A stretch of 64,000 nucleotides of DNA. Source: an uncultured virus (IMG/VR IMGVR_UViG_3300042945_003839). Its lineage: Duplodnaviria > Heunggongvirae > Uroviricota > Caudoviricetes. Position 1 is the first letter of the stretch. Each line of letters opens with the position of its first letter. Position numbers and translations under genes: made by a program. Location: IMG/VR virus record IMGVR_UViG_3300042945_003839; one strand, given 5' to 3'. Positions 1 to 64,000 of this stretch are shown one piece after another. The notes beneath the pieces were generated by a model. The model made no database searches. It was not told where the DNA came from and saw only the letters and a program-made list of their open reading frames with translations.

Positions 1-836
1 TGCTGAGTAACCTGATCTACTTCTTCAAATTCAAGAGCATCAAGAATAGATGAAGAATTCATATTGGACAAACCTTCGTCGTTAGAGAAGTTACTTGCTT
101 GAGAATAATCATGAAAATCTGCTCCATTCGGATCTCCATTAATCATCTCAGAATCTGCTATAGACATCCAATAGTCATTAGGATTTTTATTTTTAAGTCT
201 TTTTATAGTGGTAGTAATAGATTCTGATTTCATCCAAGTTCTTGCTTGAGGAACTAAAGAAGCAAAAAATTTGCCTTGAGCAGAAGCCAAAAATAAACCT
301 ATATTATTTATAGTAAGATTACTGTTCTTTTTAAACACATCTTGCAAAGTGCTATACTCTGCACTAAACAAAGATCCTGATAAAATAAATATTTGGTGCT
401 CCATTTTCACCAAATCAGCAGCAGTAGGATAACAGCTATCAGCGCCATCGTCTGAAAACCAACGGCCATTAGATAGTCTAGGGTTATAAGATGGATCTTT
501 TGTAACGTTACCACTTGCAGACTCAATTGCATCTGAGCTGACTCCAGCAACCTCACCAGTAAACAAAAAACCACATACAGTATGAAAATAATTTGTATTC
601 TTTTTGAAAGTTATGCCTATTGACGCATTTCCATCATCAACTGTTTCCAAAATTTTCATATCATTAGTTTGAACCTGACCCAAAGTAGAAGAGTTAAACT
701 GATATGCATAATGCTGTCTTATTCTACTTCTAATAGGAACTGTATTTGGAAATATAGTAACTTCCATCCGCACAACACCAGCGCTATGCGGGACAACGTA
801 GCCAGAACTGTCCCATCCGTTAGTAGCATCAACCAT
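1..836 (-). CDS. Putative tail/baseplate protein, partial (runs off the left edge)
   Basis: Not in the ORF track. ATG at 836-834 overlaps the TAA of the upstream gene (TAATG); the frame is open to base 1 (MVDATNGWDSSGYVVPHSAG...). Function inferred from position only. Confidence 0.7.
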   Translation of the reverse strand, partial: MVDATNGWDSSGYVVPHSAGVVRMEVTIFPNTVPIRSRIRQHYAYQFNSSTLGQVQTNDMKILETVDDGNASIGITFKKNTNYFHTVCGFLFTGEVAGVSSDAIESASGNVTKDPSYNPRLSNGRWFSDDGADSCYPTAADLVKMEHQIFILSGSLFSAEYSTLQDVFKKNSNLTINNIGLFLASAQGKFFASLVPQARTWMKSESITTTIKRLKNKNPNDYWMSIADSEMINGDPNGADFHDYSQASNFSNDEGLSNMNSSSILDALEFEEVDQVTQ

Positions 837-3800
837 TAATTAAGCTCCGAAAAAACAGAATCACTTATCGTTAAAAGATCGGGCTTTACAATACTATTTG
901 TGATTGTAACGCCTCTTATAATATTACTATCATCTTCATAATATAACCTTATTACGTCATTACCTACGTAACAAGCACCAGGTGCCTTACCGTTGGTTTT
1001 AAGATTAGAATATGAATTTATAATAGACTCATTGCTTCCAATATTTTTTTCAAGCTGAGATAAACCTGATATTCTTTGACTATTTACGTCTGATATCAAG
1101 CCAAAATTAACAAAACTATTACCTGCTCTTATGGCCTCTACCATCCCTGATGGCATTTCTCCAACTACATAATAAGGATGGTAGGGCGAATGCTTAGGAT
1201 TATTTTTTGTTTGCATATATTTGACTACACTATTACTGCTATTGAGCCCCTGAAAAGAAGAGAGATCAAAATTTTGACCGAATATAGCGTTGCCTATCAT
1301 GTAAAATAGTGTAAGCTTACCAGATTGGAAATCATAGCAGCTAGAAATATTGTCTATAGAAACTGCCGAGCCAGGAAAGTATTCATTTTTTTCTGTGTCA
1401 ATAAAACTATCTTGATCATTTACTCCCCATTTAATGGGCCTAAAACCAAACAGTCTGCTCATGTTAAAAATGTTACTCCAATTTTGTCCATTTTGACTCC
1501 ACTTCATATGAACAAATCCGTCTTTTAATAAAAATGCTACTAATGATCCATTTCCTATAACTTCAAAAGTATATGGCTGATTCACAGCCCAATCATCATC
1601 TATATTGTTTTCATCAATAATCGGTATTGCAGGAACATTTATTCTTGGATAAAAAAGTTTTGATAAACCAAAAGAAGAAGATGGTATATTAACAGTATAA
1701 TCCCCAATCTGTATTATTGAACGATTATTACTTGTTGAGCTAGATGATTGATTTGCCTTTTCAGATTCGCCTTTAAATTTTATATTTTGACATATAGTAG
1801 TATTAATATTTTCTTTTAACAAAAATTCATTATCTGTATATCTAGCCTGTACAACATAAGCAGATTGAAGTCTAGCGATATTGTCAAATTCTTGAGGATT
1901 TTCAGAATACTGATCAAGACCCTGTATAATGTGATAGACTACAGGAGATAAGGCAATAACTGATTTGTCTGTACTAATGCTTATATTAAATATATTACTA
2001 CTCACAATACCCTGATCATAGTATTTAGTTTTTGAAAGCATCCAACTATCAATAGGTTTACACAATAAATTTCCATTCAAAGAAAACATAAAATACAGTT
2101 TACTTCCTCGTGGATCAGACTTTAAAACACATTGAAAAATATTTTCATTAACAAAAGATTGAAAAATGTTTCTAATTAACTTCCATCTTCTATTGTGATC
2201 TCCAGTCATATATGCGTCTAGTGATGGTGATCCATTTTTAAGATTTAAAAACCCAACATATCCCTGAGAATATCCATCAATTGCAGGAAAACAATCATTT
2301 GCAGTAAAGACAAACTTGTCATAGTTGTCTACCTCAAACACTCTTACCTTAATGTAAAATGGTTTTACATTTTTAAATTTTTCAAAAAATGGACCTGAAA
2401 AATACATTTTTTGACATTCGCAGTTATAAATGTTGACTTCTGATAATAGACCATTGTTTTTACTTCCACCAACACCCATCATATAAGCATAAGAAATTGC
2501 TTCTTTTTTTATAAAACTTTCACCCTGAGGCTCGTCAAAGCCAATATTGTAATAATAATTATCATTTGAAATTTTACTTTTAGAATCTCCAAATGGCTTA
2601 AAGCTAATAGATATATAGCTTACTCTGTAAACAGAATCAAAAGTTAAAGATGCAAATTGCCCTCCATTTTCAGCTGGGGTTTCATATTTAATCCCAATAC
2701 TTTCACCAGAAGACCATATCAATTCTTTATAATTAATAATACCATCTTTGTTCTCTTGATAAAAACCAGAGTCTTCACTAGACACAAGCTCTCCACCATA
2801 TTGATGAAATGGCATTTTGTCAACAGGCAGACCAAACCATTTTCTGTCTTGATATTTATAAGAAGTAACTGACTTGTTAGCATCAATTACTTCCTGGTTA
2901 TTCTCAAAACCTAAAGCAGGATTAGAGTTATTAAAAACAAATGATGGCATATCGGCAGAAAATATTCTAACCTTACCGTTATAAGACTGCGCGTATAATC
3001 CTATATATTTTTTTAAGTCTGCAGCAAAGCCAAGCTTAACATCATAAGCGTTACTCCTGATCCATAACTGCTCATATGGCTGAACACCCAAAGCGGCATT
3101 TACGCCACTCATTCCTTCCCAGAACACTCTGCCATTTCTACTAATGTCTATTGGAGAAACATCAAAACAAAAATTTTCTCCCACTATTGTGGCTCGACCA
3201 GTCTCTTGACCAGTTGAACTCAAACTGGGTGGTAAAATTTGTATTATATTTAAAGTCCAATTCGGATTAACAACACCACTGAATATAGCCTCAGATAAGT
3301 CATAGTATAACTGGCTATCTTCTTCAGATTGTATTTCAGATGCATATTTTTTAAAACTAGAAACTTCATTTTTAAGATTAAAGTTTTGAACATTTAAAAA
3401 ATCAAGTAAACAAATCCCTACACCAAATCCTCCATCACTTTTCTTTTCGATAGTCATTAAAGCATCTGCCAATACAGAATCATATCCTATTTTTTCATCA
3501 TCCGTAAACATACTATTTGAAATCAACGACCTGTCATATTTTACTGCTATTATAGATGGTCCATCATCTAGATAACTATTAACAAAAATAGTATTGTTAG
3601 GAGCTTCAAAATTGTCGCGCCACCATTCTTTGTCAGCTATATCATTTTTACTTATTAATAAAGTAAAATTTCCTACACCATCTATATAGCCAATACCTCC
3701 ACCCAAATTTGTGCCATCTTGTACAAGGTTATTGGCGGCAACAAATATGCCTTCTGCAAGCATGAAATTGTCACTTCTTTCCTGAACGCTTCTAGCTGCC

Positions 3801-5512
3801 AATCTATATGTGCCGACAGTAACTTTTGGAATATCTCCATCAGGGTCTGATCCATTAAATACATTTTGACTAACTTTAAATTCTTCTGGCGGGACAGAAA
3901 AATCGTACAAAGCAGGTACGCCACGCAAATTTGCTATGGCACTAAAATCAAAGTTATTGACAATAATTGGAAATCTATTTGCTGATTCTGCAAAATTGTA
4001 TTTGACATCAGGTCTTACATAAAATTTATCATAAACAAAAGCATGATTTTGATAAAAAGATTTAGCATCCACATTAGCTACACCAGAAGCAGCAGTTGCA
4101 AAAAGTTTGTAAGAATTTGTCTGTCTAATTTGTGGACCTTTTACAATTTCATAAGTTACATACAGTTTAAGTGGTTGAAAAGAACTTGTATTTAGTGATA
4201 TTTTTGATTTTGGTATAAAAATTTGAATTTGTGCGGAACCTCCAGGAATTTGCTCTTCTGGAATAGAGGTTGTTGGGCCTCTAAATTTTTTTACCTGACG
4301 CATAAACATGTTTGTTATTATCTTATCTTTAACGATAGCAAAACCACATGGCTCTTTAGACAAAAATTTGGTTTGCGAAACTCCATCTCGAGGATCAGTA
4401 GAATCAGTGAGACCTTTGCCTATATATCTTTTTTCCAAGTCTTCAAATTCAAATGGCTTTAAAAACACACCAAATACATTAGATATAAAATCAAAACTAT
4501 CGCCTAAAGACTTATTGACTAGTACATAATTGTCACCCTCAATAAACTTCTTTTTGTAACCAGCATCTTGACCATCTTGTCTTTCAAATAAATCATTAAA
4601 AGTTATTGTGACTTCTTGATCAAAGATTGTTTGGGAAGAATTAACTATTGAATATCCGTTTTTTATGGTATAGGGCCTGTACACAGCTGGAGAGGTAATC
4701 CTCAATGTGATAGCAGTCGCGCCAGCAAGTAGGTCAAGCAATCCAGCACCAAAAACCAAACCAGCAAATCCCTCAACTGCCGCACCTGGATCAAACGCTC
4801 TTTGCAGGTCTATACCGCCACCAAATCCAAGCCACAAACTCAAAGCTCTAGATGGCAAAAGTGATACTTTAGCTGCGCCAAATCTGGGTTCCTCAAAAAA
4901 TGGACCCAAAATTTTACCGGCATACTTATCCTTATCAGCCAAAAATACTGGGATAACTTCAATGCTAACAGCTTTTTTTGCCGTTGCACCAGCAATCCCT
5001 GTCCCTTCAACAGATGGTATGACATACAAGTCGTCACCAGACACTGCCTGATTGCCTGGAATAAATTTTTTATCATTAACTACATGTATTCTTTTTGAGA
5101 TAACACGCCCACTACTCGGGATGCCAAAACCTCCGATAGAATACTGACCCTGAGAATCCGTAACTCGTGTATTGCTAAGCCACACATATTCTAAATATAC
5201 TGCATATACTTTTTCTATTTTTCCATTTTCATCAGGCTGCAACGGCTGACCATCTTGATCTTTTAAGTCATCTTCACTTGAAGTAAATTTAAATAAATAT
5301 TTTGGAGTCACCGGATCTGAATTAGGAACATTAGAGCCATCAATGCTTAATTCATAAGAATTTGGCAATGGCTCTTGAGAAGCGCTTAAGTTTAAAACCT
5401 CAAACGGTTTAATAAAACCCAGTGGAACCAAGTCGCCAAGATAATAAGCTGAAAAGCCTCGTAATCTTCGCCTTAAATCTGGATTAAGAATACTAGAATA
5501 GGTATCACCCAT
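836..5512 (-). CDS. Large tail-tip/baseplate-region protein (1558 aa)
   Basis: Long beta-rich ORF directly after the tape measure gene; BNR/Asp-box-like segments (WSQNGQNW, TGDHNRRW) suggest propeller folds. Confidence 0.6.
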   Translation of the reverse strand: MGDTYSSILNPDLRRRLRGFSAYYLGDLVPLGFIKPFEVLNLSASQEPLPNSYELSIDGSNVPNSDPVTPKYLFKFTSSEDDLKDQDGQPLQPDENGKIEKVYAVYLEYVWLSNTRVTDSQGQYSIGGFGIPSSGRVISKRIHVVNDKKFIPGNQAVSGDDLYVIPSVEGTGIAGATAKKAVSIEVIPVFLADKDKYAGKILGPFFEEPRFGAAKVSLLPSRALSLWLGFGGGIDLQRAFDPGAAVEGFAGLVFGAGLLDLLAGATAITLRITSPAVYRPYTIKNGYSIVNSSQTIFDQEVTITFNDLFERQDGQDAGYKKKFIEGDNYVLVNKSLGDSFDFISNVFGVFLKPFEFEDLEKRYIGKGLTDSTDPRDGVSQTKFLSKEPCGFAIVKDKIITNMFMRQVKKFRGPTTSIPEEQIPGGSAQIQIFIPKSKISLNTSSFQPLKLYVTYEIVKGPQIRQTNSYKLFATAASGVANVDAKSFYQNHAFVYDKFYVRPDVKYNFAESANRFPIIVNNFDFSAIANLRGVPALYDFSVPPEEFKVSQNVFNGSDPDGDIPKVTVGTYRLAARSVQERSDNFMLAEGIFVAANNLVQDGTNLGGGIGYIDGVGNFTLLISKNDIADKEWWRDNFEAPNNTIFVNSYLDDGPSIIAVKYDRSLISNSMFTDDEKIGYDSVLADALMTIEKKSDGGFGVGICLLDFLNVQNFNLKNEVSSFKKYASEIQSEEDSQLYYDLSEAIFSGVVNPNWTLNIIQILPPSLSSTGQETGRATIVGENFCFDVSPIDISRNGRVFWEGMSGVNAALGVQPYEQLWIRSNAYDVKLGFAADLKKYIGLYAQSYNGKVRIFSADMPSFVFNNSNPALGFENNQEVIDANKSVTSYKYQDRKWFGLPVDKMPFHQYGGELVSSEDSGFYQENKDGIINYKELIWSSGESIGIKYETPAENGGQFASLTFDSVYRVSYISISFKPFGDSKSKISNDNYYYNIGFDEPQGESFIKKEAISYAYMMGVGGSKNNGLLSEVNIYNCECQKMYFSGPFFEKFKNVKPFYIKVRVFEVDNYDKFVFTANDCFPAIDGYSQGYVGFLNLKNGSPSLDAYMTGDHNRRWKLIRNIFQSFVNENIFQCVLKSDPRGSKLYFMFSLNGNLLCKPIDSWMLSKTKYYDQGIVSSNIFNISISTDKSVIALSPVVYHIIQGLDQYSENPQEFDNIARLQSAYVVQARYTDNEFLLKENINTTICQNIKFKGESEKANQSSSSTSNNRSIIQIGDYTVNIPSSSFGLSKLFYPRINVPAIPIIDENNIDDDWAVNQPYTFEVIGNGSLVAFLLKDGFVHMKWSQNGQNWSNIFNMSRLFGFRPIKWGVNDQDSFIDTEKNEYFPGSAVSIDNISSCYDFQSGKLTLFYMIGNAIFGQNFDLSSFQGLNSSNSVVKYMQTKNNPKHSPYHPYYVVGEMPSGMVEAIRAGNSFVNFGLISDVNSQRISGLSQLEKNIGSNESIINSYSNLKTNGKAPGACYVGNDVIRLYYEDDSNIIRGVTITNSIVKPDLLTISDSVFSELN

Positions 5513-5515
5513 ATT

Positions 5516-8113
5516 TTATTCAGGCGCAGTTTGCTTTGCTAGTTCACTTACGGCTGCAGACATTCCCTTTTTAACAGCATCTACGACGCCACGCTGTATA
5601 GTAGTTGATATTTCTTTAACCATATTAGACATATCAATGTTAGAAGCTACAGCAGTAGCTGCAGCGCCACTCTGGTTGCTTGCAGTCATAGAAGATGGAG
5701 ATGGAGGACCTTCCACATTAACACCTGGAACAGCAGGATTCCCACCAGGAGCAACAATAGTACCAGCTTGGCCAGGAGTAGCTGCCTCCACTATTTGACC
5801 TGCCCGTTCTGGACGATCACGACCAGCAAGCGCCAAGTTCTGCCCTATTTGCTCCGGTAAATTTTGAACAAGTTTTTGAATGTCATCCATACTTGTTATG
5901 ACATGCTTGCTATATTCCTCACTCTTAGGTCCAAATCCGCCGACTAAACCTCCAGGTCCAAATTGACTGGCTTGAGTAATACCGCCGCTACCAGCGCCAG
6001 TTCTTAAAACACGAGGTACTTCTTCGGTAGTTCTAATCAATGCACCAAGATTTTTATTTTGATCAACAACAATTTCAGTAAACATACCCGCACCAGATTC
6101 CATAGAAGTTATGGCATCCAAATAACCTTCTCTAAGTTTCTGTAACTGATCAAGAGCTTGCTTATTTAAATTGTTTCTGTCAGCAAGATGCTTATTTATT
6201 TCAATAGCACGCTTTGCAGCCTCAGACTCAAGAGTAGCTTTCTTGACAGGATCATCTGCTTCTGCAGCGGCTTTTAATGCTTTATTTCTTTCTTCAGTCA
6301 GTCTTTTTACTATTTCTTCTTCTTGCTTAGCTTGTTCTATTAGATTTCTGGCAGCCTTTTCACGAGCTGCGGCGCTAGCACCAATACCAACAGCAAAGCT
6401 GTCCATCAGAGCTATTTGACTCTGCATGACTGCAGATTCAGCTTGTAATTTTTCTAAATTTATTTTATGGTAAATAGTTGCATTATTGGCGGCATCTGAC
6501 AGAGTTTGAGCAAGTAATTTTGTGGAGTCAGTGTGAATCTTATTTGCCTCTGCCTCTTGACGATTTGCTTCATTTTTACTTTCAGCTGTGCTTGTTAAAA
6601 ACTTTAAATCTTCTATCTTTTGAGATGTCCTATATGTATCTAGTTGCTGCTTCATTCCATCTAATCTCTTTTGCTCATCATCTGCTGCTTTTTGATTTCC
6701 ATCTTTTCTAAAGCCATCTACAATACTTTGGCTCATAGTAATAATTTTTTCCGCTTCTTTGACGTTTTTCTCTACATCTTTAGGATCTAAAGCTGCTTGA
6801 GCAGATTGTTGTGCCGAAACCTTTTGCCTTATAGCTGCGACTCTTTCCATTGCCATATCGTAAGCTTTTTGTGCATTATCAATCATTTTGTCTGGAGACA
6901 AACCCATTGCAGACATGTCTATTTTAGCGCCAGAATATGCAGATATTTCTGAAAAAGTTTTCATTGCATCAACAGATGCAAGAATAGTGTCCTTCATTAT
7001 AAAATAATTTCGCTTAAGTGTTTCTGTTCTTTGCGCAAGCTGATCAGTAATAATTGCCCTGTATTGTTCAGTAGTTAAAGTTTTATTCTGAATAGCCTGA
7101 ATCTGTTGCGCAGTACGCTCTTCGTCTTCTTTTTTCTTAGCAATTAATTCATAATTGTCTTTAAGTATTTTTGATATTTCAGAATCTTTAATACCTGCTT
7201 CCGTAAGCTTTTCTCTAATCTGAGCTTCATCTTTTGCCTGCTCTACTATAGATTTAACTATTTCTTGAGACTGCTTCCCCATTTCACTGGCGCCCATATT
7301 TGTACGAGTCTCTTGTAATTTTTGCAATTGTCCAGTAAGAGCATCAATGCCAGATGCAGCAACTGCAGAGCCGAAATTGTTTAAGGTTCCAAGCATCTCT
7401 GCAAGCGCTTCAGAGTCTCCCTTACTAACAAATACAGCTTCCATTGCAGAAGTAGCCTGCCTACTTTGCTGAACTTTTTCAGTCATTCGAAGAAGCTTTT
7501 CTTCTTCTTGATTTTTACCCTCCATTATTTTGATATAGTTTAAATACTGCTCTCTATCAATTTCGCCAAGCAAATATCTGCCTTCAATTTGTGACTTAGT
7601 TAATTCTTTTAATGCAGCTCCTCTTTCTATTTCTGCTTGAGTGCCTGTTTTTAAACCCTCTGTTTTACCAAGGACCTGGACAAGCTCAAGAAAATTATTT
7701 CTTAATCCTACAGCATTTTTATCAAGATGCGCAAGCTGCTCAATAAAAGCCTTAGCCGCAGCCTCATTGTTGCCAAATACCTGACGAGATCTAGCTAAAA
7801 TATTTTGAAAACCTTCAATATCACTAATTGGCTCACGAAAGCCCGTCATTAAGGTTTTCTGCATTGAAATAACAGAATCAGCAGTAAAATTAAACTGCCT
7901 CATAACTCCTGTTACTTGAGTTTTTAATTGCTCAAAATCTTTACCGACTACAGTATTAGCAACAGATAAACCATACAGTTGCTGATTAATGCCTTGAATT
8001 TTGTTCATAAGCCCAGTAATGCTGGTGTCAACGCCAGATATATTAGAAACTAATTTTAATGCTTGAACAGCATTAGTTTCTAAGAGCTTACCTAATTCAG
8101 CAAAATTAGCCAT
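5516..8113 (-). CDS. Tail tape measure protein
   Basis: 865 aa, Ala/Gln/Glu/Lys-rich helical/coiled-coil sequence; follows tail tube and frameshifted chaperones in canonical order. Confidence 0.75.
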   Translation of the reverse strand: MANFAELGKLLETNAVQALKLVSNISGVDTSITGLMNKIQGINQQLYGLSVANTVVGKDFEQLKTQVTGVMRQFNFTADSVISMQKTLMTGFREPISDIEGFQNILARSRQVFGNNEAAAKAFIEQLAHLDKNAVGLRNNFLELVQVLGKTEGLKTGTQAEIERGAALKELTKSQIEGRYLLGEIDREQYLNYIKIMEGKNQEEEKLLRMTEKVQQSRQATSAMEAVFVSKGDSEALAEMLGTLNNFGSAVAASGIDALTGQLQKLQETRTNMGASEMGKQSQEIVKSIVEQAKDEAQIREKLTEAGIKDSEISKILKDNYELIAKKKEDEERTAQQIQAIQNKTLTTEQYRAIITDQLAQRTETLKRNYFIMKDTILASVDAMKTFSEISAYSGAKIDMSAMGLSPDKMIDNAQKAYDMAMERVAAIRQKVSAQQSAQAALDPKDVEKNVKEAEKIITMSQSIVDGFRKDGNQKAADDEQKRLDGMKQQLDTYRTSQKIEDLKFLTSTAESKNEANRQEAEANKIHTDSTKLLAQTLSDAANNATIYHKINLEKLQAESAVMQSQIALMDSFAVGIGASAAAREKAARNLIEQAKQEEEIVKRLTEERNKALKAAAEADDPVKKATLESEAAKRAIEINKHLADRNNLNKQALDQLQKLREGYLDAITSMESGAGMFTEIVVDQNKNLGALIRTTEEVPRVLRTGAGSGGITQASQFGPGGLVGGFGPKSEEYSKHVITSMDDIQKLVQNLPEQIGQNLALAGRDRPERAGQIVEAATPGQAGTIVAPGGNPAVPGVNVEGPPSPSSMTASNQSGAAATAVASNIDMSNMVKEISTTIQRGVVDAVKKGMSAAVSELAKQTAPE

Positions 8114-8121
8114 AGTTTATC

Positions 8122-8505
8122 TTATACTTTCTTATCAAATTCATCCATTAAATAAAAGGCAATTGAGCTAGAAAGATTGTCTAAAGCTTGAGGGGTAACC
8201 GGCACTGGATTGCCCGAAGCATCTTTAAATGACCACTTTTTCAATGACTGTGAAAATCTTTCTGCTCTAAACTTTATTGGGTTAAAAGAAAACTTTCCAT
8301 CAGAATCCTGCATGCATGCTGCTTGAACTTTCTTTAAAGTACCGTAATTCATTTTCTTAAAAGTAACTATATGTTTTTCAAAAGCATTATTAGTAAATTT
8401 TTCTTTTGCTTCAGATTCAGAACCAACACAAGCGATATCTCCATTCAATTCGCCACAAAAAAATGTGATATCAAAACTGTCATTATCTGTTATAAAAATT
8501 CCCAT
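8122..8505 (-). CDS. Tail assembly chaperone-like protein (paralogue of 8743..9150)
   Basis: LKKWSF...LDNLSSSIAFYLMDEF resembles LKSWRI...LEDLPCDFVDIMYDKI of 8743..9150; AAAGGAG SD; precedes tape measure. Confidence 0.6.
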   Translation of the reverse strand: MGIFITDNDSFDITFFCGELNGDIACVGSESEAKEKFTNNAFEKHIVTFKKMNYGTLKKVQAACMQDSDGKFSFNPIKFRAERFSQSLKKWSFKDASGNPVPVTPQALDNLSSSIAFYLMDEFDKKV

Positions 8506-8515
8506 ATTTTCTCCT

Positions 8516-8755
8516 TTATATTAAAGATTTTCCTGTTGAACTCATATACATCATATTAACGATGTCAAAATTTTTGTAATGCAATTTCATTAAAGCCATA
8601 AGATAGAAAAATTCTTTTTCATTCTCATCTAAAGATCTAATATAGTCCAGAGTCCAACCAACATCTTGCACTATAATATACTCTCTACAAGCTTCTGGCA
8701 CTTCAGATATTTTTTTACCAGTCAGTATGCTCCGAAGTGCCTCTATACTTTTCCC
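8516..8755 (-). CDS. Tail assembly chaperone, frameshifted C-terminal part (gpT-like; makes the G-T fusion)
   Basis: The -1 frame is open from the slippery site G GGA AAA (8755-8749) through SIEALRSILTGKKISEVPEACREY...GWTLDYI to the stop at 8516. Confidence 0.8.
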   Translation of the reverse strand, partial: GKSIEALRSILTGKKISEVPEACREYIIVQDVGWTLDYIRSLDENEKEFFYLMALMKLHYKNFDIVNMMYMSSTGKSLI

Positions 8756-9150
8756 AGTTCATCTTCAGCCTTTCGAGTGAGATTGTAAATTTTGTCATAC
8801 ATAATATCTACAAAATCACATGGAAGATCTTCCAATGAAGTATCTTTATTAGAAATATCAGTATCCGGTCCACGTATTCGCCAAGATTTTAAAAACGTTT
8901 CTATAAACACGTTTTTGTAAGCTAATAGGTCATAGCCAATTTCAATCTTAATTGGGTCAAAAATTTCTACCTGTTTTAACATTTTTGCCCTTGTAGTTGC
9001 AGTAGGAAAAGTCCATTCTGCTTCAATATCAAAGACATAAATATTCTCAGGAACCGGTTCTTCAATTGGAGAAAAAAGCTCTTTGGCATAGACAAAAGAG
9101 CCGTTTTCCAAGTAAACCTTTGCTTTTTGATGCAATGTTACATTTTTCAC
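8743..9150 (-). CDS. Tail assembly chaperone (gpG-like)
   Basis: Between tail tube and tape measure; ends ...CTG GGA AAA GTA TAG, containing a lambda-type X XXY YYZ heptamer. Confidence 0.8.
   Translation of the reverse strand: MKNVTLHQKAKVYLENGSFVYAKELFSPIEEPVPENIYVFDIEAEWTFPTATTRAKMLKQVEIFDPIKIEIGYDLLAYKNVFIETFLKSWRIRGPDTDISNKDTSLEDLPCDFVDIMYDKIYNLTRKAEDELGKV
8749..8755 (-). other. Programmed -1 ribosomal frameshift site GGGAAAA
   Basis: Heptamer in correct phase (G GGA AAA) just before the TAG; matches the lambda G-T site GGGAAAG; -1 frame open downstream. Confidence 0.85.
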
Positions 9151-9173
9151 AATTCGAATATAGCCTCAATGCT

Positions 9174-9181
9174 ATATCGAC
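9174..9181 (-). promoter_or_regulatory. Candidate CGATA-type -10 element (GTCGATAT)
   Basis: In the short intergenic gap before the chaperone gene; same core as elements at 24901-24908 and 48895-48902; -35 match is poor. Confidence 0.35.
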
Positions 9182-9185
9182 ATTA

Positions 9186-10295
9186 TCAAATGAATGGATA
9201 TGGGTGCTGAGCGCCGTTAGCGTTCGTGCCTGGAGTCTCTAAAGCTGATATTGCCTCGTAATTGAAGGCCTGATCTCCAAGAGCCATAAAGTCCATAGAT
9301 GAATTCAGTACATCATTTGTTAAATCCATAGACTCAAGCTTAAACACCACTCCACGAAGTTTAAATAATGTCTTGGTGACGTTACCAAATCTTACATTGA
9401 ATAGTAAATTGGCGCGAGAAGTCTGACCAATTTCGTTATACATAGCATAGTCTGCTATATCCCTATTTCTGCCCAAGAAATCTATTCTACCAGTGATCTG
9501 ACGCTTCTTGGCAACCAGATCATAAGCAGCCAAGGTTCCACTCAATGTATGGACTGCCTCAACCTGATTGTCTATTGTAACAGAAAAACTTTTCACAAGG
9601 GGGAGTCTTGTAATGTTTGGAGGAGTATTAACAACGACTCCGGTAGCGATTGGAGACTGCTCAATGTCAATCGTAACGTCATTATAAGTTACTACACGGA
9701 CAGGAGCAACGTTAACCTTTCCTCCAACGGAAGAACCCAACCCATCTCCCATAATGGCGCTAGTGCCATCAAATGGACCCTCACGGCCTCTTCCCATGAA
9801 AGACACCTGAACGTTAAGGGCATCTCCAGCGTTGCAGGTAATGGTCATTCTACTGGGAACTAGATCTAAGTATCTATATGAAACCTCGCCATTATAACGA
9901 ACAAGCATATTTCTGCAACCAGGAACTTCTCTTATCTTAAGACGACCATCTGAGCTACGCTCAACCGTGTCTCTATAAATACGAGAAAATGCCTGATACC
10001 CAACACTGTCTGGAGCTGAATCTAACTTAAAGCTAATGTCTCCATTAAGCTCAAATGGCTTAAGAGCATATCTTGTAGAGTCAATAGAACCGTCAATATC
10101 TCTAATAGTATCTATGTTTTGAGTGCCTTTTAATGTGCAACTATCTGCACGAATAAGGTATTTATTTAAAGCACCGCCAAGATTGGCTTCATAAGTAACA
10201 AAGCCAGAATATCCAGCATAAGCTGGACGTGCAGTTGGATCTGCTAGTCCTAGTGGCGGAGGAACGCTAAATGATGGTTGTCCTTCTACTGGCAT
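9186..10295 (-). CDS. Major tail tube protein
   Basis: Tube-like beta pattern in two halves (GDISFKL...MTITCNAGDALNVQVSFMG; SFSVTIDNQVEAVHTL...RQITGRIDF); strong GAGGAG SD; upstream of chaperones. Confidence 0.75.
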   Translation of the reverse strand: MPVEGQPSFSVPPPLGLADPTARPAYAGYSGFVTYEANLGGALNKYLIRADSCTLKGTQNIDTIRDIDGSIDSTRYALKPFELNGDISFKLDSAPDSVGYQAFSRIYRDTVERSSDGRLKIREVPGCRNMLVRYNGEVSYRYLDLVPSRMTITCNAGDALNVQVSFMGRGREGPFDGTSAIMGDGLGSSVGGKVNVAPVRVVTYNDVTIDIEQSPIATGVVVNTPPNITRLPLVKSFSVTIDNQVEAVHTLSGTLAAYDLVAKKRQITGRIDFLGRNRDIADYAMYNEIGQTSRANLLFNVRFGNVTKTLFKLRGVVFKLESMDLTNDVLNSSMDFMALGDQAFNYEAISALETPGTNANGAQHPYPFI

Positions 10296-10321
10296 ATTAC
10301 TCCTCAGTTTGTATTAATGAT

Positions 10322-10708
10322 TTATTCAGAATAAGATGCATTGATGTCATAGCCTAAAGTGTTTGACATGTCAACAAATTGTGCATCTAGATTGTTTGCA
10401 GGCGAATCTGCATTATTTGCATCTAAGAAATCATTTACTGTATCGTAGGATGCATTCCTGCGAACAACGTGATTATTTAATGCGGTGACGGCGGAAGTAA
10501 AGTTATTAATGCTACGAAGAGTCTGATCTGCCAACTGATATGCAGCGAACATGGGCTGCAATAAATCTAGAGTTTGCTGAACGTCATCTAATACCGCTAC
10601 TTCGTAGACTGCAGAAAACATTTTATCTATTGCTGCAAGGATAGAAGTACGGGCTTCCCCTAAGTTGTCTGATATAATTTTGTATTTTTCAAACGAAATG
10701 CTTGCCAT
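10322..10708 (-). CDS. Hypothetical helical protein (possibly structural)
   Basis: 128-aa ORF with GGAGGA SD in the tail operon. Confidence 0.6.
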   Translation of the reverse strand: MASISFEKYKIISDNLGEARTSILAAIDKMFSAVYEVAVLDDVQQTLDLLQPMFAAYQLADQTLRSINNFTSAVTALNNHVVRRNASYDTVNDFLDANNADSPANNLDAQFVDMSNTLGYDINASYSE

Positions 10709-10727
10709 TTTGGTTCATTCCTCCACC

Positions 10728-11873
10728 TTATGTTATTGATTCTATCCCTATACACCTTCCTGCAGAATCTGCTTGTATTATGTTATTTAATAAATATTCT
10801 AAATCCTTCCCTTCTTTTTTGTCATAATTATCGTAAATATCGTATTTTCTAGACAAATTAGAGCTATTAGAAAGATACTCAACTAATTGCATATGCAAAT
10901 CTAAATGATCTGGAACATACATTTTGATGCCAGAGGAACTAAAAAAAACAGAAGATTTTATCAATCTAATATTACTAAAATAACGAGACAACTCTCTGTG
11001 TCTTGGAGTGTCTATAAGAAAACAAAACGCACCACTTGCGTGAGCAGTTTTTGCAGTACTACAGGACCCTTGACTCATACTCATGTCAATAAAAATTTTA
11101 CAATTTTCAATGAAATGATCCCATTGCTCATATGCGGGTTTTTCAAATAGGCTAGCAAAATCAGACGGATATATTTCTTGATTATTAAAATAGCAGTTCT
11201 TCATTGCTTCAAGATCATAATCTCCATATTCATAGTAATTTGTTAAACACTTGAAAGATGCGCTTAACCCAGCGACAGATTCAAAAATAGACTTAAAATT
11301 ATACGACTCTGTATTCCATCCACCACATAAAATATCAACAGTCTTTTCAGAATTTGAACTGGTTACTTTACATGGTTTTTCTAAAACGCACAGTTTATCT
11401 TTTAAAACTCCAAGCGTTGATACTATATTCTCTAATTGGGATTCAGAAAAGCTATATATAAAATCTATATTATTAAAAGTTTCAGCGTATCGTACATCGT
11501 GAACATGATTAGCCATGGTAAGCACATGATGCCAGGCAATCTCTCTACCAGAAGTTTCTTTAGCTGCTCTAATAAAATCTGCTTCTATATAACTACCAAA
11601 ACTAACTATGCAATCGATTTCCCATTCCATGATTGCATCATAAGCAGCAATTACTGCTGCATTTTCTTGAGAATTGTCTATCCATTTTGCATCTACTGAT
11701 CCAGAGCCATAATGAAACTCATTAGTGTTTTCTAGAGGCAACTTAGAAAAATCGTGATGATAGAAACAACCAAAAACTTGACGATCTTTACTAGCAAGTT
11801 TAATAAAATCGTTTACCATCAATCCTGGATCGTGCTTCATGTAAGGAGAGGGGCCAATAATTAATATTTTCAT
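10728..11873 (-). CDS. Divergent GT-B fold glycosyltransferase-like protein
   Basis: Likely start MKILIIGPSPY (ATG 11873, just after the upstream stop); GT4-like N-terminal strand; degenerate nucleotide-sugar motif (IFIDMSMSQGSCSTAKTAHASG). Confidence 0.55.
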   Translation of the reverse strand: MKILIIGPSPYMKHDPGLMVNDFIKLASKDRQVFGCFYHHDFSKLPLENTNEFHYGSGSVDAKWIDNSQENAAVIAAYDAIMEWEIDCIVSFGSYIEADFIRAAKETSGREIAWHHVLTMANHVHDVRYAETFNNIDFIYSFSESQLENIVSTLGVLKDKLCVLEKPCKVTSSNSEKTVDILCGGWNTESYNFKSIFESVAGLSASFKCLTNYYEYGDYDLEAMKNCYFNNQEIYPSDFASLFEKPAYEQWDHFIENCKIFIDMSMSQGSCSTAKTAHASGAFCFLIDTPRHRELSRYFSNIRLIKSSVFFSSSGIKMYVPDHLDLHMQLVEYLSNSSNLSRKYDIYDNYDKKEGKDLEYLLNNIIQADSAGRCIGIESIT

Positions 11874-11874
11874 A

Positions 11875-12777
11875 TTAATTTCTCGGAGTATCCCACCATC
11901 CAATTGAGCCGTGTTGCTGAATTTCTTCTCCACTCCAACTAATCTTGCTAGCCTTTAATAATGTGTCTTTGTGTACAAATCCATAATTAATACTTTTTGG
12001 CCAACATTTATACAAAAATCTTGTTACAATAATTGCTCTTGGATCGTTCACCATTGGATATGAGAAGTATGGACCCTGAACTAATTCTATAGTTGTTTCA
12101 TCTATAATGCTTTTGATAATGACTTGCTCTGCAGCAAAGTTACTTTCTAAAAGTATTAACTGCTCAGCAACCATACCATCTGTGCTTTCTACCTTTAAAT
12201 ATAAATCATTTGGTTCTGCTGCAGCTGTAAGACTAGTGTGAGATCTCTCACCAACTAAAGGAAACATATTTCTTTTTAAACCAAATTCAATTAATTTTGT
12301 CAGCCTCATTAAAGCGCGATATCCATCTTCTAAAGTGCTGTCTTCTATGTAGCAATTTATGCTAACATCATAAGTTTCCGTAGTGCTTTCTAAAGTTGTC
12401 CAGTTTGAATTTTGATTCTCACCAACGACTGTGATAGCAGGAAATCTTGGTATAGTATTAGGATCTCCTAGATATACACCTTGCACAAATCTGCCAGCTA
12501 CTGATTTTTTAAGCTTCGCACTATTTGCAACGTTCCAATTAAAACGCACAGGAGTATTAAGTTCCACAGTAGTCTCATCAGGAATGCTCTTCACATATAA
12601 TGGATGCTCAAATTCATCTCTATTGTCAACAATTAAAACTTCATCACCCTCTCTAAATCTAAGAGAATTATTAACTTTTAATAGAACATCATTAACGATG
12701 ACATCTTCGGTAATCACTGATTCTGTGTTTACCCATCTGTTGATAATTTTTCTTAAACTGTCTAATACTTCTTCCAT
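11875..12777 (-). CDS. Tail terminator/completion-like neck protein with two inserted beta-barrel domains
   Basis: VYLGDP..IPRFPAITV and YDVSINCYI motifs typical of tail-completion proteins; two internal repeats ending IPDETTVEL and IIDETTIEL. Confidence 0.55.
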   Translation of the reverse strand: MEEVLDSLRKIINRWVNTESVITEDVIVNDVLLKVNNSLRFREGDEVLIVDNRDEFEHPLYVKSIPDETTVELNTPVRFNWNVANSAKLKKSVAGRFVQGVYLGDPNTIPRFPAITVVGENQNSNWTTLESTTETYDVSINCYIEDSTLEDGYRALMRLTKLIEFGLKRNMFPLVGERSHTSLTAAAEPNDLYLKVESTDGMVAEQLILLESNFAAEQVIIKSIIDETTIELVQGPYFSYPMVNDPRAIIVTRFLYKCWPKSINYGFVHKDTLLKASKISWSGEEIQQHGSIGWWDTPRN

Positions 12778-12779
12778 AA

Positions 12780-13028
12780 TCAGTACTTGCTAAAAATTTT
12801 TGACAACTCTTTTTCTACTGCATCCATAACTATAGCACTCACCTTTTCAGTCAAAGCAGCTTCGTTCATTTCTATTTTAGAATCATCTACAAATGGCTTG
12901 GACTTAGCGGCTTCCTCTCTACTTGAGAATACTGGAGGCGACATTGATGTAGACCCAGATTGCGCAGAAATCTTGCTAAGCTGGTTTTGCAATGCCATAA
13001 GCTGAGATTTTAGATTTTCATTACTCAT
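12780..13028 (-). CDS. Hypothetical protein
   Basis: 82-aa ORF translationally coupled to its neighbours. Confidence 0.55.
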   Translation of the reverse strand: MSNENLKSQLMALQNQLSKISAQSGSTSMSPPVFSSREEAAKSKPFVDDSKIEMNEAALTEKVSAIVMDAVEKELSKIFSKY

Positions 13029-13753
13029 TATAAGTCTCCAATGTCTCTTGATCCATCACTCTCAATATTTCTCAATCCATATCTATCCTTAAGGTGAGAA
13101 TTGACAAATCTGTCGCCTATTCTATGCTGACCATGCAGAACGGTCCTTCCATTCATTATATTATTTAAATCAATTTTGACTTGATTTCTTAATAGTTTTC
13201 CAAATTCTGAATTTTGAACAGTTGACTGTGAAGAAAAATATCGATCATAAATACTCGCTGCAGCCAGACGTGCACTAGTATTTGGAATGGGATCAGGAAA
13301 TCTTACGCGCAAGACTCTTGTAATATCTGCAGAAAACATACCAGTAATATTGTCAGTAAATTTCAGTATGTTGTCACTAGAAATTTCAGATACCGTTCTT
13401 TTTTCATCATAAGTACCATCAGTAATAACTATTACATCTCCAGGCACAAAAACATTTGCTTGTGGAGAAACAAGTATAACCTCTGAACCATATACATCTA
13501 TATCAACGGCCAATTTGCATTCAATATCAGCTATTTCTTTAAGTGGCGTCTTGTAAAGAACACTAAGAACTCCGTTAATGAATGTATCAGCAATATTAAT
13601 ATGCTGATTCATAATATCATCACTTATTAAATTCTTATCTAAAGTGGCACCAAAATTCATAAGCTGACCCTTACCAGTTAAAGTAGGCTGGGTAGCTGAA
13701 GTAAGAGACTGAGTCAATACTCTTTGTACTAATTGAGGTGTGGCGTATCCCAT
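13028..13753 (-). CDS. Head-tail adaptor (Mu gp36/DUF1320-like)
   Basis: MGYAT start, I..AD..ING.L...Y.TPL and P.PI...SARLAA..IY motifs, with a beta-barrel insertion. Confidence 0.65.
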   Translation of the reverse strand: MGYATPQLVQRVLTQSLTSATQPTLTGKGQLMNFGATLDKNLISDDIMNQHINIADTFINGVLSVLYKTPLKEIADIECKLAVDIDVYGSEVILVSPQANVFVPGDVIVITDGTYDEKRTVSEISSDNILKFTDNITGMFSADITRVLRVRFPDPIPNTSARLAAASIYDRYFSSQSTVQNSEFGKLLRNQVKIDLNNIMNGRTVLHGQHRIGDRFVNSHLKDRYGLRNIESDGSRDIGDL

Positions 13754-14808
13754 TAAATGCTATCCTTTGATATTTGACCTTTCTCTAGCTTTCTTCTTAC
13801 TATTTCAGCCTGAGTCAACAGGCCAGCAACAACCGCATTCCTTGGATCTTTACTCTTTCTGACACAATTTACCTTAAAAGGTAGGTCATATGAACGTATA
13901 GCTGATTCTACTTTCTTTTCAAAACCAGATGGCATACTAGTTCCACCAGCCACCACAACATCAAGAGGTTTGCTAAATTCTGCCTTGACTTCCTTGAACT
14001 TCTTGGCAAATAAAGAAAAAACGTGCTTAAGCATTGCATCGTAGTAGGCATCTAAGGCAAATAGCACATCATCATCCATGTCGATTTTATTAAAATCAAG
14101 TCGTCTTTCTTTTGCCTCCATTACTTGAGCGATTGGCACGCCAGTCTGTTCACTGACCATGCGATCTATCCAATCACCAGAACGAGATACACTCATGCCA
14201 AGTATTGGCATGCCCTTAAAAGCAAGCATGCAATTAGCTCGACCTGCGCCAAAGCTCATGCCTATGCCAGAGTATGGGATTTCTGTACCATCGTCTTCTA
14301 TCACACATGGACGCTCGCTTAATACAACAGCGAGAGCTTCCTCAATTACCTTAACGTTCCAGCCCAGTCTGGAAAACATGCTTTTTAATCTAGCAGCATG
14401 GAATGTGCTGTCTCCACTACTGTCAACACAAGGAGAAGAAATGCAGGTAGTAACAATAGATTCTTCATCTGGAGCTTTACCAAGCTGACTTTCAATGATA
14501 GAAGCAAGAACAATATTCTTCTTTTCTTCGTTTTTGTTCAACACTCCGTCTTGTAGAGGACGCCTTATTTCTACCTTCCCAGGAAATAGCTTAGCAACTT
14601 GAACGCTATCTTCTCCTATAACAAAAACACTTTTACCGTCTCTAACCCATTGCCATCCGTTTCTTGAAAGTATTTCTTCCACATCTTCCGACTCTGGTAT
14701 TTCAACAAACGCATTCCTTATCGTAGAAAAAACAGCATCACCTGACTTGCCAGATTTGGCCATTTGACAGAACATAGTACCGACATCGTAACCTGCTGAT
14801 ATTGACAT
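13753..14808 (-). CDS. Actin-like ATPase (volactin-like family)
   Basis: Phosphate-1 GYDVGTM, RNAFVEI, RRPLQDGVL, connect-1 IEEALAVV, phosphate-2 GIGMSFGAG, SRSGDWID, adenosine VVAGGTS, connect-2 DPRNAVVAG. Confidence 0.85.
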   Translation of the reverse strand: MSISAGYDVGTMFCQMAKSGKSGDAVFSTIRNAFVEIPESEDVEEILSRNGWQWVRDGKSVFVIGEDSVQVAKLFPGKVEIRRPLQDGVLNKNEEKKNIVLASIIESQLGKAPDEESIVTTCISSPCVDSSGDSTFHAARLKSMFSRLGWNVKVIEEALAVVLSERPCVIEDDGTEIPYSGIGMSFGAGRANCMLAFKGMPILGMSVSRSGDWIDRMVSEQTGVPIAQVMEAKERRLDFNKIDMDDDVLFALDAYYDAMLKHVFSLFAKKFKEVKAEFSKPLDVVVAGGTSMPSGFEKKVESAIRSYDLPFKVNCVRKSKDPRNAVVAGLLTQAEIVRRKLEKGQISKDSI

Positions 14809-14821
14809 GCGTATCTCCTGT

Positions 14822-15331
14822 TTATAGTAAATCTTCTAACTCATCAAGATTCTTTTTGATATTTAAATTAGAACCATGTACCGGCTTAACATCTACTGTT
14901 TTTTCAGTATTGTTCATTAAACGATCAACTGCTTTTTTATGAATGTGATCAAGAACTTCGTCTGACATTTCAATGCCGTGATCAACATGATCGGCGTTTT
15001 TATCAACAACACCACCTTGAACCACAACTGTAGAAGATGGCATGGACTTAATCGCATCCTGTATAATGCTGGCTATCTCTGATTTTATTTTATTTAAATC
15101 ATCTTTAGTAATTCCAGACTGAGTTTGAGGAACACTAAAATCATGACCCTCCTTGTCTTTGACAACAACCTTTACATAGCCTTTTTTCAGCGCATGCTTT
15201 AAATGAGTACTTGCTTCTATTTCTCTACGGTCACACACAGAATCTAAATCTATTCTTTCTCTTGGAGAAAGCATTACTCTCAAATCTTGCAAACTCAAAT
15301 GTCTCCCAGAAGTATTTACTATTGCATACAT
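14822..15331 (-). CDS. Hypothetical protein with shared ~55-aa N-terminal module (possible actin partner)
   Basis: N-terminus YAIVNTSGRHLSLQDL...STHLKHALKKGYVKVV; acidic amphipathic C-terminus LDELEDLL; directly upstream of the actin gene. Confidence 0.6.
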   Translation of the reverse strand: MYAIVNTSGRHLSLQDLRVMLSPRERIDLDSVCDRREIEASTHLKHALKKGYVKVVVKDKEGHDFSVPQTQSGITKDDLNKIKSEIASIIQDAIKSMPSSTVVVQGGVVDKNADHVDHGIEMSDEVLDHIHKKAVDRLMNNTEKTVDVKPVHGSNLNIKKNLDELEDLL

Positions 15332-15537
15332 TAGCTTAACCTCATTCTAGGAAGTGGTTGTATTTCTTTTAAGGCTTGAAAATCTATGTCATTCATTTTA
15401 TGACATTCACCACAATACCAATATATTTTTCGTTGTAAAAAATTAAATTCAAGCGATATATTTGCGTCAGTTTGTTTACCACATAAAGCACAAACGCAAG
15501 ATATTTTATGATTATTCTGTATATGCTTTTCTTCCAA
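15331..15537 (-). CDS. Small zinc-ribbon protein
   Basis: CALCG ... CGECHKMN pair of CxxC motifs. Confidence 0.6.
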   Translation of the reverse strand: MEEKHIQNNHKISCVCALCGKQTDANISLEFNFLQRKIYWYCGECHKMNDIDFQALKEIQPLPRMRLS

Positions 15538-18103
15538 ATGCTTTAATCCAATCTTTTATTTCATAAATATGATTACCGACATTTGCGTATTTGTAGGAGA
15601 AATGCGAATTTGCAGTTTTTGGTTTTGCCTCTATGGGACACGAAGAAGACAACAAAGAAAAGATTGCTGCAACTTTTTCGTCACCAGACTCTAATCCGTA
15701 TTTACTTAAAATACCCCTCATTTTTGGAAGAATGTCCATGCATTCTTTCTTAGTCATGTTATATGTTAGACCACGATATGCTGTAGCAGCTAAATCTATA
15801 ACTTGAAGATCGTCTAGGTTATTTATATATGAAGTAATTTCAGGAATAATTTTTTCTTTATATTCTATACTATCAATTAAATTAGATATTTCTCCGTCTT
15901 TCCAAAGACTCCCGATTGCACTGGTAAGCCACTTAGAATCAACGTCTACGCTTCCTTCACTTTTAAAACCTGACTGATTTAATCCTATAAATAAATTATC
16001 AAAAACTTTTTGAGCTTCTTTATGAGAAGCAATAAGATCAGATATTGCCTTCCTTTTATCTGGATCGGATTCTGTTTTTAAAGAGACAGATAATTTTTCA
16101 ATTTCAGAAATTAAAGCTGAATTTCCAATTGTATAAAAACATTCTATAGCCTCATCAGTTAAATTAACTTTTTCTTTTAATAATCTAATCTTGTTAATTA
16201 AATGATTTGATATAAGTACATATACACTTTCAAATGCATTATACTGATTGGGAAATGATTTTTTCCAATCTATGATTTTTTCTTGTGCACTTAGAGATTT
16301 GCTACCAGTATTTTTAATACCAACAATTACTTTGTCTATTAACTCTGGATGTTCATAAAAAAAGCCCCTACATATTGAAGCCAACATTGGTATTGCATTT
16401 TGCTGCTGATAATGTTGTATCAGCTCTGGCTTTACGCTATAAAAAGGCTTCTGAAATACTGCCTGAGATAATTTTTTATTTTCTGCTGGCGTATTTAGCT
16501 CGCCATACATCTCAAAAACATCACCAAGAGAATTTAACAAATCATTTTCATTGTCATCTCCCTGCTTGGTTAATGACAACATCTGTTTAGGTGAAATTTT
16601 TATTTCTAATCCATCAAATTCAATTAGAGACAACTCTTTAAATATTCCTAAAAGTCTACCACTAGAAATATCAACAAGTTCTTTTTTGATCTTTTTACCA
16701 TTATCGATAAATTTTGCATTTATATTTACATAACCATTAGAGCCAGAAAATTTTACAATAAAGTGCTTACCATCCTTGCGAGCATTAGATTTAAGCATTT
16801 TGTCAAATGATAAATCTAAAATTGTTATACCTTTATTTTCTCTATACTCTAAAGAATATTTATGCGCATTCGTAAGCGAGTCTACGTATTGATAAACAAA
16901 ATTAGAAATGGCACTTTCTACATCATTTGATAAACTTAAGATAATCTTAAATGATTCAGGATCTCTGCTACTATCCATAACTGACAAAAGACTACTAAAG
17001 TAAGACTTATATGTTTCCAAAAATTCTATTTGCTTGACAAAGGATTTAGTACCATTAGAAAAAACTGACTCGTCTAAAGCATATTGCAAATTTGCTTCCA
17101 TAGCTTGGCGTCTTTGTTCATTGCCAACTAGTTCAGATTGTGCTGAAGAAAAATCTGATTTACCCAATTCTACGATATCTTGTCCTTCTTCGCCTGCACC
17201 CCTGTCGCCTTTAGCCTTACTCATCTCCACGCTGACCAGCCTTGTAACGTGCCTGTAGAGCTTTTCAAATAAAATACACATTGCTTCAGGATCTTGCTGA
17301 GACAATCTATGAGTAAAGTCTTTAATTAATATTTGTCCAAATGTAAAAAAGCTATTTGATTCATCTCGATATGATGTCCAATGGAGGGGGATTCCACCCT
17401 TGTTAGAGCTTAAGGCACCCCAGTTTTGCAAAATATTTTCACGATATTTTAATAAATCAACTCGCTGGACGCTACTTACCCCTTCAGACACATCAGAAAT
17501 GCCATAAGACAGCATTCTGTCATACATAGATTGAGAGATAGACTTGAGTATTTCTGGATGCAAAGCGTAATAAGTAGCAACAATTGGCGGATGATATCCA
17601 AAAAAATCATCCATCTCAAAGACTGGATTAGTATCATTTGCCAATGTGTCAATAGCGTTAGCATAGATACTACCATGACCCTTACGACCAGCATTATATT
17701 GAACCCATCGAAGAGCGCTTGCGTTTGCACAGTTTTTATATGGCTCGGTATTTATGCTCTTGATATCACTAATAATTTTTCCCTTTAATGAACCAGCCAC
17801 CTTGTTCAATTCTCCAAGCAGAACGACGCTCCAATGCTTTTCTCTTAAACCTCTTTCTTGAGCTACTTGTTCTACAGAGCGCTGCTCTGGCACAAGCTCC
17901 TCAGAATATAGATCACTGGTTAAACTGTCAGCAATAGCCTCAGCACGAGGACTTTCTTTTGTTTGTAGCAGCAGAATTATCTCCTGTAAGCGTTTGTCCT
18001 TAGAGGCAGCTTTGACGCCGAGGCGAGCAATTATCTGCCTAGCCTCTGCCTCTAATTCGCTTATACTTTGAGCTAATTTTATTAAATTAAATGGAGTACT
18101 CAT
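15512..18103 (-). CDS. Large hypothetical protein, candidate internal head protein
   Basis: 863 aa helical; begins MSTPFNLIKLAQ and ends with KTAN/KYAN motifs; preceded by an AGG-N17-TCGAA element. Confidence 0.6.
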   Translation of the reverse strand: MSTPFNLIKLAQSISELEAEARQIIARLGVKAASKDKRLQEIILLLQTKESPRAEAIADSLTSDLYSEELVPEQRSVEQVAQERGLREKHWSVVLLGELNKVAGSLKGKIISDIKSINTEPYKNCANASALRWVQYNAGRKGHGSIYANAIDTLANDTNPVFEMDDFFGYHPPIVATYYALHPEILKSISQSMYDRMLSYGISDVSEGVSSVQRVDLLKYRENILQNWGALSSNKGGIPLHWTSYRDESNSFFTFGQILIKDFTHRLSQQDPEAMCILFEKLYRHVTRLVSVEMSKAKGDRGAGEEGQDIVELGKSDFSSAQSELVGNEQRRQAMEANLQYALDESVFSNGTKSFVKQIEFLETYKSYFSSLLSVMDSSRDPESFKIILSLSNDVESAISNFVYQYVDSLTNAHKYSLEYRENKGITILDLSFDKMLKSNARKDGKHFIVKFSGSNGYVNINAKFIDNGKKIKKELVDISSGRLLGIFKELSLIEFDGLEIKISPKQMLSLTKQGDDNENDLLNSLGDVFEMYGELNTPAENKKLSQAVFQKPFYSVKPELIQHYQQQNAIPMLASICRGFFYEHPELIDKVIVGIKNTGSKSLSAQEKIIDWKKSFPNQYNAFESVYVLISNHLINKIRLLKEKVNLTDEAIECFYTIGNSALISEIEKLSVSLKTESDPDKRKAISDLIASHKEAQKVFDNLFIGLNQSGFKSEGSVDVDSKWLTSAIGSLWKDGEISNLIDSIEYKEKIIPEITSYINNLDDLQVIDLAATAYRGLTYNMTKKECMDILPKMRGILSKYGLESGDEKVAAIFSLLSSSCPIEAKPKTANSHFSYKYANVGNHIYEIKDWIKAFGRKAYTE

Positions 18104-18122
18104 ATAAATTACCTAAATTTAT

Positions 18123-18147
18123 TTCGAAAATAATAGCCAATACCCCT
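18123..18147 (-). promoter_or_regulatory. Candidate late promoter AGG-N17-TCGAA
   Basis: Same spacing as elements at 24909-24933, 35595-35619, 41133-41157 and 48067-48091. Confidence 0.45.
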
Positions 18148-18178
18148 GCAGGTTTTTGCGTATAACAGTAAACGACAA

Positions 18179-18883
18179 TTACTTAGATGGTTTATAGTTT
18201 TTGTATTTAGAGTCAATTTGAGACACTAGAGCATGTCTTTGGCAGCTCTCTGGAGGGAACTCAAACATTCCAATGCCTTCTATACCCTTTAACCTATGAA
18301 GCGCATCAGTCAAGCCATTCTTAGAGCTCTTTTCAAGGTCTGTCTGGAACTCGTCACCAGCAATACATATTTTACTGTCTTTACCTAAACGAGTTAATAA
18401 AAGATGCATTTGTTCACAACTACTGTTTTGAGCTTCATCCATAATCACAAAAGACTTCTCAAAAGTCATGCCTCTCATATATGCAAGAGGGAGTATCATG
18501 ACCTTATTGCTAGCAAAGTATCTACCAGCAGTAGCTTTGCCAACAAGTTTTTCTAATATCATCTTAATTGGCATTACAAACGGGTCAAACTTTTCTTCAA
18601 TATTACCTGGTAAAAAACCAAGCTTTTCACCAGCGGTTACGTATGGCCTGGTCACGACAATAGTGTCTATTTCGCCAGCCATTAACATTCTGAGCGCACA
18701 ACCAACTGCCACCGTCGTTTTACCAGTGCCTGCAACACCATAAAGCACGGAAACTGGGTTTGACAAAACAGTATCTACTGCAGATTGCTGAAACGAATCT
18801 CTTGGCTTAAAAGCACTGTACACATAAGTGCCAGTTTTCAGCTCCTGTGCAGCCTTCTTCTTAGCCTTCGTATTCTTGCTCAT
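18179..18883 (-). CDS. phoH: PhoH-family ATPase
   Basis: GVAGTGKT Walker A, TRP, LGFLPG, YMRGMTF, DEAQN, LTRLG, GD..Q.D; likely start MSKNTK at 18883 (AGAGG SD) rather than 19003. Confidence 0.95.
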   Translation of the reverse strand: MSKNTKAKKKAAQELKTGTYVYSAFKPRDSFQQSAVDTVLSNPVSVLYGVAGTGKTTVAVGCALRMLMAGEIDTIVVTRPYVTAGEKLGFLPGNIEEKFDPFVMPIKMILEKLVGKATAGRYFASNKVMILPLAYMRGMTFEKSFVIMDEAQNSSCEQMHLLLTRLGKDSKICIAGDEFQTDLEKSSKNGLTDALHRLKGIEGIGMFEFPPESCQRHALVSQIDSKYKNYKPSK

Positions 18884-18887
18884 AAAT

Positions 18888-19301
18888 TTACCTCTTTTCA
18901 ATAATAATCCAACGCAAATCTTTTGGGTCATGACTATACGATATGTTGCCCAAAATATGTTTTTTACGACTTTCTGATATGTCAGAAAGTTCTTGTTGTA
19001 CAAAATTCCAAAATGTCTGTTTTACTCTAATTTTAAATCCTGAGTTTATTTTTAATTTCATCTGATAAAGATCTTTATTAAACTGTTTTTTAATAGACTC
19101 TATTTTGTGCTCCAGTAAATTCATCTCTACGACTTCAGCCCATCCATCTTCTAAATAGCTACTCTCAAGTAGATAACGTAAATCGTGTCTAAAGCTATCA
19201 AACAGTTTAGTTTTTTGATAAAGACTCAAGGGGCGAGTAAAATGGAAATATTCTCCATAGTCCTTGAATATAATCGGGTCTTTTTTCCCAGTAATGACCA
19301 T
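18888..19301 (-). CDS. Hypothetical protein
   Basis: 137-aa ORF in operon context. Confidence 0.55.
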   Translation of the reverse strand: MVITGKKDPIIFKDYGEYFHFTRPLSLYQKTKLFDSFRHDLRYLLESSYLEDGWAEVVEMNLLEHKIESIKKQFNKDLYQMKLKINSGFKIRVKQTFWNFVQQELSDISESRKKHILGNISYSHDPKDLRWIIIEKR

Positions 19302-19312
19302 AACTATTTTTT

Positions 19313-19594
19313 TTAAATTACAGGTACTCTGTCTTGCAAAACTCTTATTTCACATAAAGATATTATTTTGTGATTTTTTGAGTCAAGCATTCCATCCATA
19401 TAATCTGCAACCATTTTATTTTCTACCGTCAGCCCCTTCCCTTCCAAAAATATACTCTTAACTTCTTGCGACAATCCATTAATGTCTGGATCATCACATT
19501 TAATAATATGATCTTTTATGGCTTTAGTAGGTAACACAAAAAATGTTACATTTTTATCCATTAACGCATTTCTTATATTATCTTTTGTAAACAT
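19313..19594 (-). CDS. Hypothetical protein
   Basis: Likely start MFTKDN (ATG 19594) right after the upstream stop. Confidence 0.5.
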   Translation of the reverse strand: MFTKDNIRNALMDKNVTFFVLPTKAIKDHIIKCDDPDINGLSQEVKSIFLEGKGLTVENKMVADYMDGMLDSKNHKIISLCEIRVLQDRVPVI

Positions 19595-19595
19595 A

Positions 19596-20606
19596 TTAAA
19601 TATTTGAACCTGTGAACATGTATCTAAACCAACGACTTCTGCCTCCAGGCAGCGTGTACTCAGGAACGACAATCATCTTTGTCAATCCAGTGTAAGGTCC
19701 ATTCTTCTTGGTATCAAGCATGGACTTAAGACTTTCTTCGTAATTTTTCTTTAATGTGTCAAGGTTTCCAAACACACTTTGAGCTCTTTCTACAGAACCA
19801 AAGACAAGCTGTGGCTCTTGGAACTGCAAAGACATCATCATTTCCCTAAGAGCGTCAACCACAGCTCCATATATGACCGGAGTGTAAGCTCTTTCTGGCA
19901 TTGAATTTAAAGCGTAATAAGAAACTGCTGGATAGTGATTATATCTATTAAGACCGTTTTGCAAAAATTGATATAATTGACCATCATCAAACCATCTAAA
20001 ATTATAATCACAATTTACTACATCATATGTAGACAAGGGATTGTCAAAAATTACTTCTCCCTTAAAATAATTTATAGTAACGCCAGATTCTACAATTTCT
20101 TGATTTCTGTATACTTTAACGCCAGCACTTTGATTCCATCTGGGAAATGTAAATTTATAATTTGTTTTATTTCTACTTGGCTTAGCCTGTTCAAAATAAA
20201 TAGGAATATTCATAGCAGAACGAATATGAAACTCAAGAGCAATTCTTAGATCATTAACTACGCCCCAATATGCATTTTCAGCAGTTGGTTTTTCATTTAC
20301 GATAACAGATTGAATAGTAATTTTTTCTTCATCATCTAATAAATAAGTCCATGTAACAGTATAGTTGCCAGCAGGGGCATCGCTAGCTATAGACCATTCA
20401 TAAAAATAATATCCGTCTTGCACTGTAGATGCTATTGCCAAATCCACAACAGGATCAGCATATGCGTCGTCTTTAGTAATACTTATCTTTACATCCTCTG
20501 CAGCCTTAGCCTTGCCGTCTATGTCGGTAACTTTCAAGAAAAGACTGTTAATAGTGCCTTGAGAGAAATTTCCAACATTTTCTGCTATTTGTCCGTATGT
20601 AGTCAT
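19596..20606 (-). CDS. Putative neck/head-completion structural protein with N-terminal Ig-like domain
   Basis: Ig-like N-terminus (GYYFYEWSI...GNYTVTWTY), INYFKGEVIFD repeat, helical adaptor-like C-terminus. Confidence 0.5.
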   Translation of the reverse strand: MTTYGQIAENVGNFSQGTINSLFLKVTDIDGKAKAAEDVKISITKDDAYADPVVDLAIASTVQDGYYFYEWSIASDAPAGNYTVTWTYLLDDEEKITIQSVIVNEKPTAENAYWGVVNDLRIALEFHIRSAMNIPIYFEQAKPSRNKTNYKFTFPRWNQSAGVKVYRNQEIVESGVTINYFKGEVIFDNPLSTYDVVNCDYNFRWFDDGQLYQFLQNGLNRYNHYPAVSYYALNSMPERAYTPVIYGAVVDALREMMMSLQFQEPQLVFGSVERAQSVFGNLDTLKKNYEESLKSMLDTKKNGPYTGLTKMIVVPEYTLPGGRSRWFRYMFTGSNI

Positions 20607-20614
20607 ACTAATAT

Positions 20615-21439
20615 TTATGAAGTCCTGAAAGAAACTCCTGTTGAAGTATTGCTAGATGCAATTCTAAAAGCTACAGTGCCAGAACGTGTAGAAATAGAAG
20701 AAGGAGAATAAATTGGATATCCCCCTATTCTACCATTTGGAAAGGCAGAAGTATCTATAGTGACATAAAAATTCTTAGAAGCCAACAAAGAAGCTACGGC
20801 ATTATCTACCTGCTGAATACTATCTAGCTTTGACGCATTGTTTGGAATATTAATAGATAAAACAGGGTTTGCTCTTGCACCTAATGCTGCTGGCCCCCTC
20901 AAGCTAATACGACTAGGAATAATACCAGTTTGTAATTTCCAAAAGGATTTTATTTTCATTGACGAAGTTATTTCATCAAAATCTATTCTTGCAAAACCAG
21001 TTTCATTGTTACGCAGTCCTAGCTGAACAGAATCTAATAGTATTTCTAATCTAAATATATTATCCTGACGCTTTTCATATGCATCAATAGAACTAATAAT
21101 ATCATTAGGATTAGTCTGTAAGGATAAAGCAGCATTCCAGCCCGTTTGCCCTACTGAAACTAACTCATCTTTTTCAGGATCAAAAGAACTTCCGTTTTTG
21201 TTATAAATTCTAAAAGTATAGACACCAGTTCCAAGCTTATCTGAAGAAACATTTGTTGTATAAGTATTTAAATTACCACGCGTTAAAGAAAAACAATAAT
21301 TAGATATGTTACCAAAAACAAATTCAGCGTTACCAGTTATTCTACTGACAAACATATTTTTATGATCATGAACAAGGGCGTAGTAGCTACCTGGATATTG
21401 TGTGGTAAAAGTAAATACAAGATTAGCCATATGATTCAC
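20615..21439 (-). CDS. Protein with C-terminal CHRD-like domain
   Basis: GFARIDFD...RISLRGPAALGA..NPVL...FYVTIDTSAFPNGRIGG resembles the CHRD consensus AHIHGPAA.G...V / YVNVHT..FP.GEIRG. Confidence 0.6.
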   Translation of the reverse strand: MNHMANLVFTFTTQYPGSYYALVHDHKNMFVSRITGNAEFVFGNISNYCFSLTRGNLNTYTTNVSSDKLGTGVYTFRIYNKNGSSFDPEKDELVSVGQTGWNAALSLQTNPNDIISSIDAYEKRQDNIFRLEILLDSVQLGLRNNETGFARIDFDEITSSMKIKSFWKLQTGIIPSRISLRGPAALGARANPVLSINIPNNASKLDSIQQVDNAVASLLASKNFYVTIDTSAFPNGRIGGYPIYSPSSISTRSGTVAFRIASSNTSTGVSFRTS

Positions 21440-22262
21440 CCCTAAAAGAACTATCCATCTTCTGCATAAAGTCTGCTACACTATTAATAGGAATATTCCT
21501 CATGCGGCAATCTCCAAGAAGATTAATACTACACCCACAAACAATAGACGCTGCAATACTACTACCAGAAGTTTTCATATAAGAATCTGACGGAAAAGTA
21601 GACCACGTGTTACTTGCATTCACATCAACATAGAGCTTATTTTTATCAGGAACAAATTGAGAGCTTGGTTCCTTGGAAGAACTACAACATATAACACCGT
21701 CAAATGCTGCTGGATATAATATTTTATTTCCCCTAGTTACCTCCTTGCCAGATGAAGCTATAACTATGCATCCAACATCTACTGCTTTTTTAATCACTTT
21801 TTCTAAATATCTGTCATAAATTGGAGAGCCAGCGCATATCAAAATAATATCAACGTTATTAGTAATTGACCATATTATTCCGGCTGTTAAATTGTTTGTG
21901 TCTCCATCTCCAAAATCGTCCATCACCTTACAGAAATAATATCTTGCAGATGGAGCCATACCCATGATGGTGCTTGGATTAGACCCAGCGAGTATCCCAG
22001 TAACTATCGTAGCATGACCATGCTCATCCCATACTGTAGATTTTGAAGATAAAAGATCTACAAATGAAAGTTCAGAATGACATCCTATATTTGACATATC
22101 GCTATGAGCTGGAACTCCTGTGTCCAAAACAGCGACTTTAACATTCCCAGGATTCACATTAGGTATATGAAATCCAAAATTAGTTGGTAAATACCTAATG
22201 GGTTCTTTAACGCTTTTTACAGATTTTTTCCTATCAATTGGCTTCTTTAGTATGAGCTGCAT
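21423..22262 (-). CDS. Subtilisin-like serine peptidase (S8)
   Basis: VAVLDTG (Asp), HGHATIVTGIL (His), YPAAF, TSGSSIAA (Ser); likely start MQLILKK with GGAG SD. Confidence 0.85.
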   Translation of the reverse strand: MQLILKKPIDRKKSVKSVKEPIRYLPTNFGFHIPNVNPGNVKVAVLDTGVPAHSDMSNIGCHSELSFVDLLSSKSTVWDEHGHATIVTGILAGSNPSTIMGMAPSARYYFCKVMDDFGDGDTNNLTAGIIWSITNNVDIILICAGSPIYDRYLEKVIKKAVDVGCIVIASSGKEVTRGNKILYPAAFDGVICCSSSKEPSSQFVPDKNKLYVDVNASNTWSTFPSDSYMKTSGSSIAASIVCGCSINLLGDCRMRNIPINSVADFMQKMDSSFRGESYG

Positions 22263-22947
22263 TAATAAAATCTCCAATATCTTGTATATGTATTTTATCT
22301 TTTATATGAATATTTGGAGTGCACTCATTAAGCCTTAAAAATATTACATCTTTATTCATTGCAAAACCTGATAAAGCACAGAAGATATCATCAGTAACAA
22401 TACTTTCTACAGTATTACACTCATCATATCTTTTAATCAAATTTTGTCTTACGGGAACATGCCACAATCTGTTGTCTTCAATAAAAAAAGCATTTTTGAC
22501 ATATGACCTTAAATTGTTATTTTTTATCGCAACACCAGATATAGAACGATTTTTACGAGTCTTATTTTTAATTTTTATAGAAAATTTTGGCTCTAAAAAC
22601 GGTACAGAAAAATGATTAGCAACAGATTCCCATATAGAAATTTCACCTGAATTATATAAGCAATTCTGTATACTTTCAACATTCCCATATTTATTATTTA
22701 AAAACTTAGAAAACAACGGATCAGGATCTAAGTCCACAACCAAGTCATATGACTTTTGAATTTCACAATAATTAACGATTTGATTTTTACCGCCTATATA
22801 TGGAAAAGTTATTTCATCAATAGAATTTTTTTCAAGCAAATCAAAATCAACCGGTGTTGCATAGTATATTTGCAAAATGTTTTGCAAATATGACGCCAGA
22901 AAGCATGACCATTCAACTTGAGGCAATGATAGTAGTATCTTTTTCAT
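22234..22947 (-). CDS. Hypothetical protein, possibly a degenerate GT9-like glycosyltransferase
   Basis: MKKILL start, YDLVVDL, and IVTDD....LSGFAMNKDVIFL resemble heptosyltransferase-like motifs; weak. Confidence 0.4.
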   Translation of the reverse strand: MKKILLSLPQVEWSCFLASYLQNILQIYYATPVDFDLLEKNSIDEITFPYIGGKNQIVNYCEIQKSYDLVVDLDPDPLFSKFLNNKYGNVESIQNCLYNSGEISIWESVANHFSVPFLEPKFSIKIKNKTRKNRSISGVAIKNNNLRSYVKNAFFIEDNRLWHVPVRQNLIKRYDECNTVESIVTDDIFCALSGFAMNKDVIFLRLNECTPNIHIKDKIHIQDIGDFINAAHTKEAN

Positions 22948-22948
22948 T

Positions 22949-23539
22949 TTATAAATCTATTTTTACTGCGTTTCTCATAACTCTATCTTCTACATCAACA
23001 TCAGAAGAATCTTCATAGCCAGAATCTTCCATAGCATTTTCAGATAATCTTACAGACTTACTGCTCGCCTGCTTGATTGATTTGCCTTTTACTGCCATTT
23101 TTTGTTTCATTTTTTCCAATCGTTCTGCTTTTTCAGCATCATTAAGCAAAACAAGTTGACCATTTTTTATAAGTATAGATATAGCCTCTGGAATGGAGCC
23201 ATAAGTGGAAGAGATACTACCAATAGATTTTATGTCATCTAGTCCCATGAACTGTATTTTTGGCTCAAGACCATTCACTATAACACATTTACCACTAGCT
23301 GAACCAATATATTCTTTTTGACCACTTTGTTGCTCTGAAACAAGACGTTCATTACCTGACAGCAAAGATGGCTGCTTGACAACACTTGTTGCGATATGAG
23401 AGTCACGACCGTTTAAAACCAAAAGTCCAATAGCTCTCAATTTGTTCTCTATGCGATTAAATTCTTCAAAACTAATACGATAAGTTTTGTCGCCTATAAG
23501 CACAACCTTGTCTTCACTATAATCAAATATGGCTATCAA
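22949..23539 (-). CDS. Hypothetical protein with shared module
   Basis: Central segment YIGSASGKCVIVNGL...ISILIKNGQLVLL resembles the shared ~55-aa module; basic then acidic tail. Confidence 0.55.
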   Translation of the reverse strand: MIAIFDYSEDKVVLIGDKTYRISFEEFNRIENKLRAIGLLVLNGRDSHIATSVVKQPSLLSGNERLVSEQQSGQKEYIGSASGKCVIVNGLEPKIQFMGLDDIKSIGSISSTYGSIPEAISILIKNGQLVLLNDAEKAERLEKMKQKMAVKGKSIKQASSKSVRLSENAMEDSGYEDSSDVDVEDRVMRNAVKIDL

Positions 23540-24894
23540 TTTATTCTTTCCTTTATTATGCTAAAAACTTTATCCGCAGATGCATGCTGTATAGCAAATT
23601 TTTGAAGATCTTTATTTTTTTCGACATATTTTTTATAATGAATATACATATCTTTCATACCATCCGCAAGACTATTAATAAAAGATTCAGAAGTTAAATC
23701 TGCCATAATATGATCGTCCCAAAAATAAGCACCAGTTGCATTTTGAGGAACCTTTGAAAGACGGTCTATATCTAATAATAAACTATTTTTTGTGTTTAAA
23801 ATGTCTGCAACTGCACTTACATTAGTGCCAATCACAGGCAGACCACAAAGGCTTGCCTCCAAGTAGGGCAGGCCGTAACCTTCGCCCCTAGAGGGAAGTA
23901 CAAAGGCATTACAAGCCCTATAAAGACTGGCTATGCCATCTTCATTTAATTCTTTAGTAACACGCATAATGTGAGGTGGATTTTTTAAATTTAAATCATT
24001 AATAGTTTTTTCAACTTCGTCTTTAACACCACTAGCTGGACCAGATATCCTTTTTTTGCGACAGACAAGTATTAAAGAAACATCATCACTATTAGAAAAT
24101 GCCTTACAGTAAGCTTTTAACAATGCATCAGGTCCTTTTCTGTAGTTCCAATTAAAGACACTAATAAATTTAAAGCTCTTAGACTGATTACGTATATCTG
24201 CCCTATTTCCATCAATGCAATAAGTCTGAGAATCTACGATTCCAGGCACTACCGATATAGGACCGCTAAAATGTTGAGAAATTACACTCTTGCAAAAATT
24301 AGAGGTAGTCCATATCTCATCATACTTTTTAAATATATCTGAAAAGTTTTGTGGTATTGTATAAGATTCAACAGTGGTGTATAAAATTGATTTCTTCTTA
24401 CCACGAGCAGTATCAAAAGACGGAACAATACTGTCTATCACAACATCAGAAACTGTACTGTGAGTATAAGAAAAACTTGATCCTATTATTAGATCATTTC
24501 CTATTAGCCTTGGGTGAGCATGATCAATAGCATTAACGGAAATATTTACCCCTCGTTTTTTTAAGCATATAGCAAGATTTCTATTCACCTTGCCATATCC
24601 ACTGTAATCTAAAAACTGGCCTCTTAATAATATTCCGTTGCTTTCTTTATTTTTTTCTTTTACCATAGCCTGATAAAATTGCTCACTTTCTTTTTGAAGA
24701 GAAGATTCAAGAGTTGAATTGACATCCCATTCAACGGGATAAAAAGCTCCAGAACGTATTAATTTTCTAAGTGAAGTACTTTTTAATAAATCTTGTTTTG
24801 ATAATTCATAAAAATTAACTATTTCAGTTGGAGAAAAATTTCTATCAATATCAGAAATATAGACAGAATGACCTGTGCGATTCTGAATCTTCAT
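23536..24894 (-). CDS. GT4-family glycosyltransferase with extra N-terminal module
   Basis: SGYG, DEIWTTS.F, RKG.D.LL.AY, FVLPSRGEGYGLPYLEASLCGLPVI motifs. Confidence 0.9.
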   Translation of the reverse strand: MKIQNRTGHSVYISDIDRNFSPTEIVNFYELSKQDLLKSTSLRKLIRSGAFYPVEWDVNSTLESSLQKESEQFYQAMVKEKNKESNGILLRGQFLDYSGYGKVNRNLAICLKKRGVNISVNAIDHAHPRLIGNDLIIGSSFSYTHSTVSDVVIDSIVPSFDTARGKKKSILYTTVESYTIPQNFSDIFKKYDEIWTTSNFCKSVISQHFSGPISVVPGIVDSQTYCIDGNRADIRNQSKSFKFISVFNWNYRKGPDALLKAYCKAFSNSDDVSLILVCRKKRISGPASGVKDEVEKTINDLNLKNPPHIMRVTKELNEDGIASLYRACNAFVLPSRGEGYGLPYLEASLCGLPVIGTNVSAVADILNTKNSLLLDIDRLSKVPQNATGAYFWDDHIMADLTSESFINSLADGMKDMYIHYKKYVEKNKDLQKFAIQHASADKVFSIIKERIN

Positions 24895-24900
24895 AGTCCT

Positions 24901-24933
24901 TTATCGAAAGGTTTAAGATATATTTTTTTATAA
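24901..24933. promoter_or_regulatory. Overlapping divergent candidate promoters
   Basis: Plus strand AGG-N17-TATAA (24909-24933) toward 24942; minus strand AAAA-N15-TTCGATAA (24927-24901) toward the GT4 gene. Confidence 0.45.
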
Positions 24934-24941
24934 TAATCCTT

Positions 24942-26189
24942 ATGGCATATACATACGACACAACAAGCTATACAAAAGGCTTTATGATGCTAGGTTCATC
25001 AAAAATAAGAACGCTAGAAAGCCTCACGGACAATGTAAAAAAGCTAACATGTAGCGAAATAAGCTCACACTATTATGATACTGACAGATATCCAATAAGC
25101 GGCATCCCAATGCTTGCCTATAGAATGGTAAATGGAAAATCAGCTTTAAGAGTAGTAGATGTACAAGCAATTACTGGGTTACAAGGCAGCTTTGGCACTC
25201 TTACTGACAAAACTGTATTAAATGGATGCTCAGTGCAAGTTGCCACAAATGGACTAAATGATTATATATTGCATTTACAAAAACTTACGGATTTAGACTA
25301 TGTTCCAATGAATAAGTCCACAGACTATTCTGGTATGCAATGGCTACTTGATGAAGACCATTCTTTAGCCATAGTAACAACGGAACAACAGCCAAGAGCT
25401 TTTAAGAAATTTATGTTTGGACACAAGCTAATATTGTGTGGAGAATACTCAGACGGCTTTTCTCCTGTAGCCTTAATTGATATTGAATCTGCGTCTTCGT
25501 CTTATAGCCCAGCAGTTACTAGCGGCTTGATATTGCACTTAGACGCAAGTAATTCTGCAAGCTATCCTGGGTCTGGAACAACGTGGACAGATATAGTTGG
25601 AGGATACAACGGTACATTAACAAACGGACCAACATTTGTTAACGAAGATGGAGGGGTAATTAGCTTTGATGGAGATAACGACTATGTCAATATAGCTGAC
25701 AACGCAGCACTGAGAGGATCAACAACTGGAGAACTGACCATTCAAATATGGGCAAAAATATCCTCATTCACAGCAGGAGATGGATTGTTTGGAAAACAAT
25801 ATGGAGTGACTAAGGACTATGATGGTTACAGTCTTGCAATACAAACAAACAATGTCTTAAGACTGCAAATGAATGGACTGACTGTAAATGGTGGATATAA
25901 CAGTGCAAACAATGTTTGGAGTTTAAATACGTGGCATTTGTTTACTGCCGTGATAGACTTTGGAGGGTCTCCAAAAGCTTACGTGGATACAACAAATGTT
26001 GTTTCTGTAAATAATGCAGAAAACAGTATTCCAAACAACGACGCCTCTTTAAGAATAGGTCAGAGCATACAGGAAGGTACTCCATACCCTGTAATGAAAG
26101 TAGGAGCATTTTATGTTTATAATAGAGCATTAAGTGCTGCAGAAATTACAAGCAACTACAATGCAACAAAAGCAAGATTTGGATTATAA
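24942..26189 (+). CDS. LamG/concanavalin A-like domain protein
   Basis: C-terminal half GLILHLDASNSASYPGSGTTWTD...FDGDNDYV...YNRALSAAEITSNYNATKARFGL is paralogous to 59212..61198; only credible plus-strand gene. Confidence 0.85.
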   Translation: MAYTYDTTSYTKGFMMLGSSKIRTLESLTDNVKKLTCSEISSHYYDTDRYPISGIPMLAYRMVNGKSALRVVDVQAITGLQGSFGTLTDKTVLNGCSVQVATNGLNDYILHLQKLTDLDYVPMNKSTDYSGMQWLLDEDHSLAIVTTEQQPRAFKKFMFGHKLILCGEYSDGFSPVALIDIESASSSYSPAVTSGLILHLDASNSASYPGSGTTWTDIVGGYNGTLTNGPTFVNEDGGVISFDGDNDYVNIADNAALRGSTTGELTIQIWAKISSFTAGDGLFGKQYGVTKDYDGYSLAIQTNNVLRLQMNGLTVNGGYNSANNVWSLNTWHLFTAVIDFGGSPKAYVDTTNVVSVNNAENSIPNNDASLRIGQSIQEGTPYPVMKVGAFYVYNRALSAAEITSNYNATKARFGL

Positions 26190-26192
26190 AAT

Positions 26193-27761
26193 TTATTGAG
26201 AAAACTGTTTTAGCAAGAAATTTTTTGCTTCATTCTTGTCTTTTATTTCACCACTATCTTGAGCTTCAGCTAAAGCATTTTGCATTACATTTATAAATCC
26301 AGTTTTAGGATTTTTATCAGGAAACAAATCCATAATTTCTTTTCCATTCAAAAGCGGCTTAGTGCCCACCTTAGATCTTTCTTCAATAAACTTTTCGATT
26401 GTCTTGATTTGATCATGCTTCCCCTTGACTTCCTCATCATAATCAACTCCACCTTTACTCATAGAATCTGCTATCGCATGCATAAAAGTCAACCACCACA
26501 ATCTTGTTTTGGAATCATCGCCAATACTCATCGACTCAAAATCTCGTAAAAATTTACCAATAGATTTTGGACTTTGCATTTCTCCATGAGGACGCATATG
26601 TTCTTGAACAACTTTAGATATTAATTCTCTTTCATTTCCAAAACCAAGTCTCTTCAGTATTTCTACAGCAAGTTCAGCAGAGACATTCTCATGACCTGGA
26701 TAAGAAGAAGCATTAGGGTTGCTTTTACTTGGACGCACAATATTTGGGTCCATTTTACCAAAATCATGGAATATAGCTGCCATAACAGCAACCATTCTTT
26801 CTTTGTCTGAAACTCCAGCATCAATGAGCATATTATTTAAATTTTTTACTACATGAACAGTATGCTCAAGCAAATTATACTGATGATGAGGGTTGTTTTG
26901 ATCCATATGAATAGGCTTAAATCCATAAAGTTTTTTATGATGAAAGACTGGTAAATACAGACCACTTGAAAAGAAATGCCTTATAGCATCAGCAGGACGC
27001 TTACCAAGAACTAGCTTTTCAAGTTCTTTTCTTGCACGCTCTGGAGCGACTTTATCAAGATAAGACTTATGAACTTCTGGATGCTTCAATGCTTCAACCA
27101 ACTGTTCATCAAGCTCAAAGCCATACATTTGAGATAAAAAACGCAATGCCCTTAATGCTCTTAACGGATCTTCTTTTAAAGTTACTACAGGATCAACTGG
27201 CGTTCTTAAAATACCATTTTCTAAATCTTTTACCCCGCCTACATAGTCTTCGATTTTACCAGTATCAATATTATAATAAATTGCATTAATTGTTAAATCC
27301 CTTCTTTTTACGTCTTCTGTAGGATCATTTGTTGCAGATATTTCTGGAACTCTACTGGTAGGATTATAAATCTCTGTGCGCATAGGCACAAATTCTACCT
27401 TAATTCCATTAATATCTATAGCGCCTACTTTTAGTCCAGCACTTGTTTTCTTTTCACCCGGTTGAGTTTTTTCTAAACTTACTGCGTAAGGATCTTTTGT
27501 GTGCTTGCCTGCATTTTGTTCAATATCATAACGTCTAACGGCTTCTGCCACAGAGTTGCCATCACCTCCGCTAACAGCGATATCTATGTCGTCAGATACT
27601 TTGCCAAGCAACCTGTCCCTAACCCATCCTCCAGCGATCCTCAATTGAACACCTGAAGCGTATGCATCTCTGCCAGCCTTAATTACATTAAATATAGCAT
27701 GCTCTTCAGGAGTTAACTGAATAGATTTAGATATTTTGTCAGCAACTTTATACCAATTCAT
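26193..27761 (-). CDS. cca: Class II tRNA nucleotidyltransferase (CCA-adding enzyme) with HD domain
   Basis: AGGWVRD, DIDIA, EDxxRRDLTIN, DPLR..R..RF, ER...EL, HD-domain EHT...HDFGK...GHE...EHM...AD; flexible loop RTEIYNPTSRVP intact. Confidence 0.92.
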   Translation of the reverse strand: MNWYKVADKISKSIQLTPEEHAIFNVIKAGRDAYASGVQLRIAGGWVRDRLLGKVSDDIDIAVSGGDGNSVAEAVRRYDIEQNAGKHTKDPYAVSLEKTQPGEKKTSAGLKVGAIDINGIKVEFVPMRTEIYNPTSRVPEISATNDPTEDVKRRDLTINAIYYNIDTGKIEDYVGGVKDLENGILRTPVDPVVTLKEDPLRALRALRFLSQMYGFELDEQLVEALKHPEVHKSYLDKVAPERARKELEKLVLGKRPADAIRHFFSSGLYLPVFHHKKLYGFKPIHMDQNNPHHQYNLLEHTVHVVKNLNNMLIDAGVSDKERMVAVMAAIFHDFGKMDPNIVRPSKSNPNASSYPGHENVSAELAVEILKRLGFGNERELISKVVQEHMRPHGEMQSPKSIGKFLRDFESMSIGDDSKTRLWWLTFMHAIADSMSKGGVDYDEEVKGKHDQIKTIEKFIEERSKVGTKPLLNGKEIMDLFPDKNPKTGFINVMQNALAEAQDSGEIKDKNEAKNFLLKQFSQ

Positions 27762-27781
27762 AGAAGTATATATTAATACAT

Positions 27782-27818
27782 AAAAAGCAACCCGCCCTCC
27801 TTTCGGAGAGCGGGTTGC
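27782..27818 (-). terminator. Rho-independent terminator after the major capsid gene
   Basis: Minus strand GCAACCCGCTCTCC-GAAA-GGAGGGCGGGTTGC-TTTTT: 14-bp stem, GAAA tetraloop, U-tract. Confidence 0.9.
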
Positions 27819-27848
27819 GATTTAAAAAACCCTATATTTACCTAGCTA

Positions 27849-28721
27849 TTAGGATGCACGGTAAACTTCGATCTTCGAGATGGCGTAATCGTTCATAACA
27901 ACGATGCCGACTTCTTCGTAGATTACCCAACCAAGACGGAGCTTCTTTGGATCATCTGCTGGAAGGACTGTGATGTCCTGGCGGATGGGGAAGGCACCGA
28001 CAGTGTCGGGAGAAGCGCACACCAATACGGTCTGAGCGTCAAGCTGGGAGCTGACGTGGATGTCAGCAGTCCAGAGGTGACCATAGAGACCGGTGGTGAG
28101 GATTTCACGAGTGGTAGCCTCATCATAGAAGGTCTTACCAAACACGCGGAAACGAGCATACTGAAGGGGGTGAGCAACAACCTTGCTTGCGACAAGATCG
28201 TGAGTCTCAATCAAACGGTATGCAACGTTGAGCGAATCAGTGGTCAAGTCACCGGTGTTACCAACGACTTGATCATTGCGAGCATCAGCAGCAGCAATCA
28301 GAGCGCTGAAGATATTGCGATCTTCTTCCTTCTGAATGGCTTCCTTTGCCTTGATCTGAGCACGGTCAACGATATAGAAGCGACGTGCCTTGATCTCGCT
28401 CAAACGAATTGTTGGGTGAGCAGCGATCTCAAAAGTTGGAACGAGGACTTCCTCGCCTTCCTGAATCTGATCGGGAACTGCACCCTGACGGGCAATAACA
28501 GTTGCTGTAGAGGCAACATCGCGCTCATAGCGGGGAAGAGCGCCTTGTGGGAGCTCATCTACCATGAGAAGCTTGCGGCCTACAGCCTGATACTCTAGTG
28601 AACGGCGGATTGGCTCCACCATGGCCTGTGCGAGAGCAGTGCGGCCTTCCTCGGTTGCGAGGGCTTGGGCAATCACTGCCTCCTTTTCATCATAGGTCAA
28701 ACCATCTTTATTTAGTGACAT
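27849..28721 (-). CDS. Major capsid protein (HK97 fold)
   Basis: Likely start MSLNKD (AAAGGA SD), ~290 aa; GRKLLMVDELPQGA, PTFEIA..P, EED..IF motifs; strongly biased codon usage; follows protease and decoration genes; followed by a terminator. Confidence 0.85.
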   Translation of the reverse strand: MSLNKDGLTYDEKEAVIAQALATEEGRTALAQAMVEPIRRSLEYQAVGRKLLMVDELPQGALPRYERDVASTATVIARQGAVPDQIQEGEEVLVPTFEIAAHPTIRLSEIKARRFYIVDRAQIKAKEAIQKEEDRNIFSALIAAADARNDQVVGNTGDLTTDSLNVAYRLIETHDLVASKVVAHPLQYARFRVFGKTFYDEATTREILTTGLYGHLWTADIHVSSQLDAQTVLVCASPDTVGAFPIRQDITVLPADDPKKLRLGWVIYEEVGIVVMNDYAISKIEVYRAS

Positions 28722-28785
28722 GTTTGTATATCCTTTCAAAGTTTTATTTTGTTATATTGATCTCAACAAGAATACCAATATAAAA

Positions 28786-29355
28786 TTACTGAACGTTCAT
28801 GTAGAAACGGAGGAAGGTGCCAAGAGACAAGCTGCCATTAACTGCAGCAGTGTTTCCAGCAACGCCACCGTCGTCTACGCCAGGAACACCGCTTGGATAA
28901 GCGCGTGGCCCGTCAATTATGTATCCAATCTGATTGCCCATGCTAGAAGACACACTGGTCAACTTACCATTACCGTTGCAGTAAAGAGCTGCACCAGCTG
29001 TATAAGACTGACCTGTGTCATACTGGTCAGTGTAAAATTCTCCAATACCAGTATAAACAGTCATCTTTCCAGAACCAACAGTCTCATTAAAGAAATCAGA
29101 GACACGGTTTTGAGTTGCACGAGTGCCGCCAGCAGCATTTACAACCAAAGAAGCTCCATAGGGCTTATTTGGACCAGTGCTTTTTGCGCTGTCTCCTGCT
29201 ATACCAAACACGATGTCAGTGTTAGAACTCTTTCTAACTACTGAGGACTCAGCGCCTGAATTTGCACTGAGCTTAACGCCCATGCCCTCAACAATGTCTG
29301 TAGCAGTGGTGGGGAGCTGGGTTGCTATTGTGTGAAAAACTTCAATTAAAGCCAT
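28786..29355 (-). CDS. Capsid decoration/cement protein
   Basis: Between scaffold and MCP; FGIAGD, SGKMTVY..GEFYTDQY, G..LY...NGKLT beta-tulip-like motifs; AAGGAG SD. Confidence 0.7.
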   Translation of the reverse strand: MALIEVFHTIATQLPTTATDIVEGMGVKLSANSGAESSVVRKSSNTDIVFGIAGDSAKSTGPNKPYGASLVVNAAGGTRATQNRVSDFFNETVGSGKMTVYTGIGEFYTDQYDTGQSYTAGAALYCNGNGKLTSVSSSMGNQIGYIIDGPRAYPSGVPGVDDGGVAGNTAAVNGSLSLGTFLRFYMNVQ

Positions 29356-29385
29356 TTTTATTCTCCTTAAGAATTAATTTGCAAG

Positions 29386-32300
29386 TCATTTGAATGCATT
29401 ACGTAACTTAGCAGCCTCGCTCTCATCTGCCATCTCGACCTGCTGTTGGAGACGGAATAGAGAAGCAATTTTACCTTTCAGATCAGACGAAGCATTTTTG
29501 TGACTGCTTACTTCGTTGATTACGAGTGGCTGCTCAACTCCACTCGATGCAACCTTCAGACCCTTGGTAGCGCTTGGGCGATTAAACATCGCCTTTTCGA
29601 GGTCACGAAGCTGAGATACCTCGTATCTCTGCAACTCCGCGAGCTTTGCTGGCATCTGGTCGGCTTTGATTATGCCGTTTTCTACCATTTTGGCAGCAAG
29701 CTTAATTGCAACCTCTTTGTTGGCACTACTGGCCTTCTTAGATTTATAGTTTTGTGCACCACCCTGGCCGTTTTGACCACCGGTGATTTGATTTTGCTTT
29801 TCGCCCTCAAGTCCAAGCTCAGATTCATGGCCAAGCTGACCATCTCCGGCTGGGATACTTGGAGAATCTACCTTGAAGCCCTCACCCTTCTCAGAAGAAA
29901 GAGGCTTGCCTCCATTTTCTGGAACATCAGGAGTTTCGGCAGAGAAACCTTCTTGAGTGCTGTCCTTGTGTGGCTTACCGTTGGCTATCTGACCTAGATC
30001 AGCATCGTCCTGCACGGTGTGAACGGACAAGCCCATGTCTTTTGCTAACTTAGACAAAGCTTGATCGAACATGTTGGAAGCCTTGCGATACTTTCCAGTG
30101 TGATCCTTGCCTTGACCAGCCTGTCCGCCAGTGATTGCATTTTGCATTTCACCCTTGTTTGGCTCGCCTTCAAACTGACCATCACCGTATGGAATTTCTG
30201 GAGCACTTTCCTTGAATCCCTCTCCGTGCTCAGCAGCCAATGGCTTACCGCCATTGCTTGGAACATCGGGAGATTCGGCTGAGAAGCCCTCTTGAGTGCT
30301 ATCCTTGTGTGGCTTGCCGTTTGCAACTGCACCGACAACGTCTTGTGCACTTGTTTGTTCGAGCTTGCCAGACTTGGCTTGCTTGTTAAGAGCAGCACGT
30401 ATAGAGTCAATATCAATGTTTAACTTATTGACACCGACTATACGTCCACGACGAAGAGAATGAGCTTCCTTTTCAAGGCGCTCTATCTCATCATTCTGAG
30501 AAGCGCTCTTTGGAGCTTCCTTCATCATATCAGACTCTTCCATCATAGATGGACCTTCGGTATCTTCTGCTGTATCCATTTCGCCCTCCTCTTGTTCTGG
30601 CATTTCGGACATTTCTGACTCTTCAGATTCTGGCTCCATGCCTTCTTCTGATTCTGGCATTTCTATTTCAACATCAAGATCTGCATCCTCACCCATATCA
30701 GACGAATCAGTGTTTTCGAATTCAATATCTAAATCGAAACCTTCATCATCTGATTCGTCGCGGTAGCCTTCTGGCATTTCTTCTTCAGTTGGCTCATCCA
30801 TGTCAAGATCTTCTTCCATATCCTCGCCAGAATCCATACCAGACATCTCTGGCATTTCACCTTCGTCTCCCTCAGGAGAATCAGAGAAATCTTCAGAGTC
30901 AAATGGATCTTCTTCATCCATTTCTCCATCACCCATAGCAGACTTGATGGACTGATCTTCAGAAAGAGTTTCTGCATAAATTTCTTCTGCAGACACGTAC
31001 TTAGACTTAAGATCTTCACATGCCTGAGCAGCCTTATTCAAAACTAGACCACTTCTGACAAAATCTTCTACGCACTCATGCATTGCATCACGCTCTGACC
31101 AAGCAGATGCGATCTTGTTAGCAAGCTTAGTTGTATAGACGTTTTCGTCAGACAAAGATCCGCAAACACATTCTGCGAGATTCTTACCCTCACATGGACC
31201 ACTTAGTGCGAGCGCATTCTCACCGTATCTGTTTGCAAGCTTTTCAATGCATCTTGACATTGGGAATTCACCATGAACAGTAAATGCTTGCTTGAAGAAT
31301 CCCTTAACGTCATCAGAAGATGCTTCTTTGATAGTTCCAAGAAGACCCTTATCATTGATGGTGTTAAGAGCAGCTGCCTTATCCTGCATTGACATTCCAT
31401 CAAAAGAGTCCTCTGAAATACCAACTGCAGAAAGAGCCTTGATTATTGCATTCTTCTTGCGCTCACATGGAGTGCAAGAGGCTTGCTTAGCGACAGGAGC
31501 CCATTCCCATTGAGCATAAACATGCTTTGGATCGTCAGTCTTTGCAGCAAGTCTGACCTTATAGATTTGACCACTATCAAGGCACTGCCAGTGCTCCTTA
31601 TCTAACTTGACGGTGTTACGTTCACCACTGATTGGACTGATACTGCCAAGCTCGCCCTTAGAAGCAAACTTCTTCATGGTATCTGCGCTGATTTTGGTAG
31701 AAGCCGCAACTGCCATTCCACCCATTCCTGGCATGCCGCCAGGAGCTGGAGCGCCCATACCCATGTCTGGAGCAGGAGACATTGCACCTTCGCCACCCAA
31801 TCCCTTTTCTGGAGACTCTGGACTTGCAGTAACGTCTTCTTGATCAACATCACCATCTGTGATCTTGTCAAGTAAAGATGCATCAGGTACAATCTTGATT
31901 GTATAATTTAAGCCGCATCCAGGACCATTGCACTTGGACTTACCGCCAAGAACATCAACATCCTGTCCACCGCAGACAACGCAAACTGCGCCTGGTGGCT
32001 TTGGCTTACTTTCTTCTGCCTCACCGCCCATATCACCACCAGCCAAAGGATCTGCACCCATTGGAGCAGCAGCTGCGGGATCAACAGGAGCGCCTGCAGT
32101 TAAAGCCTCAACTCCTGGAGCACCAGCTGGAGGAGCTCCACCAGGCAACTGCATGCCCATGCCCATACCTGCAGGATTCAATCCAGCTGGCATTTGACCA
32201 CCAGCAAGCTGAGCCTGCTTTTCGAGCTTGTCTAAATCAGCAAGCAAAGAAGCTCTCTTAGTTTGAGATGACTCCTCAGCAACTACCTTTTCTGCAGGGA

Positions 32301-35157
32301 CAGAAGAAGCCCACTTTTCAAAAGCTGCCTTTTCCTGATCGGTAACCTTGGAAGCAATTTTGCAAGTTGCTTCAACAAGACCATTGTCCTCATCAACATC
32401 AACTGCGACTGGAATAATGTCTACGTTTTGACCAAGGTTTTCGTTCACCATGGTCTGAGCAAACTTGTGCACTGCTTCGATGAAGTCTTTGCCAGAGGAA
32501 ACCTCCATGCCAAGATCGTCTTCTGCACTCATGCAAACCTTGATGATTCCGTCCTCTGGCAAGGACATTTCACTAAATGCCTTGCGGAACATGTCGGAAT
32601 CATCTTCTGAAGATTCAGATGTTGCGTTTTCATATCTTTCAACTGCTAATTCTTCTGCTTGCTGCATTGCCAACTTGTTGTTAGCAACGAAAGCAAGAGC
32701 AGAAAGAACTTCTTCAGCTGAAGAAGATTCTAGATTATCACCAACTGCAGCAAGCACAGCATCAACGGGCTCAACTCCATACACTTCAGATGCAACCTTA
32801 GAGAAATTTGCAAGACGACTATTGTTTACCTTACGAGACTCAACAGCCCATGGAGCTGCATTCATGGCAACAACAATCTTTGCTTTATTTTGTCTTGAAG
32901 AGTCAGAGGTGATAAAATCAACTGTGTTTTGAATGTCTTCGGCACCAACTCCATAGAAAGCCATTGCATCAGCGATTGCTCCCTGTGCCTGCTTAATAAG
33001 ATCTTGAGCAGAAGCCTTCTTCATGGACTTGCCAGCAAGCTGACCTTCAGTGGTTACGGTTGGCTCAGTCCAACTAAATGTCTTCTGCAACATTTCAAGC
33101 TGACCCTGTTTGGCAACAGAAGTCCAATCAGATGGAATGTTTGCAAAGACCTCTCTACTAATGTCGTTCCATTGAGCTTCTGTAATTACTTCAGGGAAAG
33201 ATCCCCAACGAGCCATGAATCCTCCGGTCTTGGAGTTCAAAGTAGCTTCAACAACTGTTTCGTATGCAGTACCTTGACGAGGAGTGGCTGAAGTTCCGCC
33301 AACATCACTGTAAGACTTAGCAGCACCGAGCTGCTCCTTACTTTCAGTGGTGGCAGTGGGAGCCTCTCCCTTGCGAGCATGAATTCCCTTTACGCCAGAG
33401 AGCTGTGCCTCTGTAGTGACTTCATGTGCGTCACCGGTACGTGCCTGTGCAACTTTGTTTTGATTTGAGCTTTCCATGGATGTAATTGACTCCTCTGAAG
33501 TATTGTTCAAGTATGAATTTAAAATTTTACGAGCTGCCTGTTTTGGATCATGATTAATCATGTTTTGAGTATCTGCATCGAAAGAATCTATGCTGGACCA
33601 TTTCATTAAGCGATCACCCTTAAGATGTGCTATATGAGTTTCTCCATCATTGTCTGAAGAAATAACTATTGTATCATCACCTTGTGTGAACTTGTATCCT
33701 GAATTTTCTGACATAAATTCTCCGTTAATGTATATACGATTAGCTAGACTATTTAGCCTATTTGTTATACTATTAGATATTTTAATAAAATCCTTTGCGG
33801 AATCTGCTTTTACTGGAATAAAATTTGGCTTTGTTACCCTTCCAACCTCATCTCCAAATTCTTGGATCTGAGGATTAGCTGCCATAGGCACAGATTTTAA
33901 CATGGGCGCTGCCGTTTGTGCTGGCATAGCCATACTTGGCTGAACTGATGGCACAGCAGCAGAAGAAGGCTGAGGCATAGCAGAAACTGGCATTTGCACA
34001 GCAGACTGAGGCTTAGTCATAGGACTTGCAGGAGCATTTGTACCGTATGCTATCTGAGACTCAGTAGGACTTGGCAAAACTGCATAGCCCATTTCAACTA
34101 ATTCATCTGATATTTTCTGAATATCAGAACAAACTTTAACTATGTCTGACACATATTCTAAACTTACCTTGCTTTTTTGAGCCATCATCGAACGCGCAAC
34201 TCTTTCAAGCTGGTTCATGGCATCATTTAATTCATTAATTTCTTGCTTTCCAGCAGCCTTGTGAAGACTACACTGGCCAGAAGAACATTCCATGCCAAAA
34301 GAAGAATCGCTATCCATTGATGTGCCAATTTTAGCAAGAGTTTCTCTAAGATCAGCTACCTTTTTAAGCAACCCAGTTGGATTTATAATGTCACTTACAA
34401 GACAATCATGACACGCAGGATTAACAACAAAGCTGTCTTCTATGAATTTAACACCGTAATTATGTTCAAAAATCTGCTGACTTGCATATTTGTTTAATTT
34501 CTTCTTGCCCTTTTCACATCCACAAACAGGACATGGTTCATCTCCAGCATTTGCACTTTTATGATATTCGCACTCATGCTCACCAGTAAAATTTTTCTTT
34601 TTACGCTCTTTAATATGAGAACAGTATTCCTTAGCATTAGCAGCACGAGTGTGACAAACAGAACAGCAACTGTACTTAACACTGCAACCCATACTGCTTC
34701 CAGTTACGTATCCAGCCTCAATGCCTCTGGCCAAGCGTGGATAAGCAACCTTGTCAACCATATTAATTGTATAAATACCTCCACGATCTTCATCCCACCA
34801 AGCATGAACAACTTTACCACGTGCCTTTTCTACGTCATCGTTTTGATGATTTACAAATACAGGAACACCTATGAAAGTTTTAGCAGCTTTTTTCAGTTCA
34901 TTTTCACTAAAATAGTCTCCGTTGTCATTAACTTCATCTTTTTTAATTGCAAAAACTTTTACAAACAAATGATCTGGATTATCTTTAATAGCTGCTAAAA
35001 TATCAAAACCACCAAGATCTATTGCTTTTACGTGATCCTCAAATGATTTTTCTTTTGAAGCAAATTTGGTAATAGGAGATAGATTTATTTCATCCCAATT
35101 AGATGGGACGTTAAGAGCTTCTATTTGTCTTTCAGTTGTTATTGTAAATTTATCCAT
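29386..35157 (-). CDS. Prohead maturation protease fused to a giant scaffold/internal-protein polyprotein (1923 aa)
   Basis: N-terminal HK97/assemblin-type protease (NDNGDYF, FVNHQ His, ARGKV, GSSMG Ser, EDSFV..PA) with Zn-finger insert; then low-complexity, Cys-rich, acidic and repeat segments. Confidence 0.8.
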   Translation of the reverse strand: MDKFTITTERQIEALNVPSNWDEINLSPITKFASKEKSFEDHVKAIDLGGFDILAAIKDNPDHLFVKVFAIKKDEVNDNGDYFSENELKKAAKTFIGVPVFVNHQNDDVEKARGKVVHAWWDEDRGGIYTINMVDKVAYPRLARGIEAGYVTGSSMGCSVKYSCCSVCHTRAANAKEYCSHIKERKKKNFTGEHECEYHKSANAGDEPCPVCGCEKGKKKLNKYASQQIFEHNYGVKFIEDSFVVNPACHDCLVSDIINPTGLLKKVADLRETLAKIGTSMDSDSSFGMECSSGQCSLHKAAGKQEINELNDAMNQLERVARSMMAQKSKVSLEYVSDIVKVCSDIQKISDELVEMGYAVLPSPTESQIAYGTNAPASPMTKPQSAVQMPVSAMPQPSSAAVPSVQPSMAMPAQTAAPMLKSVPMAANPQIQEFGDEVGRVTKPNFIPVKADSAKDFIKISNSITNRLNSLANRIYINGEFMSENSGYKFTQGDDTIVISSDNDGETHIAHLKGDRLMKWSSIDSFDADTQNMINHDPKQAARKILNSYLNNTSEESITSMESSNQNKVAQARTGDAHEVTTEAQLSGVKGIHARKGEAPTATTESKEQLGAAKSYSDVGGTSATPRQGTAYETVVEATLNSKTGGFMARWGSFPEVITEAQWNDISREVFANIPSDWTSVAKQGQLEMLQKTFSWTEPTVTTEGQLAGKSMKKASAQDLIKQAQGAIADAMAFYGVGAEDIQNTVDFITSDSSRQNKAKIVVAMNAAPWAVESRKVNNSRLANFSKVASEVYGVEPVDAVLAAVGDNLESSSAEEVLSALAFVANNKLAMQQAEELAVERYENATSESSEDDSDMFRKAFSEMSLPEDGIIKVCMSAEDDLGMEVSSGKDFIEAVHKFAQTMVNENLGQNVDIIPVAVDVDEDNGLVEATCKIASKVTDQEKAAFEKWASSVPAEKVVAEESSQTKRASLLADLDKLEKQAQLAGGQMPAGLNPAGMGMGMQLPGGAPPAGAPGVEALTAGAPVDPAAAAPMGADPLAGGDMGGEAEESKPKPPGAVCVVCGGQDVDVLGGKSKCNGPGCGLNYTIKIVPDASLLDKITDGDVDQEDVTASPESPEKGLGGEGAMSPAPDMGMGAPAPGGMPGMGGMAVAASTKISADTMKKFASKGELGSISPISGERNTVKLDKEHWQCLDSGQIYKVRLAAKTDDPKHVYAQWEWAPVAKQASCTPCERKKNAIIKALSAVGISEDSFDGMSMQDKAAALNTINDKGLLGTIKEASSDDVKGFFKQAFTVHGEFPMSRCIEKLANRYGENALALSGPCEGKNLAECVCGSLSDENVYTTKLANKIASAWSERDAMHECVEDFVRSGLVLNKAAQACEDLKSKYVSAEEIYAETLSEDQSIKSAMGDGEMDEEDPFDSEDFSDSPEGDEGEMPEMSGMDSGEDMEEDLDMDEPTEEEMPEGYRDESDDEGFDLDIEFENTDSSDMGEDADLDVEIEMPESEEGMEPESEESEMSEMPEQEEGEMDTAEDTEGPSMMEESDMMKEAPKSASQNDEIERLEKEAHSLRRGRIVGVNKLNIDIDSIRAALNKQAKSGKLEQTSAQDVVGAVANGKPHKDSTQEGFSAESPDVPSNGGKPLAAEHGEGFKESAPEIPYGDGQFEGEPNKGEMQNAITGGQAGQGKDHTGKYRKASNMFDQALSKLAKDMGLSVHTVQDDADLGQIANGKPHKDSTQEGFSAETPDVPENGGKPLSSEKGEGFKVDSPSIPAGDGQLGHESELGLEGEKQNQITGGQNGQGGAQNYKSKKASSANKEVAIKLAAKMVENGIIKADQMPAKLAELQRYEVSQLRDLEKAMFNRPSATKGLKVASSGVEQPLVINEVSSHKNASSDLKGKIASLFRLQQQVEMADESEAAKLRNAFK
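29761..30327 (-). repeat. Two ~75-aa direct repeats within the polyprotein
   Basis: ANGKPHKDSTQEGFSAE.PDVP.NGGKPL..E.GEGFK...P.IP.GDGQ...GE.QN.ITGGQ.GQG at ~30327-30110 and ~29988-29761. Confidence 0.9.
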
Positions 35158-35159
35158 TT

Positions 35160-35573
35160 TTATGCCTTTACAAATCTAGGTATCTCAATATTTTGAATAT
35201 GGTCTGTGGTGTAATTAATTTGACCTTTTGGCCATGGTATGCCATACTTTTCTTTTAAAAAAGATAAAGCAGAAGACATGTTGTTAAAATATTTTCCATA
35301 AGGAGAATATGTTTTTACTACATCTCTAACAGCAAGAGGTGGTAACTTTTTAATACCGGCAAAATATGCCTTTTCGCCATACTTAGTCTGCGCAGGACTA
35401 CAAACAACATAATAGTCACTATTTGTAGTATAGTCATGACCTTCCCATCTGCGATATGAACCGGGACCTACCTGCTCAGTATAACGCTTGTGTAAAGGTG
35501 CTGTACGTTCGGAATAAGCCTCACGCCAATTAATGTTTCTATCTTTTATTCTTTTAGCAGCAGATTTGATCAT
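35160..35573 (-). CDS. Hypothetical basic head-region protein
   Basis: 137 aa starting MIKSAAK; between portal and protease. Confidence 0.65.
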   Translation of the reverse strand: MIKSAAKRIKDRNINWREAYSERTAPLHKRYTEQVGPGSYRRWEGHDYTTNSDYYVVCSPAQTKYGEKAYFAGIKKLPPLAVRDVVKTYSPYGKYFNNMSSALSFLKEKYGIPWPKGQINYTTDHIQNIEIPRFVKA

Positions 35574-35594
35574 AATAGCCTTGTAACATATTCA

Positions 35595-35619
35595 TTTGAT
35601 AAAATATATTATTTTTCCT
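35595..35619 (-). promoter_or_regulatory. Candidate late promoter AGG-N17-TCAAA
   Basis: Intergenic, upstream of the protease-capsid operon; conserved spacing. Confidence 0.45.
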
Positions 35620-35637
35620 TTTCAATGTAGGAATATA

Positions 35638-37920
35638 TTATGAATTGTCACTGTTATCATAAATCAAATTTTGGTAAGAAATCTTTAATTCATCTCCATC
35701 TTCATAGTAAATACTATCTTCTGCATTAACACTAGCACGCTTGGCCATTAAAGCTTTACGCTGAGCAATAGTGTCTTTAATATTATTCACAATAATTTGA
35801 GTAACTAATTCAACATTAGTATTTAATGCACTTTCTTTAATTCTTACCACACGCCACCCCATGCTCGCCAACTTCATGTCTCTCTGCTTATCTCTCTCAA
35901 CGGCACTGGCATCAGAATGCCAAAAATCTCCATCTGCTTCAAAGTTTAGCATGATATCCGGGAAGGCAAAATCTAGTAGATATGCGTTTTGCTCACCTGG
36001 AACCTTAAATTCATATTGAGCAAATAATCTCAATGGAACATTAAGAGACTTAACGATGCTGAAAAGCTTCTGCTCTGGTTTAGTCAAAAATATTTGCTTA
36101 TTTTCAACTGTTGGTTCATCAGATTTTTTTTGTTTTGGCTGCTTGCCTCTCTTGTAGACTCTCATGGATGGATCTACAGATTGCTGACTGGGATCATTCA
36201 TTAGAGAAAGCTGTGCAACCTTTGTCATGTCATCATTTTCGTCGCTAGCCATGGCCCCCATAGGTGGAGCTGGAGGAGCTCCGCCACCAGGTGGTGGTGC
36301 TGCTCCAGGTGCGCCGCCAGGACCTGGCCCTGCAAGGCCAGGAGGCATGCCACCGCCGCCAAGACCAAGATCTAACCCACCGCCACCACCGGGAGGTCCG
36401 CCAAGACCTAAATCTAAACCACCCATGCCGCCGCCAGCATCTCCAGCACCGCCAAGAACCTGACCGCCCTTACCTGCAGTAATCTGCTCTTCACGAAGCC
36501 TATTAACTTCTTGATCAAAATCAATGTTAAATTCAGTTAAAAGCTTTTGAGTAGATATGAGGCCCTTATCATGCAACTGCATTAAGCTTTGCAGATACTG
36601 ACTATTGTCTCGTAACCGCAAATCATTCCACTTAATTTTGGGAGTTAACCATACAGTGTCCCCTACCAACTTACTCTTTTGAGTGTCAACAAAACCTTGC
36701 ATCTGAGCGACTGGTAAAAATATATTTTTCTCAACCCAAGACGAAAGTTCCATACGCCAAGTTTCAAGTCTACGTATCAAAGTTTCAACACCAACTGCTG
36801 CTGCACTATATGCAGCCATTTCTCCATTAAGAAGAGTTTGCGGCAACATCAATCCATCAAGCATTTCTTTACCAATCATTTCTAACTGATTGGATATGTC
36901 ATGAATTTTGCCAGTAGCACCAATAAAGTCCATTTCAAATGCATGATGAGTCACAATAGTTAAATTAGGATCGTTTGCAACTGCAGCAAGCTGACCCTGA
37001 ACATCTGCAATATCAAATTCAGAAGCTGGACGTTCAGCGTTTCCAACCTTAACAACTCTAACAGGCAATATATGCCTTTCAGCCATAATCCAGTTAGCTG
37101 TCATTAATTTTGTTTTATAAGATATAATGGTAAACAATCTTCTCAACAGACTTTCTCCATAAGTTCCGTATGGAGAACCCTTATGTCTAATATGACTTAT
37201 GCATCTTGGACTAAGAGGAATTGGCCTACCTGATAAAACGTACTCTTTGATCGAATCAGGAATGCGGTCATAAACATTTTTGGGTTTTTTCTGAGCGACC
37301 ACTCTTTTTAAATCATCATCTGGAATAAGAGCAACTGTTGGTTCATCTGCTAACTGCGTGTTCTGCACCTCAATAAAATCTGGATTTAAAATCAACAAAC
37401 GCTTAATTGTACCATCTGGGTGATTACATATGTTGCCGTTGGGAAGATGGCCCAGACCGCGACAGACAGGACACTCTATTTCAGTAAATACAAAAACGTC
37501 TCCGAGTAAAAAATACTCATGACTAATTTTTCTTAACCAATATTCAAGATTAAGTTTTTCTGTTAAATGCTCAAAATAAGCTAGTACTTTTTTATCTTTG
37601 CATTCCAAATTAAAGCCATTCATTGGAAAGCCAGCATAAAAATCTATGCCTGCTGCTGCTTTTGGCTCGTTTTCATAATAAAATCTAGCCCACTGGTAAA
37701 CTTCTTTTCTCTTACTGGCAATCTGCCAATTTTGTGGAGTATGCAGCGGACTAAAAAACATAGGCTGCGTAAATATGGTACTAGCGCTGCCTCCAACATA
37801 TTGAGCTGCTTTAGTCAAAGGCAAAGATACAGCTGCAGAGTTAGCGTACTTGCGTCCATCAAAAACTTCATTGGAGGCAGTCTTGTTTATTTCCTGTTCT
37901 TTACCGTTTGATTTTGCCAT
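35638..37920 (-). CDS. Portal protein with C-terminal DUF559-like endonuclease domain
   Basis: Portal motifs (YFLLGDVF, ILNPDFIEV, HIRH..SPY.TYG.S.L, P.IKW..L.L); Gly/Pro linker; then QYEF...LDFAFP....EADG.FWH...ERD..RD..L...GWRVVRI.E. Confidence 0.85.
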   Translation of the reverse strand: MAKSNGKEQEINKTASNEVFDGRKYANSAAVSLPLTKAAQYVGGSASTIFTQPMFFSPLHTPQNWQIASKRKEVYQWARFYYENEPKAAAGIDFYAGFPMNGFNLECKDKKVLAYFEHLTEKLNLEYWLRKISHEYFLLGDVFVFTEIECPVCRGLGHLPNGNICNHPDGTIKRLLILNPDFIEVQNTQLADEPTVALIPDDDLKRVVAQKKPKNVYDRIPDSIKEYVLSGRPIPLSPRCISHIRHKGSPYGTYGESLLRRLFTIISYKTKLMTANWIMAERHILPVRVVKVGNAERPASEFDIADVQGQLAAVANDPNLTIVTHHAFEMDFIGATGKIHDISNQLEMIGKEMLDGLMLPQTLLNGEMAAYSAAAVGVETLIRRLETWRMELSSWVEKNIFLPVAQMQGFVDTQKSKLVGDTVWLTPKIKWNDLRLRDNSQYLQSLMQLHDKGLISTQKLLTEFNIDFDQEVNRLREEQITAGKGGQVLGGAGDAGGGMGGLDLGLGGPPGGGGGLDLGLGGGGMPPGLAGPGPGGAPGAAPPPGGGAPPAPPMGAMASDENDDMTKVAQLSLMNDPSQQSVDPSMRVYKRGKQPKQKKSDEPTVENKQIFLTKPEQKLFSIVKSLNVPLRLFAQYEFKVPGEQNAYLLDFAFPDIMLNFEADGDFWHSDASAVERDKQRDMKLASMGWRVVRIKESALNTNVELVTQIIVNNIKDTIAQRKALMAKRASVNAEDSIYYEDGDELKISYQNLIYDNSDNS

Positions 37921-37925
37921 TTATT

Positions 37926-38147
37926 TTACACTCTTGTTACTTGAACTTTACCTAAGTCAAACCCGCAATTAACGCATTTATTCTGATTTTTAGAAGAATC
38001 AGCAGAATTGTCAGACTTACATACTGGACAGATTTTTTTCTGTCTAGAATATATATTACCTTTATCGGGTTTCATAAAAGAGAAAGCACGGTCTAGGGCT
38101 CTATTAAATGAAGAAGACCCTTGACCGGCAGCAGTTTTAAGACTCAA
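37926..38147 (-). CDS. Zinc-ribbon protein (possibly the frameshift extension of 38144..39151)
   Basis: CPVC...CVNCG; weak TTG start with no clear SD. Confidence 0.6.
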   Translation of the reverse strand: MSLKTAAGQGSSSFNRALDRAFSFMKPDKGNIYSRQKKICPVCKSDNSADSSKNQNKCVNCGFDLGKVQVTRV

Positions 38148-39139
38148 CTGTTCTTTTTTTTTAAGTTAAATGGACCTATGGACAATTTATTAAATGTTGC
38201 TGGATTAACAAGCTTGTCCTCATTGCCTCTCAAAACTTCCATTCTGGACTCCAGTGTTGAATATTGAGGCAACCAAGGACGGCTGCGAGTACCTGGAAGC
38301 AATTGCAAATTGTTACCCTTTGGGATGTTGCGATTTACTTCAAATCTTCTGTTAATGTAACCACCAACATAATTTCCTTCTTCGTCTCGATATGGAGAAT
38401 TATACTTATCCATAACGTTACCACGCCATATTGCCTCAAAATCAATATCTAAAACATCATCAATTTTTAATCCAAAACCTTTATTTTGTTCAATAAGATG
38501 AAGACCACTCTGTATATCTCTACTAAATGGACTCAAAGAAGTTTGACTAGGGCCTGATATAATAGAACTATGCATAATACTCTTATGCTGAGCAGTCTTT
38601 GTTAAATTAAAAGTTTGAGAAGAACTTTGCTTCTTTTGAGAAGCAGCAATTTCTTTAGCTATTTTCATAACATGCAATGTACTTGCGGTAGCTATGTCCA
38701 TTTCACTTTCCTCGTTCTTTGGTGGATGTATTTTTGCGTACATATCAAACAGTCTGTTAGCAATATCTACTGCATCTTCTGAATCAGATGGAACTTCAAA
38801 AAATTGAGAAAGTCCAGCCTTAAAGTCGTCAGCTATTTCTGTTGACCCGACAGATTGAGAAAAATATTCATTCCATGCAGAATTCATTGAAGACTTAATA
38901 TCTCCAGATGAAAAAGATTTTAATTTTTCGTACATTTGTACATGATTCTCAAACACAGGAACTGATATGGTTTCGATATCTGTATCAATATCTTTACCAG
39001 GAGACATAAGCAAACCAGCATCTGACTGTGGCTCCTTAGTCATTTCCAAATCGCTAAACTCTTCAGCCCCCTGAACTACAGGAGGAGAAGTCATCTCTAT
39101 CTGCTTTTGTGCAAATTTAGATAAATTGAATTTAGGCAT
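38144..39139 (-). CDS. Hypothetical head-associated protein
   Basis: Likely start MPKFNLSKFAQ (GGAG SD); internal FNLTKTAQ; ends PFNLKKKNS on an A9 run. Confidence 0.65.
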   Translation of the reverse strand: MPKFNLSKFAQKQIEMTSPPVVQGAEEFSDLEMTKEPQSDAGLLMSPGKDIDTDIETISVPVFENHVQMYEKLKSFSSGDIKSSMNSAWNEYFSQSVGSTEIADDFKAGLSQFFEVPSDSEDAVDIANRLFDMYAKIHPPKNEESEMDIATASTLHVMKIAKEIAASQKKQSSSQTFNLTKTAQHKSIMHSSIISGPSQTSLSPFSRDIQSGLHLIEQNKGFGLKIDDVLDIDFEAIWRGNVMDKYNSPYRDEEGNYVGGYINRRFEVNRNIPKGNNLQLLPGTRSRPWLPQYSTLESRMEVLRGNEDKLVNPATFNKLSIGPFNLKKKNS

Positions 39140-39776
39140 CTTTATCTCCAAAAAGTTTGTCTATTGCTTTTTCTCGAGAAGACTTAGATTTTTCAGGCTG
39201 AGGAGAAGAAATTTTTGACCATAAAGAATCAACTATATCAGTAGAGCGTAAAGATTTAGATATCTTTTTTTCTTCTACTGCAGCTACTTTTTCTTCAACC
39301 TGCACTTTATCATCAATTCTCTCAAATACATCTTTGTCAAAAATACTGACACGATCTTTACGAACATGACCATGAGAACCAGCGTTCTTAGATGCTGGAG
39401 AAAAATTACCTTTAAACCTAGACAAATCTTCTGCAATTTCTTCTGAAACGCTTTGCTTTAAATTAGGCAAAAATTCAGATTGAGCCTGAGACTTTAAAGT
39501 AGTAATCTTGTCCGTAGCCACTGATTCTGGAGAAAATATAGATCTAGAAGAATACTTCCCGACATAATTGTCAGAAGGTACGCTAGCATCACTTGAAGAA
39601 GAACTTCTAGTAATTTTATTATTTAATAATGTACCATCAGACTGAGAAGCTTTTTTACTTGTCTGTTTTCTAAAAAAACTTTCCAACACAGCTGGGTCAA
39701 CAGGCGTGCTTTTTTCTTGCGAAGCAGTGTCTTGAAAAATTGAAGATTTGCTAGCGTCTTTGTTTTTAAAAATCAT
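39132..39776 (-). CDS. Hypothetical Ser/Lys-rich head-associated protein
   Basis: 214 aa low complexity; repeated SIF motif; coupled to its neighbours. Confidence 0.6.
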   Translation of the reverse strand: MIFKNKDASKSSIFQDTASQEKSTPVDPAVLESFFRKQTSKKASQSDGTLLNNKITRSSSSSDASVPSDNYVGKYSSRSIFSPESVATDKITTLKSQAQSEFLPNLKQSVSEEIAEDLSRFKGNFSPASKNAGSHGHVRKDRVSIFDKDVFERIDDKVQVEEKVAAVEEKKISKSLRSTDIVDSLWSKISSPQPEKSKSSREKAIDKLFGDKDA

Positions 39777-40381
39777 TTTGTATATCCCAATCTCTTTAAA
39801 GTATCTGCTAGCATAGTTTTTCTCATTTCAAATTGCTCTGCAAAAATACTAGAAGCAACCTTCTTTTGCACAGTTCCTTTTTCATCAGGAACAAATTTCA
39901 AACTACCTTCTTCAGTAGGCTCCTGAACATCAGTCTTTGGAACACTTTTAAAAGATACTTTAAAATTTTTACCGTGTTCAATTTCACATTCTACACTAAA
40001 TGCGGTACAAAATTCTGAAACAATCTGCTTGGCCTCTGCAAGAGAAACCTTCTTTTGGCCAGTATGAACCGGAATAATAAAAAACCCATTCATATCACCA
40101 TTTGAAGAAATAGAATAGCTAACAAGGTTTTCTAGTTTTTTATCAACAGTTCGCTCTGGAACTCCAAGACGATTTACCAAGATATCTGTTACAAAATCTC
40201 TTATGTTTTTATCATCAAGAGTTTGTGGCTCAGAATCAGAAGGAGCAGGAGATACTGGAACAGCAGGAGCTGGCGTACTGCCTTGCATATAAGCAGAAGC
40301 AGGTTCAGGAGGCGCTACTTGCGCCGTCCTGAACATCTGCGTCTGCATTTCTTTTCTAATACCTACAGGCAATATAGCCAT
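39773..40381 (-). CDS. Hypothetical head-associated protein
   Basis: AAGGAG SD; globular core flanked by RTAQ and KVAS motifs. Confidence 0.6.
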   Translation of the reverse strand: MAILPVGIRKEMQTQMFRTAQVAPPEPASAYMQGSTPAPAVPVSPAPSDSEPQTLDDKNIRDFVTDILVNRLGVPERTVDKKLENLVSYSISSNGDMNGFFIIPVHTGQKKVSLAEAKQIVSEFCTAFSVECEIEHGKNFKVSFKSVPKTDVQEPTEEGSLKFVPDEKGTVQKKVASSIFAEQFEMRKTMLADTLKRLGYTK

Positions 40382-40392
40382 ATTAAAACTCC

Positions 40393-41103
40393 TTAGTTTT
40401 GAACAGACAAAAGAGCTTCAATAAAATCCTTTGGCCAAACGTTGTCCCAATACTTGCGGAAATGGGATTTTTGCTTTTCAGTAAGATTAGCGATTTTTAC
40501 AAACTTAGGCTGCTCTGAAGCCATCTTGCCAGACCAGCAAGACTCCTTGCCGCTCTTACCGCTCTTACCGCTCTTACCGCTCTTGCTTTCTTCAGAATCA
40601 TCTATCACAACTTCTTCGCCGTCTTCACTCTTTGTCTCTGCGTGAGCCCACCCAGCTTCATGAGCAGTAGCTAATGTCAAAACAACTTCGTTGTCATTGA
40701 CCTTTTCGATACTAGCAATTTTGAGACCCTGATCTTCAGTTTCTGCCTTTTTCTTATCAAGAATAGCTTGCTGAAGTGCAGCAGGAAGCTTTTTCTGAGC
40801 TGCAGTTAGACCAGACTTGCCTGATGCTCCAGACTTACCAGATGTGCCTGACTTCTTGGCCTCACCTGACTTTCCAGACTTGCCTGATGCTCCAGACTTA
40901 CCCTTAAAGTGCTCTAAAACTTCCTTTGGCATTTTATCACCCTTAGTAGTCTTTTCCATCATGGCCTCTTTACCAGCTTCCTTCACAGGTGCTTCAGCGG
41001 CAGAAGCTGTCTTTGTCATAGAGTTACCCTTAACTCCATCAATCAAATCTTGAAATGACTTTTGTGATCCGTTAACGTAAATTTTGTTAGAAAAGAATTG
41101 CAT
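40393..41103 (-). CDS. Basic low-complexity core/scaffold-like protein with SGK repeats
   Basis: GGAGG SD; KSGASGKSGKSG repeats, MPKEVLEHFK, GLTAAQKKLPAALQQAIL; KTAS, KIAS, KMAS, KIAN motifs. Confidence 0.65.
   Translation of the reverse strand: MQFFSNKIYVNGSQKSFQDLIDGVKGNSMTKTASAAEAPVKEAGKEAMMEKTTKGDKMPKEVLEHFKGKSGASGKSGKSGEAKKSGTSGKSGASGKSGLTAAQKKLPAALQQAILDKKKAETEDQGLKIASIEKVNDNEVVLTLATAHEAGWAHAETKSEDGEEVVIDDSEESKSGKSGKSGKSGKESCWSGKMASEQPKFVKIANLTEKQKSHFRKYWDNVWPKDFIEALLSVQN
40552..40902. repeat. Coding tandem and direct repeats (SGK units)
   Basis: 9-bp GCTCTTACC tandem at ~40552-40585; identical 29-bp CCAGACTTGCCTGATGCTCCAGACTTACC at 40811 and 40874. Confidence 0.85.
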
Positions 41104-41132
41104 ATAATTGTTCCTCCAAATGGTCCTTTTTA

Positions 41133-41157
41133 TTAATTAGTATTTATAAATTTTCCT
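41133..41157 (-). promoter_or_regulatory. Candidate late promoter AGG-N17-ATTAA
   Basis: Intergenic; conserved spacing with four other sites. Confidence 0.4.
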
Positions 41158-41766
41158 TTATGATAAAAGGCAGTCTCTGTAATTATGTAAACTTTCTTGA
41201 CGAATTTGATCTGCAAAATCATAAAGTTTTTCAGATATAGCTGGATCTGTTTCCGAAACTTCACGAGCTATTTCAACAACTTCATTGCTTACTTGAGCAA
41301 GTTTCCATGGAATACTAAACATTCTTTCAGCAACAGTCATTGGAACAGCGTCTGAAATTTGTAAGCCTGAAGCTATTTTTTCTTGAATCTCAGTTTTTAA
41401 AACTTCGTCTGAAACATTTGTAGTTTCTGATTTAGCAACTTTTATTAAAGAATTTGAGTCATTTTTTGCATACTTATCCCATTCTGAACTATTTGACATC
41501 AATGAATCAACCCACTCAGAATGACATTCTGTCCAAATTTCCTGAGCGCTCTTCTTAGCTTCTTTAGTCCTTTTTTCTCTATAGCAATTGTCAAAGCATC
41601 TACCATTGCGAATCCAATAGCCTTGAACTCCATCATATTGAGCCTGTTTAACCATAGTCAAAGATTCAGCAATACCATCAAGCTGTGAAGCATGCTTGGT
41701 AAGACCCTTTACGTCTAAACTTTGTGCAGTCAAAATAATATCTTTTATTAAATTAATCATAAACAC
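41158..41766 (-). CDS. Hypothetical head-associated protein
   Basis: AQSLDVKGLTKHASQLD N-terminal motif; KQAQ, KYAK, KVAK, KIAS motifs. Confidence 0.65.
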   Translation of the reverse strand: MFMINLIKDIILTAQSLDVKGLTKHASQLDGIAESLTMVKQAQYDGVQGYWIRNGRCFDNCYREKRTKEAKKSAQEIWTECHSEWVDSLMSNSSEWDKYAKNDSNSLIKVAKSETTNVSDEVLKTEIQEKIASGLQISDAVPMTVAERMFSIPWKLAQVSNEVVEIAREVSETDPAISEKLYDFADQIRQESLHNYRDCLLS

Positions 41767-42599
41767 TATCTCCGTGTTAATAATATTGATTTAGGAAGAA
41801 ACTTCCTTCCAGGAAAGCCATATGAAACTATATTCATTATAATATATTGGCTTGGATGATCTGCGGTCTCATCATATGCTTTTAAAACTTGTCTTTTACT
41901 ATTTCTGGAAAAAAATATTCTATGAGGCTCAATGTCTTTTGTTACAGTATGACCTTTTTCTGTGTGGTATGTTATTCTCATTACCTGATTATTGCTCATA
42001 GACCAACGCAATGCTTCAAAAACACTACCAAACTTAGGAATATTTAAAACAACTTGTTGAGCTGGCGCAGAAACAGGAGCAACAATAACAGGCTTCTGCT
42101 TTTCAGGCACTAATGGTTTTTTAATATCTTGTTTAGGCTTTTGTTCTAAAACTTCTTTCTCGTCTTCAACAGGAGCATCATTGCTTTCTTCTTCTTTTTC
42201 TTCTTTTTGTGCAGTTTTAATATTTTTTACAACTATGACTGCGTTGTCAAATTTTTTAAGCAACGGCTCACAATAGTCTCCTACAGAAAAGCCATTCGAC
42301 TTAAACCATCCGTCCTCTACCTCCAAAGCATACTTGCATGGACATGACGACTTAACGCTCGTTAAATCATGCTCTTTGATTCTTTTTATGTCGCGAATAG
42401 TTCCACCCTCGTCTATAAAAGCTATGTCTAAAGGCATAAAAGTATTCATGCCCCAAAAACTTAAGGGCTTAGGATGATCAAAAACAAATAACATCCCACT
42501 ATCTTTATCTAAAGATTTTCTAAACATAAGCCCACGACTGACTTGATCAGGCGTTTTAGCAACTTCAACAAAGATTTTTTTAGTATTACTCGATTTCAT
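41766..42599 (-). CDS. DUF192 domain fused to a WYL-like domain
   Basis: EVAKTP....RGLMFR..L....GMLFVF...FWGMNT.MPLDIAFID...YALEV..GWF (DUF192); C-terminal MRITYH...G....DIEPHRI......L.AYD (WYL-like). Confidence 0.8.
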   Translation of the reverse strand: MKSSNTKKIFVEVAKTPDQVSRGLMFRKSLDKDSGMLFVFDHPKPLSFWGMNTFMPLDIAFIDEGGTIRDIKRIKEHDLTSVKSSCPCKYALEVEDGWFKSNGFSVGDYCEPLLKKFDNAVIVVKNIKTAQKEEKEEESNDAPVEDEKEVLEQKPKQDIKKPLVPEKQKPVIVAPVSAPAQQVVLNIPKFGSVFEALRWSMSNNQVMRITYHTEKGHTVTKDIEPHRIFFSRNSKRQVLKAYDETADHPSQYIIMNIVSYGFPGRKFLPKSILLTRR

Positions 42600-42795
42600 T
42601 AAACTTAAAACCCTTGTACTTTGCCCTTATAGTAAAATCATCGACATCGCCATCTTCTATAGAAATAACAAGTCTTTTTGTTACAGATCTAGAAACATCT
42701 ATTTCAATATCATTCCAAAAACCACTGTGCCGCAAAAAATCTAAACACAAAACCCTATCTCTCTCGCTGTTATATTTGTAACTTAAATGCATCAT
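42586..42795 (-). CDS. Hypothetical protein
   Basis: 69-aa ORF with ATGA overlap. Confidence 0.5.
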   Translation of the reverse strand: MMHLSYKYNSERDRVLCLDFLRHSGFWNDIEIDVSRSVTKRLVISIEDGDVDDFTIRAKYKGFKFNEIE

Positions 42796-43193
42796 GATCT
42801 AAATATTGAGTTGCCTCTTTTAGGTACTTGAAAATTCTCTTGACTTAATTTGCCCATTTGCCTTGAACCAACATTAGTTTTAAGTGCAAATGTACAATCG
42901 TCATCTGAAAGTATCATTTTTTCTAAAAGCTTAGCACCATTTGCTGTAACTGTTGCATTATTAACATCCCCTTTAATCAAGCCAGCAAGCTGCAACTCTA
43001 CAAAATCGGTCGTGTGCATACTCATTGGCTTTGCTATTTTAATATTTGACTCGCCATTAACAGATGCAACAAAAAGAGAATAGAGATTTTTTGCCTGTTT
43101 TGAGTATATGCTAATAGCATTTAAATTACTAACATTAATACTTTTATTATTAACTAAAAAATCAATAAGAGAAGACTGACTTGTTTTTTTCAT
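42792..43193 (-). CDS. Hypothetical protein, possible winged-helix
   Basis: ELQLAGLIKG....VTANGAKLLE resembles a wHTH wing; ATGA overlaps. Confidence 0.5.
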   Translation of the reverse strand: MKKTSQSSLIDFLVNNKSINVSNLNAISIYSKQAKNLYSLFVASVNGESNIKIAKPMSMHTTDFVELQLAGLIKGDVNNATVTANGAKLLEKMILSDDDCTFALKTNVGSRQMGKLSQENFQVPKRGNSIFRS

Positions 43194-43993
43194 GGATTAC
43201 CCCACAGATTTGCACGATATGGATATGAAGTTTCATACCCCATTTCCTCAGAACCTGAACGAAAAGCATAAGGCTCATTCCTTAGTTCTCGCCAATAAAA
43301 CCCCACTTTAGCATCGCTTGAAGAATTGTCTTCTAAGCCCATCTGATACCTACGCTGCTTTTGTTTTGCGTCTTGTCTAGCATACGTTTCTTCATCAACA
43401 TCACTCCATCTAAAAACTCTTTCCTGCATTGGCAGGTCTAGGTTTGAATAAGGCCCTTGTATGGAGGAATTGATATCAACACCAGTTGCGATCTTGACTT
43501 GAGAAGCAGATTGATATTTTAAATATGATTTTATTAAATACTTTATGTAACCTAATTTTTTGACGTTATATTCGTATAATTCAATTTTTGATAACACAAC
43601 GGCAGCTTGTTCTGCAGTAGAATGACTCATACGGTCAGCAGCTAAGCATGAAAGTTTTCTAATGTGTTTAACACAGGATCTGTCTTTTAAAACTGCATGC
43701 TGACTTTTACTTTTAATGTAATTAAAACATTTTTGCAAAACACGCAGTCCCTGCACTGATATGCCACCAGCTATTGCTTTAACATTAGTTTCTACCTTTT
43801 CCCACTCTTCTTTTAATTTTTTTAATTGATCTTTTTGAATATCAGTCAGTCGTTGACAAAATAAATCTATGTTCTCTGAATAATTACTTTCTAAAGATGC
43901 GATTTCAGAACCATTTATGGCATATCCATAAAAGTTTAACTCTACCTGTATTGCTTGGAGCTTTGCTTCATGCATCGTTACATTTTCTTCCAA
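43190..43993 (-). CDS. Hypothetical protein
   Basis: 267-aa ORF; helical N-terminal domain, then VKIATG and a distinct C-terminal segment; start codon uncertain. Confidence 0.6.
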   Translation of the reverse strand: MEENVTMHEAKLQAIQVELNFYGYAINGSEIASLESNYSENIDLFCQRLTDIQKDQLKKLKEEWEKVETNVKAIAGGISVQGLRVLQKCFNYIKSKSQHAVLKDRSCVKHIRKLSCLAADRMSHSTAEQAAVVLSKIELYEYNVKKLGYIKYLIKSYLKYQSASQVKIATGVDINSSIQGPYSNLDLPMQERVFRWSDVDEETYARQDAKQKQRRYQMGLEDNSSSDAKVGFYWRELRNEPYAFRSGSEEMGYETSYPYRANLWGNP

Positions 43994-44110
43994 CTAAGTC
44001 AGAAGCATACTCCTTGGGATACAGTAAAGTAAAATAACGACACAACTTTTTCTTATTGTTGTTTTTTACTTTTTTAATTTTATTTTTAAATGTATCAGAA
44101 TTTAATTTGA

Positions 44111-44686
44111 TCAAAGATCAAGCTCCTCGTTGTTTGAGCCTACAAAGATCGTTTTCTTTTCTGAAACGAGCGGAGTAGACTGGACATCCGAGGTTATTTT
44201 TGAAGATTCTGAGCTATTATCCTTTTTATCTTCTTTTTTTGCAGCTGGCTTTTTCTTAAAACTTTTTCTACTTTCAGTAGATTTTTTTACTTGTTCTGAA
44301 GAAGCTGGTTTAGCAGCAGCAGGAGCTGATTCAGAAGCAACCCCTTCACAGACCAGCAAGCCACTAATTACAAGCTTGTCAAGCTCAACGCATGTAGGAT
44401 CATCCTTCAGCAATACAATGCTGTCTCCAGAATTGAGTGGACGCTTCAAAAATTGTGAAACTATAATCTTTCTAGACTTATTAGTATAGACTTTCTTTTC
44501 TGCGCTAGCAGCATTTTGAGCATCTTGATCAACAGCTTCAACATACCCATGATGTATTGCCCATACTAATTCATGATGGCCAATTTTGTCTTTTGTGAGG
44601 TCAAAAAATACACCACGTTTTAAAACAAGGTTTAAACCTCCAAGGACTATCTCTCCAGCAATTTTTTCAGTTGTTTTAAATCTCAT
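44111..44686 (-). CDS. Protein with two copies of the shared ~55-aa module and a Lys/Ser-rich tail
   Basis: Copies end ...LVWAIHHGYVEAV and ...LDKLVISGLLVCE. Confidence 0.6.
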   Translation of the reverse strand: MRFKTTEKIAGEIVLGGLNLVLKRGVFFDLTKDKIGHHELVWAIHHGYVEAVDQDAQNAASAEKKVYTNKSRKIIVSQFLKRPLNSGDSIVLLKDDPTCVELDKLVISGLLVCEGVASESAPAAAKPASSEQVKKSTESRKSFKKKPAAKKEDKKDNSSESSKITSDVQSTPLVSEKKTIFVGSNNEELDL

Positions 44687-45123
44687 AGTTTACTTATCCT
44701 TTTCTTAGCAAGATTACCAGATAGCTGTTCAGGCTTGCTATCTCTATTATCGTCAGCTATTAAGGTAAATATTCTAAACGTTCTGGATAATGGGCCGTCA
44801 TTAGTCGTGAAGTTCAATTCCTGGCCACTCTCTCCATATGGAAGTCTACCCTGGTCTCTATCAACAAAAGATTCGAATGGGTCATCAGGATCGAAATCAG
44901 TCCATGGATGCTTGTGCGGGGATTCGTGGTCAAAAATGCTGGCACCTCCAATAGAACCAGATGCATCTGGAGCCTCGTCTGGAAAACCCTGATCTCCTAG
45001 CCTAGTCAGCTTAGGAGACTCTCCAGAGTTAGGGCCAACATACCGCTTATACGGATCTTTTCTATCAAGAGGATGCTCAAATGCTGCAGGCCACCCAGTT
45101 CCTCTTCTAGCAATCTTTTTCAT
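44683..45123 (-). CDS. Hypothetical Pro/Asp/Gly-rich protein
   Basis: Starts MKKIARR; ATGA overlaps on both sides. Confidence 0.55.
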   Translation of the reverse strand: MKKIARRGTGWPAAFEHPLDRKDPYKRYVGPNSGESPKLTRLGDQGFPDEAPDASGSIGGASIFDHESPHKHPWTDFDPDDPFESFVDRDQGRLPYGESGQELNFTTNDGPLSRTFRIFTLIADDNRDSKPEQLSGNLAKKRISKL

Positions 45124-45836
45124 GTATTGAGCAATTCTCTCTTTTTACTAATAATAGATTCTATTAAAGTATTTTCTTCCGCATTCAACTCTCTGCCTGC
45201 AGATGCAGCCTTGTATGCAACATAAAAGGCTGCAGCATCCAGTTTCTTAACAGAATCTAGATCGCCAATTGTGTGCATAGATTTAACTGAAGATGACTCT
45301 TCAATATTGGAAAGGTTCTTTTTTACGTCTTCAGTAGGCACACCATCAAAATTAACAAAACGATCTGGAGAATTAGGTAAACCAGAAGCAGATGAAGCAA
45401 CATTGCCAGGAACTTGCTTGGAACCTTTTTTACCTATATATTTTTCAAACAGATCTTTTTGTTTAGTTAGATTTTTTTCAGCTTTTGCATATGCGTCACG
45501 ATAAGCTTGATCATGCATTTCAGTGGCTATGTTAATACGAGGAACTTCATCTCTAACGTTATCATTTTTTCTAACAGAATATTTTAGCTTGTCTTCCATT
45601 TGAGCTTCTAGCGTTTGAGAATCAGACTTGTTTTCTTTATTCATTTTGCTTTCAATTATTGCATCTCCATCAGAAGACTCAACCCTGTCAAGAATGCTTT
45701 CTGCAATTTCTGGAGTTTCAGACACTCCAGTACCCTGATCTTTTCTGTGCTGCTCAAGATCTGAAGCAAGACTTGCAGTTTTTACTTGAGAATTTTCTAC
45801 AAACAACGATTTGACCCATTTTTTTAAGTTAAACAT
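45120..45836 (-). CDS. Hypothetical head-associated protein
   Basis: Starts MFNLKKW...VKTAS; IAESIL/IIESKM/TLEAQM repeats resemble the TTEAQL repeats of the polyprotein. Confidence 0.6.
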   Translation of the reverse strand: MFNLKKWVKSLFVENSQVKTASLASDLEQHRKDQGTGVSETPEIAESILDRVESSDGDAIIESKMNKENKSDSQTLEAQMEDKLKYSVRKNDNVRDEVPRINIATEMHDQAYRDAYAKAEKNLTKQKDLFEKYIGKKGSKQVPGNVASSASGLPNSPDRFVNFDGVPTEDVKKNLSNIEESSSVKSMHTIGDLDSVKKLDAAAFYVAYKAASAGRELNAEENTLIESIISKKRELLNT

Positions 45837-45837
45837 T

Positions 45838-47709
45838 TTAGAACCTTTTGCTCCATTTTTGTTGCTGAAGAGAATGACCTATAGGCACACCCGACATACT
45901 CCTAAAAACCACTCCTTCTCCTACTGGATTTACTGATAAACTAACCAATCTTCCTTGAGGCAATCTTACAACACTATCATGCATACACGCGTATGCAGCT
46001 CCAGCCAATGCATCCACAAGGTCATCAGTCTTTACTAGACCGTCTTTTTTAGCAAAAACTCTATATCCAGTAGGAGTATATCTTCGCTGCAAATACAGCA
46101 TTTCATTTTTTAGCAACTCGTGATCTGGGATTTCTAAACGACCTGCTGAACATAAATCATATAAATTATCATATATAATAATTTTATATCTTTTTGTAAA
46201 CCTTGTCATTTTTGCTGGAACACTATGTTTTTTCAAATGATCAATACTGTGCTGAGAGTTCCACTGATCAAATGTAACAAGTTCAAAATTGAACCTTTTA
46301 CTTAATGCAATAATATAATTATCAACTTCTTCTGTTAATATTGGCTTACCCTCTTTAGGTTGCCAATATTTTAAATGATCCACTTTAATTTTAAAATCTG
46401 TTTTATTTGTTTGTGGATTAATAAACATCTCTCGGTGACAAACACATAATGCATAATTGTGAGAAGATGTTGCTGGATCTAAATGACAGAAATAGCTAAA
46501 GCCTCCCTCTCCATGATCCCTAAGCTTTATACTACTACCAAAAGATCTTTCAACCATATCTCTTGTAAAGAATGTTTGACCAGCAGTGCCGCTAAATTCT
46601 GCGCCAAACTCCATCATAAACTCTTCTTCAGTCATGTTAGCAAATTTTTCACGCAAAAGCTCTACTGTTTGATTTGGATTTACTTTCCAAGTTGGCAATT
46701 TACACATAACACGATGAGATACAGAAGAGCTTTTTCTATATAACTCATAGAACACACCCTCTTTACCGCGTGGAGAACTAATGCATATTATTTTGCCATC
46801 ATACACATCTTGAAGCTTCTCATTGCCATAAGGATCTATGTTTTTTTCTTTGCGAACATATGTTGCAGTTGCAGGTGCAAGCGTTCTATAAATACTTTCA
46901 CCACCGCTACTGCCAGCAGTTTGTTTGTACAAACCAATTTCGTCAAGCAGCAAACAATAGCAAGATATACCAGCGAGAGAGTCAGAATTGCTGTGACCGC
47001 ATCTGATAATAACAGACCCAGGACTTGTTGGAAGTCCTCGAGCAGCGAGCTCAACGTTCTTTACCTTATCAGCTGGTGTTAGAAGATGTATTTGGTCTGC
47101 AAGAATGCCTGAAGCAACAATTTTGTCTGCGAAATATGGACTATTGATAATCTTATCTTTTATTTCATTAAAAAGAACTTGAGCCTGAGCAGAGCTATTT
47201 GCAACAGTCAAAATAGTAAATGGAGCACCTGACCCTAAATTATATAGCTTGTAAGGATCACCTTCAGGAGATTCTAAAAGCTTAGCTGCCTCGTAACAAG
47301 CAAGTATTGAAACTATAAAGTCTTTGCCGCTTCTGCGCCCCCATACAAGAACTAATTCACTTTTTGTTATACCATTGTCTTTTTTTATAAAAATATCACT
47401 TGTGTCTTCATCTTCAAAATTATTTTCTTTACATAAAGCAAGCTCTTCTTCTGAGAGACCAATATTTTGATTACCTATACTCCCAGCATAAAACGCTTTT
47501 AGCATGATGCGCTGAAATGGGTACAGGTCAATTGAAGTAGGCTTTCTATGAGGAAGACCAAGATACTTGTCAGACTCTATAAATTCAATAATACTAGGAA
47601 CGTGACCAGCATCAGATGCTGTCACTGGAACATTTTTGACTGCTTCCTTAAGACCTTCAAGGTCAAAAAAAAGATCAGATTTTTTCTTTGGTCTTCCTGC
47701 TTTACTCAT
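45838..47709 (-). CDS. terL: Terminase large subunit
   Basis: LYPFQ adenine motif, WGRRSGKD Walker A, LLLDEIG Walker B, ISSP coupling motif, EFGAEF, nuclease HLDPA...FDQWNS...DDLVDA. Confidence 0.93.
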   Translation of the reverse strand: MSKAGRPKKKSDLFFDLEGLKEAVKNVPVTASDAGHVPSIIEFIESDKYLGLPHRKPTSIDLYPFQRIMLKAFYAGSIGNQNIGLSEEELALCKENNFEDEDTSDIFIKKDNGITKSELVLVWGRRSGKDFIVSILACYEAAKLLESPEGDPYKLYNLGSGAPFTILTVANSSAQAQVLFNEIKDKIINSPYFADKIVASGILADQIHLLTPADKVKNVELAARGLPTSPGSVIIRCGHSNSDSLAGISCYCLLLDEIGLYKQTAGSSGGESIYRTLAPATATYVRKEKNIDPYGNEKLQDVYDGKIICISSPRGKEGVFYELYRKSSSVSHRVMCKLPTWKVNPNQTVELLREKFANMTEEEFMMEFGAEFSGTAGQTFFTRDMVERSFGSSIKLRDHGEGGFSYFCHLDPATSSHNYALCVCHREMFINPQTNKTDFKIKVDHLKYWQPKEGKPILTEEVDNYIIALSKRFNFELVTFDQWNSQHSIDHLKKHSVPAKMTRFTKRYKIIIYDNLYDLCSAGRLEIPDHELLKNEMLYLQRRYTPTGYRVFAKKDGLVKTDDLVDALAGAAYACMHDSVVRLPQGRLVSLSVNPVGEGVVFRSMSGVPIGHSLQQQKWSKRF

Positions 47710-48058
47710 TTTCTTGATTCAAATAGATGAAGCCTGCTTTTTTAAACAATTGCTTGTATTCTAGTTTTTCGCCTAAATACACAAAACAATCTGCATCATT
47801 ACAGTCATCCAAGCGACTATCTTTTGAAGATACTTTCCACCAAAAAACACCGGGACTATCAAGTTGAAGAACAACTTCAAATATCTTTAGTTCTTCTTCA
47901 GAAATTCCAAAAGCACCCACATGCGTGGCTTTATAAACACTTTTTGCTGCTAAATTTAAAATAAAAGGTTTAGATTTAGTTTTACAAAGTTTACTAAAGC
48001 AATCATTTACTCTAGTTGCTTGATTTTTTGGAATAACTATGTGATATATATATTCCAC
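47702..48058 (-). CDS. Hypothetical protein
   Basis: 118-aa ORF overlapping the terL start. Confidence 0.5.
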   Translation of the reverse strand: MEYIYHIVIPKNQATRVNDCFSKLCKTKSKPFILNLAAKSVYKATHVGAFGISEEELKIFEVVLQLDSPGVFWWKVSSKDSRLDDCNDADCFVYLGEKLEYKQLFKKAGFIYLNQENE

Positions 48059-48066
48059 ATAGTTTT

Positions 48067-48091
48067 TTAAAATAAAACTATAATTTTACCT
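48067..48091 (-). promoter_or_regulatory. Candidate late promoter AGG-N17-TTTAA
   Basis: Intergenic, upstream of the terminase operon; conserved spacing. Confidence 0.4.
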
Positions 48092-48108
48092 ACTTTATTT
48101 TTACTATT

Positions 48109-48885
48109 TTATTGTCCTTGAGAATTTTGTTGTACTTGAGAAATTTGTGCAGCTACTGCAGACTGTGGAACATTTCTTACTGCATTTTTATTTAAGAAGT
48201 CCATAAAATTATTACGCCATGTACGATGTCCACTATGAGCAACAGAAATAAATGGATCTAAATAAACCTTATTTCCCAATTCTCTCCACTTAAGACATGT
48301 TAATATGTCTTCACTAATATATCTTCCACCTAACACCCCAGTTTGAAAAACATGCTTAAACACTTTGGGATCTTGACTAATAGTATATGGAGGACATGCT
48401 TTCCATAATATATTTATAGCATTCTTGCTAAGACGCAAGAATCCAGTTGGGACAGAAGCAACCTCCATTAGTCCATTTTGAATAGAAATTTCACCAATCA
48501 AATTAACTGGAAAGTCTTCAATCTCAGATTTCTTTGGATAAATACCTGCAACAAAATCAACAGGGTGACTTAAAAGTCTCAGAAACTGTTGTGGGTCCCA
48601 GGATATATCTGCATCAATATACACCAAATCGTCATAATTATTTTCGTATGCATACGCAAAAAGGTCATTACGAGCCTTTTCAACAAGCGCATCATAACAA
48701 ACATAAATTGGATCTATCAAGATGTTATTTTTTGCACAAGCTCTTTCAGTTAAGAGCAAGCTATGATTGTACCAAGCATCGATTCTACCATCGTATGCAG
48801 GAGTAGCAATCATTACTTTTCTTTGTGCAGGATCTTTTGACTCCACTGTAGACTGAGACGTTTTCTTTGTTTTCTTTTTTGCCAT
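48109..48885 (-). CDS. GT-A fold (GT2-like) glycosyltransferase
   Basis: VMIATPAY, ARN, YIDADI (DxD), TGFL, SED..C, VYLDP...H.G motifs. Confidence 0.8.
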   Translation of the reverse strand: MAKKKTKKTSQSTVESKDPAQRKVMIATPAYDGRIDAWYNHSLLLTERACAKNNILIDPIYVCYDALVEKARNDLFAYAYENNYDDLVYIDADISWDPQQFLRLLSHPVDFVAGIYPKKSEIEDFPVNLIGEISIQNGLMEVASVPTGFLRLSKNAINILWKACPPYTISQDPKVFKHVFQTGVLGGRYISEDILTCLKWRELGNKVYLDPFISVAHSGHRTWRNNFMDFLNKNAVRNVPQSAVAAQISQVQQNSQGQ

Positions 48886-48894
48886 AGTAAAACT

Positions 48895-48921
48895 ATATCG
48901 GCAAAAAACTAATCAACTTTA
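48895..48921 (-). promoter_or_regulatory. Sigma-28 (FliA/SigD/WhiG)-like promoter
   Basis: TAAA-N15-GCCGATAT, one mismatch from the consensus TAAA-N15-GCCGATAA, ending 9 nt before the ATG. Confidence 0.55.
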
Positions 48922-49475
48922 GCAATAACAAAATATTCATCACGATCTAAATCATCTCTTTCATGAATTTTGACTTCTTTGATTTTTTCATGTATAAACA
49001 TTTCAAAAATTTCTTCTTTAGAAAAACGTACATGAAGCTTATTAATACTGTGTGGAAATATTTTTTTTGATAAATCTTTGAAAACGGTCAAAACTACATA
49101 TTTAGATGATTTGTTAATGCAATCACTAATAAGCAATTTTAATATTTTTTTATTTTCATTTTCATCATGGTTGATATTAAATGTAACAGTTCCAAACAAA
49201 CATACTAGCTCATATAATCCATTTTGAGGGATGCTTGTATAGGTCTTACAGTTACACAACTTTGTAGAGTCTTCTCTAATATCTACTGCCTCATACACAA
49301 CATTTTTTTGGTGCTTAATTAACCATTGATGCAATAAACACGGTCCAGAACCAACGTCAAGAACAGAGTTAAAGTCAATGCCTTTTAAAAAATTAAAACG
49401 CTTAAAAGACTTTTCAAGACCATAGCCATTTGATTCAGATGTAGGGTAAAAATCTTTTAAACTTTTTTTAAGCAT
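48909..49475 (-). CDS. Class I SAM-dependent methyltransferase
   Basis: SVLDVGSG motif I, YEAVDI motif II, YELVCLFGTV. Confidence 0.8.
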   Translation of the reverse strand: MLKKSLKDFYPTSESNGYGLEKSFKRFNFLKGIDFNSVLDVGSGPCLLHQWLIKHQKNVVYEAVDIREDSTKLCNCKTYTSIPQNGLYELVCLFGTVTFNINHDENENKKILKLLISDCINKSSKYVVLTVFKDLSKKIFPHSINKLHVRFSKEEIFEMFIHEKIKEVKIHERDDLDRDEYFVIAKVD

Positions 49476-50458
49476 TATTCAAAAGCTACAATGCATACAT
49501 AACCGTTGCCGCCTGTAGCTCCATTTCCAGCAGTAACTCCAGACTTTGAACCGCCTCCTCCACCACCGCCACCGCCACGATAACCTCTACCTCCATTTGA
49601 AGCACTACCAAGTGCGGCCCCTCCACCTCCTGCGCCGCCAAAGCCAGGAGAAAGCTTACCACAAATGTTAAAAAATGGAGCATTTTGACCAGCCACTCCA
49701 GCATTTGTCCCTCCAGTAGCAATTGTTGTAGATCTAGCGAGTCCAGGAGTTCCAAAAGTAGTAAATACTGCTGCGTTGTACAAAGTAATATCAGCTCCCG
49801 CAGCAGCTAATCCGCTAGAATTTATAAATCCACCACCACCCCCACCGCCATTCCATAAAATTTGAGTTTGTTGAGGATGACCAACAGATACGTTGGAGGG
49901 CTTAGAAGTAGCCCCAGATCCTCCAACGCCGCCCATTGCACTTACGGTATGATATCCCCACGTTGCTGCTATTCTAGCTGCACCACCAGCTGGAGCAGTA
50001 GCAGTGCCTGCGCCACCACCAAGCCCCCCAATTACAAAAACTATATTTCCACGAGAAGATAAAAAAGAAACTGTTGTAGTACCACCCGTTGAACCAGCTG
50101 TTGCCGCACCACCGTCAGACGCGGAGCCGTTTCCTCCACCACCACCTGCACCAATAGCTATTTGCAAAGCTGAAAAACTATATGCACTAGAAGCATTGTT
50201 GCCTGAAAAATTTCTAAATTCATCTAAAAATAATCTATACAAAGTCCAGCTCCCACCACTGCCACCACCGCCGCCAGCAGCATTTCCAAGAGAAGCACCA
50301 CGAAATCCACCACCACCACCGCCACCGCCACCAATAGCATATATTAAAAGAGTCCGCGCTTTTGCCGGAATATAATATATTCCAGTTGTATCAAACTGAA
50401 CAGCTTCAATGAAACGAGTATCAACTATTCCAGGAAAACTAAAAAATCCATTATTCAT
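49475..50458 (-). CDS. Glycine-rich putative adhesin/tail protein (paralogue 3)
   Basis: MNNGFFSFP start, AIGGGGGGG, IAIGAGG, C-terminal GGNGYVCI. Confidence 0.8.
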   Translation of the reverse strand: MNNGFFSFPGIVDTRFIEAVQFDTTGIYYIPAKARTLLIYAIGGGGGGGGGFRGASLGNAAGGGGGSGGSWTLYRLFLDEFRNFSGNNASSAYSFSALQIAIGAGGGGGNGSASDGGAATAGSTGGTTTVSFLSSRGNIVFVIGGLGGGAGTATAPAGGAARIAATWGYHTVSAMGGVGGSGATSKPSNVSVGHPQQTQILWNGGGGGGGFINSSGLAAAGADITLYNAAVFTTFGTPGLARSTTIATGGTNAGVAGQNAPFFNICGKLSPGFGGAGGGGAALGSASNGGRGYRGGGGGGGGGSKSGVTAGNGATGGNGYVCIVAFE

Positions 50459-50461
50459 AAA

Positions 50462-51400
50462 TCACCTTATCGCCCAAATTGCAACGTAGCCATTCCCGCC
50501 ACGACCTCCAATACCAGAAGAAAAACCGTTTTGACACCCACCACCGCCACCACCGCCACCGCCGCGAAAGCCATTGCCACCTGCACCGCCCGCTGCTGCA
50601 GTTGCTCCACCACCACCTGCGCCACCCAATCCTCCACTGAAAACACCAGACAAATGATATTGCAAGTTTGTTGCACCAGCAGTACCAGTTCCTCCTCCTG
50701 CAAGTATATTTGAAGCACGAGCAAAATTTGGGTTAGCAAAGCCGCCAGTCGTAGCGCCAGGATTAACTATAGAACCACCACTGTATATGGTGCCAGCTCC
50801 ATTCTTGCCTCCACCACCAGCTCCCGCATGGCCGCTGAGTATACTACCAGCAGTAACGCTAGCTCCATTGCCAGTTGAGCCTCCACCAGCACCAGGATTT
50901 GAAACTGGTTGCAACCACCCATAAAAAGAATTTGGAGTTGTTCCACCAGCCGCACCACCACCAGTAGCACCACCAAAACCACCACCGCCGCCAAGAGCAG
51001 ACATTAAAGTTCCTGGCCATCCATTTATCGTAATAGACGTAGGATTACCACTGCCTCCGTTACCTCCGGCAGTTCCGTCACCAGTAGCAGTTGCACCGCT
51101 TGTGCCTCCAGCACCAATAGTGATATACAAAAGAGTATTTGGGCCACCCAAATCTTCGGTCAAAAAATAAGCATACATGCCAGCCCCAGCACCACCGCCG
51201 CCGCCGCCAAAAGCAGTTGTTCCAGAAGCATAACGACCGCCACCGCCACCGCCACCGCCACCGCCAACTAAGTAAATAAAAAGCATCCTGACTCCTGGCC
51301 GAATTAGATAAGCACCACTGGAGTCAAAAAGCGCTACATCTTGCAACTGAATATTTTGCAAAGTGTTTGCAGGGAATGTACTAAAAAAACCTTGATTCAT
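50462..51400 (-). CDS. Glycine-rich putative adhesin/tail protein (paralogue 2)
   Basis: MNQGFF start, FDSSGAY, ITIGAGG, GGNGYVAI. Confidence 0.8.
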   Translation of the reverse strand: MNQGFFSTFPANTLQNIQLQDVALFDSSGAYLIRPGVRMLFIYLVGGGGGGGGGGRYASGTTAFGGGGGGAGAGMYAYFLTEDLGGPNTLLYITIGAGGTSGATATGDGTAGGNGGSGNPTSITINGWPGTLMSALGGGGGFGGATGGGAAGGTTPNSFYGWLQPVSNPGAGGGSTGNGASVTAGSILSGHAGAGGGGKNGAGTIYSGGSIVNPGATTGGFANPNFARASNILAGGGTGTAGATNLQYHLSGVFSGGLGGAGGGGATAAAGGAGGNGFRGGGGGGGGGCQNGFSSGIGGRGGNGYVAIWAIR

Positions 51401-51582
51401 ACCTGTTGTTCTATAAATCTTGGAGAAGAATTCGGATCATAAAGAGAACCCATTTCACATCGCTCATCTTCTTGCAGTTGAATCAATTGAGCAGCGTCAA
51501 AAGGATATATTTGACCATTTCCATCCCAAATTATTACATTTTCTACTATGTTATTTTCTAAATTAATAATTGCCCATCTCAT
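51397..51582 (-). CDS. Small tail-fibre-associated protein
   Basis: MRWAII....IVENVIIWDG...G..YD pattern; GGAGG SD; between Gly-rich genes. Confidence 0.6.
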   Translation of the reverse strand: MRWAIINLENNIVENVIIWDGNGQIYPFDAAQLIQLQEDERCEMGSLYDPNSSPRFIEQQV

Positions 51583-51596
51583 AATAAACCTCCATA

Positions 51597-52493
51597 TTAA
51601 TATATCGCTAATATAGCAACATAACCATCACCACCACGACCACCAGCACTTGCTGCAACACCATTTTGAGAACCACCGCCACCGCCACCGCCACTACCAC
51701 GGAAGCCATTGCCACCAGCATTTGAAGCAACAGTACCAGCCCCACCTCCTGGACCACCAAATCCAGGAGACATAATACCTAGAATATGCTGATACGAATC
51801 AAAAGGTTTTGTTGCAGAATCTGCAGTTCCACCAGCATAAATATTACTAGCTCTAGCAGTTAAAGATGACATAATGCCTGAAACTGTCGTAGTTTGTAAT
51901 GTAATAGCTCCTCCAGTAAAACCAGATCCTATTTTAAAACCACCACCAGCACCTCCATGACTATATACTGCGATTACAGTTACTCCACCACCAGAGCTTC
52001 CGCCAGCGCCACCAGTAACGCTATAATTATCAATAAAACATGCTTGTCCAGAACCAGCAGTGCCTGCAGCACCAGTTCCACCAGAACCAAGATTTCCACC
52101 AGGACAATAAATTAAAATACCAGGTTTTCCTGCAATACTGATCGAAGTTGCGCCACCAGCACCGCCGTTCCCTCCGTTAGACGAGTCTCCTGTGGCAGCA
52201 ATGCCAGCATTTCCTCCAGCACCTATGGTGATAAAGAGAGTTTGACCAGGACCTCCTAAATCAGAAACATAAAATTCTTTTAAAACTATGACTCCTCCTC
52301 CTCCACCACCGCCGCCATACGCGTTACCAGATTGCCTAGCACCACCTCCACCACCACCGCCGCCGCCGACAGCAAAAATGTACAGCTTTTTTGTTCCAGG
52401 CAATATTTGGTAAGCACCGCTGGAATCAAATTGTTCAATTTGATTTTCTGATAAATTTAATTTACTTGGAAATCCATAAAATCCATGATTCAT
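51597..52493 (-). CDS. Glycine-rich putative adhesin/tail protein (paralogue 1)
   Basis: MNHGFYGFP start, FDSSGAY, ITIGAGG, GGDGYVAI. Confidence 0.8.
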   Translation of the reverse strand: MNHGFYGFPSKLNLSENQIEQFDSSGAYQILPGTKKLYIFAVGGGGGGGGGARQSGNAYGGGGGGGGVIVLKEFYVSDLGGPGQTLFITIGAGGNAGIAATGDSSNGGNGGAGGATSISIAGKPGILIYCPGGNLGSGGTGAAGTAGSGQACFIDNYSVTGGAGGSSGGGVTVIAVYSHGGAGGGFKIGSGFTGGAITLQTTTVSGIMSSLTARASNIYAGGTADSATKPFDSYQHILGIMSPGFGGPGGGAGTVASNAGGNGFRGSGGGGGGGSQNGVAASAGGRGGDGYVAILAIY

Positions 52494-52873
52494 AGAAGTC
52501 CACTCTCAACAACATTATTCACAGTGACGTTTACGCCGTTCACTAATTTTAATGATGTTGTGCTACCTCCTGGTAAAACTAAACCAACAGCTTCTGGGAA
52601 TTCAACACGAAGAGCGGCAGCGGTTGCGCTAACAGTATTTGCGGCAACGGCTCTTTCTGCAATTAAAAAATCGTTTGAGCTAGCAGTAATATACAAGCCT
52701 AATTTGCCAGCCGTGTTTGTTCCAGTAATTGTGGAATAAACTCTTAAAATACGCTTACCGACACCTGCAGCAGCAGTTGTAGACAAGGCAGTTGAAATTG
52801 TTGTAGAACCAGCACTAACAGTAGTAGTACATTCTACTAGTGGCTGTGCTGTGTATTGTGCAGTAGTTGCCAT
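52490..52873 (-). CDS. Small beta-rich tail-fibre-associated protein
   Basis: MATTAQYTAQP start, AGGAGG SD, directly after the fibre gene. Confidence 0.65.
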   Translation of the reverse strand: MATTAQYTAQPLVECTTTVSAGSTTISTALSTTAAAGVGKRILRVYSTITGTNTAGKLGLYITASSNDFLIAERAVAANTVSATAAALRVEFPEAVGLVLPGGSTTSLKLVNGVNVTVNNVVESGLL

Positions 52874-52888
52874 AAATATAACCTCCTA

Positions 52889-55800
52889 TTAAATAATACC
52901 TTGTGAGAATAAGAATAAATCTAACGCAGGCGGCGTTGTCCACGTTAAGTTATCGGCTCCGTCAGTTGTTAACAATTGACCAGCAGCGCCGTCTTGAGCT
53001 GGCAATATCCATATATTATTTGCAGTGACTGTTGCTGGAGACTTAAACCCTACGTAATTGCTGCTATCTAAATCATAAAATCTGATTTCTTTTTGTAAGT
53101 TTACTCCAAAGTGATCGTTACTCGTAATAACAGTGCCGAAATTTGAACCAATCGGAGCATTAAAATTGATGACGTTATTCTGATCATCTACTTTAATATA
53201 AGTGCTATTCCCCTGAGCACTGTAGTCTCCTATAAAAGTATTGCTGACACCACCAAAAACGAATTCAAGACCTAACGATGCAGGATCTGGCTCAATAGCA
53301 AATAAGTCTCCAGTAGATACAGTAAAAACTGTAAATACTCCAGACTTGGTATTTGTAAAAAGTCCGCTCATGTTACCGCCAAATAAACTTACAGAATCAC
53401 CATTCTGTACTAAATCGCCATTCATAGTTACCGTTGCGCCAACGATACCACCACCAAGATTAATATTTGCATTTGTAGAACCTATGTTTATAACATTAGC
53501 AGCATCACCTATAGATATACTAGTAACAGTTGAATTAAAAATATTAGCGATAGTAGAAGAGCTGCTAGAAATAGTGCCAGTACCCAATGATATATTTCCT
53601 TGAACACCTAAATTACCAGAAATACCTCCTATAAGAGCTGTACCACCTGTGACAGTAAGGGCACTGTTCATGCTTACAGCACCCTGTAGAACCGTAGCAC
53701 CTGTAACAGTTAAATTGTATCCTAAATTAACATTGCCAGTAGAAGAATTTGCTACAATCACATCACCCTTCCATGTACCACCAGCAACAGAAGGATCTCT
53801 TACGGCAACATAAAAAGCATTATTAGAATCTCTTCCAATTGCCGCCCTAGCATTACTGTTATTTTCAAATGTGATTGTATTAAATCCACCATCAGTATCA
53901 TTAAGATTTATGTCTGGTTCCGATCCATTTATTCTTAATGCACCAACACCATCAACTAAAGAGGGCGCTGTTATAGTAAACGGGGCAGTACCAGTAGCAG
54001 AAGATACTATTTGCGTAGCTCCGCTCACAGTTAAAGTGCTATTAAAGTGTCCAGCACCCTGATGGACTGAGACACCTGTGACAGTAAGAGTACTGTTCAT
54101 GTTTACAGCACCCTGTAGCGTAGAAGCACCTTGCAAAGTAGAAACACCGGTAACAGTAAAAGTGCCATTAATATTTGTACCAGCATTACGAATTGTAGTG
54201 GTACCGCTTGCACTTCCTATAGAAATAGTACTACCAGAAGTTGTGCCTATATTTATAGTTGATGCCGTATTCGTGATAAAATTAAAAGTAGTCGCTGTGG
54301 TAGTTATGCCAAGTCCAGAGGAAATTAATCCATTTACATTAATACCTGAACCATCAAAAGTAAAGTTTCCAGAGCCAGCAAATGCACCACCATTATTGTA
54401 TTGAACTTGAGTTGTAGAGCCACCTGGAGTGCCACCACCGCCGCCCACAAGATTTGTACCAGCGCCAGCTGCGCCACCTGATATGTCAATATAATATCCT
54501 CTAGATGCTGCTCCTTTTTCAAAGAAACGAACTTTATTTTGATATACGTCAATTACAACAGCGCCACCAGTCAGGGTAGAGTTTGTCGCAGCTGTTCCCA
54601 GCTCAAGTTGACCGCCTTCGTCTCCACCAACTGTTCTTAATAACAGATCCGTAGAAGTGATTGTTGTTGCACTAAGCACACCAGTAAAAGTAGAAGCCCC
54701 AGTTACGGTAAGAATGCCATTTATTGCAGTTGTAGCATTTCTTATAGTTGCAGAGCCACCTGTGCCACCCAGAATGACCGTATTAGATGCGCCACCTATG
54801 TTAAGACCAGTAACTGTAGAATTCAGAAGATTAAATGTAGTAGCAGTAGAAGTAATGTCTCCACCATTTACAGCAATGTCTCCACTTGCGGTAACGTCTC
54901 CAATAAGTGCAGAAGTACCAGTTACAGAAAGTGTGCTATTAAAGTGTCCAGCACCCTGATGCACTGAGGCACCCGTGACGGTGAGAGTGCCATGCATATT
55001 AACTGCACCATTTGGATCAATAGCCATTCTTTGCACCAAAGATGAACCGTTGCTAGTATATAATCCAAGCACTCTAGTAATTGGTACTCCAATAGCTCCA
55101 CCGGATGCAGCAATTGTTCCAGATGTATCGTTGAAACCGATACCAGCCTGACCACTAGAAAGCATGTCGCGATTTATTTCAAATCTTGGATTAGATTCAC
55201 TTGAAAAATAACCCTGTATACTATTTACACTAGCTGAAATTCGCGTATTGCTGGCATTTTCTTTTGCAGTCATACTTAAGAAAGTAGCGCTACTTGTCAC
55301 GTTCAAAGTACTGTTCATGTTTACAGCACCCTGTAATGTAGAAGCACCTTGTAATGTTGTTACACCTGTAACAGTAAGAGTGCTATTAAATACTCCAGCA
55401 CCCTGATGCACTGAGACGCCTGTAACGGTAAGAGTACCGTTGATATTTGTACCAGCATTACGAATTGTAGCAGTCCCACCTGTGCCACCCAGAACTATAG
55501 TATTAGCAGCGCCGAGAACGTTTGCATTGGTAACAGTGGTATTGAGAAGATTAAACGTAGTAGCAGTACTGGTCACAGTGCCGCCAAGGACTGTCAAATT
55601 TCTAGTTACAACACTTCCAGTAGTAGTCATATTTCCATGAACTACCGTTAAATTATTCGAAGTTCCAGTTGCTGATCCAATATTAATAAGAGTAGTATTT
55701 CCTGTACCAGTACTACCTCCAATGTTTATTGTCTTTATAACACTAAAGCCAGTATTGGTAGCAGCACCCGTACCTCCTAATCCAATATTTAAAGTCAAAT

Positions 55801-58780
55801 TTGCATCTATGTCAGGATCGCCTGGCCAAGCAGGTGTACTTAAGGGAAATACATCATAAGAACCAAAATAACTGTTGCCTATAGTCATGTATCCAGACGA
55901 TGGGAATGGACCAACATCTTGATAAAAACCGATTGCCAAAGAACTGGAGTCATTTGCAGTATCATGAATTCTAAAACCATTAGGATAAATCTGCTCTGGT
56001 ATGTATATGCTAGCATAAGAAGACGCTGTACTTCCAATACCTAATTCACCACCAAAAATGCTAGCAACACCACTCACAGTAAAAGATCCATGAACTGCAG
56101 TTGATGCGTTTCTAATAGTAGTTTTACCACCTGTACCACCAAGCAAAATAGTATTAGCAGCACCAAGCACATTTGCATTCGTAACTGTAGAATTCAGAAG
56201 ATTAAATGTAGTAGCAGTAGAAGTAATGTCTCCACCATTGACTGCAATATCTCCACTTGCGGTAACATTTCCAATAAGAGAAGAAGTGCCAGTTACTGAA
56301 AGTGTACTATTAAAGTGTCCAGCGCCTTGATGTACTGAAACACCTGTAACAGTAAGAGTATTGTTCATGTTCACTGCACCCTGCAATGTCGATGCACCTT
56401 GTAATGTTGTTACACCGGTAACCGTAAGAGTGTTGTTGGCATTTACTGCACCCTGGAGCGTAGAAGCACCCTGTAGCGTTGTGGAACCAGTGACAGTCAG
56501 AGTGCTGTTGGCATTTACTGCACCCTGCAGTGTCGATGCACCTTGTAGCGTAGAAACACCAGTGACAGTGAGAGTGCTATTAAATACACCAGCACCTTGA
56601 TGCACTGAGACGCCAGTAACAGTAAGAGTACCGTTGATATTTGTACCAGCATTACGAATTGTAGCAGCTCCGCCTGTACCACCTAGAACTATAGTATTAG
56701 CAGCGCCACCTATATTGAGACCTGTAACCGTAGCGTTAAGCAAATTGAAAGTAGTAGCAGTACTTGTAATGTCTCCACCTGCTACTTCTAAATCTCCAGT
56801 TAGAGTAAGATTAGAGCTATTTACTCTAGTTAAAGCAGAATCAGTAACTGTTGAACCAAGCGCAGTAGCTGATAGCACTGTTACGTTAGCAACTTTATAG
56901 GTATCGCCGGATGCAATACTAATATTTTCCGTTGACTCCCAGTTATTTCCAGTTGTGTTATATTGCCAACTAATACCGGTAGAGCCAAGAGTTATACCAG
57001 CACCATTTACTGCACTTGTTGTTGTCTGTCCATCCGCAAGAACTATGTTCAAATCGTCTATTGTGACAGTAGTAGAATTGACTGTGGTAGTTGCGCCATC
57101 AACCACAAGATTACCCTTGACGTTAACCGTAGATCCAGTTGTTCCAGTACCAAGATTGATAATTGCAGACGAAGATCCTATATTTACAGTATTAGCAGCA
57201 CCACCTATGTTTAGACCAGTAACTGTTGAATTAAGAAGATTAAACGTAGTTGCGGTGCTTGTAATGTCTCCACCGTTTACTGCAATGTCGTCAACAAATG
57301 TTGCTGCACCTGTGACCGAAAGTGTACTGTTAAAGGCACCAGCACCCTGATGCACTGAGACACCTGTAACAGTAAGAGTTCCATTGACTCTAGTACTAGC
57401 ATTACGTATCGTAGTAGAGCCACCAGCGGAGCCTAACACAACTGTGTCTGCTGCACCTAGTACGTTAGCATTTGTAACGGTAGTATTAAGTAAGTTAAAA
57501 GTAGTAGAAGCACTAGAAATAGTGTTTCCAAGTACACCTAAAGTACCCTGTAGAGTTGTAGCACCGGTAACAGTTAGATTATTATTAAGAGATACAGCAC
57601 CTTGTAAAACTGTTGCACCGGTTACAGTAAGAGTACTATTAGCATTTACAGCACCCTGTAGCGTAGAAGCGCCCTGAAGAGTTGTGACACCAGTAACGGT
57701 AAGAGTGCCATTAATGTTAGTGCCAGCATTTCTTATTGTAGTAGTCCCACCTGTGCCACCTAACAAGACAGTGTTAGCACCACCGCCAATATTAAGACCT
57801 GTAACTGTAGCATTTAATAAATTAAATGTAGTTGCAGTAGAAGTAATGTCTCCACCGTTTACTGCAATGTCGTCAACAAATGTTGCTGCACCTGTGACCG
57901 AAAGTGTACTGTTAAAGGCACCAGCACCTTGATGCACTGAGACACCGGTCACAGTGAGAGTACTGTTCATGTTCACAGCACCCTGCAATGTCGATGCACC
58001 TTGCAATGTGGTTGCACCAGTGACTGTAAGAGTGCTGTTGGCATTTACTGCACCCTGTAGTGTAGAAGCGCCAGTAACGGTGAGAGTTCCATTCACTCTA
58101 GTGCCAGCATTTCTTATCGTAGTGGTGCCATTTGCTGAGCCAATCACTACTGTGTCAGCACTTCCAAGAACGTTTGCATTGGTAACCGTGGTGTTGAGAA
58201 GATTAAACGTAGTAGCAGCACTGGTTACAGTGCCGCCATTAACTGTCATATTGCCAGTAACAATTGCCGAGTTGTTTATGGTGGTAGAACCCGTAGTAGA
58301 TGCAATATTAACAGAACTTCCAGAAGTCGTTCCTATATTGATAGTAGAAGCAGTATTTGTAACAAAATTAAAAATGGATGTAGTTGTTTGAATATTTCCA
58401 TTACTTAAAATAATGTTTCCATTAAAAGTTGCAGCTGAATTTGCATAAAAAGTTCCGTTTACATGCAACTTATAAGAGGCGCTTGTAACACCAACGGCAA
58501 CATTTCCAGAATAAGGGGCAAGAGCAACAGTGCCGTCAGCGTTGACATCTATGCTTGGAATACCAGATATGTCGTTTACACTAAATATAGAACCGGAGCT
58601 TAAAGAATCAGTGATAGACAACAACTGACCAGCAGAACCTTCAAAAGACAATGATCCTATTGTACTGTCTAAAACTTTTAAAGTAATAGGATCATTACCC
58701 TGACCAGTGAATATGATCTGAGGCTGCCCAGTAAGGCTCCTGTTGGGTATAATAGAGATATTTTTATCAGAGTCTGCCAT
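52889..58780 (-). CDS. Long repetitive tail fibre protein (1963 aa)
   Basis: Thr/Gly/Asn-rich repeats (NSTLTVTG.TTLQGA; VSVHQGAG.FN; DIAVNGGDITSTATTFNLLN); fibre modules GSIFSVNDISGIPSI and SNYVGFKSP...LP..DG..GQ.L.TDG. Confidence 0.85.
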   Translation of the reverse strand: MADSDKNISIIPNRSLTGQPQIIFTGQGNDPITLKVLDSTIGSLSFEGSAGQLLSITDSLSSGSIFSVNDISGIPSIDVNADGTVALAPYSGNVAVGVTSASYKLHVNGTFYANSAATFNGNIILSNGNIQTTTSIFNFVTNTASTINIGTTSGSSVNIASTTGSTTINNSAIVTGNMTVNGGTVTSAATTFNLLNTTVTNANVLGSADTVVIGSANGTTTIRNAGTRVNGTLTVTGASTLQGAVNANSTLTVTGATTLQGASTLQGAVNMNSTLTVTGVSVHQGAGAFNSTLSVTGAATFVDDIAVNGGDITSTATTFNLLNATVTGLNIGGGANTVLLGGTGGTTTIRNAGTNINGTLTVTGVTTLQGASTLQGAVNANSTLTVTGATVLQGAVSLNNNLTVTGATTLQGTLGVLGNTISSASTTFNLLNTTVTNANVLGAADTVVLGSAGGSTTIRNASTRVNGTLTVTGVSVHQGAGAFNSTLSVTGAATFVDDIAVNGGDITSTATTFNLLNSTVTGLNIGGAANTVNIGSSSAIINLGTGTTGSTVNVKGNLVVDGATTTVNSTTVTIDDLNIVLADGQTTTSAVNGAGITLGSTGISWQYNTTGNNWESTENISIASGDTYKVANVTVLSATALGSTVTDSALTRVNSSNLTLTGDLEVAGGDITSTATTFNLLNATVTGLNIGGAANTIVLGGTGGAATIRNAGTNINGTLTVTGVSVHQGAGVFNSTLTVTGVSTLQGASTLQGAVNANSTLTVTGSTTLQGASTLQGAVNANNTLTVTGVTTLQGASTLQGAVNMNNTLTVTGVSVHQGAGHFNSTLSVTGTSSLIGNVTASGDIAVNGGDITSTATTFNLLNSTVTNANVLGAANTILLGGTGGKTTIRNASTAVHGSFTVSGVASIFGGELGIGSTASSYASIYIPEQIYPNGFRIHDTANDSSSLAIGFYQDVGPFPSSGYMTIGNSYFGSYDVFPLSTPAWPGDPDIDANLTLNIGLGGTGAATNTGFSVIKTINIGGSTGTGNTTLINIGSATGTSNNLTVVHGNMTTTGSVVTRNLTVLGGTVTSTATTFNLLNTTVTNANVLGAANTIVLGGTGGTATIRNAGTNINGTLTVTGVSVHQGAGVFNSTLTVTGVTTLQGASTLQGAVNMNSTLNVTSSATFLSMTAKENASNTRISASVNSIQGYFSSESNPRFEINRDMLSSGQAGIGFNDTSGTIAASGGAIGVPITRVLGLYTSNGSSLVQRMAIDPNGAVNMHGTLTVTGASVHQGAGHFNSTLSVTGTSALIGDVTASGDIAVNGGDITSTATTFNLLNSTVTGLNIGGASNTVILGGTGGSATIRNATTAINGILTVTGASTFTGVLSATTITSTDLLLRTVGGDEGGQLELGTAATNSTLTGGAVVIDVYQNKVRFFEKGAASRGYYIDISGGAAGAGTNLVGGGGGTPGGSTTQVQYNNGGAFAGSGNFTFDGSGINVNGLISSGLGITTTATTFNFITNTASTINIGTTSGSTISIGSASGTTTIRNAGTNINGTFTVTGVSTLQGASTLQGAVNMNSTLTVTGVSVHQGAGHFNSTLTVSGATQIVSSATGTAPFTITAPSLVDGVGALRINGSEPDINLNDTDGGFNTITFENNSNARAAIGRDSNNAFYVAVRDPSVAGGTWKGDVIVANSSTGNVNLGYNLTVTGATVLQGAVSMNSALTVTGGTALIGGISGNLGVQGNISLGTGTISSSSSTIANIFNSTVTSISIGDAANVINIGSTNANINLGGGIVGATVTMNGDLVQNGDSVSLFGGNMSGLFTNTKSGVFTVFTVSTGDLFAIEPDPASLGLEFVFGGVSNTFIGDYSAQGNSTYIKVDDQNNVINFNAPIGSNFGTVITSNDHFGVNLQKEIRFYDLDSSNYVGFKSPATVTANNIWILPAQDGAAGQLLTTDGADNLTWTTPPALDLFLFSQGII
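57261..57928. repeat. Identical 86-bp direct repeat inside the fibre gene
   Basis: GTAATGTCTCCACCGTTTACTGCAATGTCG...AAAGGCACCAGCACC at 57261-57346 and 57843-57928. Confidence 0.85.
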
Positions 58781-58781
58781 A

Positions 58782-59036
58782 TTAATTTATTATGTTAAAA
58801 TCTTTCCAATCTGAAGTTGACAAAATACTTAATATTTCAGAATGAGAATACGGACCTTCTTTTGTTAACAATGTTGAAATAAACGATGGATCAGAACCTT
58901 CCCATTTGATAAACGTCTTACTACCATCTAAAGATTTTCTCATACTATCAGCGGAAGTTTCTAAAATTTCAGAAAAAATTATTTTATTAATTTCTGAAAC
59001 ATTAAAAATTAAATATTTTCTATCTTCATATAACAT
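58782..59036 (-). CDS. Small conserved-type phage protein associated with fibres
   Basis: RKS.DGSKTFIKW.G..P...EGPYSHSEIL.IL...DW pattern. Confidence 0.65.
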   Translation of the reverse strand: MLYEDRKYLIFNVSEINKIIFSEILETSADSMRKSLDGSKTFIKWEGSDPSFISTLLTKEGPYSHSEILSILSTSDWKDFNIIN

Positions 59037-59059
59037 TTAATTAAAACTCCAAAAACATT

Positions 59060-59215
59060 TTAAGGACCATTTTGATTCAACTCATCTAAATATGAAATGC
59101 ATTCTTGCTCTGTTACTCCATTGAACAGCACGTTACCATTAGAATCAACTACCTGATAGATTGGCTCACTAATAGAAGAATTTATTAAAAAATTGTCGTT
59201 TCTTATTATATTCAT
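59060..59215 (-). CDS. Small hypothetical protein (51 aa, below the ORF-track cutoff)
   Basis: ATGA overlap with the upstream LamG gene; MNIIRNDNF...YQVVDSNGNVLFNGVTEQECISYLDELNQNGP*. Confidence 0.6.
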   Translation of the reverse strand: MNIIRNDNFLINSSISEPIYQVVDSNGNVLFNGVTEQECISYLDELNQNGP

Positions 59216-59832
59216 AATCGATTTTTTAGTAAATCATACATGTTTGTAATTTCACTATCAGATAAGTCTTTATTATAAAATTTTACCATTTCCACCTTAT
59301 GTATATTACTTCTTCCAAGAACATTACCATCTATTAATATATTGCTGCTACCAGACCCCAAAGTACCACTGCCAGTCCTTACTCCGACTTTAGATCTATT
59401 TATCCACAATTGACCACCTAACGAAGAACTGTACTGCAAAGCAACAAAGTATGTTGTGTTTTGACTTGCCTTAAATTGACCGCTAATTCCCTGCCACACA
59501 CCTCCTGCATTAGCGTACCAACCTAGAAGATTTTCATTCTGTGGAGCTGTGCCTAAATAATTTTGAAAGTGATAAAATACAAAACTTGCGTCATTAGTTC
59601 CACTATTCCATTTATTTACGGGATGGTACGCATATTGCGTATTAGATCCAATAATTCTTATGATTACAATCACTGTTAATGCAGTAGCTCCATTAGACCA
59701 AGATGGATTCCCCAAGTTTTGCAAATCTATTAAATTGTAAAAAGTATCTCCAGAAAATGACTTTCTATTTCTAGAGTCTAAAGACATAGCTAAGTTTGAG
59801 CGAACTATGTTGGGACCAGAATGAACTCCCAT
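59212..59832 (-). CDS. LamG-like protein
   Basis: GPNIV..NL..SLD..N.KS start; YNKDLSDSEI..MY...K.R end. Confidence 0.75.
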   Translation of the reverse strand: MGVHSGPNIVRSNLAMSLDSRNRKSFSGDTFYNLIDLQNLGNPSWSNGATALTVIVIIRIIGSNTQYAYHPVNKWNSGTNDASFVFYHFQNYLGTAPQNENLLGWYANAGGVWQGISGQFKASQNTTYFVALQYSSSLGGQLWINRSKVGVRTGSGTLGSGSSNILIDGNVLGRSNIHKVEMVKFYNKDLSDSEITNMYDLLKNRL

Positions 59833-60503
59833 TATAAACCAAACCTTCCACGAAGAGCGTTAAAATTTTGTAAAATTTCTTGTGGAGACAAAGCTCTGTT
59901 GTATATAAAAACATTAGAAACATCTCCGTTTAGATAGCGCTCTAATCCATCATCTTTACCAATAGTAGTATCTCCAGTATCAGAATTTAGTGTAGACACT
60001 ACAGATTGTTGACCTGACTGAGATCCATTTAAAAATATCCTAAAGTCTCCACTATTGTAAGTCATGGCATAATTATTAAAAACAGTTATAGAATTAGGAA
60101 CAACTGTTTGTTGAGCCCAGGCCGGAGTAGAAACTCTGACATAGTAAATAACATCTTTTGAATTTAAACTTGGATGAATTATAAATTGATCTCTTTTTGA
60201 GACTAACTGACCAACATCATCCCATAGAGCAGTATTAGATTTACACCATATAGAAACAGTTAGCTGATTGGTTGTAGAAAAGTCAAATAAACCCGGAACA
60301 TTTACATAATCATTCGTACCATCAAACGTCAATAATCCTCCATTAGAACTGCTAAAACCAACGCCGTTTATCAAAGTTCCAGAAGTAGATCCAGTCAGAT
60401 TAGACCAATTAGTGCCAGTACCAGGATAACTTTTTAAGTTTGCTGCATCTAAACACAAAATCAAACCTTCAGTAACAATTGAAGGTGAGTGGGAAAGCGC
60501 CAT
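59832..60503 (-). CDS. LamG/concanavalin A-like protein
   Basis: PSIVTEGLILCLDAAN.KSYPG, FDGTNDYV, YNRALSPQEILQNFNALRGRFGL. Confidence 0.85.
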   Translation of the reverse strand: MALSHSPSIVTEGLILCLDAANLKSYPGTGTNWSNLTGSTSGTLINGVGFSSSNGGLLTFDGTNDYVNVPGLFDFSTTNQLTVSIWCKSNTALWDDVGQLVSKRDQFIIHPSLNSKDVIYYVRVSTPAWAQQTVVPNSITVFNNYAMTYNSGDFRIFLNGSQSGQQSVVSTLNSDTGDTTIGKDDGLERYLNGDVSNVFIYNRALSPQEILQNFNALRGRFGL

Positions 60504-61198
60504 TAGATACCGAACCTTCCTCTGAGAGCGTTAAAATTTTTAATAACTTGTTCATCATTAATTTGAGAACCATAAATTTTTATTGCAAATATTTTGCCAT
60601 AAAAATAATACGTACCAGCATTAAATGAAATATAATTTGTACTACTTTGAGAATTAAGCGTTGCATGACCGGAAGTGGATGCAATAGCATTTTTTTTGAC
60701 ACCATCAACCCATATGTCATAATTAGATCCATTCCAATTATAAACCCAATTATGATAACCAGCTGGAATAGTTATATTTAAATAGGTATATTTTCCTCCA
60801 CTTAAAATGTGTAAAGTCTCATTAGTCATAACTCCATCCCATCCACCCAAATTTAAACCTAAACCAGAAAGATTTCTAAACAAACTTTGATAAGTTGAAG
60901 GACCACCAACGCTACCATTATTGGCATTTATTTGAGAATTATTATACACCCAAAAGTCTAAACAATATGGGGTGTAAGTAAAAGCATCTATAGTCGCATG
61001 ATCGTCTACTCCATCAAAATCAAATGCACCACCATTGGTAGAACTAAAAGTAGGACTATTAACAAGTGTAGCGTTTCTTAAATTTCCAGTTAAATCATTC
61101 CATTTTGTACCTCCAACAGAATAACTTTTGACGTTTGCTGCATCAAAATAAATCACTAAACCATCAGTTACTATTCCGGGATTGTACAAAGTAGCCAT
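60503..61198 (-). CDS. LamG/concanavalin A-like protein
   Basis: PGIVTDGLV.YFDAAN.KSY, FDGVDD, NFNALRGRFGI. Confidence 0.85.
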   Translation of the reverse strand: MATLYNPGIVTDGLVIYFDAANVKSYSVGGTKWNDLTGNLRNATLVNSPTFSSTNGGAFDFDGVDDHATIDAFTYTPYCLDFWVYNNSQINANNGSVGGPSTYQSLFRNLSGLGLNLGGWDGVMTNETLHILSGGKYTYLNITIPAGYHNWVYNWNGSNYDIWVDGVKKNAIASTSGHATLNSQSSTNYISFNAGTYYFYGKIFAIKIYGSQINDEQVIKNFNALRGRFGI

Positions 61199-61234
61199 GA
61201 AAAATAATACCTTTCTATCAACAACCGCTATAGT

Positions 61235-64000
61235 CTATTTTACTATTTTTCTTTCCACCTCAATTTTTGGTACATCCTTACGTTCAGCCTGCACCAGATA
61301 GAAGCAACGAACATTTCCAGAATCACTATTGATTTTTATTTTCTTATTATTAAATTTTACAACATAGTGAGAGTCAGAGCTTCCAATAGGAGTCAATTGC
61401 ACAGTAATAGAATCTTCATGTACAAGATCTTTCCAGTAATATGGAAGAATTATTTCTTTACTGCCTTCTAGTCTTCCACGTATATACACTCCATTCTCTG
61501 GGCCTTCCAAACATGCATATTCTAATTTCATGTTTTTCTTAGAAGGATGGTCAATCAAGAATGACTTTTTAACTGCGTAAAAATTACCTGCAACCGTAAC
61601 GTCTCCTCCAGAAGCTCCTATATTAATAGTTGCTGCTGCTCCACCCATATTGAGACCAGTTACTGTAGCATTGAGTAAATTGAACGTTGTAGCTGTAGAA
61701 GTAATGTCTCCACCATTTACAGCAAGGTCTCCAGCAAGAGTCAACAAATCAGTATTTGGATTATACTGTATGTTTGTACCACCATCTATAAACAAAGTTG
61801 CAGATGTACTTGTTGCAGATGCATCAGTAAATACAAGATTATAGCTTGAGCTTGCACTTGTTGCAGTAACGCCAACAGACGCAGATGATGCTGCAGCAGA
61901 CCATGACAAAACTCCAGCAGTTGTAGATTGAAGTACATGTCCATTAGATGCAGGGAATGCGGAAGGAAGAGTATACACCAAATCTGCAGTCATTGCCTGA
62001 GCTTTAAATCCAGTATAATTAGAACCACCTGATTCGAGAATTCTGATTTCACCAGGCTGAGGACTACCACCAGAATCAGTATAATCGCCAAGCAAAAGCG
62101 GTGCTCCACTGATAGAAGTAGCGCCGCCTTGACCTCCATTTTGTATTGTAAGAGATCCAGTAGTGCCAGAGCCTGCTACACTACTTGTAGGAGTAACTAC
62201 AAAATTACCATTTGGAATAATTGAAAGATTGTTAGTAGAACCAGTAACTGTTCTCATGGTAGTGGCAGATGCACTACCCAGTGTAATGTTACTATTTCTA
62301 ATATGAGCAGTTCCAGTAGCAGCTGCGCCCATAACAATGACATTAGCAGCGCCAAGCACATTTGCATTTGTAACTGTAGTGTTTAATAAATTAAATGTGG
62401 TAGAACTAGAAGTAATTGTACCTCCATTTGCGAGAATAGCGCTTTGGAATGTAGAAACGCCAGTTACTGTAAGAGTGCTATTGGCAGACAAAGCACCCTG
62501 TATAACTGTAGCGCCTGTCACAGTGAGAGTTCCGTTTATGTTAGTACCAGCGTTTCTTATAGTAGAGGTTCCGCCTGTTCCACCTATAACTACAATATTT
62601 GCAGCACCAAGCACATTTGCATTTGTAACTGTAGCATTTAATAAATTAAATGTAGTAGCAGTACTTGTAATGTCTCCACCGTTTACTGCTATATCATCAA
62701 CAAATGTAGCAGCTCCTGTCACTGAAAGAGTACTATTAAAGGCACCAGCACCTTGGTGTACTGAGACACCAGTGACAGTGAGAGTACTGTTCATGTTCAC
62801 AGCACCCTGCAATGTCGATGCACCCTGAAGTGTTGTGATACCAGTAACAGTGAGAGTACTGTTAGCATTTACTGCACCCTGAAGCGTAGAAGCACCTTGC
62901 AATGTGGTGACGCCGGTTACGGTAAGAGTACTATTAAACGAACCGGCACCTTGATGCACTGAGACACCTGTAACAGTAAGAGTACCGTTAATGTTTGTAC
63001 CAGCATTACGAATTGTAGTAGTGCCGCTTGCACTTCCTATAGAAATTGTACTTCCAGATGTAGTTCCAATATTTATTATAGATGAAGTATTGGTAATAAA
63101 ATTAAAAGTAGTTGCTGTGGTCTCAATATCTCCGCCATTAACATAAAGATCTCCAGTTAGAGTTAGAGAAGTTCCTGTAATATTTGTGAATACAGGATTA
63201 GTTAAAGTGGCGCTATTTAAAGTTGGAGAATCTTGCCTTACGACACTGCCAGTTCCGCTATTTGCAGTCCAAACTGGAGCTGATGTGGTTGCTGTCAAAA
63301 CATGATTTGCTGACCCAATAGCAAGCTTAGTCAATGCAGTTCCAGCAGCATAATAAACCATATCTCCAGCAGTATAGGAAGTAATTCCAGTCCCACCGTA
63401 GTCTGATTTTATTGAAGTACCTTGCCAAGTACCAATTCCTATAGTTCCGACCTGAATCAAAGATGACGAAGTGATCGTAGAACCTAAAGTTGTATTAGAT
63501 AGAACTGAAGTATTGGCAATTTTATAAGTTTTACCAGATGCAATACTTATGTTTTCAGTTGATTCCCAGTTGTTTCCAGTTGTATTATATTGCCAATTAA
63601 TACCAGTAGAACCAAGAGTTATTCCAGCTCCATTTACTGCACTCGTGGTAGTCTGTCCATCTGCAAGAACGATATTCAAATCATCAATGGTAACAGTAGT
63701 GGAATTTACTGTAGTGGTTGAGCCATCAACAACAAGATTGCCTCTAACGTTAACTGTAGCACCAGTTGTTCCAGTACCAAGATTAATAACAGCTGTTGTA
63801 GATCCTATATTGACTGTATTAGCACCACCACCAATATTAAGACCAGTAACAGTAGTATTCAAAAGATTAAAAGTAGTGGCCGTAGAAGTAATGTCTCCAC
63901 CGTTCACAGCTATGTCATCAACAAACGTAGCAGCTCCTGTCACTGAAAGAGTACTATTAAAGGCACCAGCACCTTGGTGTACTGAGACACCAGTGACAGT
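61235..64000 (-). CDS. Second repetitive tail fibre protein, partial (starts beyond the right edge)
   Basis: Frame open to 64000; same repeats as 52889..58780; C-terminal KSFLIDHP...LEGPE.GVY.RG...AERKD domain typical of fibre chaperone-like ends. Confidence 0.85.
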   Translation of the reverse strand, partial: TVTGVSVHQGAGAFNSTLSVTGAATFVDDIAVNGGDITSTATTFNLLNTTVTGLNIGGGANTVNIGSTTAVINLGTGTTGATVNVRGNLVVDGSTTTVNSTTVTIDDLNIVLADGQTTTSAVNGAGITLGSTGINWQYNTTGNNWESTENISIASGKTYKIANTSVLSNTTLGSTITSSSLIQVGTIGIGTWQGTSIKSDYGGTGITSYTAGDMVYYAAGTALTKLAIGSANHVLTATTSAPVWTANSGTGSVVRQDSPTLNSATLTNPVFTNITGTSLTLTGDLYVNGGDIETTATTFNFITNTSSIINIGTTSGSTISIGSASGTTTIRNAGTNINGTLTVTGVSVHQGAGSFNSTLTVTGVTTLQGASTLQGAVNANSTLTVTGITTLQGASTLQGAVNMNSTLTVTGVSVHQGAGAFNSTLSVTGAATFVDDIAVNGGDITSTATTFNLLNATVTNANVLGAANIVVIGGTGGTSTIRNAGTNINGTLTVTGATVIQGALSANSTLTVTGVSTFQSAILANGGTITSSSTTFNLLNTTVTNANVLGAANVIVMGAAATGTAHIRNSNITLGSASATTMRTVTGSTNNLSIIPNGNFVVTPTSSVAGSGTTGSLTIQNGGQGGATSISGAPLLLGDYTDSGGSPQPGEIRILESGGSNYTGFKAQAMTADLVYTLPSAFPASNGHVLQSTTAGVLSWSAAASSASVGVTATSASSSYNLVFTDASATSTSATLFIDGGTNIQYNPNTDLLTLAGDLAVNGGDITSTATTFNLLNATVTGLNMGGAAATINIGASGGDVTVAGNFYAVKKSFLIDHPSKKNMKLEYACLEGPENGVYIRGRLEGSKEIILPYYWKDLVHEDSITVQLTPIGSSDSHYVVKFNNKKIKINSDSGNVRCFYLVQAERKDVPKIEVERKIVK

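What the first reader, a model, noticed from the sequence alone, without database searches (positions are those of the whole stretch)
26193..27761. CCA-adding/HD enzyme with a head-type leader, encoded right behind the capsid gene: possibly a virion-delivered tRNA repair enzyme
Seen: a complete class II CCA enzyme with HD domain directly after the MCP terminator, with an N-terminal MNWYKVA leader ahead of the catalytic domain that matches the head KxA motif. Established: phage CCA enzymes usually accompany tRNA clusters; the HD domain removes 3'-end phosphates; some defences attack tRNA 3' ends (CapRel pyrophosphorylates them after sensing a major capsid protein). Inference: the enzyme may be packaged and injected, or co-expressed with MCP, to repair tRNA 3' ends against such defences. 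No tRNA gene was seen in this window.
Basis: partly seen in the sequence, partly recalled or inferred. Interest (0 to 1): 0.8.

Follow-up and report, generated by a model that had tools for sequence, protein, structure and literature searches.

The report
Address-tagged tRNA CCA-repair enzyme, huge phage
A very large uncultured freshwater phage encodes an intact tRNA 3'-end (CCA) adding and repair enzyme right behind its capsid gene, and the enzyme starts with a short virus-only peptide tag that related phages put on many unrelated proteins; whether the tag loads the enzyme into the virus head is plausible but untested.

Summary
ORF 26193-27761 (-) is a complete class II CCA-type tRNA nucleotidyltransferase with an HD domain. 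It starts 26 nt after a strong, conserved terminator behind the major capsid gene.

Residues 1-9 (MNWYKVADK) lie outside the fold. They are conserved in viral relatives. They were found in 0 of 58 cellular homologues.

The tag M-N-W-[YF]-K-x-[AS] is a portable peptide-level signal. It heads 12 and 18 unrelated ORFs in two related contigs. In G005 these cluster in a roughly 40-kb island between the capsid gene and the CCA gene.

The head motif is really K-x-A-[S/Q]. The enzyme has K-V-A-D, so the match is partial.

Packaging and injection remain unshown. The window is about a sixth of a roughly 400-kb genome. Relatives with the enzyme carry 7-16 tRNA genes, and in the two contigs examined none of 27 encodes its own CCA. 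The enzyme therefore has a sufficient conventional role.

The scan noted the same tagged enzyme before on other DNA. Verdict: a real, moderately interesting new variant of a known kind, with the virion-delivery reading only partly supported.

The parts
26193..27761 (-). Gene for the 522-aa class II tRNA nucleotidyltransferase (CCA-adding type) with an HD phosphohydrolase domain
   Evidence: ORF. Pfam PF01743, PF12627 and PF01966 all score above their cut-offs. PHROG 2244. AlphaFold2 pLDDT 89.6. Foldseek top hit is the A. thaliana CCA-adding enzyme 9kma at TM 0.72, followed by A. aeolicus 3wf*.
27735..27761 (-). Codons 1-9, MNWYKVADK: the virus-only N-terminal tag (core M-N-W-Y-K-x-A)
   Evidence: pLDDT is below 50. 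M, N/T, W, Y, K and A are kept in P0001-P0005 while the neighbouring residues vary. 27 of the 120 listed homologues carry the tag at the N-terminus and 49 beyond residue 480. 0 of 58 cellular homologues carry it. Synonymous codons vary freely.
27204..27644 (-). Nucleotidyltransferase head domain (res 40-186), with GGWVRD (44-49) and DIDIA (58-62)
   Evidence: Pfam PF01743, E 1.4e-25. G44, G45, R48, D49, D58 and D60 are invariant in 20 sequences.
26577..26870 (-). HD phosphohydrolase domain (res 298-395)
   Evidence: Pfam PF01966, E 4e-9. H300, H332, D333 and D432 are invariant.
27779..27818 (-). Intrinsic terminator of the capsid-gene transcript: 14-bp stem, loop GAAA, T-run
   Evidence: Conserved with compensatory changes in L002 and L001, where it stays with the capsid gene. 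RNA contigs of three studies end at 27829-27831, a weak hint.
27849..28739 (-). Major capsid protein
   Evidence: phrog_2522, E 1.1e-63. 53% identical to phage G gp27.
29386..35157 (-). 1923-aa head protease (N-terminal domain) fused to a scaffold-like protein; carries 21 K-x-A-[S/Q] sites
   Evidence: phrog_18299 head maturation protease at res 62-192. 21 sites against 2.1 expected. 19 of 21 are kept in G001, with the x residue varying.
24942..26189 (+). Convergent LamG-domain gene that ends 3 nt from the CCA gene's stop, closing the transcription unit
   Evidence: Pfam Laminin_G_3, E 5e-17.
38144..39151 (-). Head-region protein with the related leader MPKFNLSKFAQ and an internal FNLTKTAQ
   Evidence: Both sites recur in the G001 orthologue, and the internal one in G005.
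15512..18103 (-). 863-aa protein starting MSTPFNLIKLAQ (same leader class)

Best explanation
The gene encodes a working tRNA 3'-end enzyme of a huge freshwater phage related to Bacillus phage G. By CheckV scaling of relatives the genome is roughly 400 kb.

The class II nucleotidyltransferase half adds or rebuilds the 3'-terminal CCA of tRNAs. The HD half is a metal-dependent phosphohydrolase that could clear blocking 3' phosphates. Its everyday substrates are most likely the phage's own tRNAs, which in relatives are all transcribed without CCA, plus host tRNAs with damaged ends.

The enzyme also carries a flexible 8-9-residue N-terminal tag, M-N-W-Y-K-x-A. This tag is not part of the enzyme. 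It is a portable, virus-only peptide signal that related huge phages place on dozens of unrelated proteins, or at the junctions of fused modules.

The most likely role of the tag is a sorting or processing label tied to head assembly. Its K-x-A core resembles the K-x-A-[S/Q] sites of the head protease/scaffold. If so, some enzyme would be loaded into the capsid and delivered with the DNA.

- Shown: enzyme identity and intactness; that the tag is real, portable and virus-specific; its link to the capsid-adjacent gene island; the terminator.
- Inferred: CCA versus partial (CC or A) specificity; HD activity on tRNA; every step of capsid loading, cleavage and injection.
For: Enzyme:

- Domains and family assignments.
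- Catalytic residues are invariant in 20 homologues.
- Confident model, with CCA-adding enzymes as best structural matches.
- Intact orthologues down to 56% identity.

Conventional need:

- G003, G004 and G005 carry 7, 16 and 14 tRNA matches and phage G carries 17.
- 0 of 16 (G004) and 0 of 11 (G005) tRNAs encode CCA.
- A review passage lists the CCA-adding enzyme among the commonest RNA-repair nucleotidyltransferases of jumbo phages (PMC7824862).

The tag is a real signal:

- It is conserved while its flanks vary.
- It is disordered.
- It is selected at the peptide level: AAC/AAT 14:10, all four Y/F codons, AAA/AAG/CGT, and no shared upstream DNA.
- It heads 12 ORFs in G004 and 18 in G005. 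Their Pfam content is unrelated: LysM, GNAT x2, a 5'-nucleotidase-like protein, Tad6 at E 4.5e-35, a Hydrolase_2-like protein and a methyltransferase-like protein; 19 of 29 had no hit.
- It sits at CCA-GNAT junctions, and about 100 aa before the C-terminus in 45 of 82 homologues of 600 aa or more.
- The strict form MNWYKxAQ hits 47 sites, clustered on large IMG/VR contigs.
- It is absent from 58 cellular homologues.

Head link:

- G005 keeps the frame TerL-portal-scaffold-MCP ... CCA-GT4-S8, with 13 of 62 island genes tagged against 1 of 84 outside.
- K-x-A-[S/Q] enrichment and conservation.
- 12 of the 30 tags end K-x-[AS]-[SQ], counted by hand from the listing.
Against: - No virion, cleavage or injection data exist for this phage or any tagged relative.
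- The enzyme's site is K-V-A-D. D follows K-x-A once in 83 head-protein sites. In its closest orthologues that position drifts (N, D, A, G, K).
- In the window and in the 94-kb contig of its closest relative, only this gene is tagged. A cargo system is therefore not evident in this lineage.
- Internal tags keep a preceding Met. They may simply be inherited from gene fusions.
- The gene sits behind a strong terminator, with no sigma-70-like promoter found in the gap.
- No NCBIfam equivalog cut-off is reached; the best is TIGR02692 at 151.6 bits against 438.8. CCA, CC or A specificity is therefore not assigned.
- Phage G has neither tag nor orthologue.
Confidence: 0.6

Rival explanations
1. An ordinary cytoplasmic phage tRNA nucleotidyltransferase. 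It matures the phage's CCA-less tRNAs late in infection. The N-terminal tag serves something other than the capsid, for instance docking to another phage factor, timed degradation or solubility, and the position next to the capsid gene is an accident of a variable gene island.
For: - 27 of 27 tRNAs in G004 and G005 lack encoded CCA, and relatives carry 7-16 tRNAs.
- Adjacency to the capsid gene is not conserved. L001 has a 1.8-kb mobile-looking ORF in between. G005 has about 39 kb in between. L003 and L004 have no capsid gene within 10 kb.
- The tag's last position does not fit the head motif.
- A strong terminator lies upstream.
- The tag loosely fits the ClpX N-terminal recognition pattern (polar, hydrophobic, hydrophobic, basic, hydrophobic). 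That pattern is recalled from memory and comes from no call.
Against: - Tagged genes cluster beside the head module in G005.
- The tag shares K-x-A with the protease/scaffold sites.
- ClpP was found only in phage G, which lacks the tag, and not on the tag-bearing fragments. Those fragments are only 23-36% complete.
- This reading gives no account of why unrelated enzymes, a Tad6-like anti-defence protein and cell-wall-binding or lytic proteins share one tag.
Confidence: 0.3
2. The enzyme is packaged and injected in order to undo defence damage to tRNA 3' ends (pyrophosphorylation by CapRel-type toxSAS, or clipping of CCA tails), with the HD domain removing the blocking phosphates.
For: - Defences that attack the tRNA 3' end exist. 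Cas12a3 clips CCA tails, and its authors state that viral countermeasures are unknown (PMC12851939, passages).
- toxSAS enzymes pyrophosphorylate the CCA end, and SAH hydrolases reverse this (bioRxiv 10.1101/2021.04.30.441581, abstract and passages).
- In G005 a tagged neighbour is a Tad6-like Thoeris inhibitor, so tagged proteins include anti-defence functions.
- The HD residues are intact.
Against: - No defence system, host or virion data are linked to this phage.
- Activity of a CCA-enzyme HD domain on 3'-pyrophosphate is untested.
- All the objections to packaging listed for the best explanation apply here too.
- The enzyme is sufficiently explained by CCA-less phage tRNAs.
Confidence: 0.1

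Closest known systems
Phage-encoded class II tRNA nucleotidyltransferases (PHROG 2244; annotated in e.g. Vibrio, Klebsiella and Escherichia phages and Tunturiibacter phage Tunturi_5)
   Same: Same domain family and presumed job. 402 phage records hold a relative. A review lists CCA-adding enzymes as common RNA-repair enzymes of jumbo phages (PMC7824862).
   Different: All are below 32% identical. No tagged start was seen in the only cultured relative. The N-termini of the other cultured-phage enzymes were not inspected.
Cellular CCA-adding enzymes: A. thaliana (PDB 9kma), A. aeolicus class II enzyme with an HD-type body (3wfo-3wfs), E. coli multifunctional Cca (NF008137)
   Same: Same fold: TM 0.72 to 9kma and 0.53-0.58 to 3wf*. 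Same motifs GGxVRD, DxD, RRD..TINA and EDxxR. HD domain present, as in E. coli Cca and A. aeolicus.
   Different: Sequence scores are far below every equivalog cut-off. The first 9 residues are extra. 0 of 58 cellular homologues have the tag.
Capsid targeting sequence (CTS) of phage T4 internal proteins IPI-III and Alt, removed by prohead protease gp21; also the protease-processed ejection proteins of giant phages SPN3US and phiKZ
   Same: A short N-terminal peptide on otherwise unrelated proteins, resembling the head protease's site. Giant phages are known to pack large protein cargo: the abstracts of PMC7411985 and PMC10052503 were seen in the listing, and the T4 details are recalled.
   Different: The sequence is different (M-N-W-[YF]-K-x-A, against T4's leader ending in Glu). 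Here the tag also occurs internally and near C-termini. No packaging or cleavage has been shown.
Herpesvirus assemblin-type cleavage sites (V/L-x-A|S), for the K-x-A-[S/Q] head motif
   Same: Ala followed by Ser, at many sites of a protease-scaffold polyprotein. The assemblin consensus is recalled, not tested.
   Different: Lys at the -3 position. Q is allowed after Ala. No cut site has been measured.

Membership tests
Class II tRNA nucleotidyltransferase / poly(A) polymerase superfamily (Pfam PF01743 + PF12627) | Head domain with GGxVRD and the DxD carboxylates | tested here: met
   PF01743 scores 90.5 bits against a cut-off of 23. GGWVRD lies at 44-49 and D58/D60 are invariant.
Class II tRNA nucleotidyltransferase / poly(A) polymerase superfamily (Pfam PF01743 + PF12627) | Neck and body with the nucleotide-selecting EDxxR motif and the RNA-binding region | tested here: met
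   EDPLR lies at 197-201; D198 and R201 are invariant. PF12627 scores 32.3 bits against 22. The fold matches CCA-adding enzymes.
CCA-adding (as opposed to CC-adding, A-adding or poly(A)) subtype | Equivalog-level sequence match, or biochemical specificity | tested here: inconclusive
   No NCBIfam equivalog reaches its cut-off: TIGR02692 151.6 against 438.8; NF009814 116.2 against 290; NF008137 84.5 against 451; pcnB 91 against 305.65. The loop between the DxD and RRD motifs is full length, which by recalled literature favours complete CCA addition. Activity is not testable here.
Multifunctional CCA addition/repair protein (NTase + HD phosphohydrolase) | HD domain with H...HD...D metal ligands fused C-terminally | tested here: met
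   PF01966 scores 37.2 bits against 22 at res 298-395. H300, H332, D333 and D432 are invariant.
Multifunctional CCA addition/repair protein (NTase + HD phosphohydrolase) | Phosphatase, 2'-nucleotidase or cyclic phosphodiesterase activity on tRNA ends | not testable with these tools
   Needs an enzyme assay.
T4-type capsid targeting sequence / protease-processed head cargo | Short N-terminal peptide shared by unrelated proteins of the phage | tested here: inconclusive
   Met in relatives: 12 tagged ORFs in G004 and 18 in G005. In this window and in G001 only the CCA enzyme carries it.
T4-type capsid targeting sequence / protease-processed head cargo | Tag ends in the head protease's cleavage consensus | tested here: inconclusive
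   The presumed head motif is K-x-A-[S/Q]. The enzyme has K-V-A-D. 12 of 30 tags in relatives end K-x-[AS]-[SQ] (hand count). The protease's real specificity is unmeasured.
T4-type capsid targeting sequence / protease-processed head cargo | Protein present, trimmed, in purified virions; tag sufficient for packaging | not testable with these tools
   There is no cultured tagged phage. Phage G lacks both tag and orthologue.

The most novel reading that the evidence does not exclude
M-N-W-[YF]-K-x-A is the address label of a previously undescribed capsid-loading system in a clade of phage-G-like huge freshwater phages. The label is read and clipped by the assemblin-like head protease at K-x-A.

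Through it these phages would inject a kit of ready-made enzymes: a tRNA CCA/HD repair enzyme, a Tad6-like Thoeris inhibitor, acetyltransferases, nucleotidases and cell-wall enzymes.

The CCA/HD enzyme would then be the first known viral answer to defences that clip or block tRNA 3' tails (Cas12a3, toxSAS).
Probability: 0.2. Interest if true: 0.85.

Novelty: new variant of a known kind. Interest (0 to 1): 0.55.

Why it matters
Phage CCA-adding enzymes are ordinary. A portable terminal address tag on them, and on dozens of other proteins, is not described in the papers I could search. Motif strings gave only noise, and the capsid-targeting and jumbo-phage listing held no such tag.

If the tag does load proteins into the head, it would define the injected arsenal of an uncultured clade of huge phages from sequence alone. 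It would also give a transplantable packaging signal. And it would point to pre-made tRNA-end repair as a counter to tRNA-tail-targeting immunity, for which the Cas12a3 paper says viral countermeasures are unknown.

If the tag does something else, it is still a clear short linear motif, absent from every cellular homologue checked, whose partner can be sought.

Tried and rejected
1. Whole genome: none is held, so tRNA content of this phage itself could not be checked. Relatives were used instead.

2. Complex prediction of the head-protease domain (res 1-260) with the enzyme's first 60 residues. The first attempt met a full queue. The job was re-sent unchanged and collected. Result: no verdict (score 0.01, mark 0.34), which is neither for nor against.

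3. RNA runs. Four metatranscriptome runs were laid as contigs. The habitat labels (lake or freshwater) come from run records of DNA holders that may be the source.

4. Nucleotide-level explanation of the tag (translation or promoter signal): rejected. Synonymous codons vary and upstream DNA shares no motif.

5. A promoter in the 26-nt gap between terminator and start: none was reported by the sigma-70 scan. My manual look found no properly spaced hexamers.

6. ClpXP degron idea: ClpP is found only in phage G. This gives no support, but the fragments are incomplete.

7. Phage G as a proxy: it has a different gene (gp28) after the capsid gene. It has only a 31%-identical NTase segment at 396 kb and no tagged starts. 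Its particle proteomics are therefore uninformative here. That paper's supplementary tables were not opened.

8. Literature search for the motif letters returned only unrelated hits.

9. The fHe-Kpn01 paper concerns a distant NTase-like toxic protein, not a virion CCA enzyme.
Full report
**What is there**

The minus-strand ORF 26193-27761 encodes 522 aa. Pfam finds three domains, each above its cut-off:
- a PolyA_pol head domain (res 40-186, E 1.4e-25);
- the PolyA_pol RNA-binding region (214-273);
- an HD domain (298-395, E 4e-9).

PHROGs assigns it to family 2244, tRNA nucleotidyltransferase (E 1.1e-44). No NCBIfam equivalog reaches its cut-off; the best is TIGR02692 at 151.6 bits against 438.8. 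The subtype (CCA, CC or A adding) is therefore not assigned by sequence.

In an alignment with 19 homologues the catalytic residues are invariant:
- GGWVRD: G44, G45, R48, D49;
- the DxD carboxylates D58 and D60;
- R153, R154, D155, T157 and N159;
- the EDxxR residues D198 and R201;
- the HD ligands H300, H332, D333 and D432.

AlphaFold2 on that alignment gives pLDDT 89.6 and pTM 0.86. Foldseek's best solved match is the Arabidopsis CCA-adding enzyme 9kma (TM 0.72). The Aquifex aeolicus 3wf* enzymes follow, then the Bacillus, Thermotoga and human CCA-adding enzymes. The enzyme is intact and of the CCA-adding kind.

**Surroundings**

The window is a structural block, all on the minus strand. 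In order it holds:
- large terminase (45838-47709);
- portal (35638-37920);
- a 1923-aa protein whose N-terminus is a head maturation protease (29386-35157);
- a 189-aa protein;
- the major capsid protein (27849-28739);
- the CCA gene;
- a convergent LamG gene on the plus strand, ending 3 nt from the CCA stop;
- a GT4 glycosyltransferase, an S8 protease and PhoH;
- tail genes.

Between capsid gene and CCA gene lies a hairpin with a 14-bp stem and 10 GC pairs, then TTTTTAT. The CCA start codon follows 26 nt after the stem. The hairpin is kept in L002 and L001 with compensatory changes, and in L001 it stays with the capsid gene.

RNA contigs from three metatranscriptome studies cover the capsid gene and all stop at 27829-27831, just before the stem. 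This is a weak hint that the capsid transcript ends there.

**Which phage**

No genome is held. The capsid protein is 53% identical to gp27 of Bacillus phage G, the best hit among 233 phage records. Related IMG/VR contigs of 94 and 147 kb are rated 23% and 36% complete by CheckV. That implies a genome near 400 kb, so the window is about a sixth of it. DNA runs that hold the stretch are labelled lake or fresh water.

**tRNA genes**

The window and the 94-kb contig G001 of its closest relative have none. Contigs with the orthologous enzyme have 7 (G003), 16 (G004) and 14 (G005) matches to the tRNA model, and phage G has 17.

ARAGORN finds 16 tRNAs in G004 and 11 in G005. None of these 27 is followed by an encoded CCA. 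In this clade every phage tRNA examined needs CCA addition, which is a sufficient conventional reason for the gene. A review passage lists CCA-adding enzymes among the commonest RNA-repair nucleotidyltransferases of jumbo phages (PMC7824862).

**The leader**

Residues 1-3 and 5-9 have pLDDT below 50. Homology to the plant enzyme begins at residue 10. Only MNWYKVADK is therefore extra; the LTPEEHAIF helix that follows belongs to the fold.

Among the five closest homologues the starts are MNWYKVAD, MNWYKSAN, MNWYKIAD, MNWYKFAA and MTWYKKAG. M, N/T, W, Y, K and A are kept while their neighbours vary.

Of the 120 listed homologues:
- 27 have the motif within the first 25 residues;
- 49 have it beyond residue 480;
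- 4 have both;
- 48 have neither.

In 45 of 82 homologues of 600 aa or more, the motif lies about 100 aa before the C-terminus. It is usually preceded by a Met and followed by a conserved module of about 95 aa. In five CCA-GNAT fusions it sits at the junction.

In bacterial and archaeal genomes the relatives are mostly 25-35% identical. None of the 58 in which I could find the GGxVRD frame has the motif in the 70 residues before it. In total 80 loci were fetched, and 22 had no frame that my regex recognised.

**The leader is a portable tag**

In the fetched loci the same start heads many unrelated ORFs. On whole contigs I found 12 such ORFs in G004 and 18 in G005. Of these, 29 were scanned against Pfam (one, split over two fetched pieces, was left out), and 19 had no hit. 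The hits were:
- the two CCA/HD enzymes;
- a LysM protein;
- two GNATs;
- a 5'-nucleotidase-like protein;
- a methyltransferase-like protein;
- a Hydrolase_2-like protein;
- a homologue of the Thoeris inhibitor Tad6 (E 4.5e-35).

The tag's codons vary synonymously (AAC 14, AAT 10; TAT, TAC, TTT and TTC; AAA, AAG and CGT), and the upstream DNA shares nothing. Selection is therefore on the peptide. The strict form MNWYKxAQ alone matches 47 sites in IMG/VR, clustered on large contigs with up to 6 per contig. Phage G has none.

**Link to the head**

Counts are 21 in the protease/scaffold (2.1 expected), 5 in the portal (0.3 expected), and an excess in small proteins between portal and terminase. 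Over all 53 ORFs the total is 51 against 11.8. After K-x-A in ten head-region proteins, S follows 30 times, Q 15 and D once, out of 83 sites.

In the G001 orthologue, 19 of the 21 scaffold sites are kept while x often changes. In G005, at 37% identity, 5 are kept in place and 12 exist in all.

Two proteins of the window start MPKFNLSKFAQ and MSTPFNLIKLAQ, and these leaders recur in G001 and G005 orthologues. They align with NWYKVAD as N-[LW]-x-K-x-A. The enzyme ends that pattern in D, however, and its bare KxA count (2) is below the shuffle expectation of 3.2.

G005 has a capsid protein 78% identical to the window's. It keeps the frame terminase, portal, scaffold, capsid ... CCA, GT4, S8, but with about 39 kb between capsid gene and CCA gene. 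With a greedy ORF call, 13 of 62 genes in that island are tagged against 1 of 84 elsewhere (Fisher p 6e-5). In the window the island is reduced to the CCA gene. In L001 an untagged ORF with DUF7487, REase-like and GNAT domains is inserted there. In L003 and L004 no capsid gene lies within 10 kb.

**Reading**

The enzyme almost certainly works on tRNA 3' ends, and the phage's own CCA-less tRNAs suffice to explain it.

The tag is a real, portable, virus-only signal. Four things make a head-assembly sorting or cleavage label the best guess:
- its K-x-A core;
- its flexible terminal position;
- the clustering of tagged genes beside the head module in G005;
- the kinds of proteins tagged (anti-defence, cell-wall, nucleic-acid enzymes).

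This is analogous to the T4 capsid-targeting sequence and to the protease-processed ejection proteins of giant phages (listing and abstracts; T4 details recalled).

No step of loading, cutting or injection is shown. The K-V-A-D ending, the terminator, the lack of other tagged genes in this lineage's visible 110 kb or so, and the Met kept before internal tags all weaken the case for this particular gene.

The defence link is inference. Defences on tRNA 3' ends exist: Cas12a3 and toxSAS, which SAH hydrolases reverse. Nothing ties them to this phage.

**Earlier notes of this scan**

The scan describes the same tagged enzyme and the K-x-A-[S/Q] code on other DNA. I took these as leads and re-tested the claims here. 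They are not independent support.

Noticed in passing
window 13753-14808 (-): A 351-aa protein matches Pfam Volactin (PF25216) at E 3e-56 over its whole length. It is an actin-like protein encoded among the structural genes of a huge phage.
   Followed up: no
window 35638-37920 (-): The portal ORF (760 aa) carries a C-terminal DUF559 / REase_MTES_1575-like endonuclease region (res 616-714; PHROG HNH endonuclease). Three of its five K-x-A-[S/Q] sites lie in that C-terminal part.
   Followed up: partly
window 29386-35157 (-): The 1923-aa protease-scaffold fusion has 21 K-x-A-[S/Q] sites (2.1 expected). 19 of them are conserved in G001 with the x residue varying. This is a candidate cleavage code of the head protease.
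   Followed up: yes
L001 8302-9951 (+): In the closest long relative a 549-aa untagged ORF (DUF7487, REase_MTES_1575-like, GNAT) is inserted between the capsid terminator and the CCA gene. It looks like a mobile endonuclease-type insertion.
   Followed up: partly
G005 (L058 555-980, -): A 141-aa ORF starting MNWYKQAQ matches the Type I Thoeris inhibitor Tad6 (PF25188, E 4.5e-35). It is an anti-defence protein carrying the tag.
   Followed up: no
G004 (L050 12323-16805, +): Three consecutive ORFs of about 500 aa each start with the tag (MKSNWYKK, MKINWYKT, MTWYKSAQ) and have no Pfam hit. They may be a tandem family of tagged proteins.
   Followed up: no
proteins P0044-P0119 (C-terminal ~95 aa): Long forms of the enzyme (800-900 aa) end in a conserved module of about 95 aa (consensus ...GMxVRDRRKG.A.PQEYG.V...NK..I.W...LSxIVAEV), directly after the internal tag. 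They also have an unassigned N-terminal region of 200-300 aa.
   Followed up: partly
window 27831-28779: Capsid-gene RNA of this phage or close relatives is present in freshwater metatranscriptome assemblies of at least three studies. The phage's DNA recurs in many lake-water runs.
   Followed up: partly
window 59832-61198 and 24942-26189: Three LamG (concanavalin-like) domain proteins match the C-terminus of a PHROG virion structural protein. One of them is the convergent gene abutting the CCA gene.
   Followed up: no
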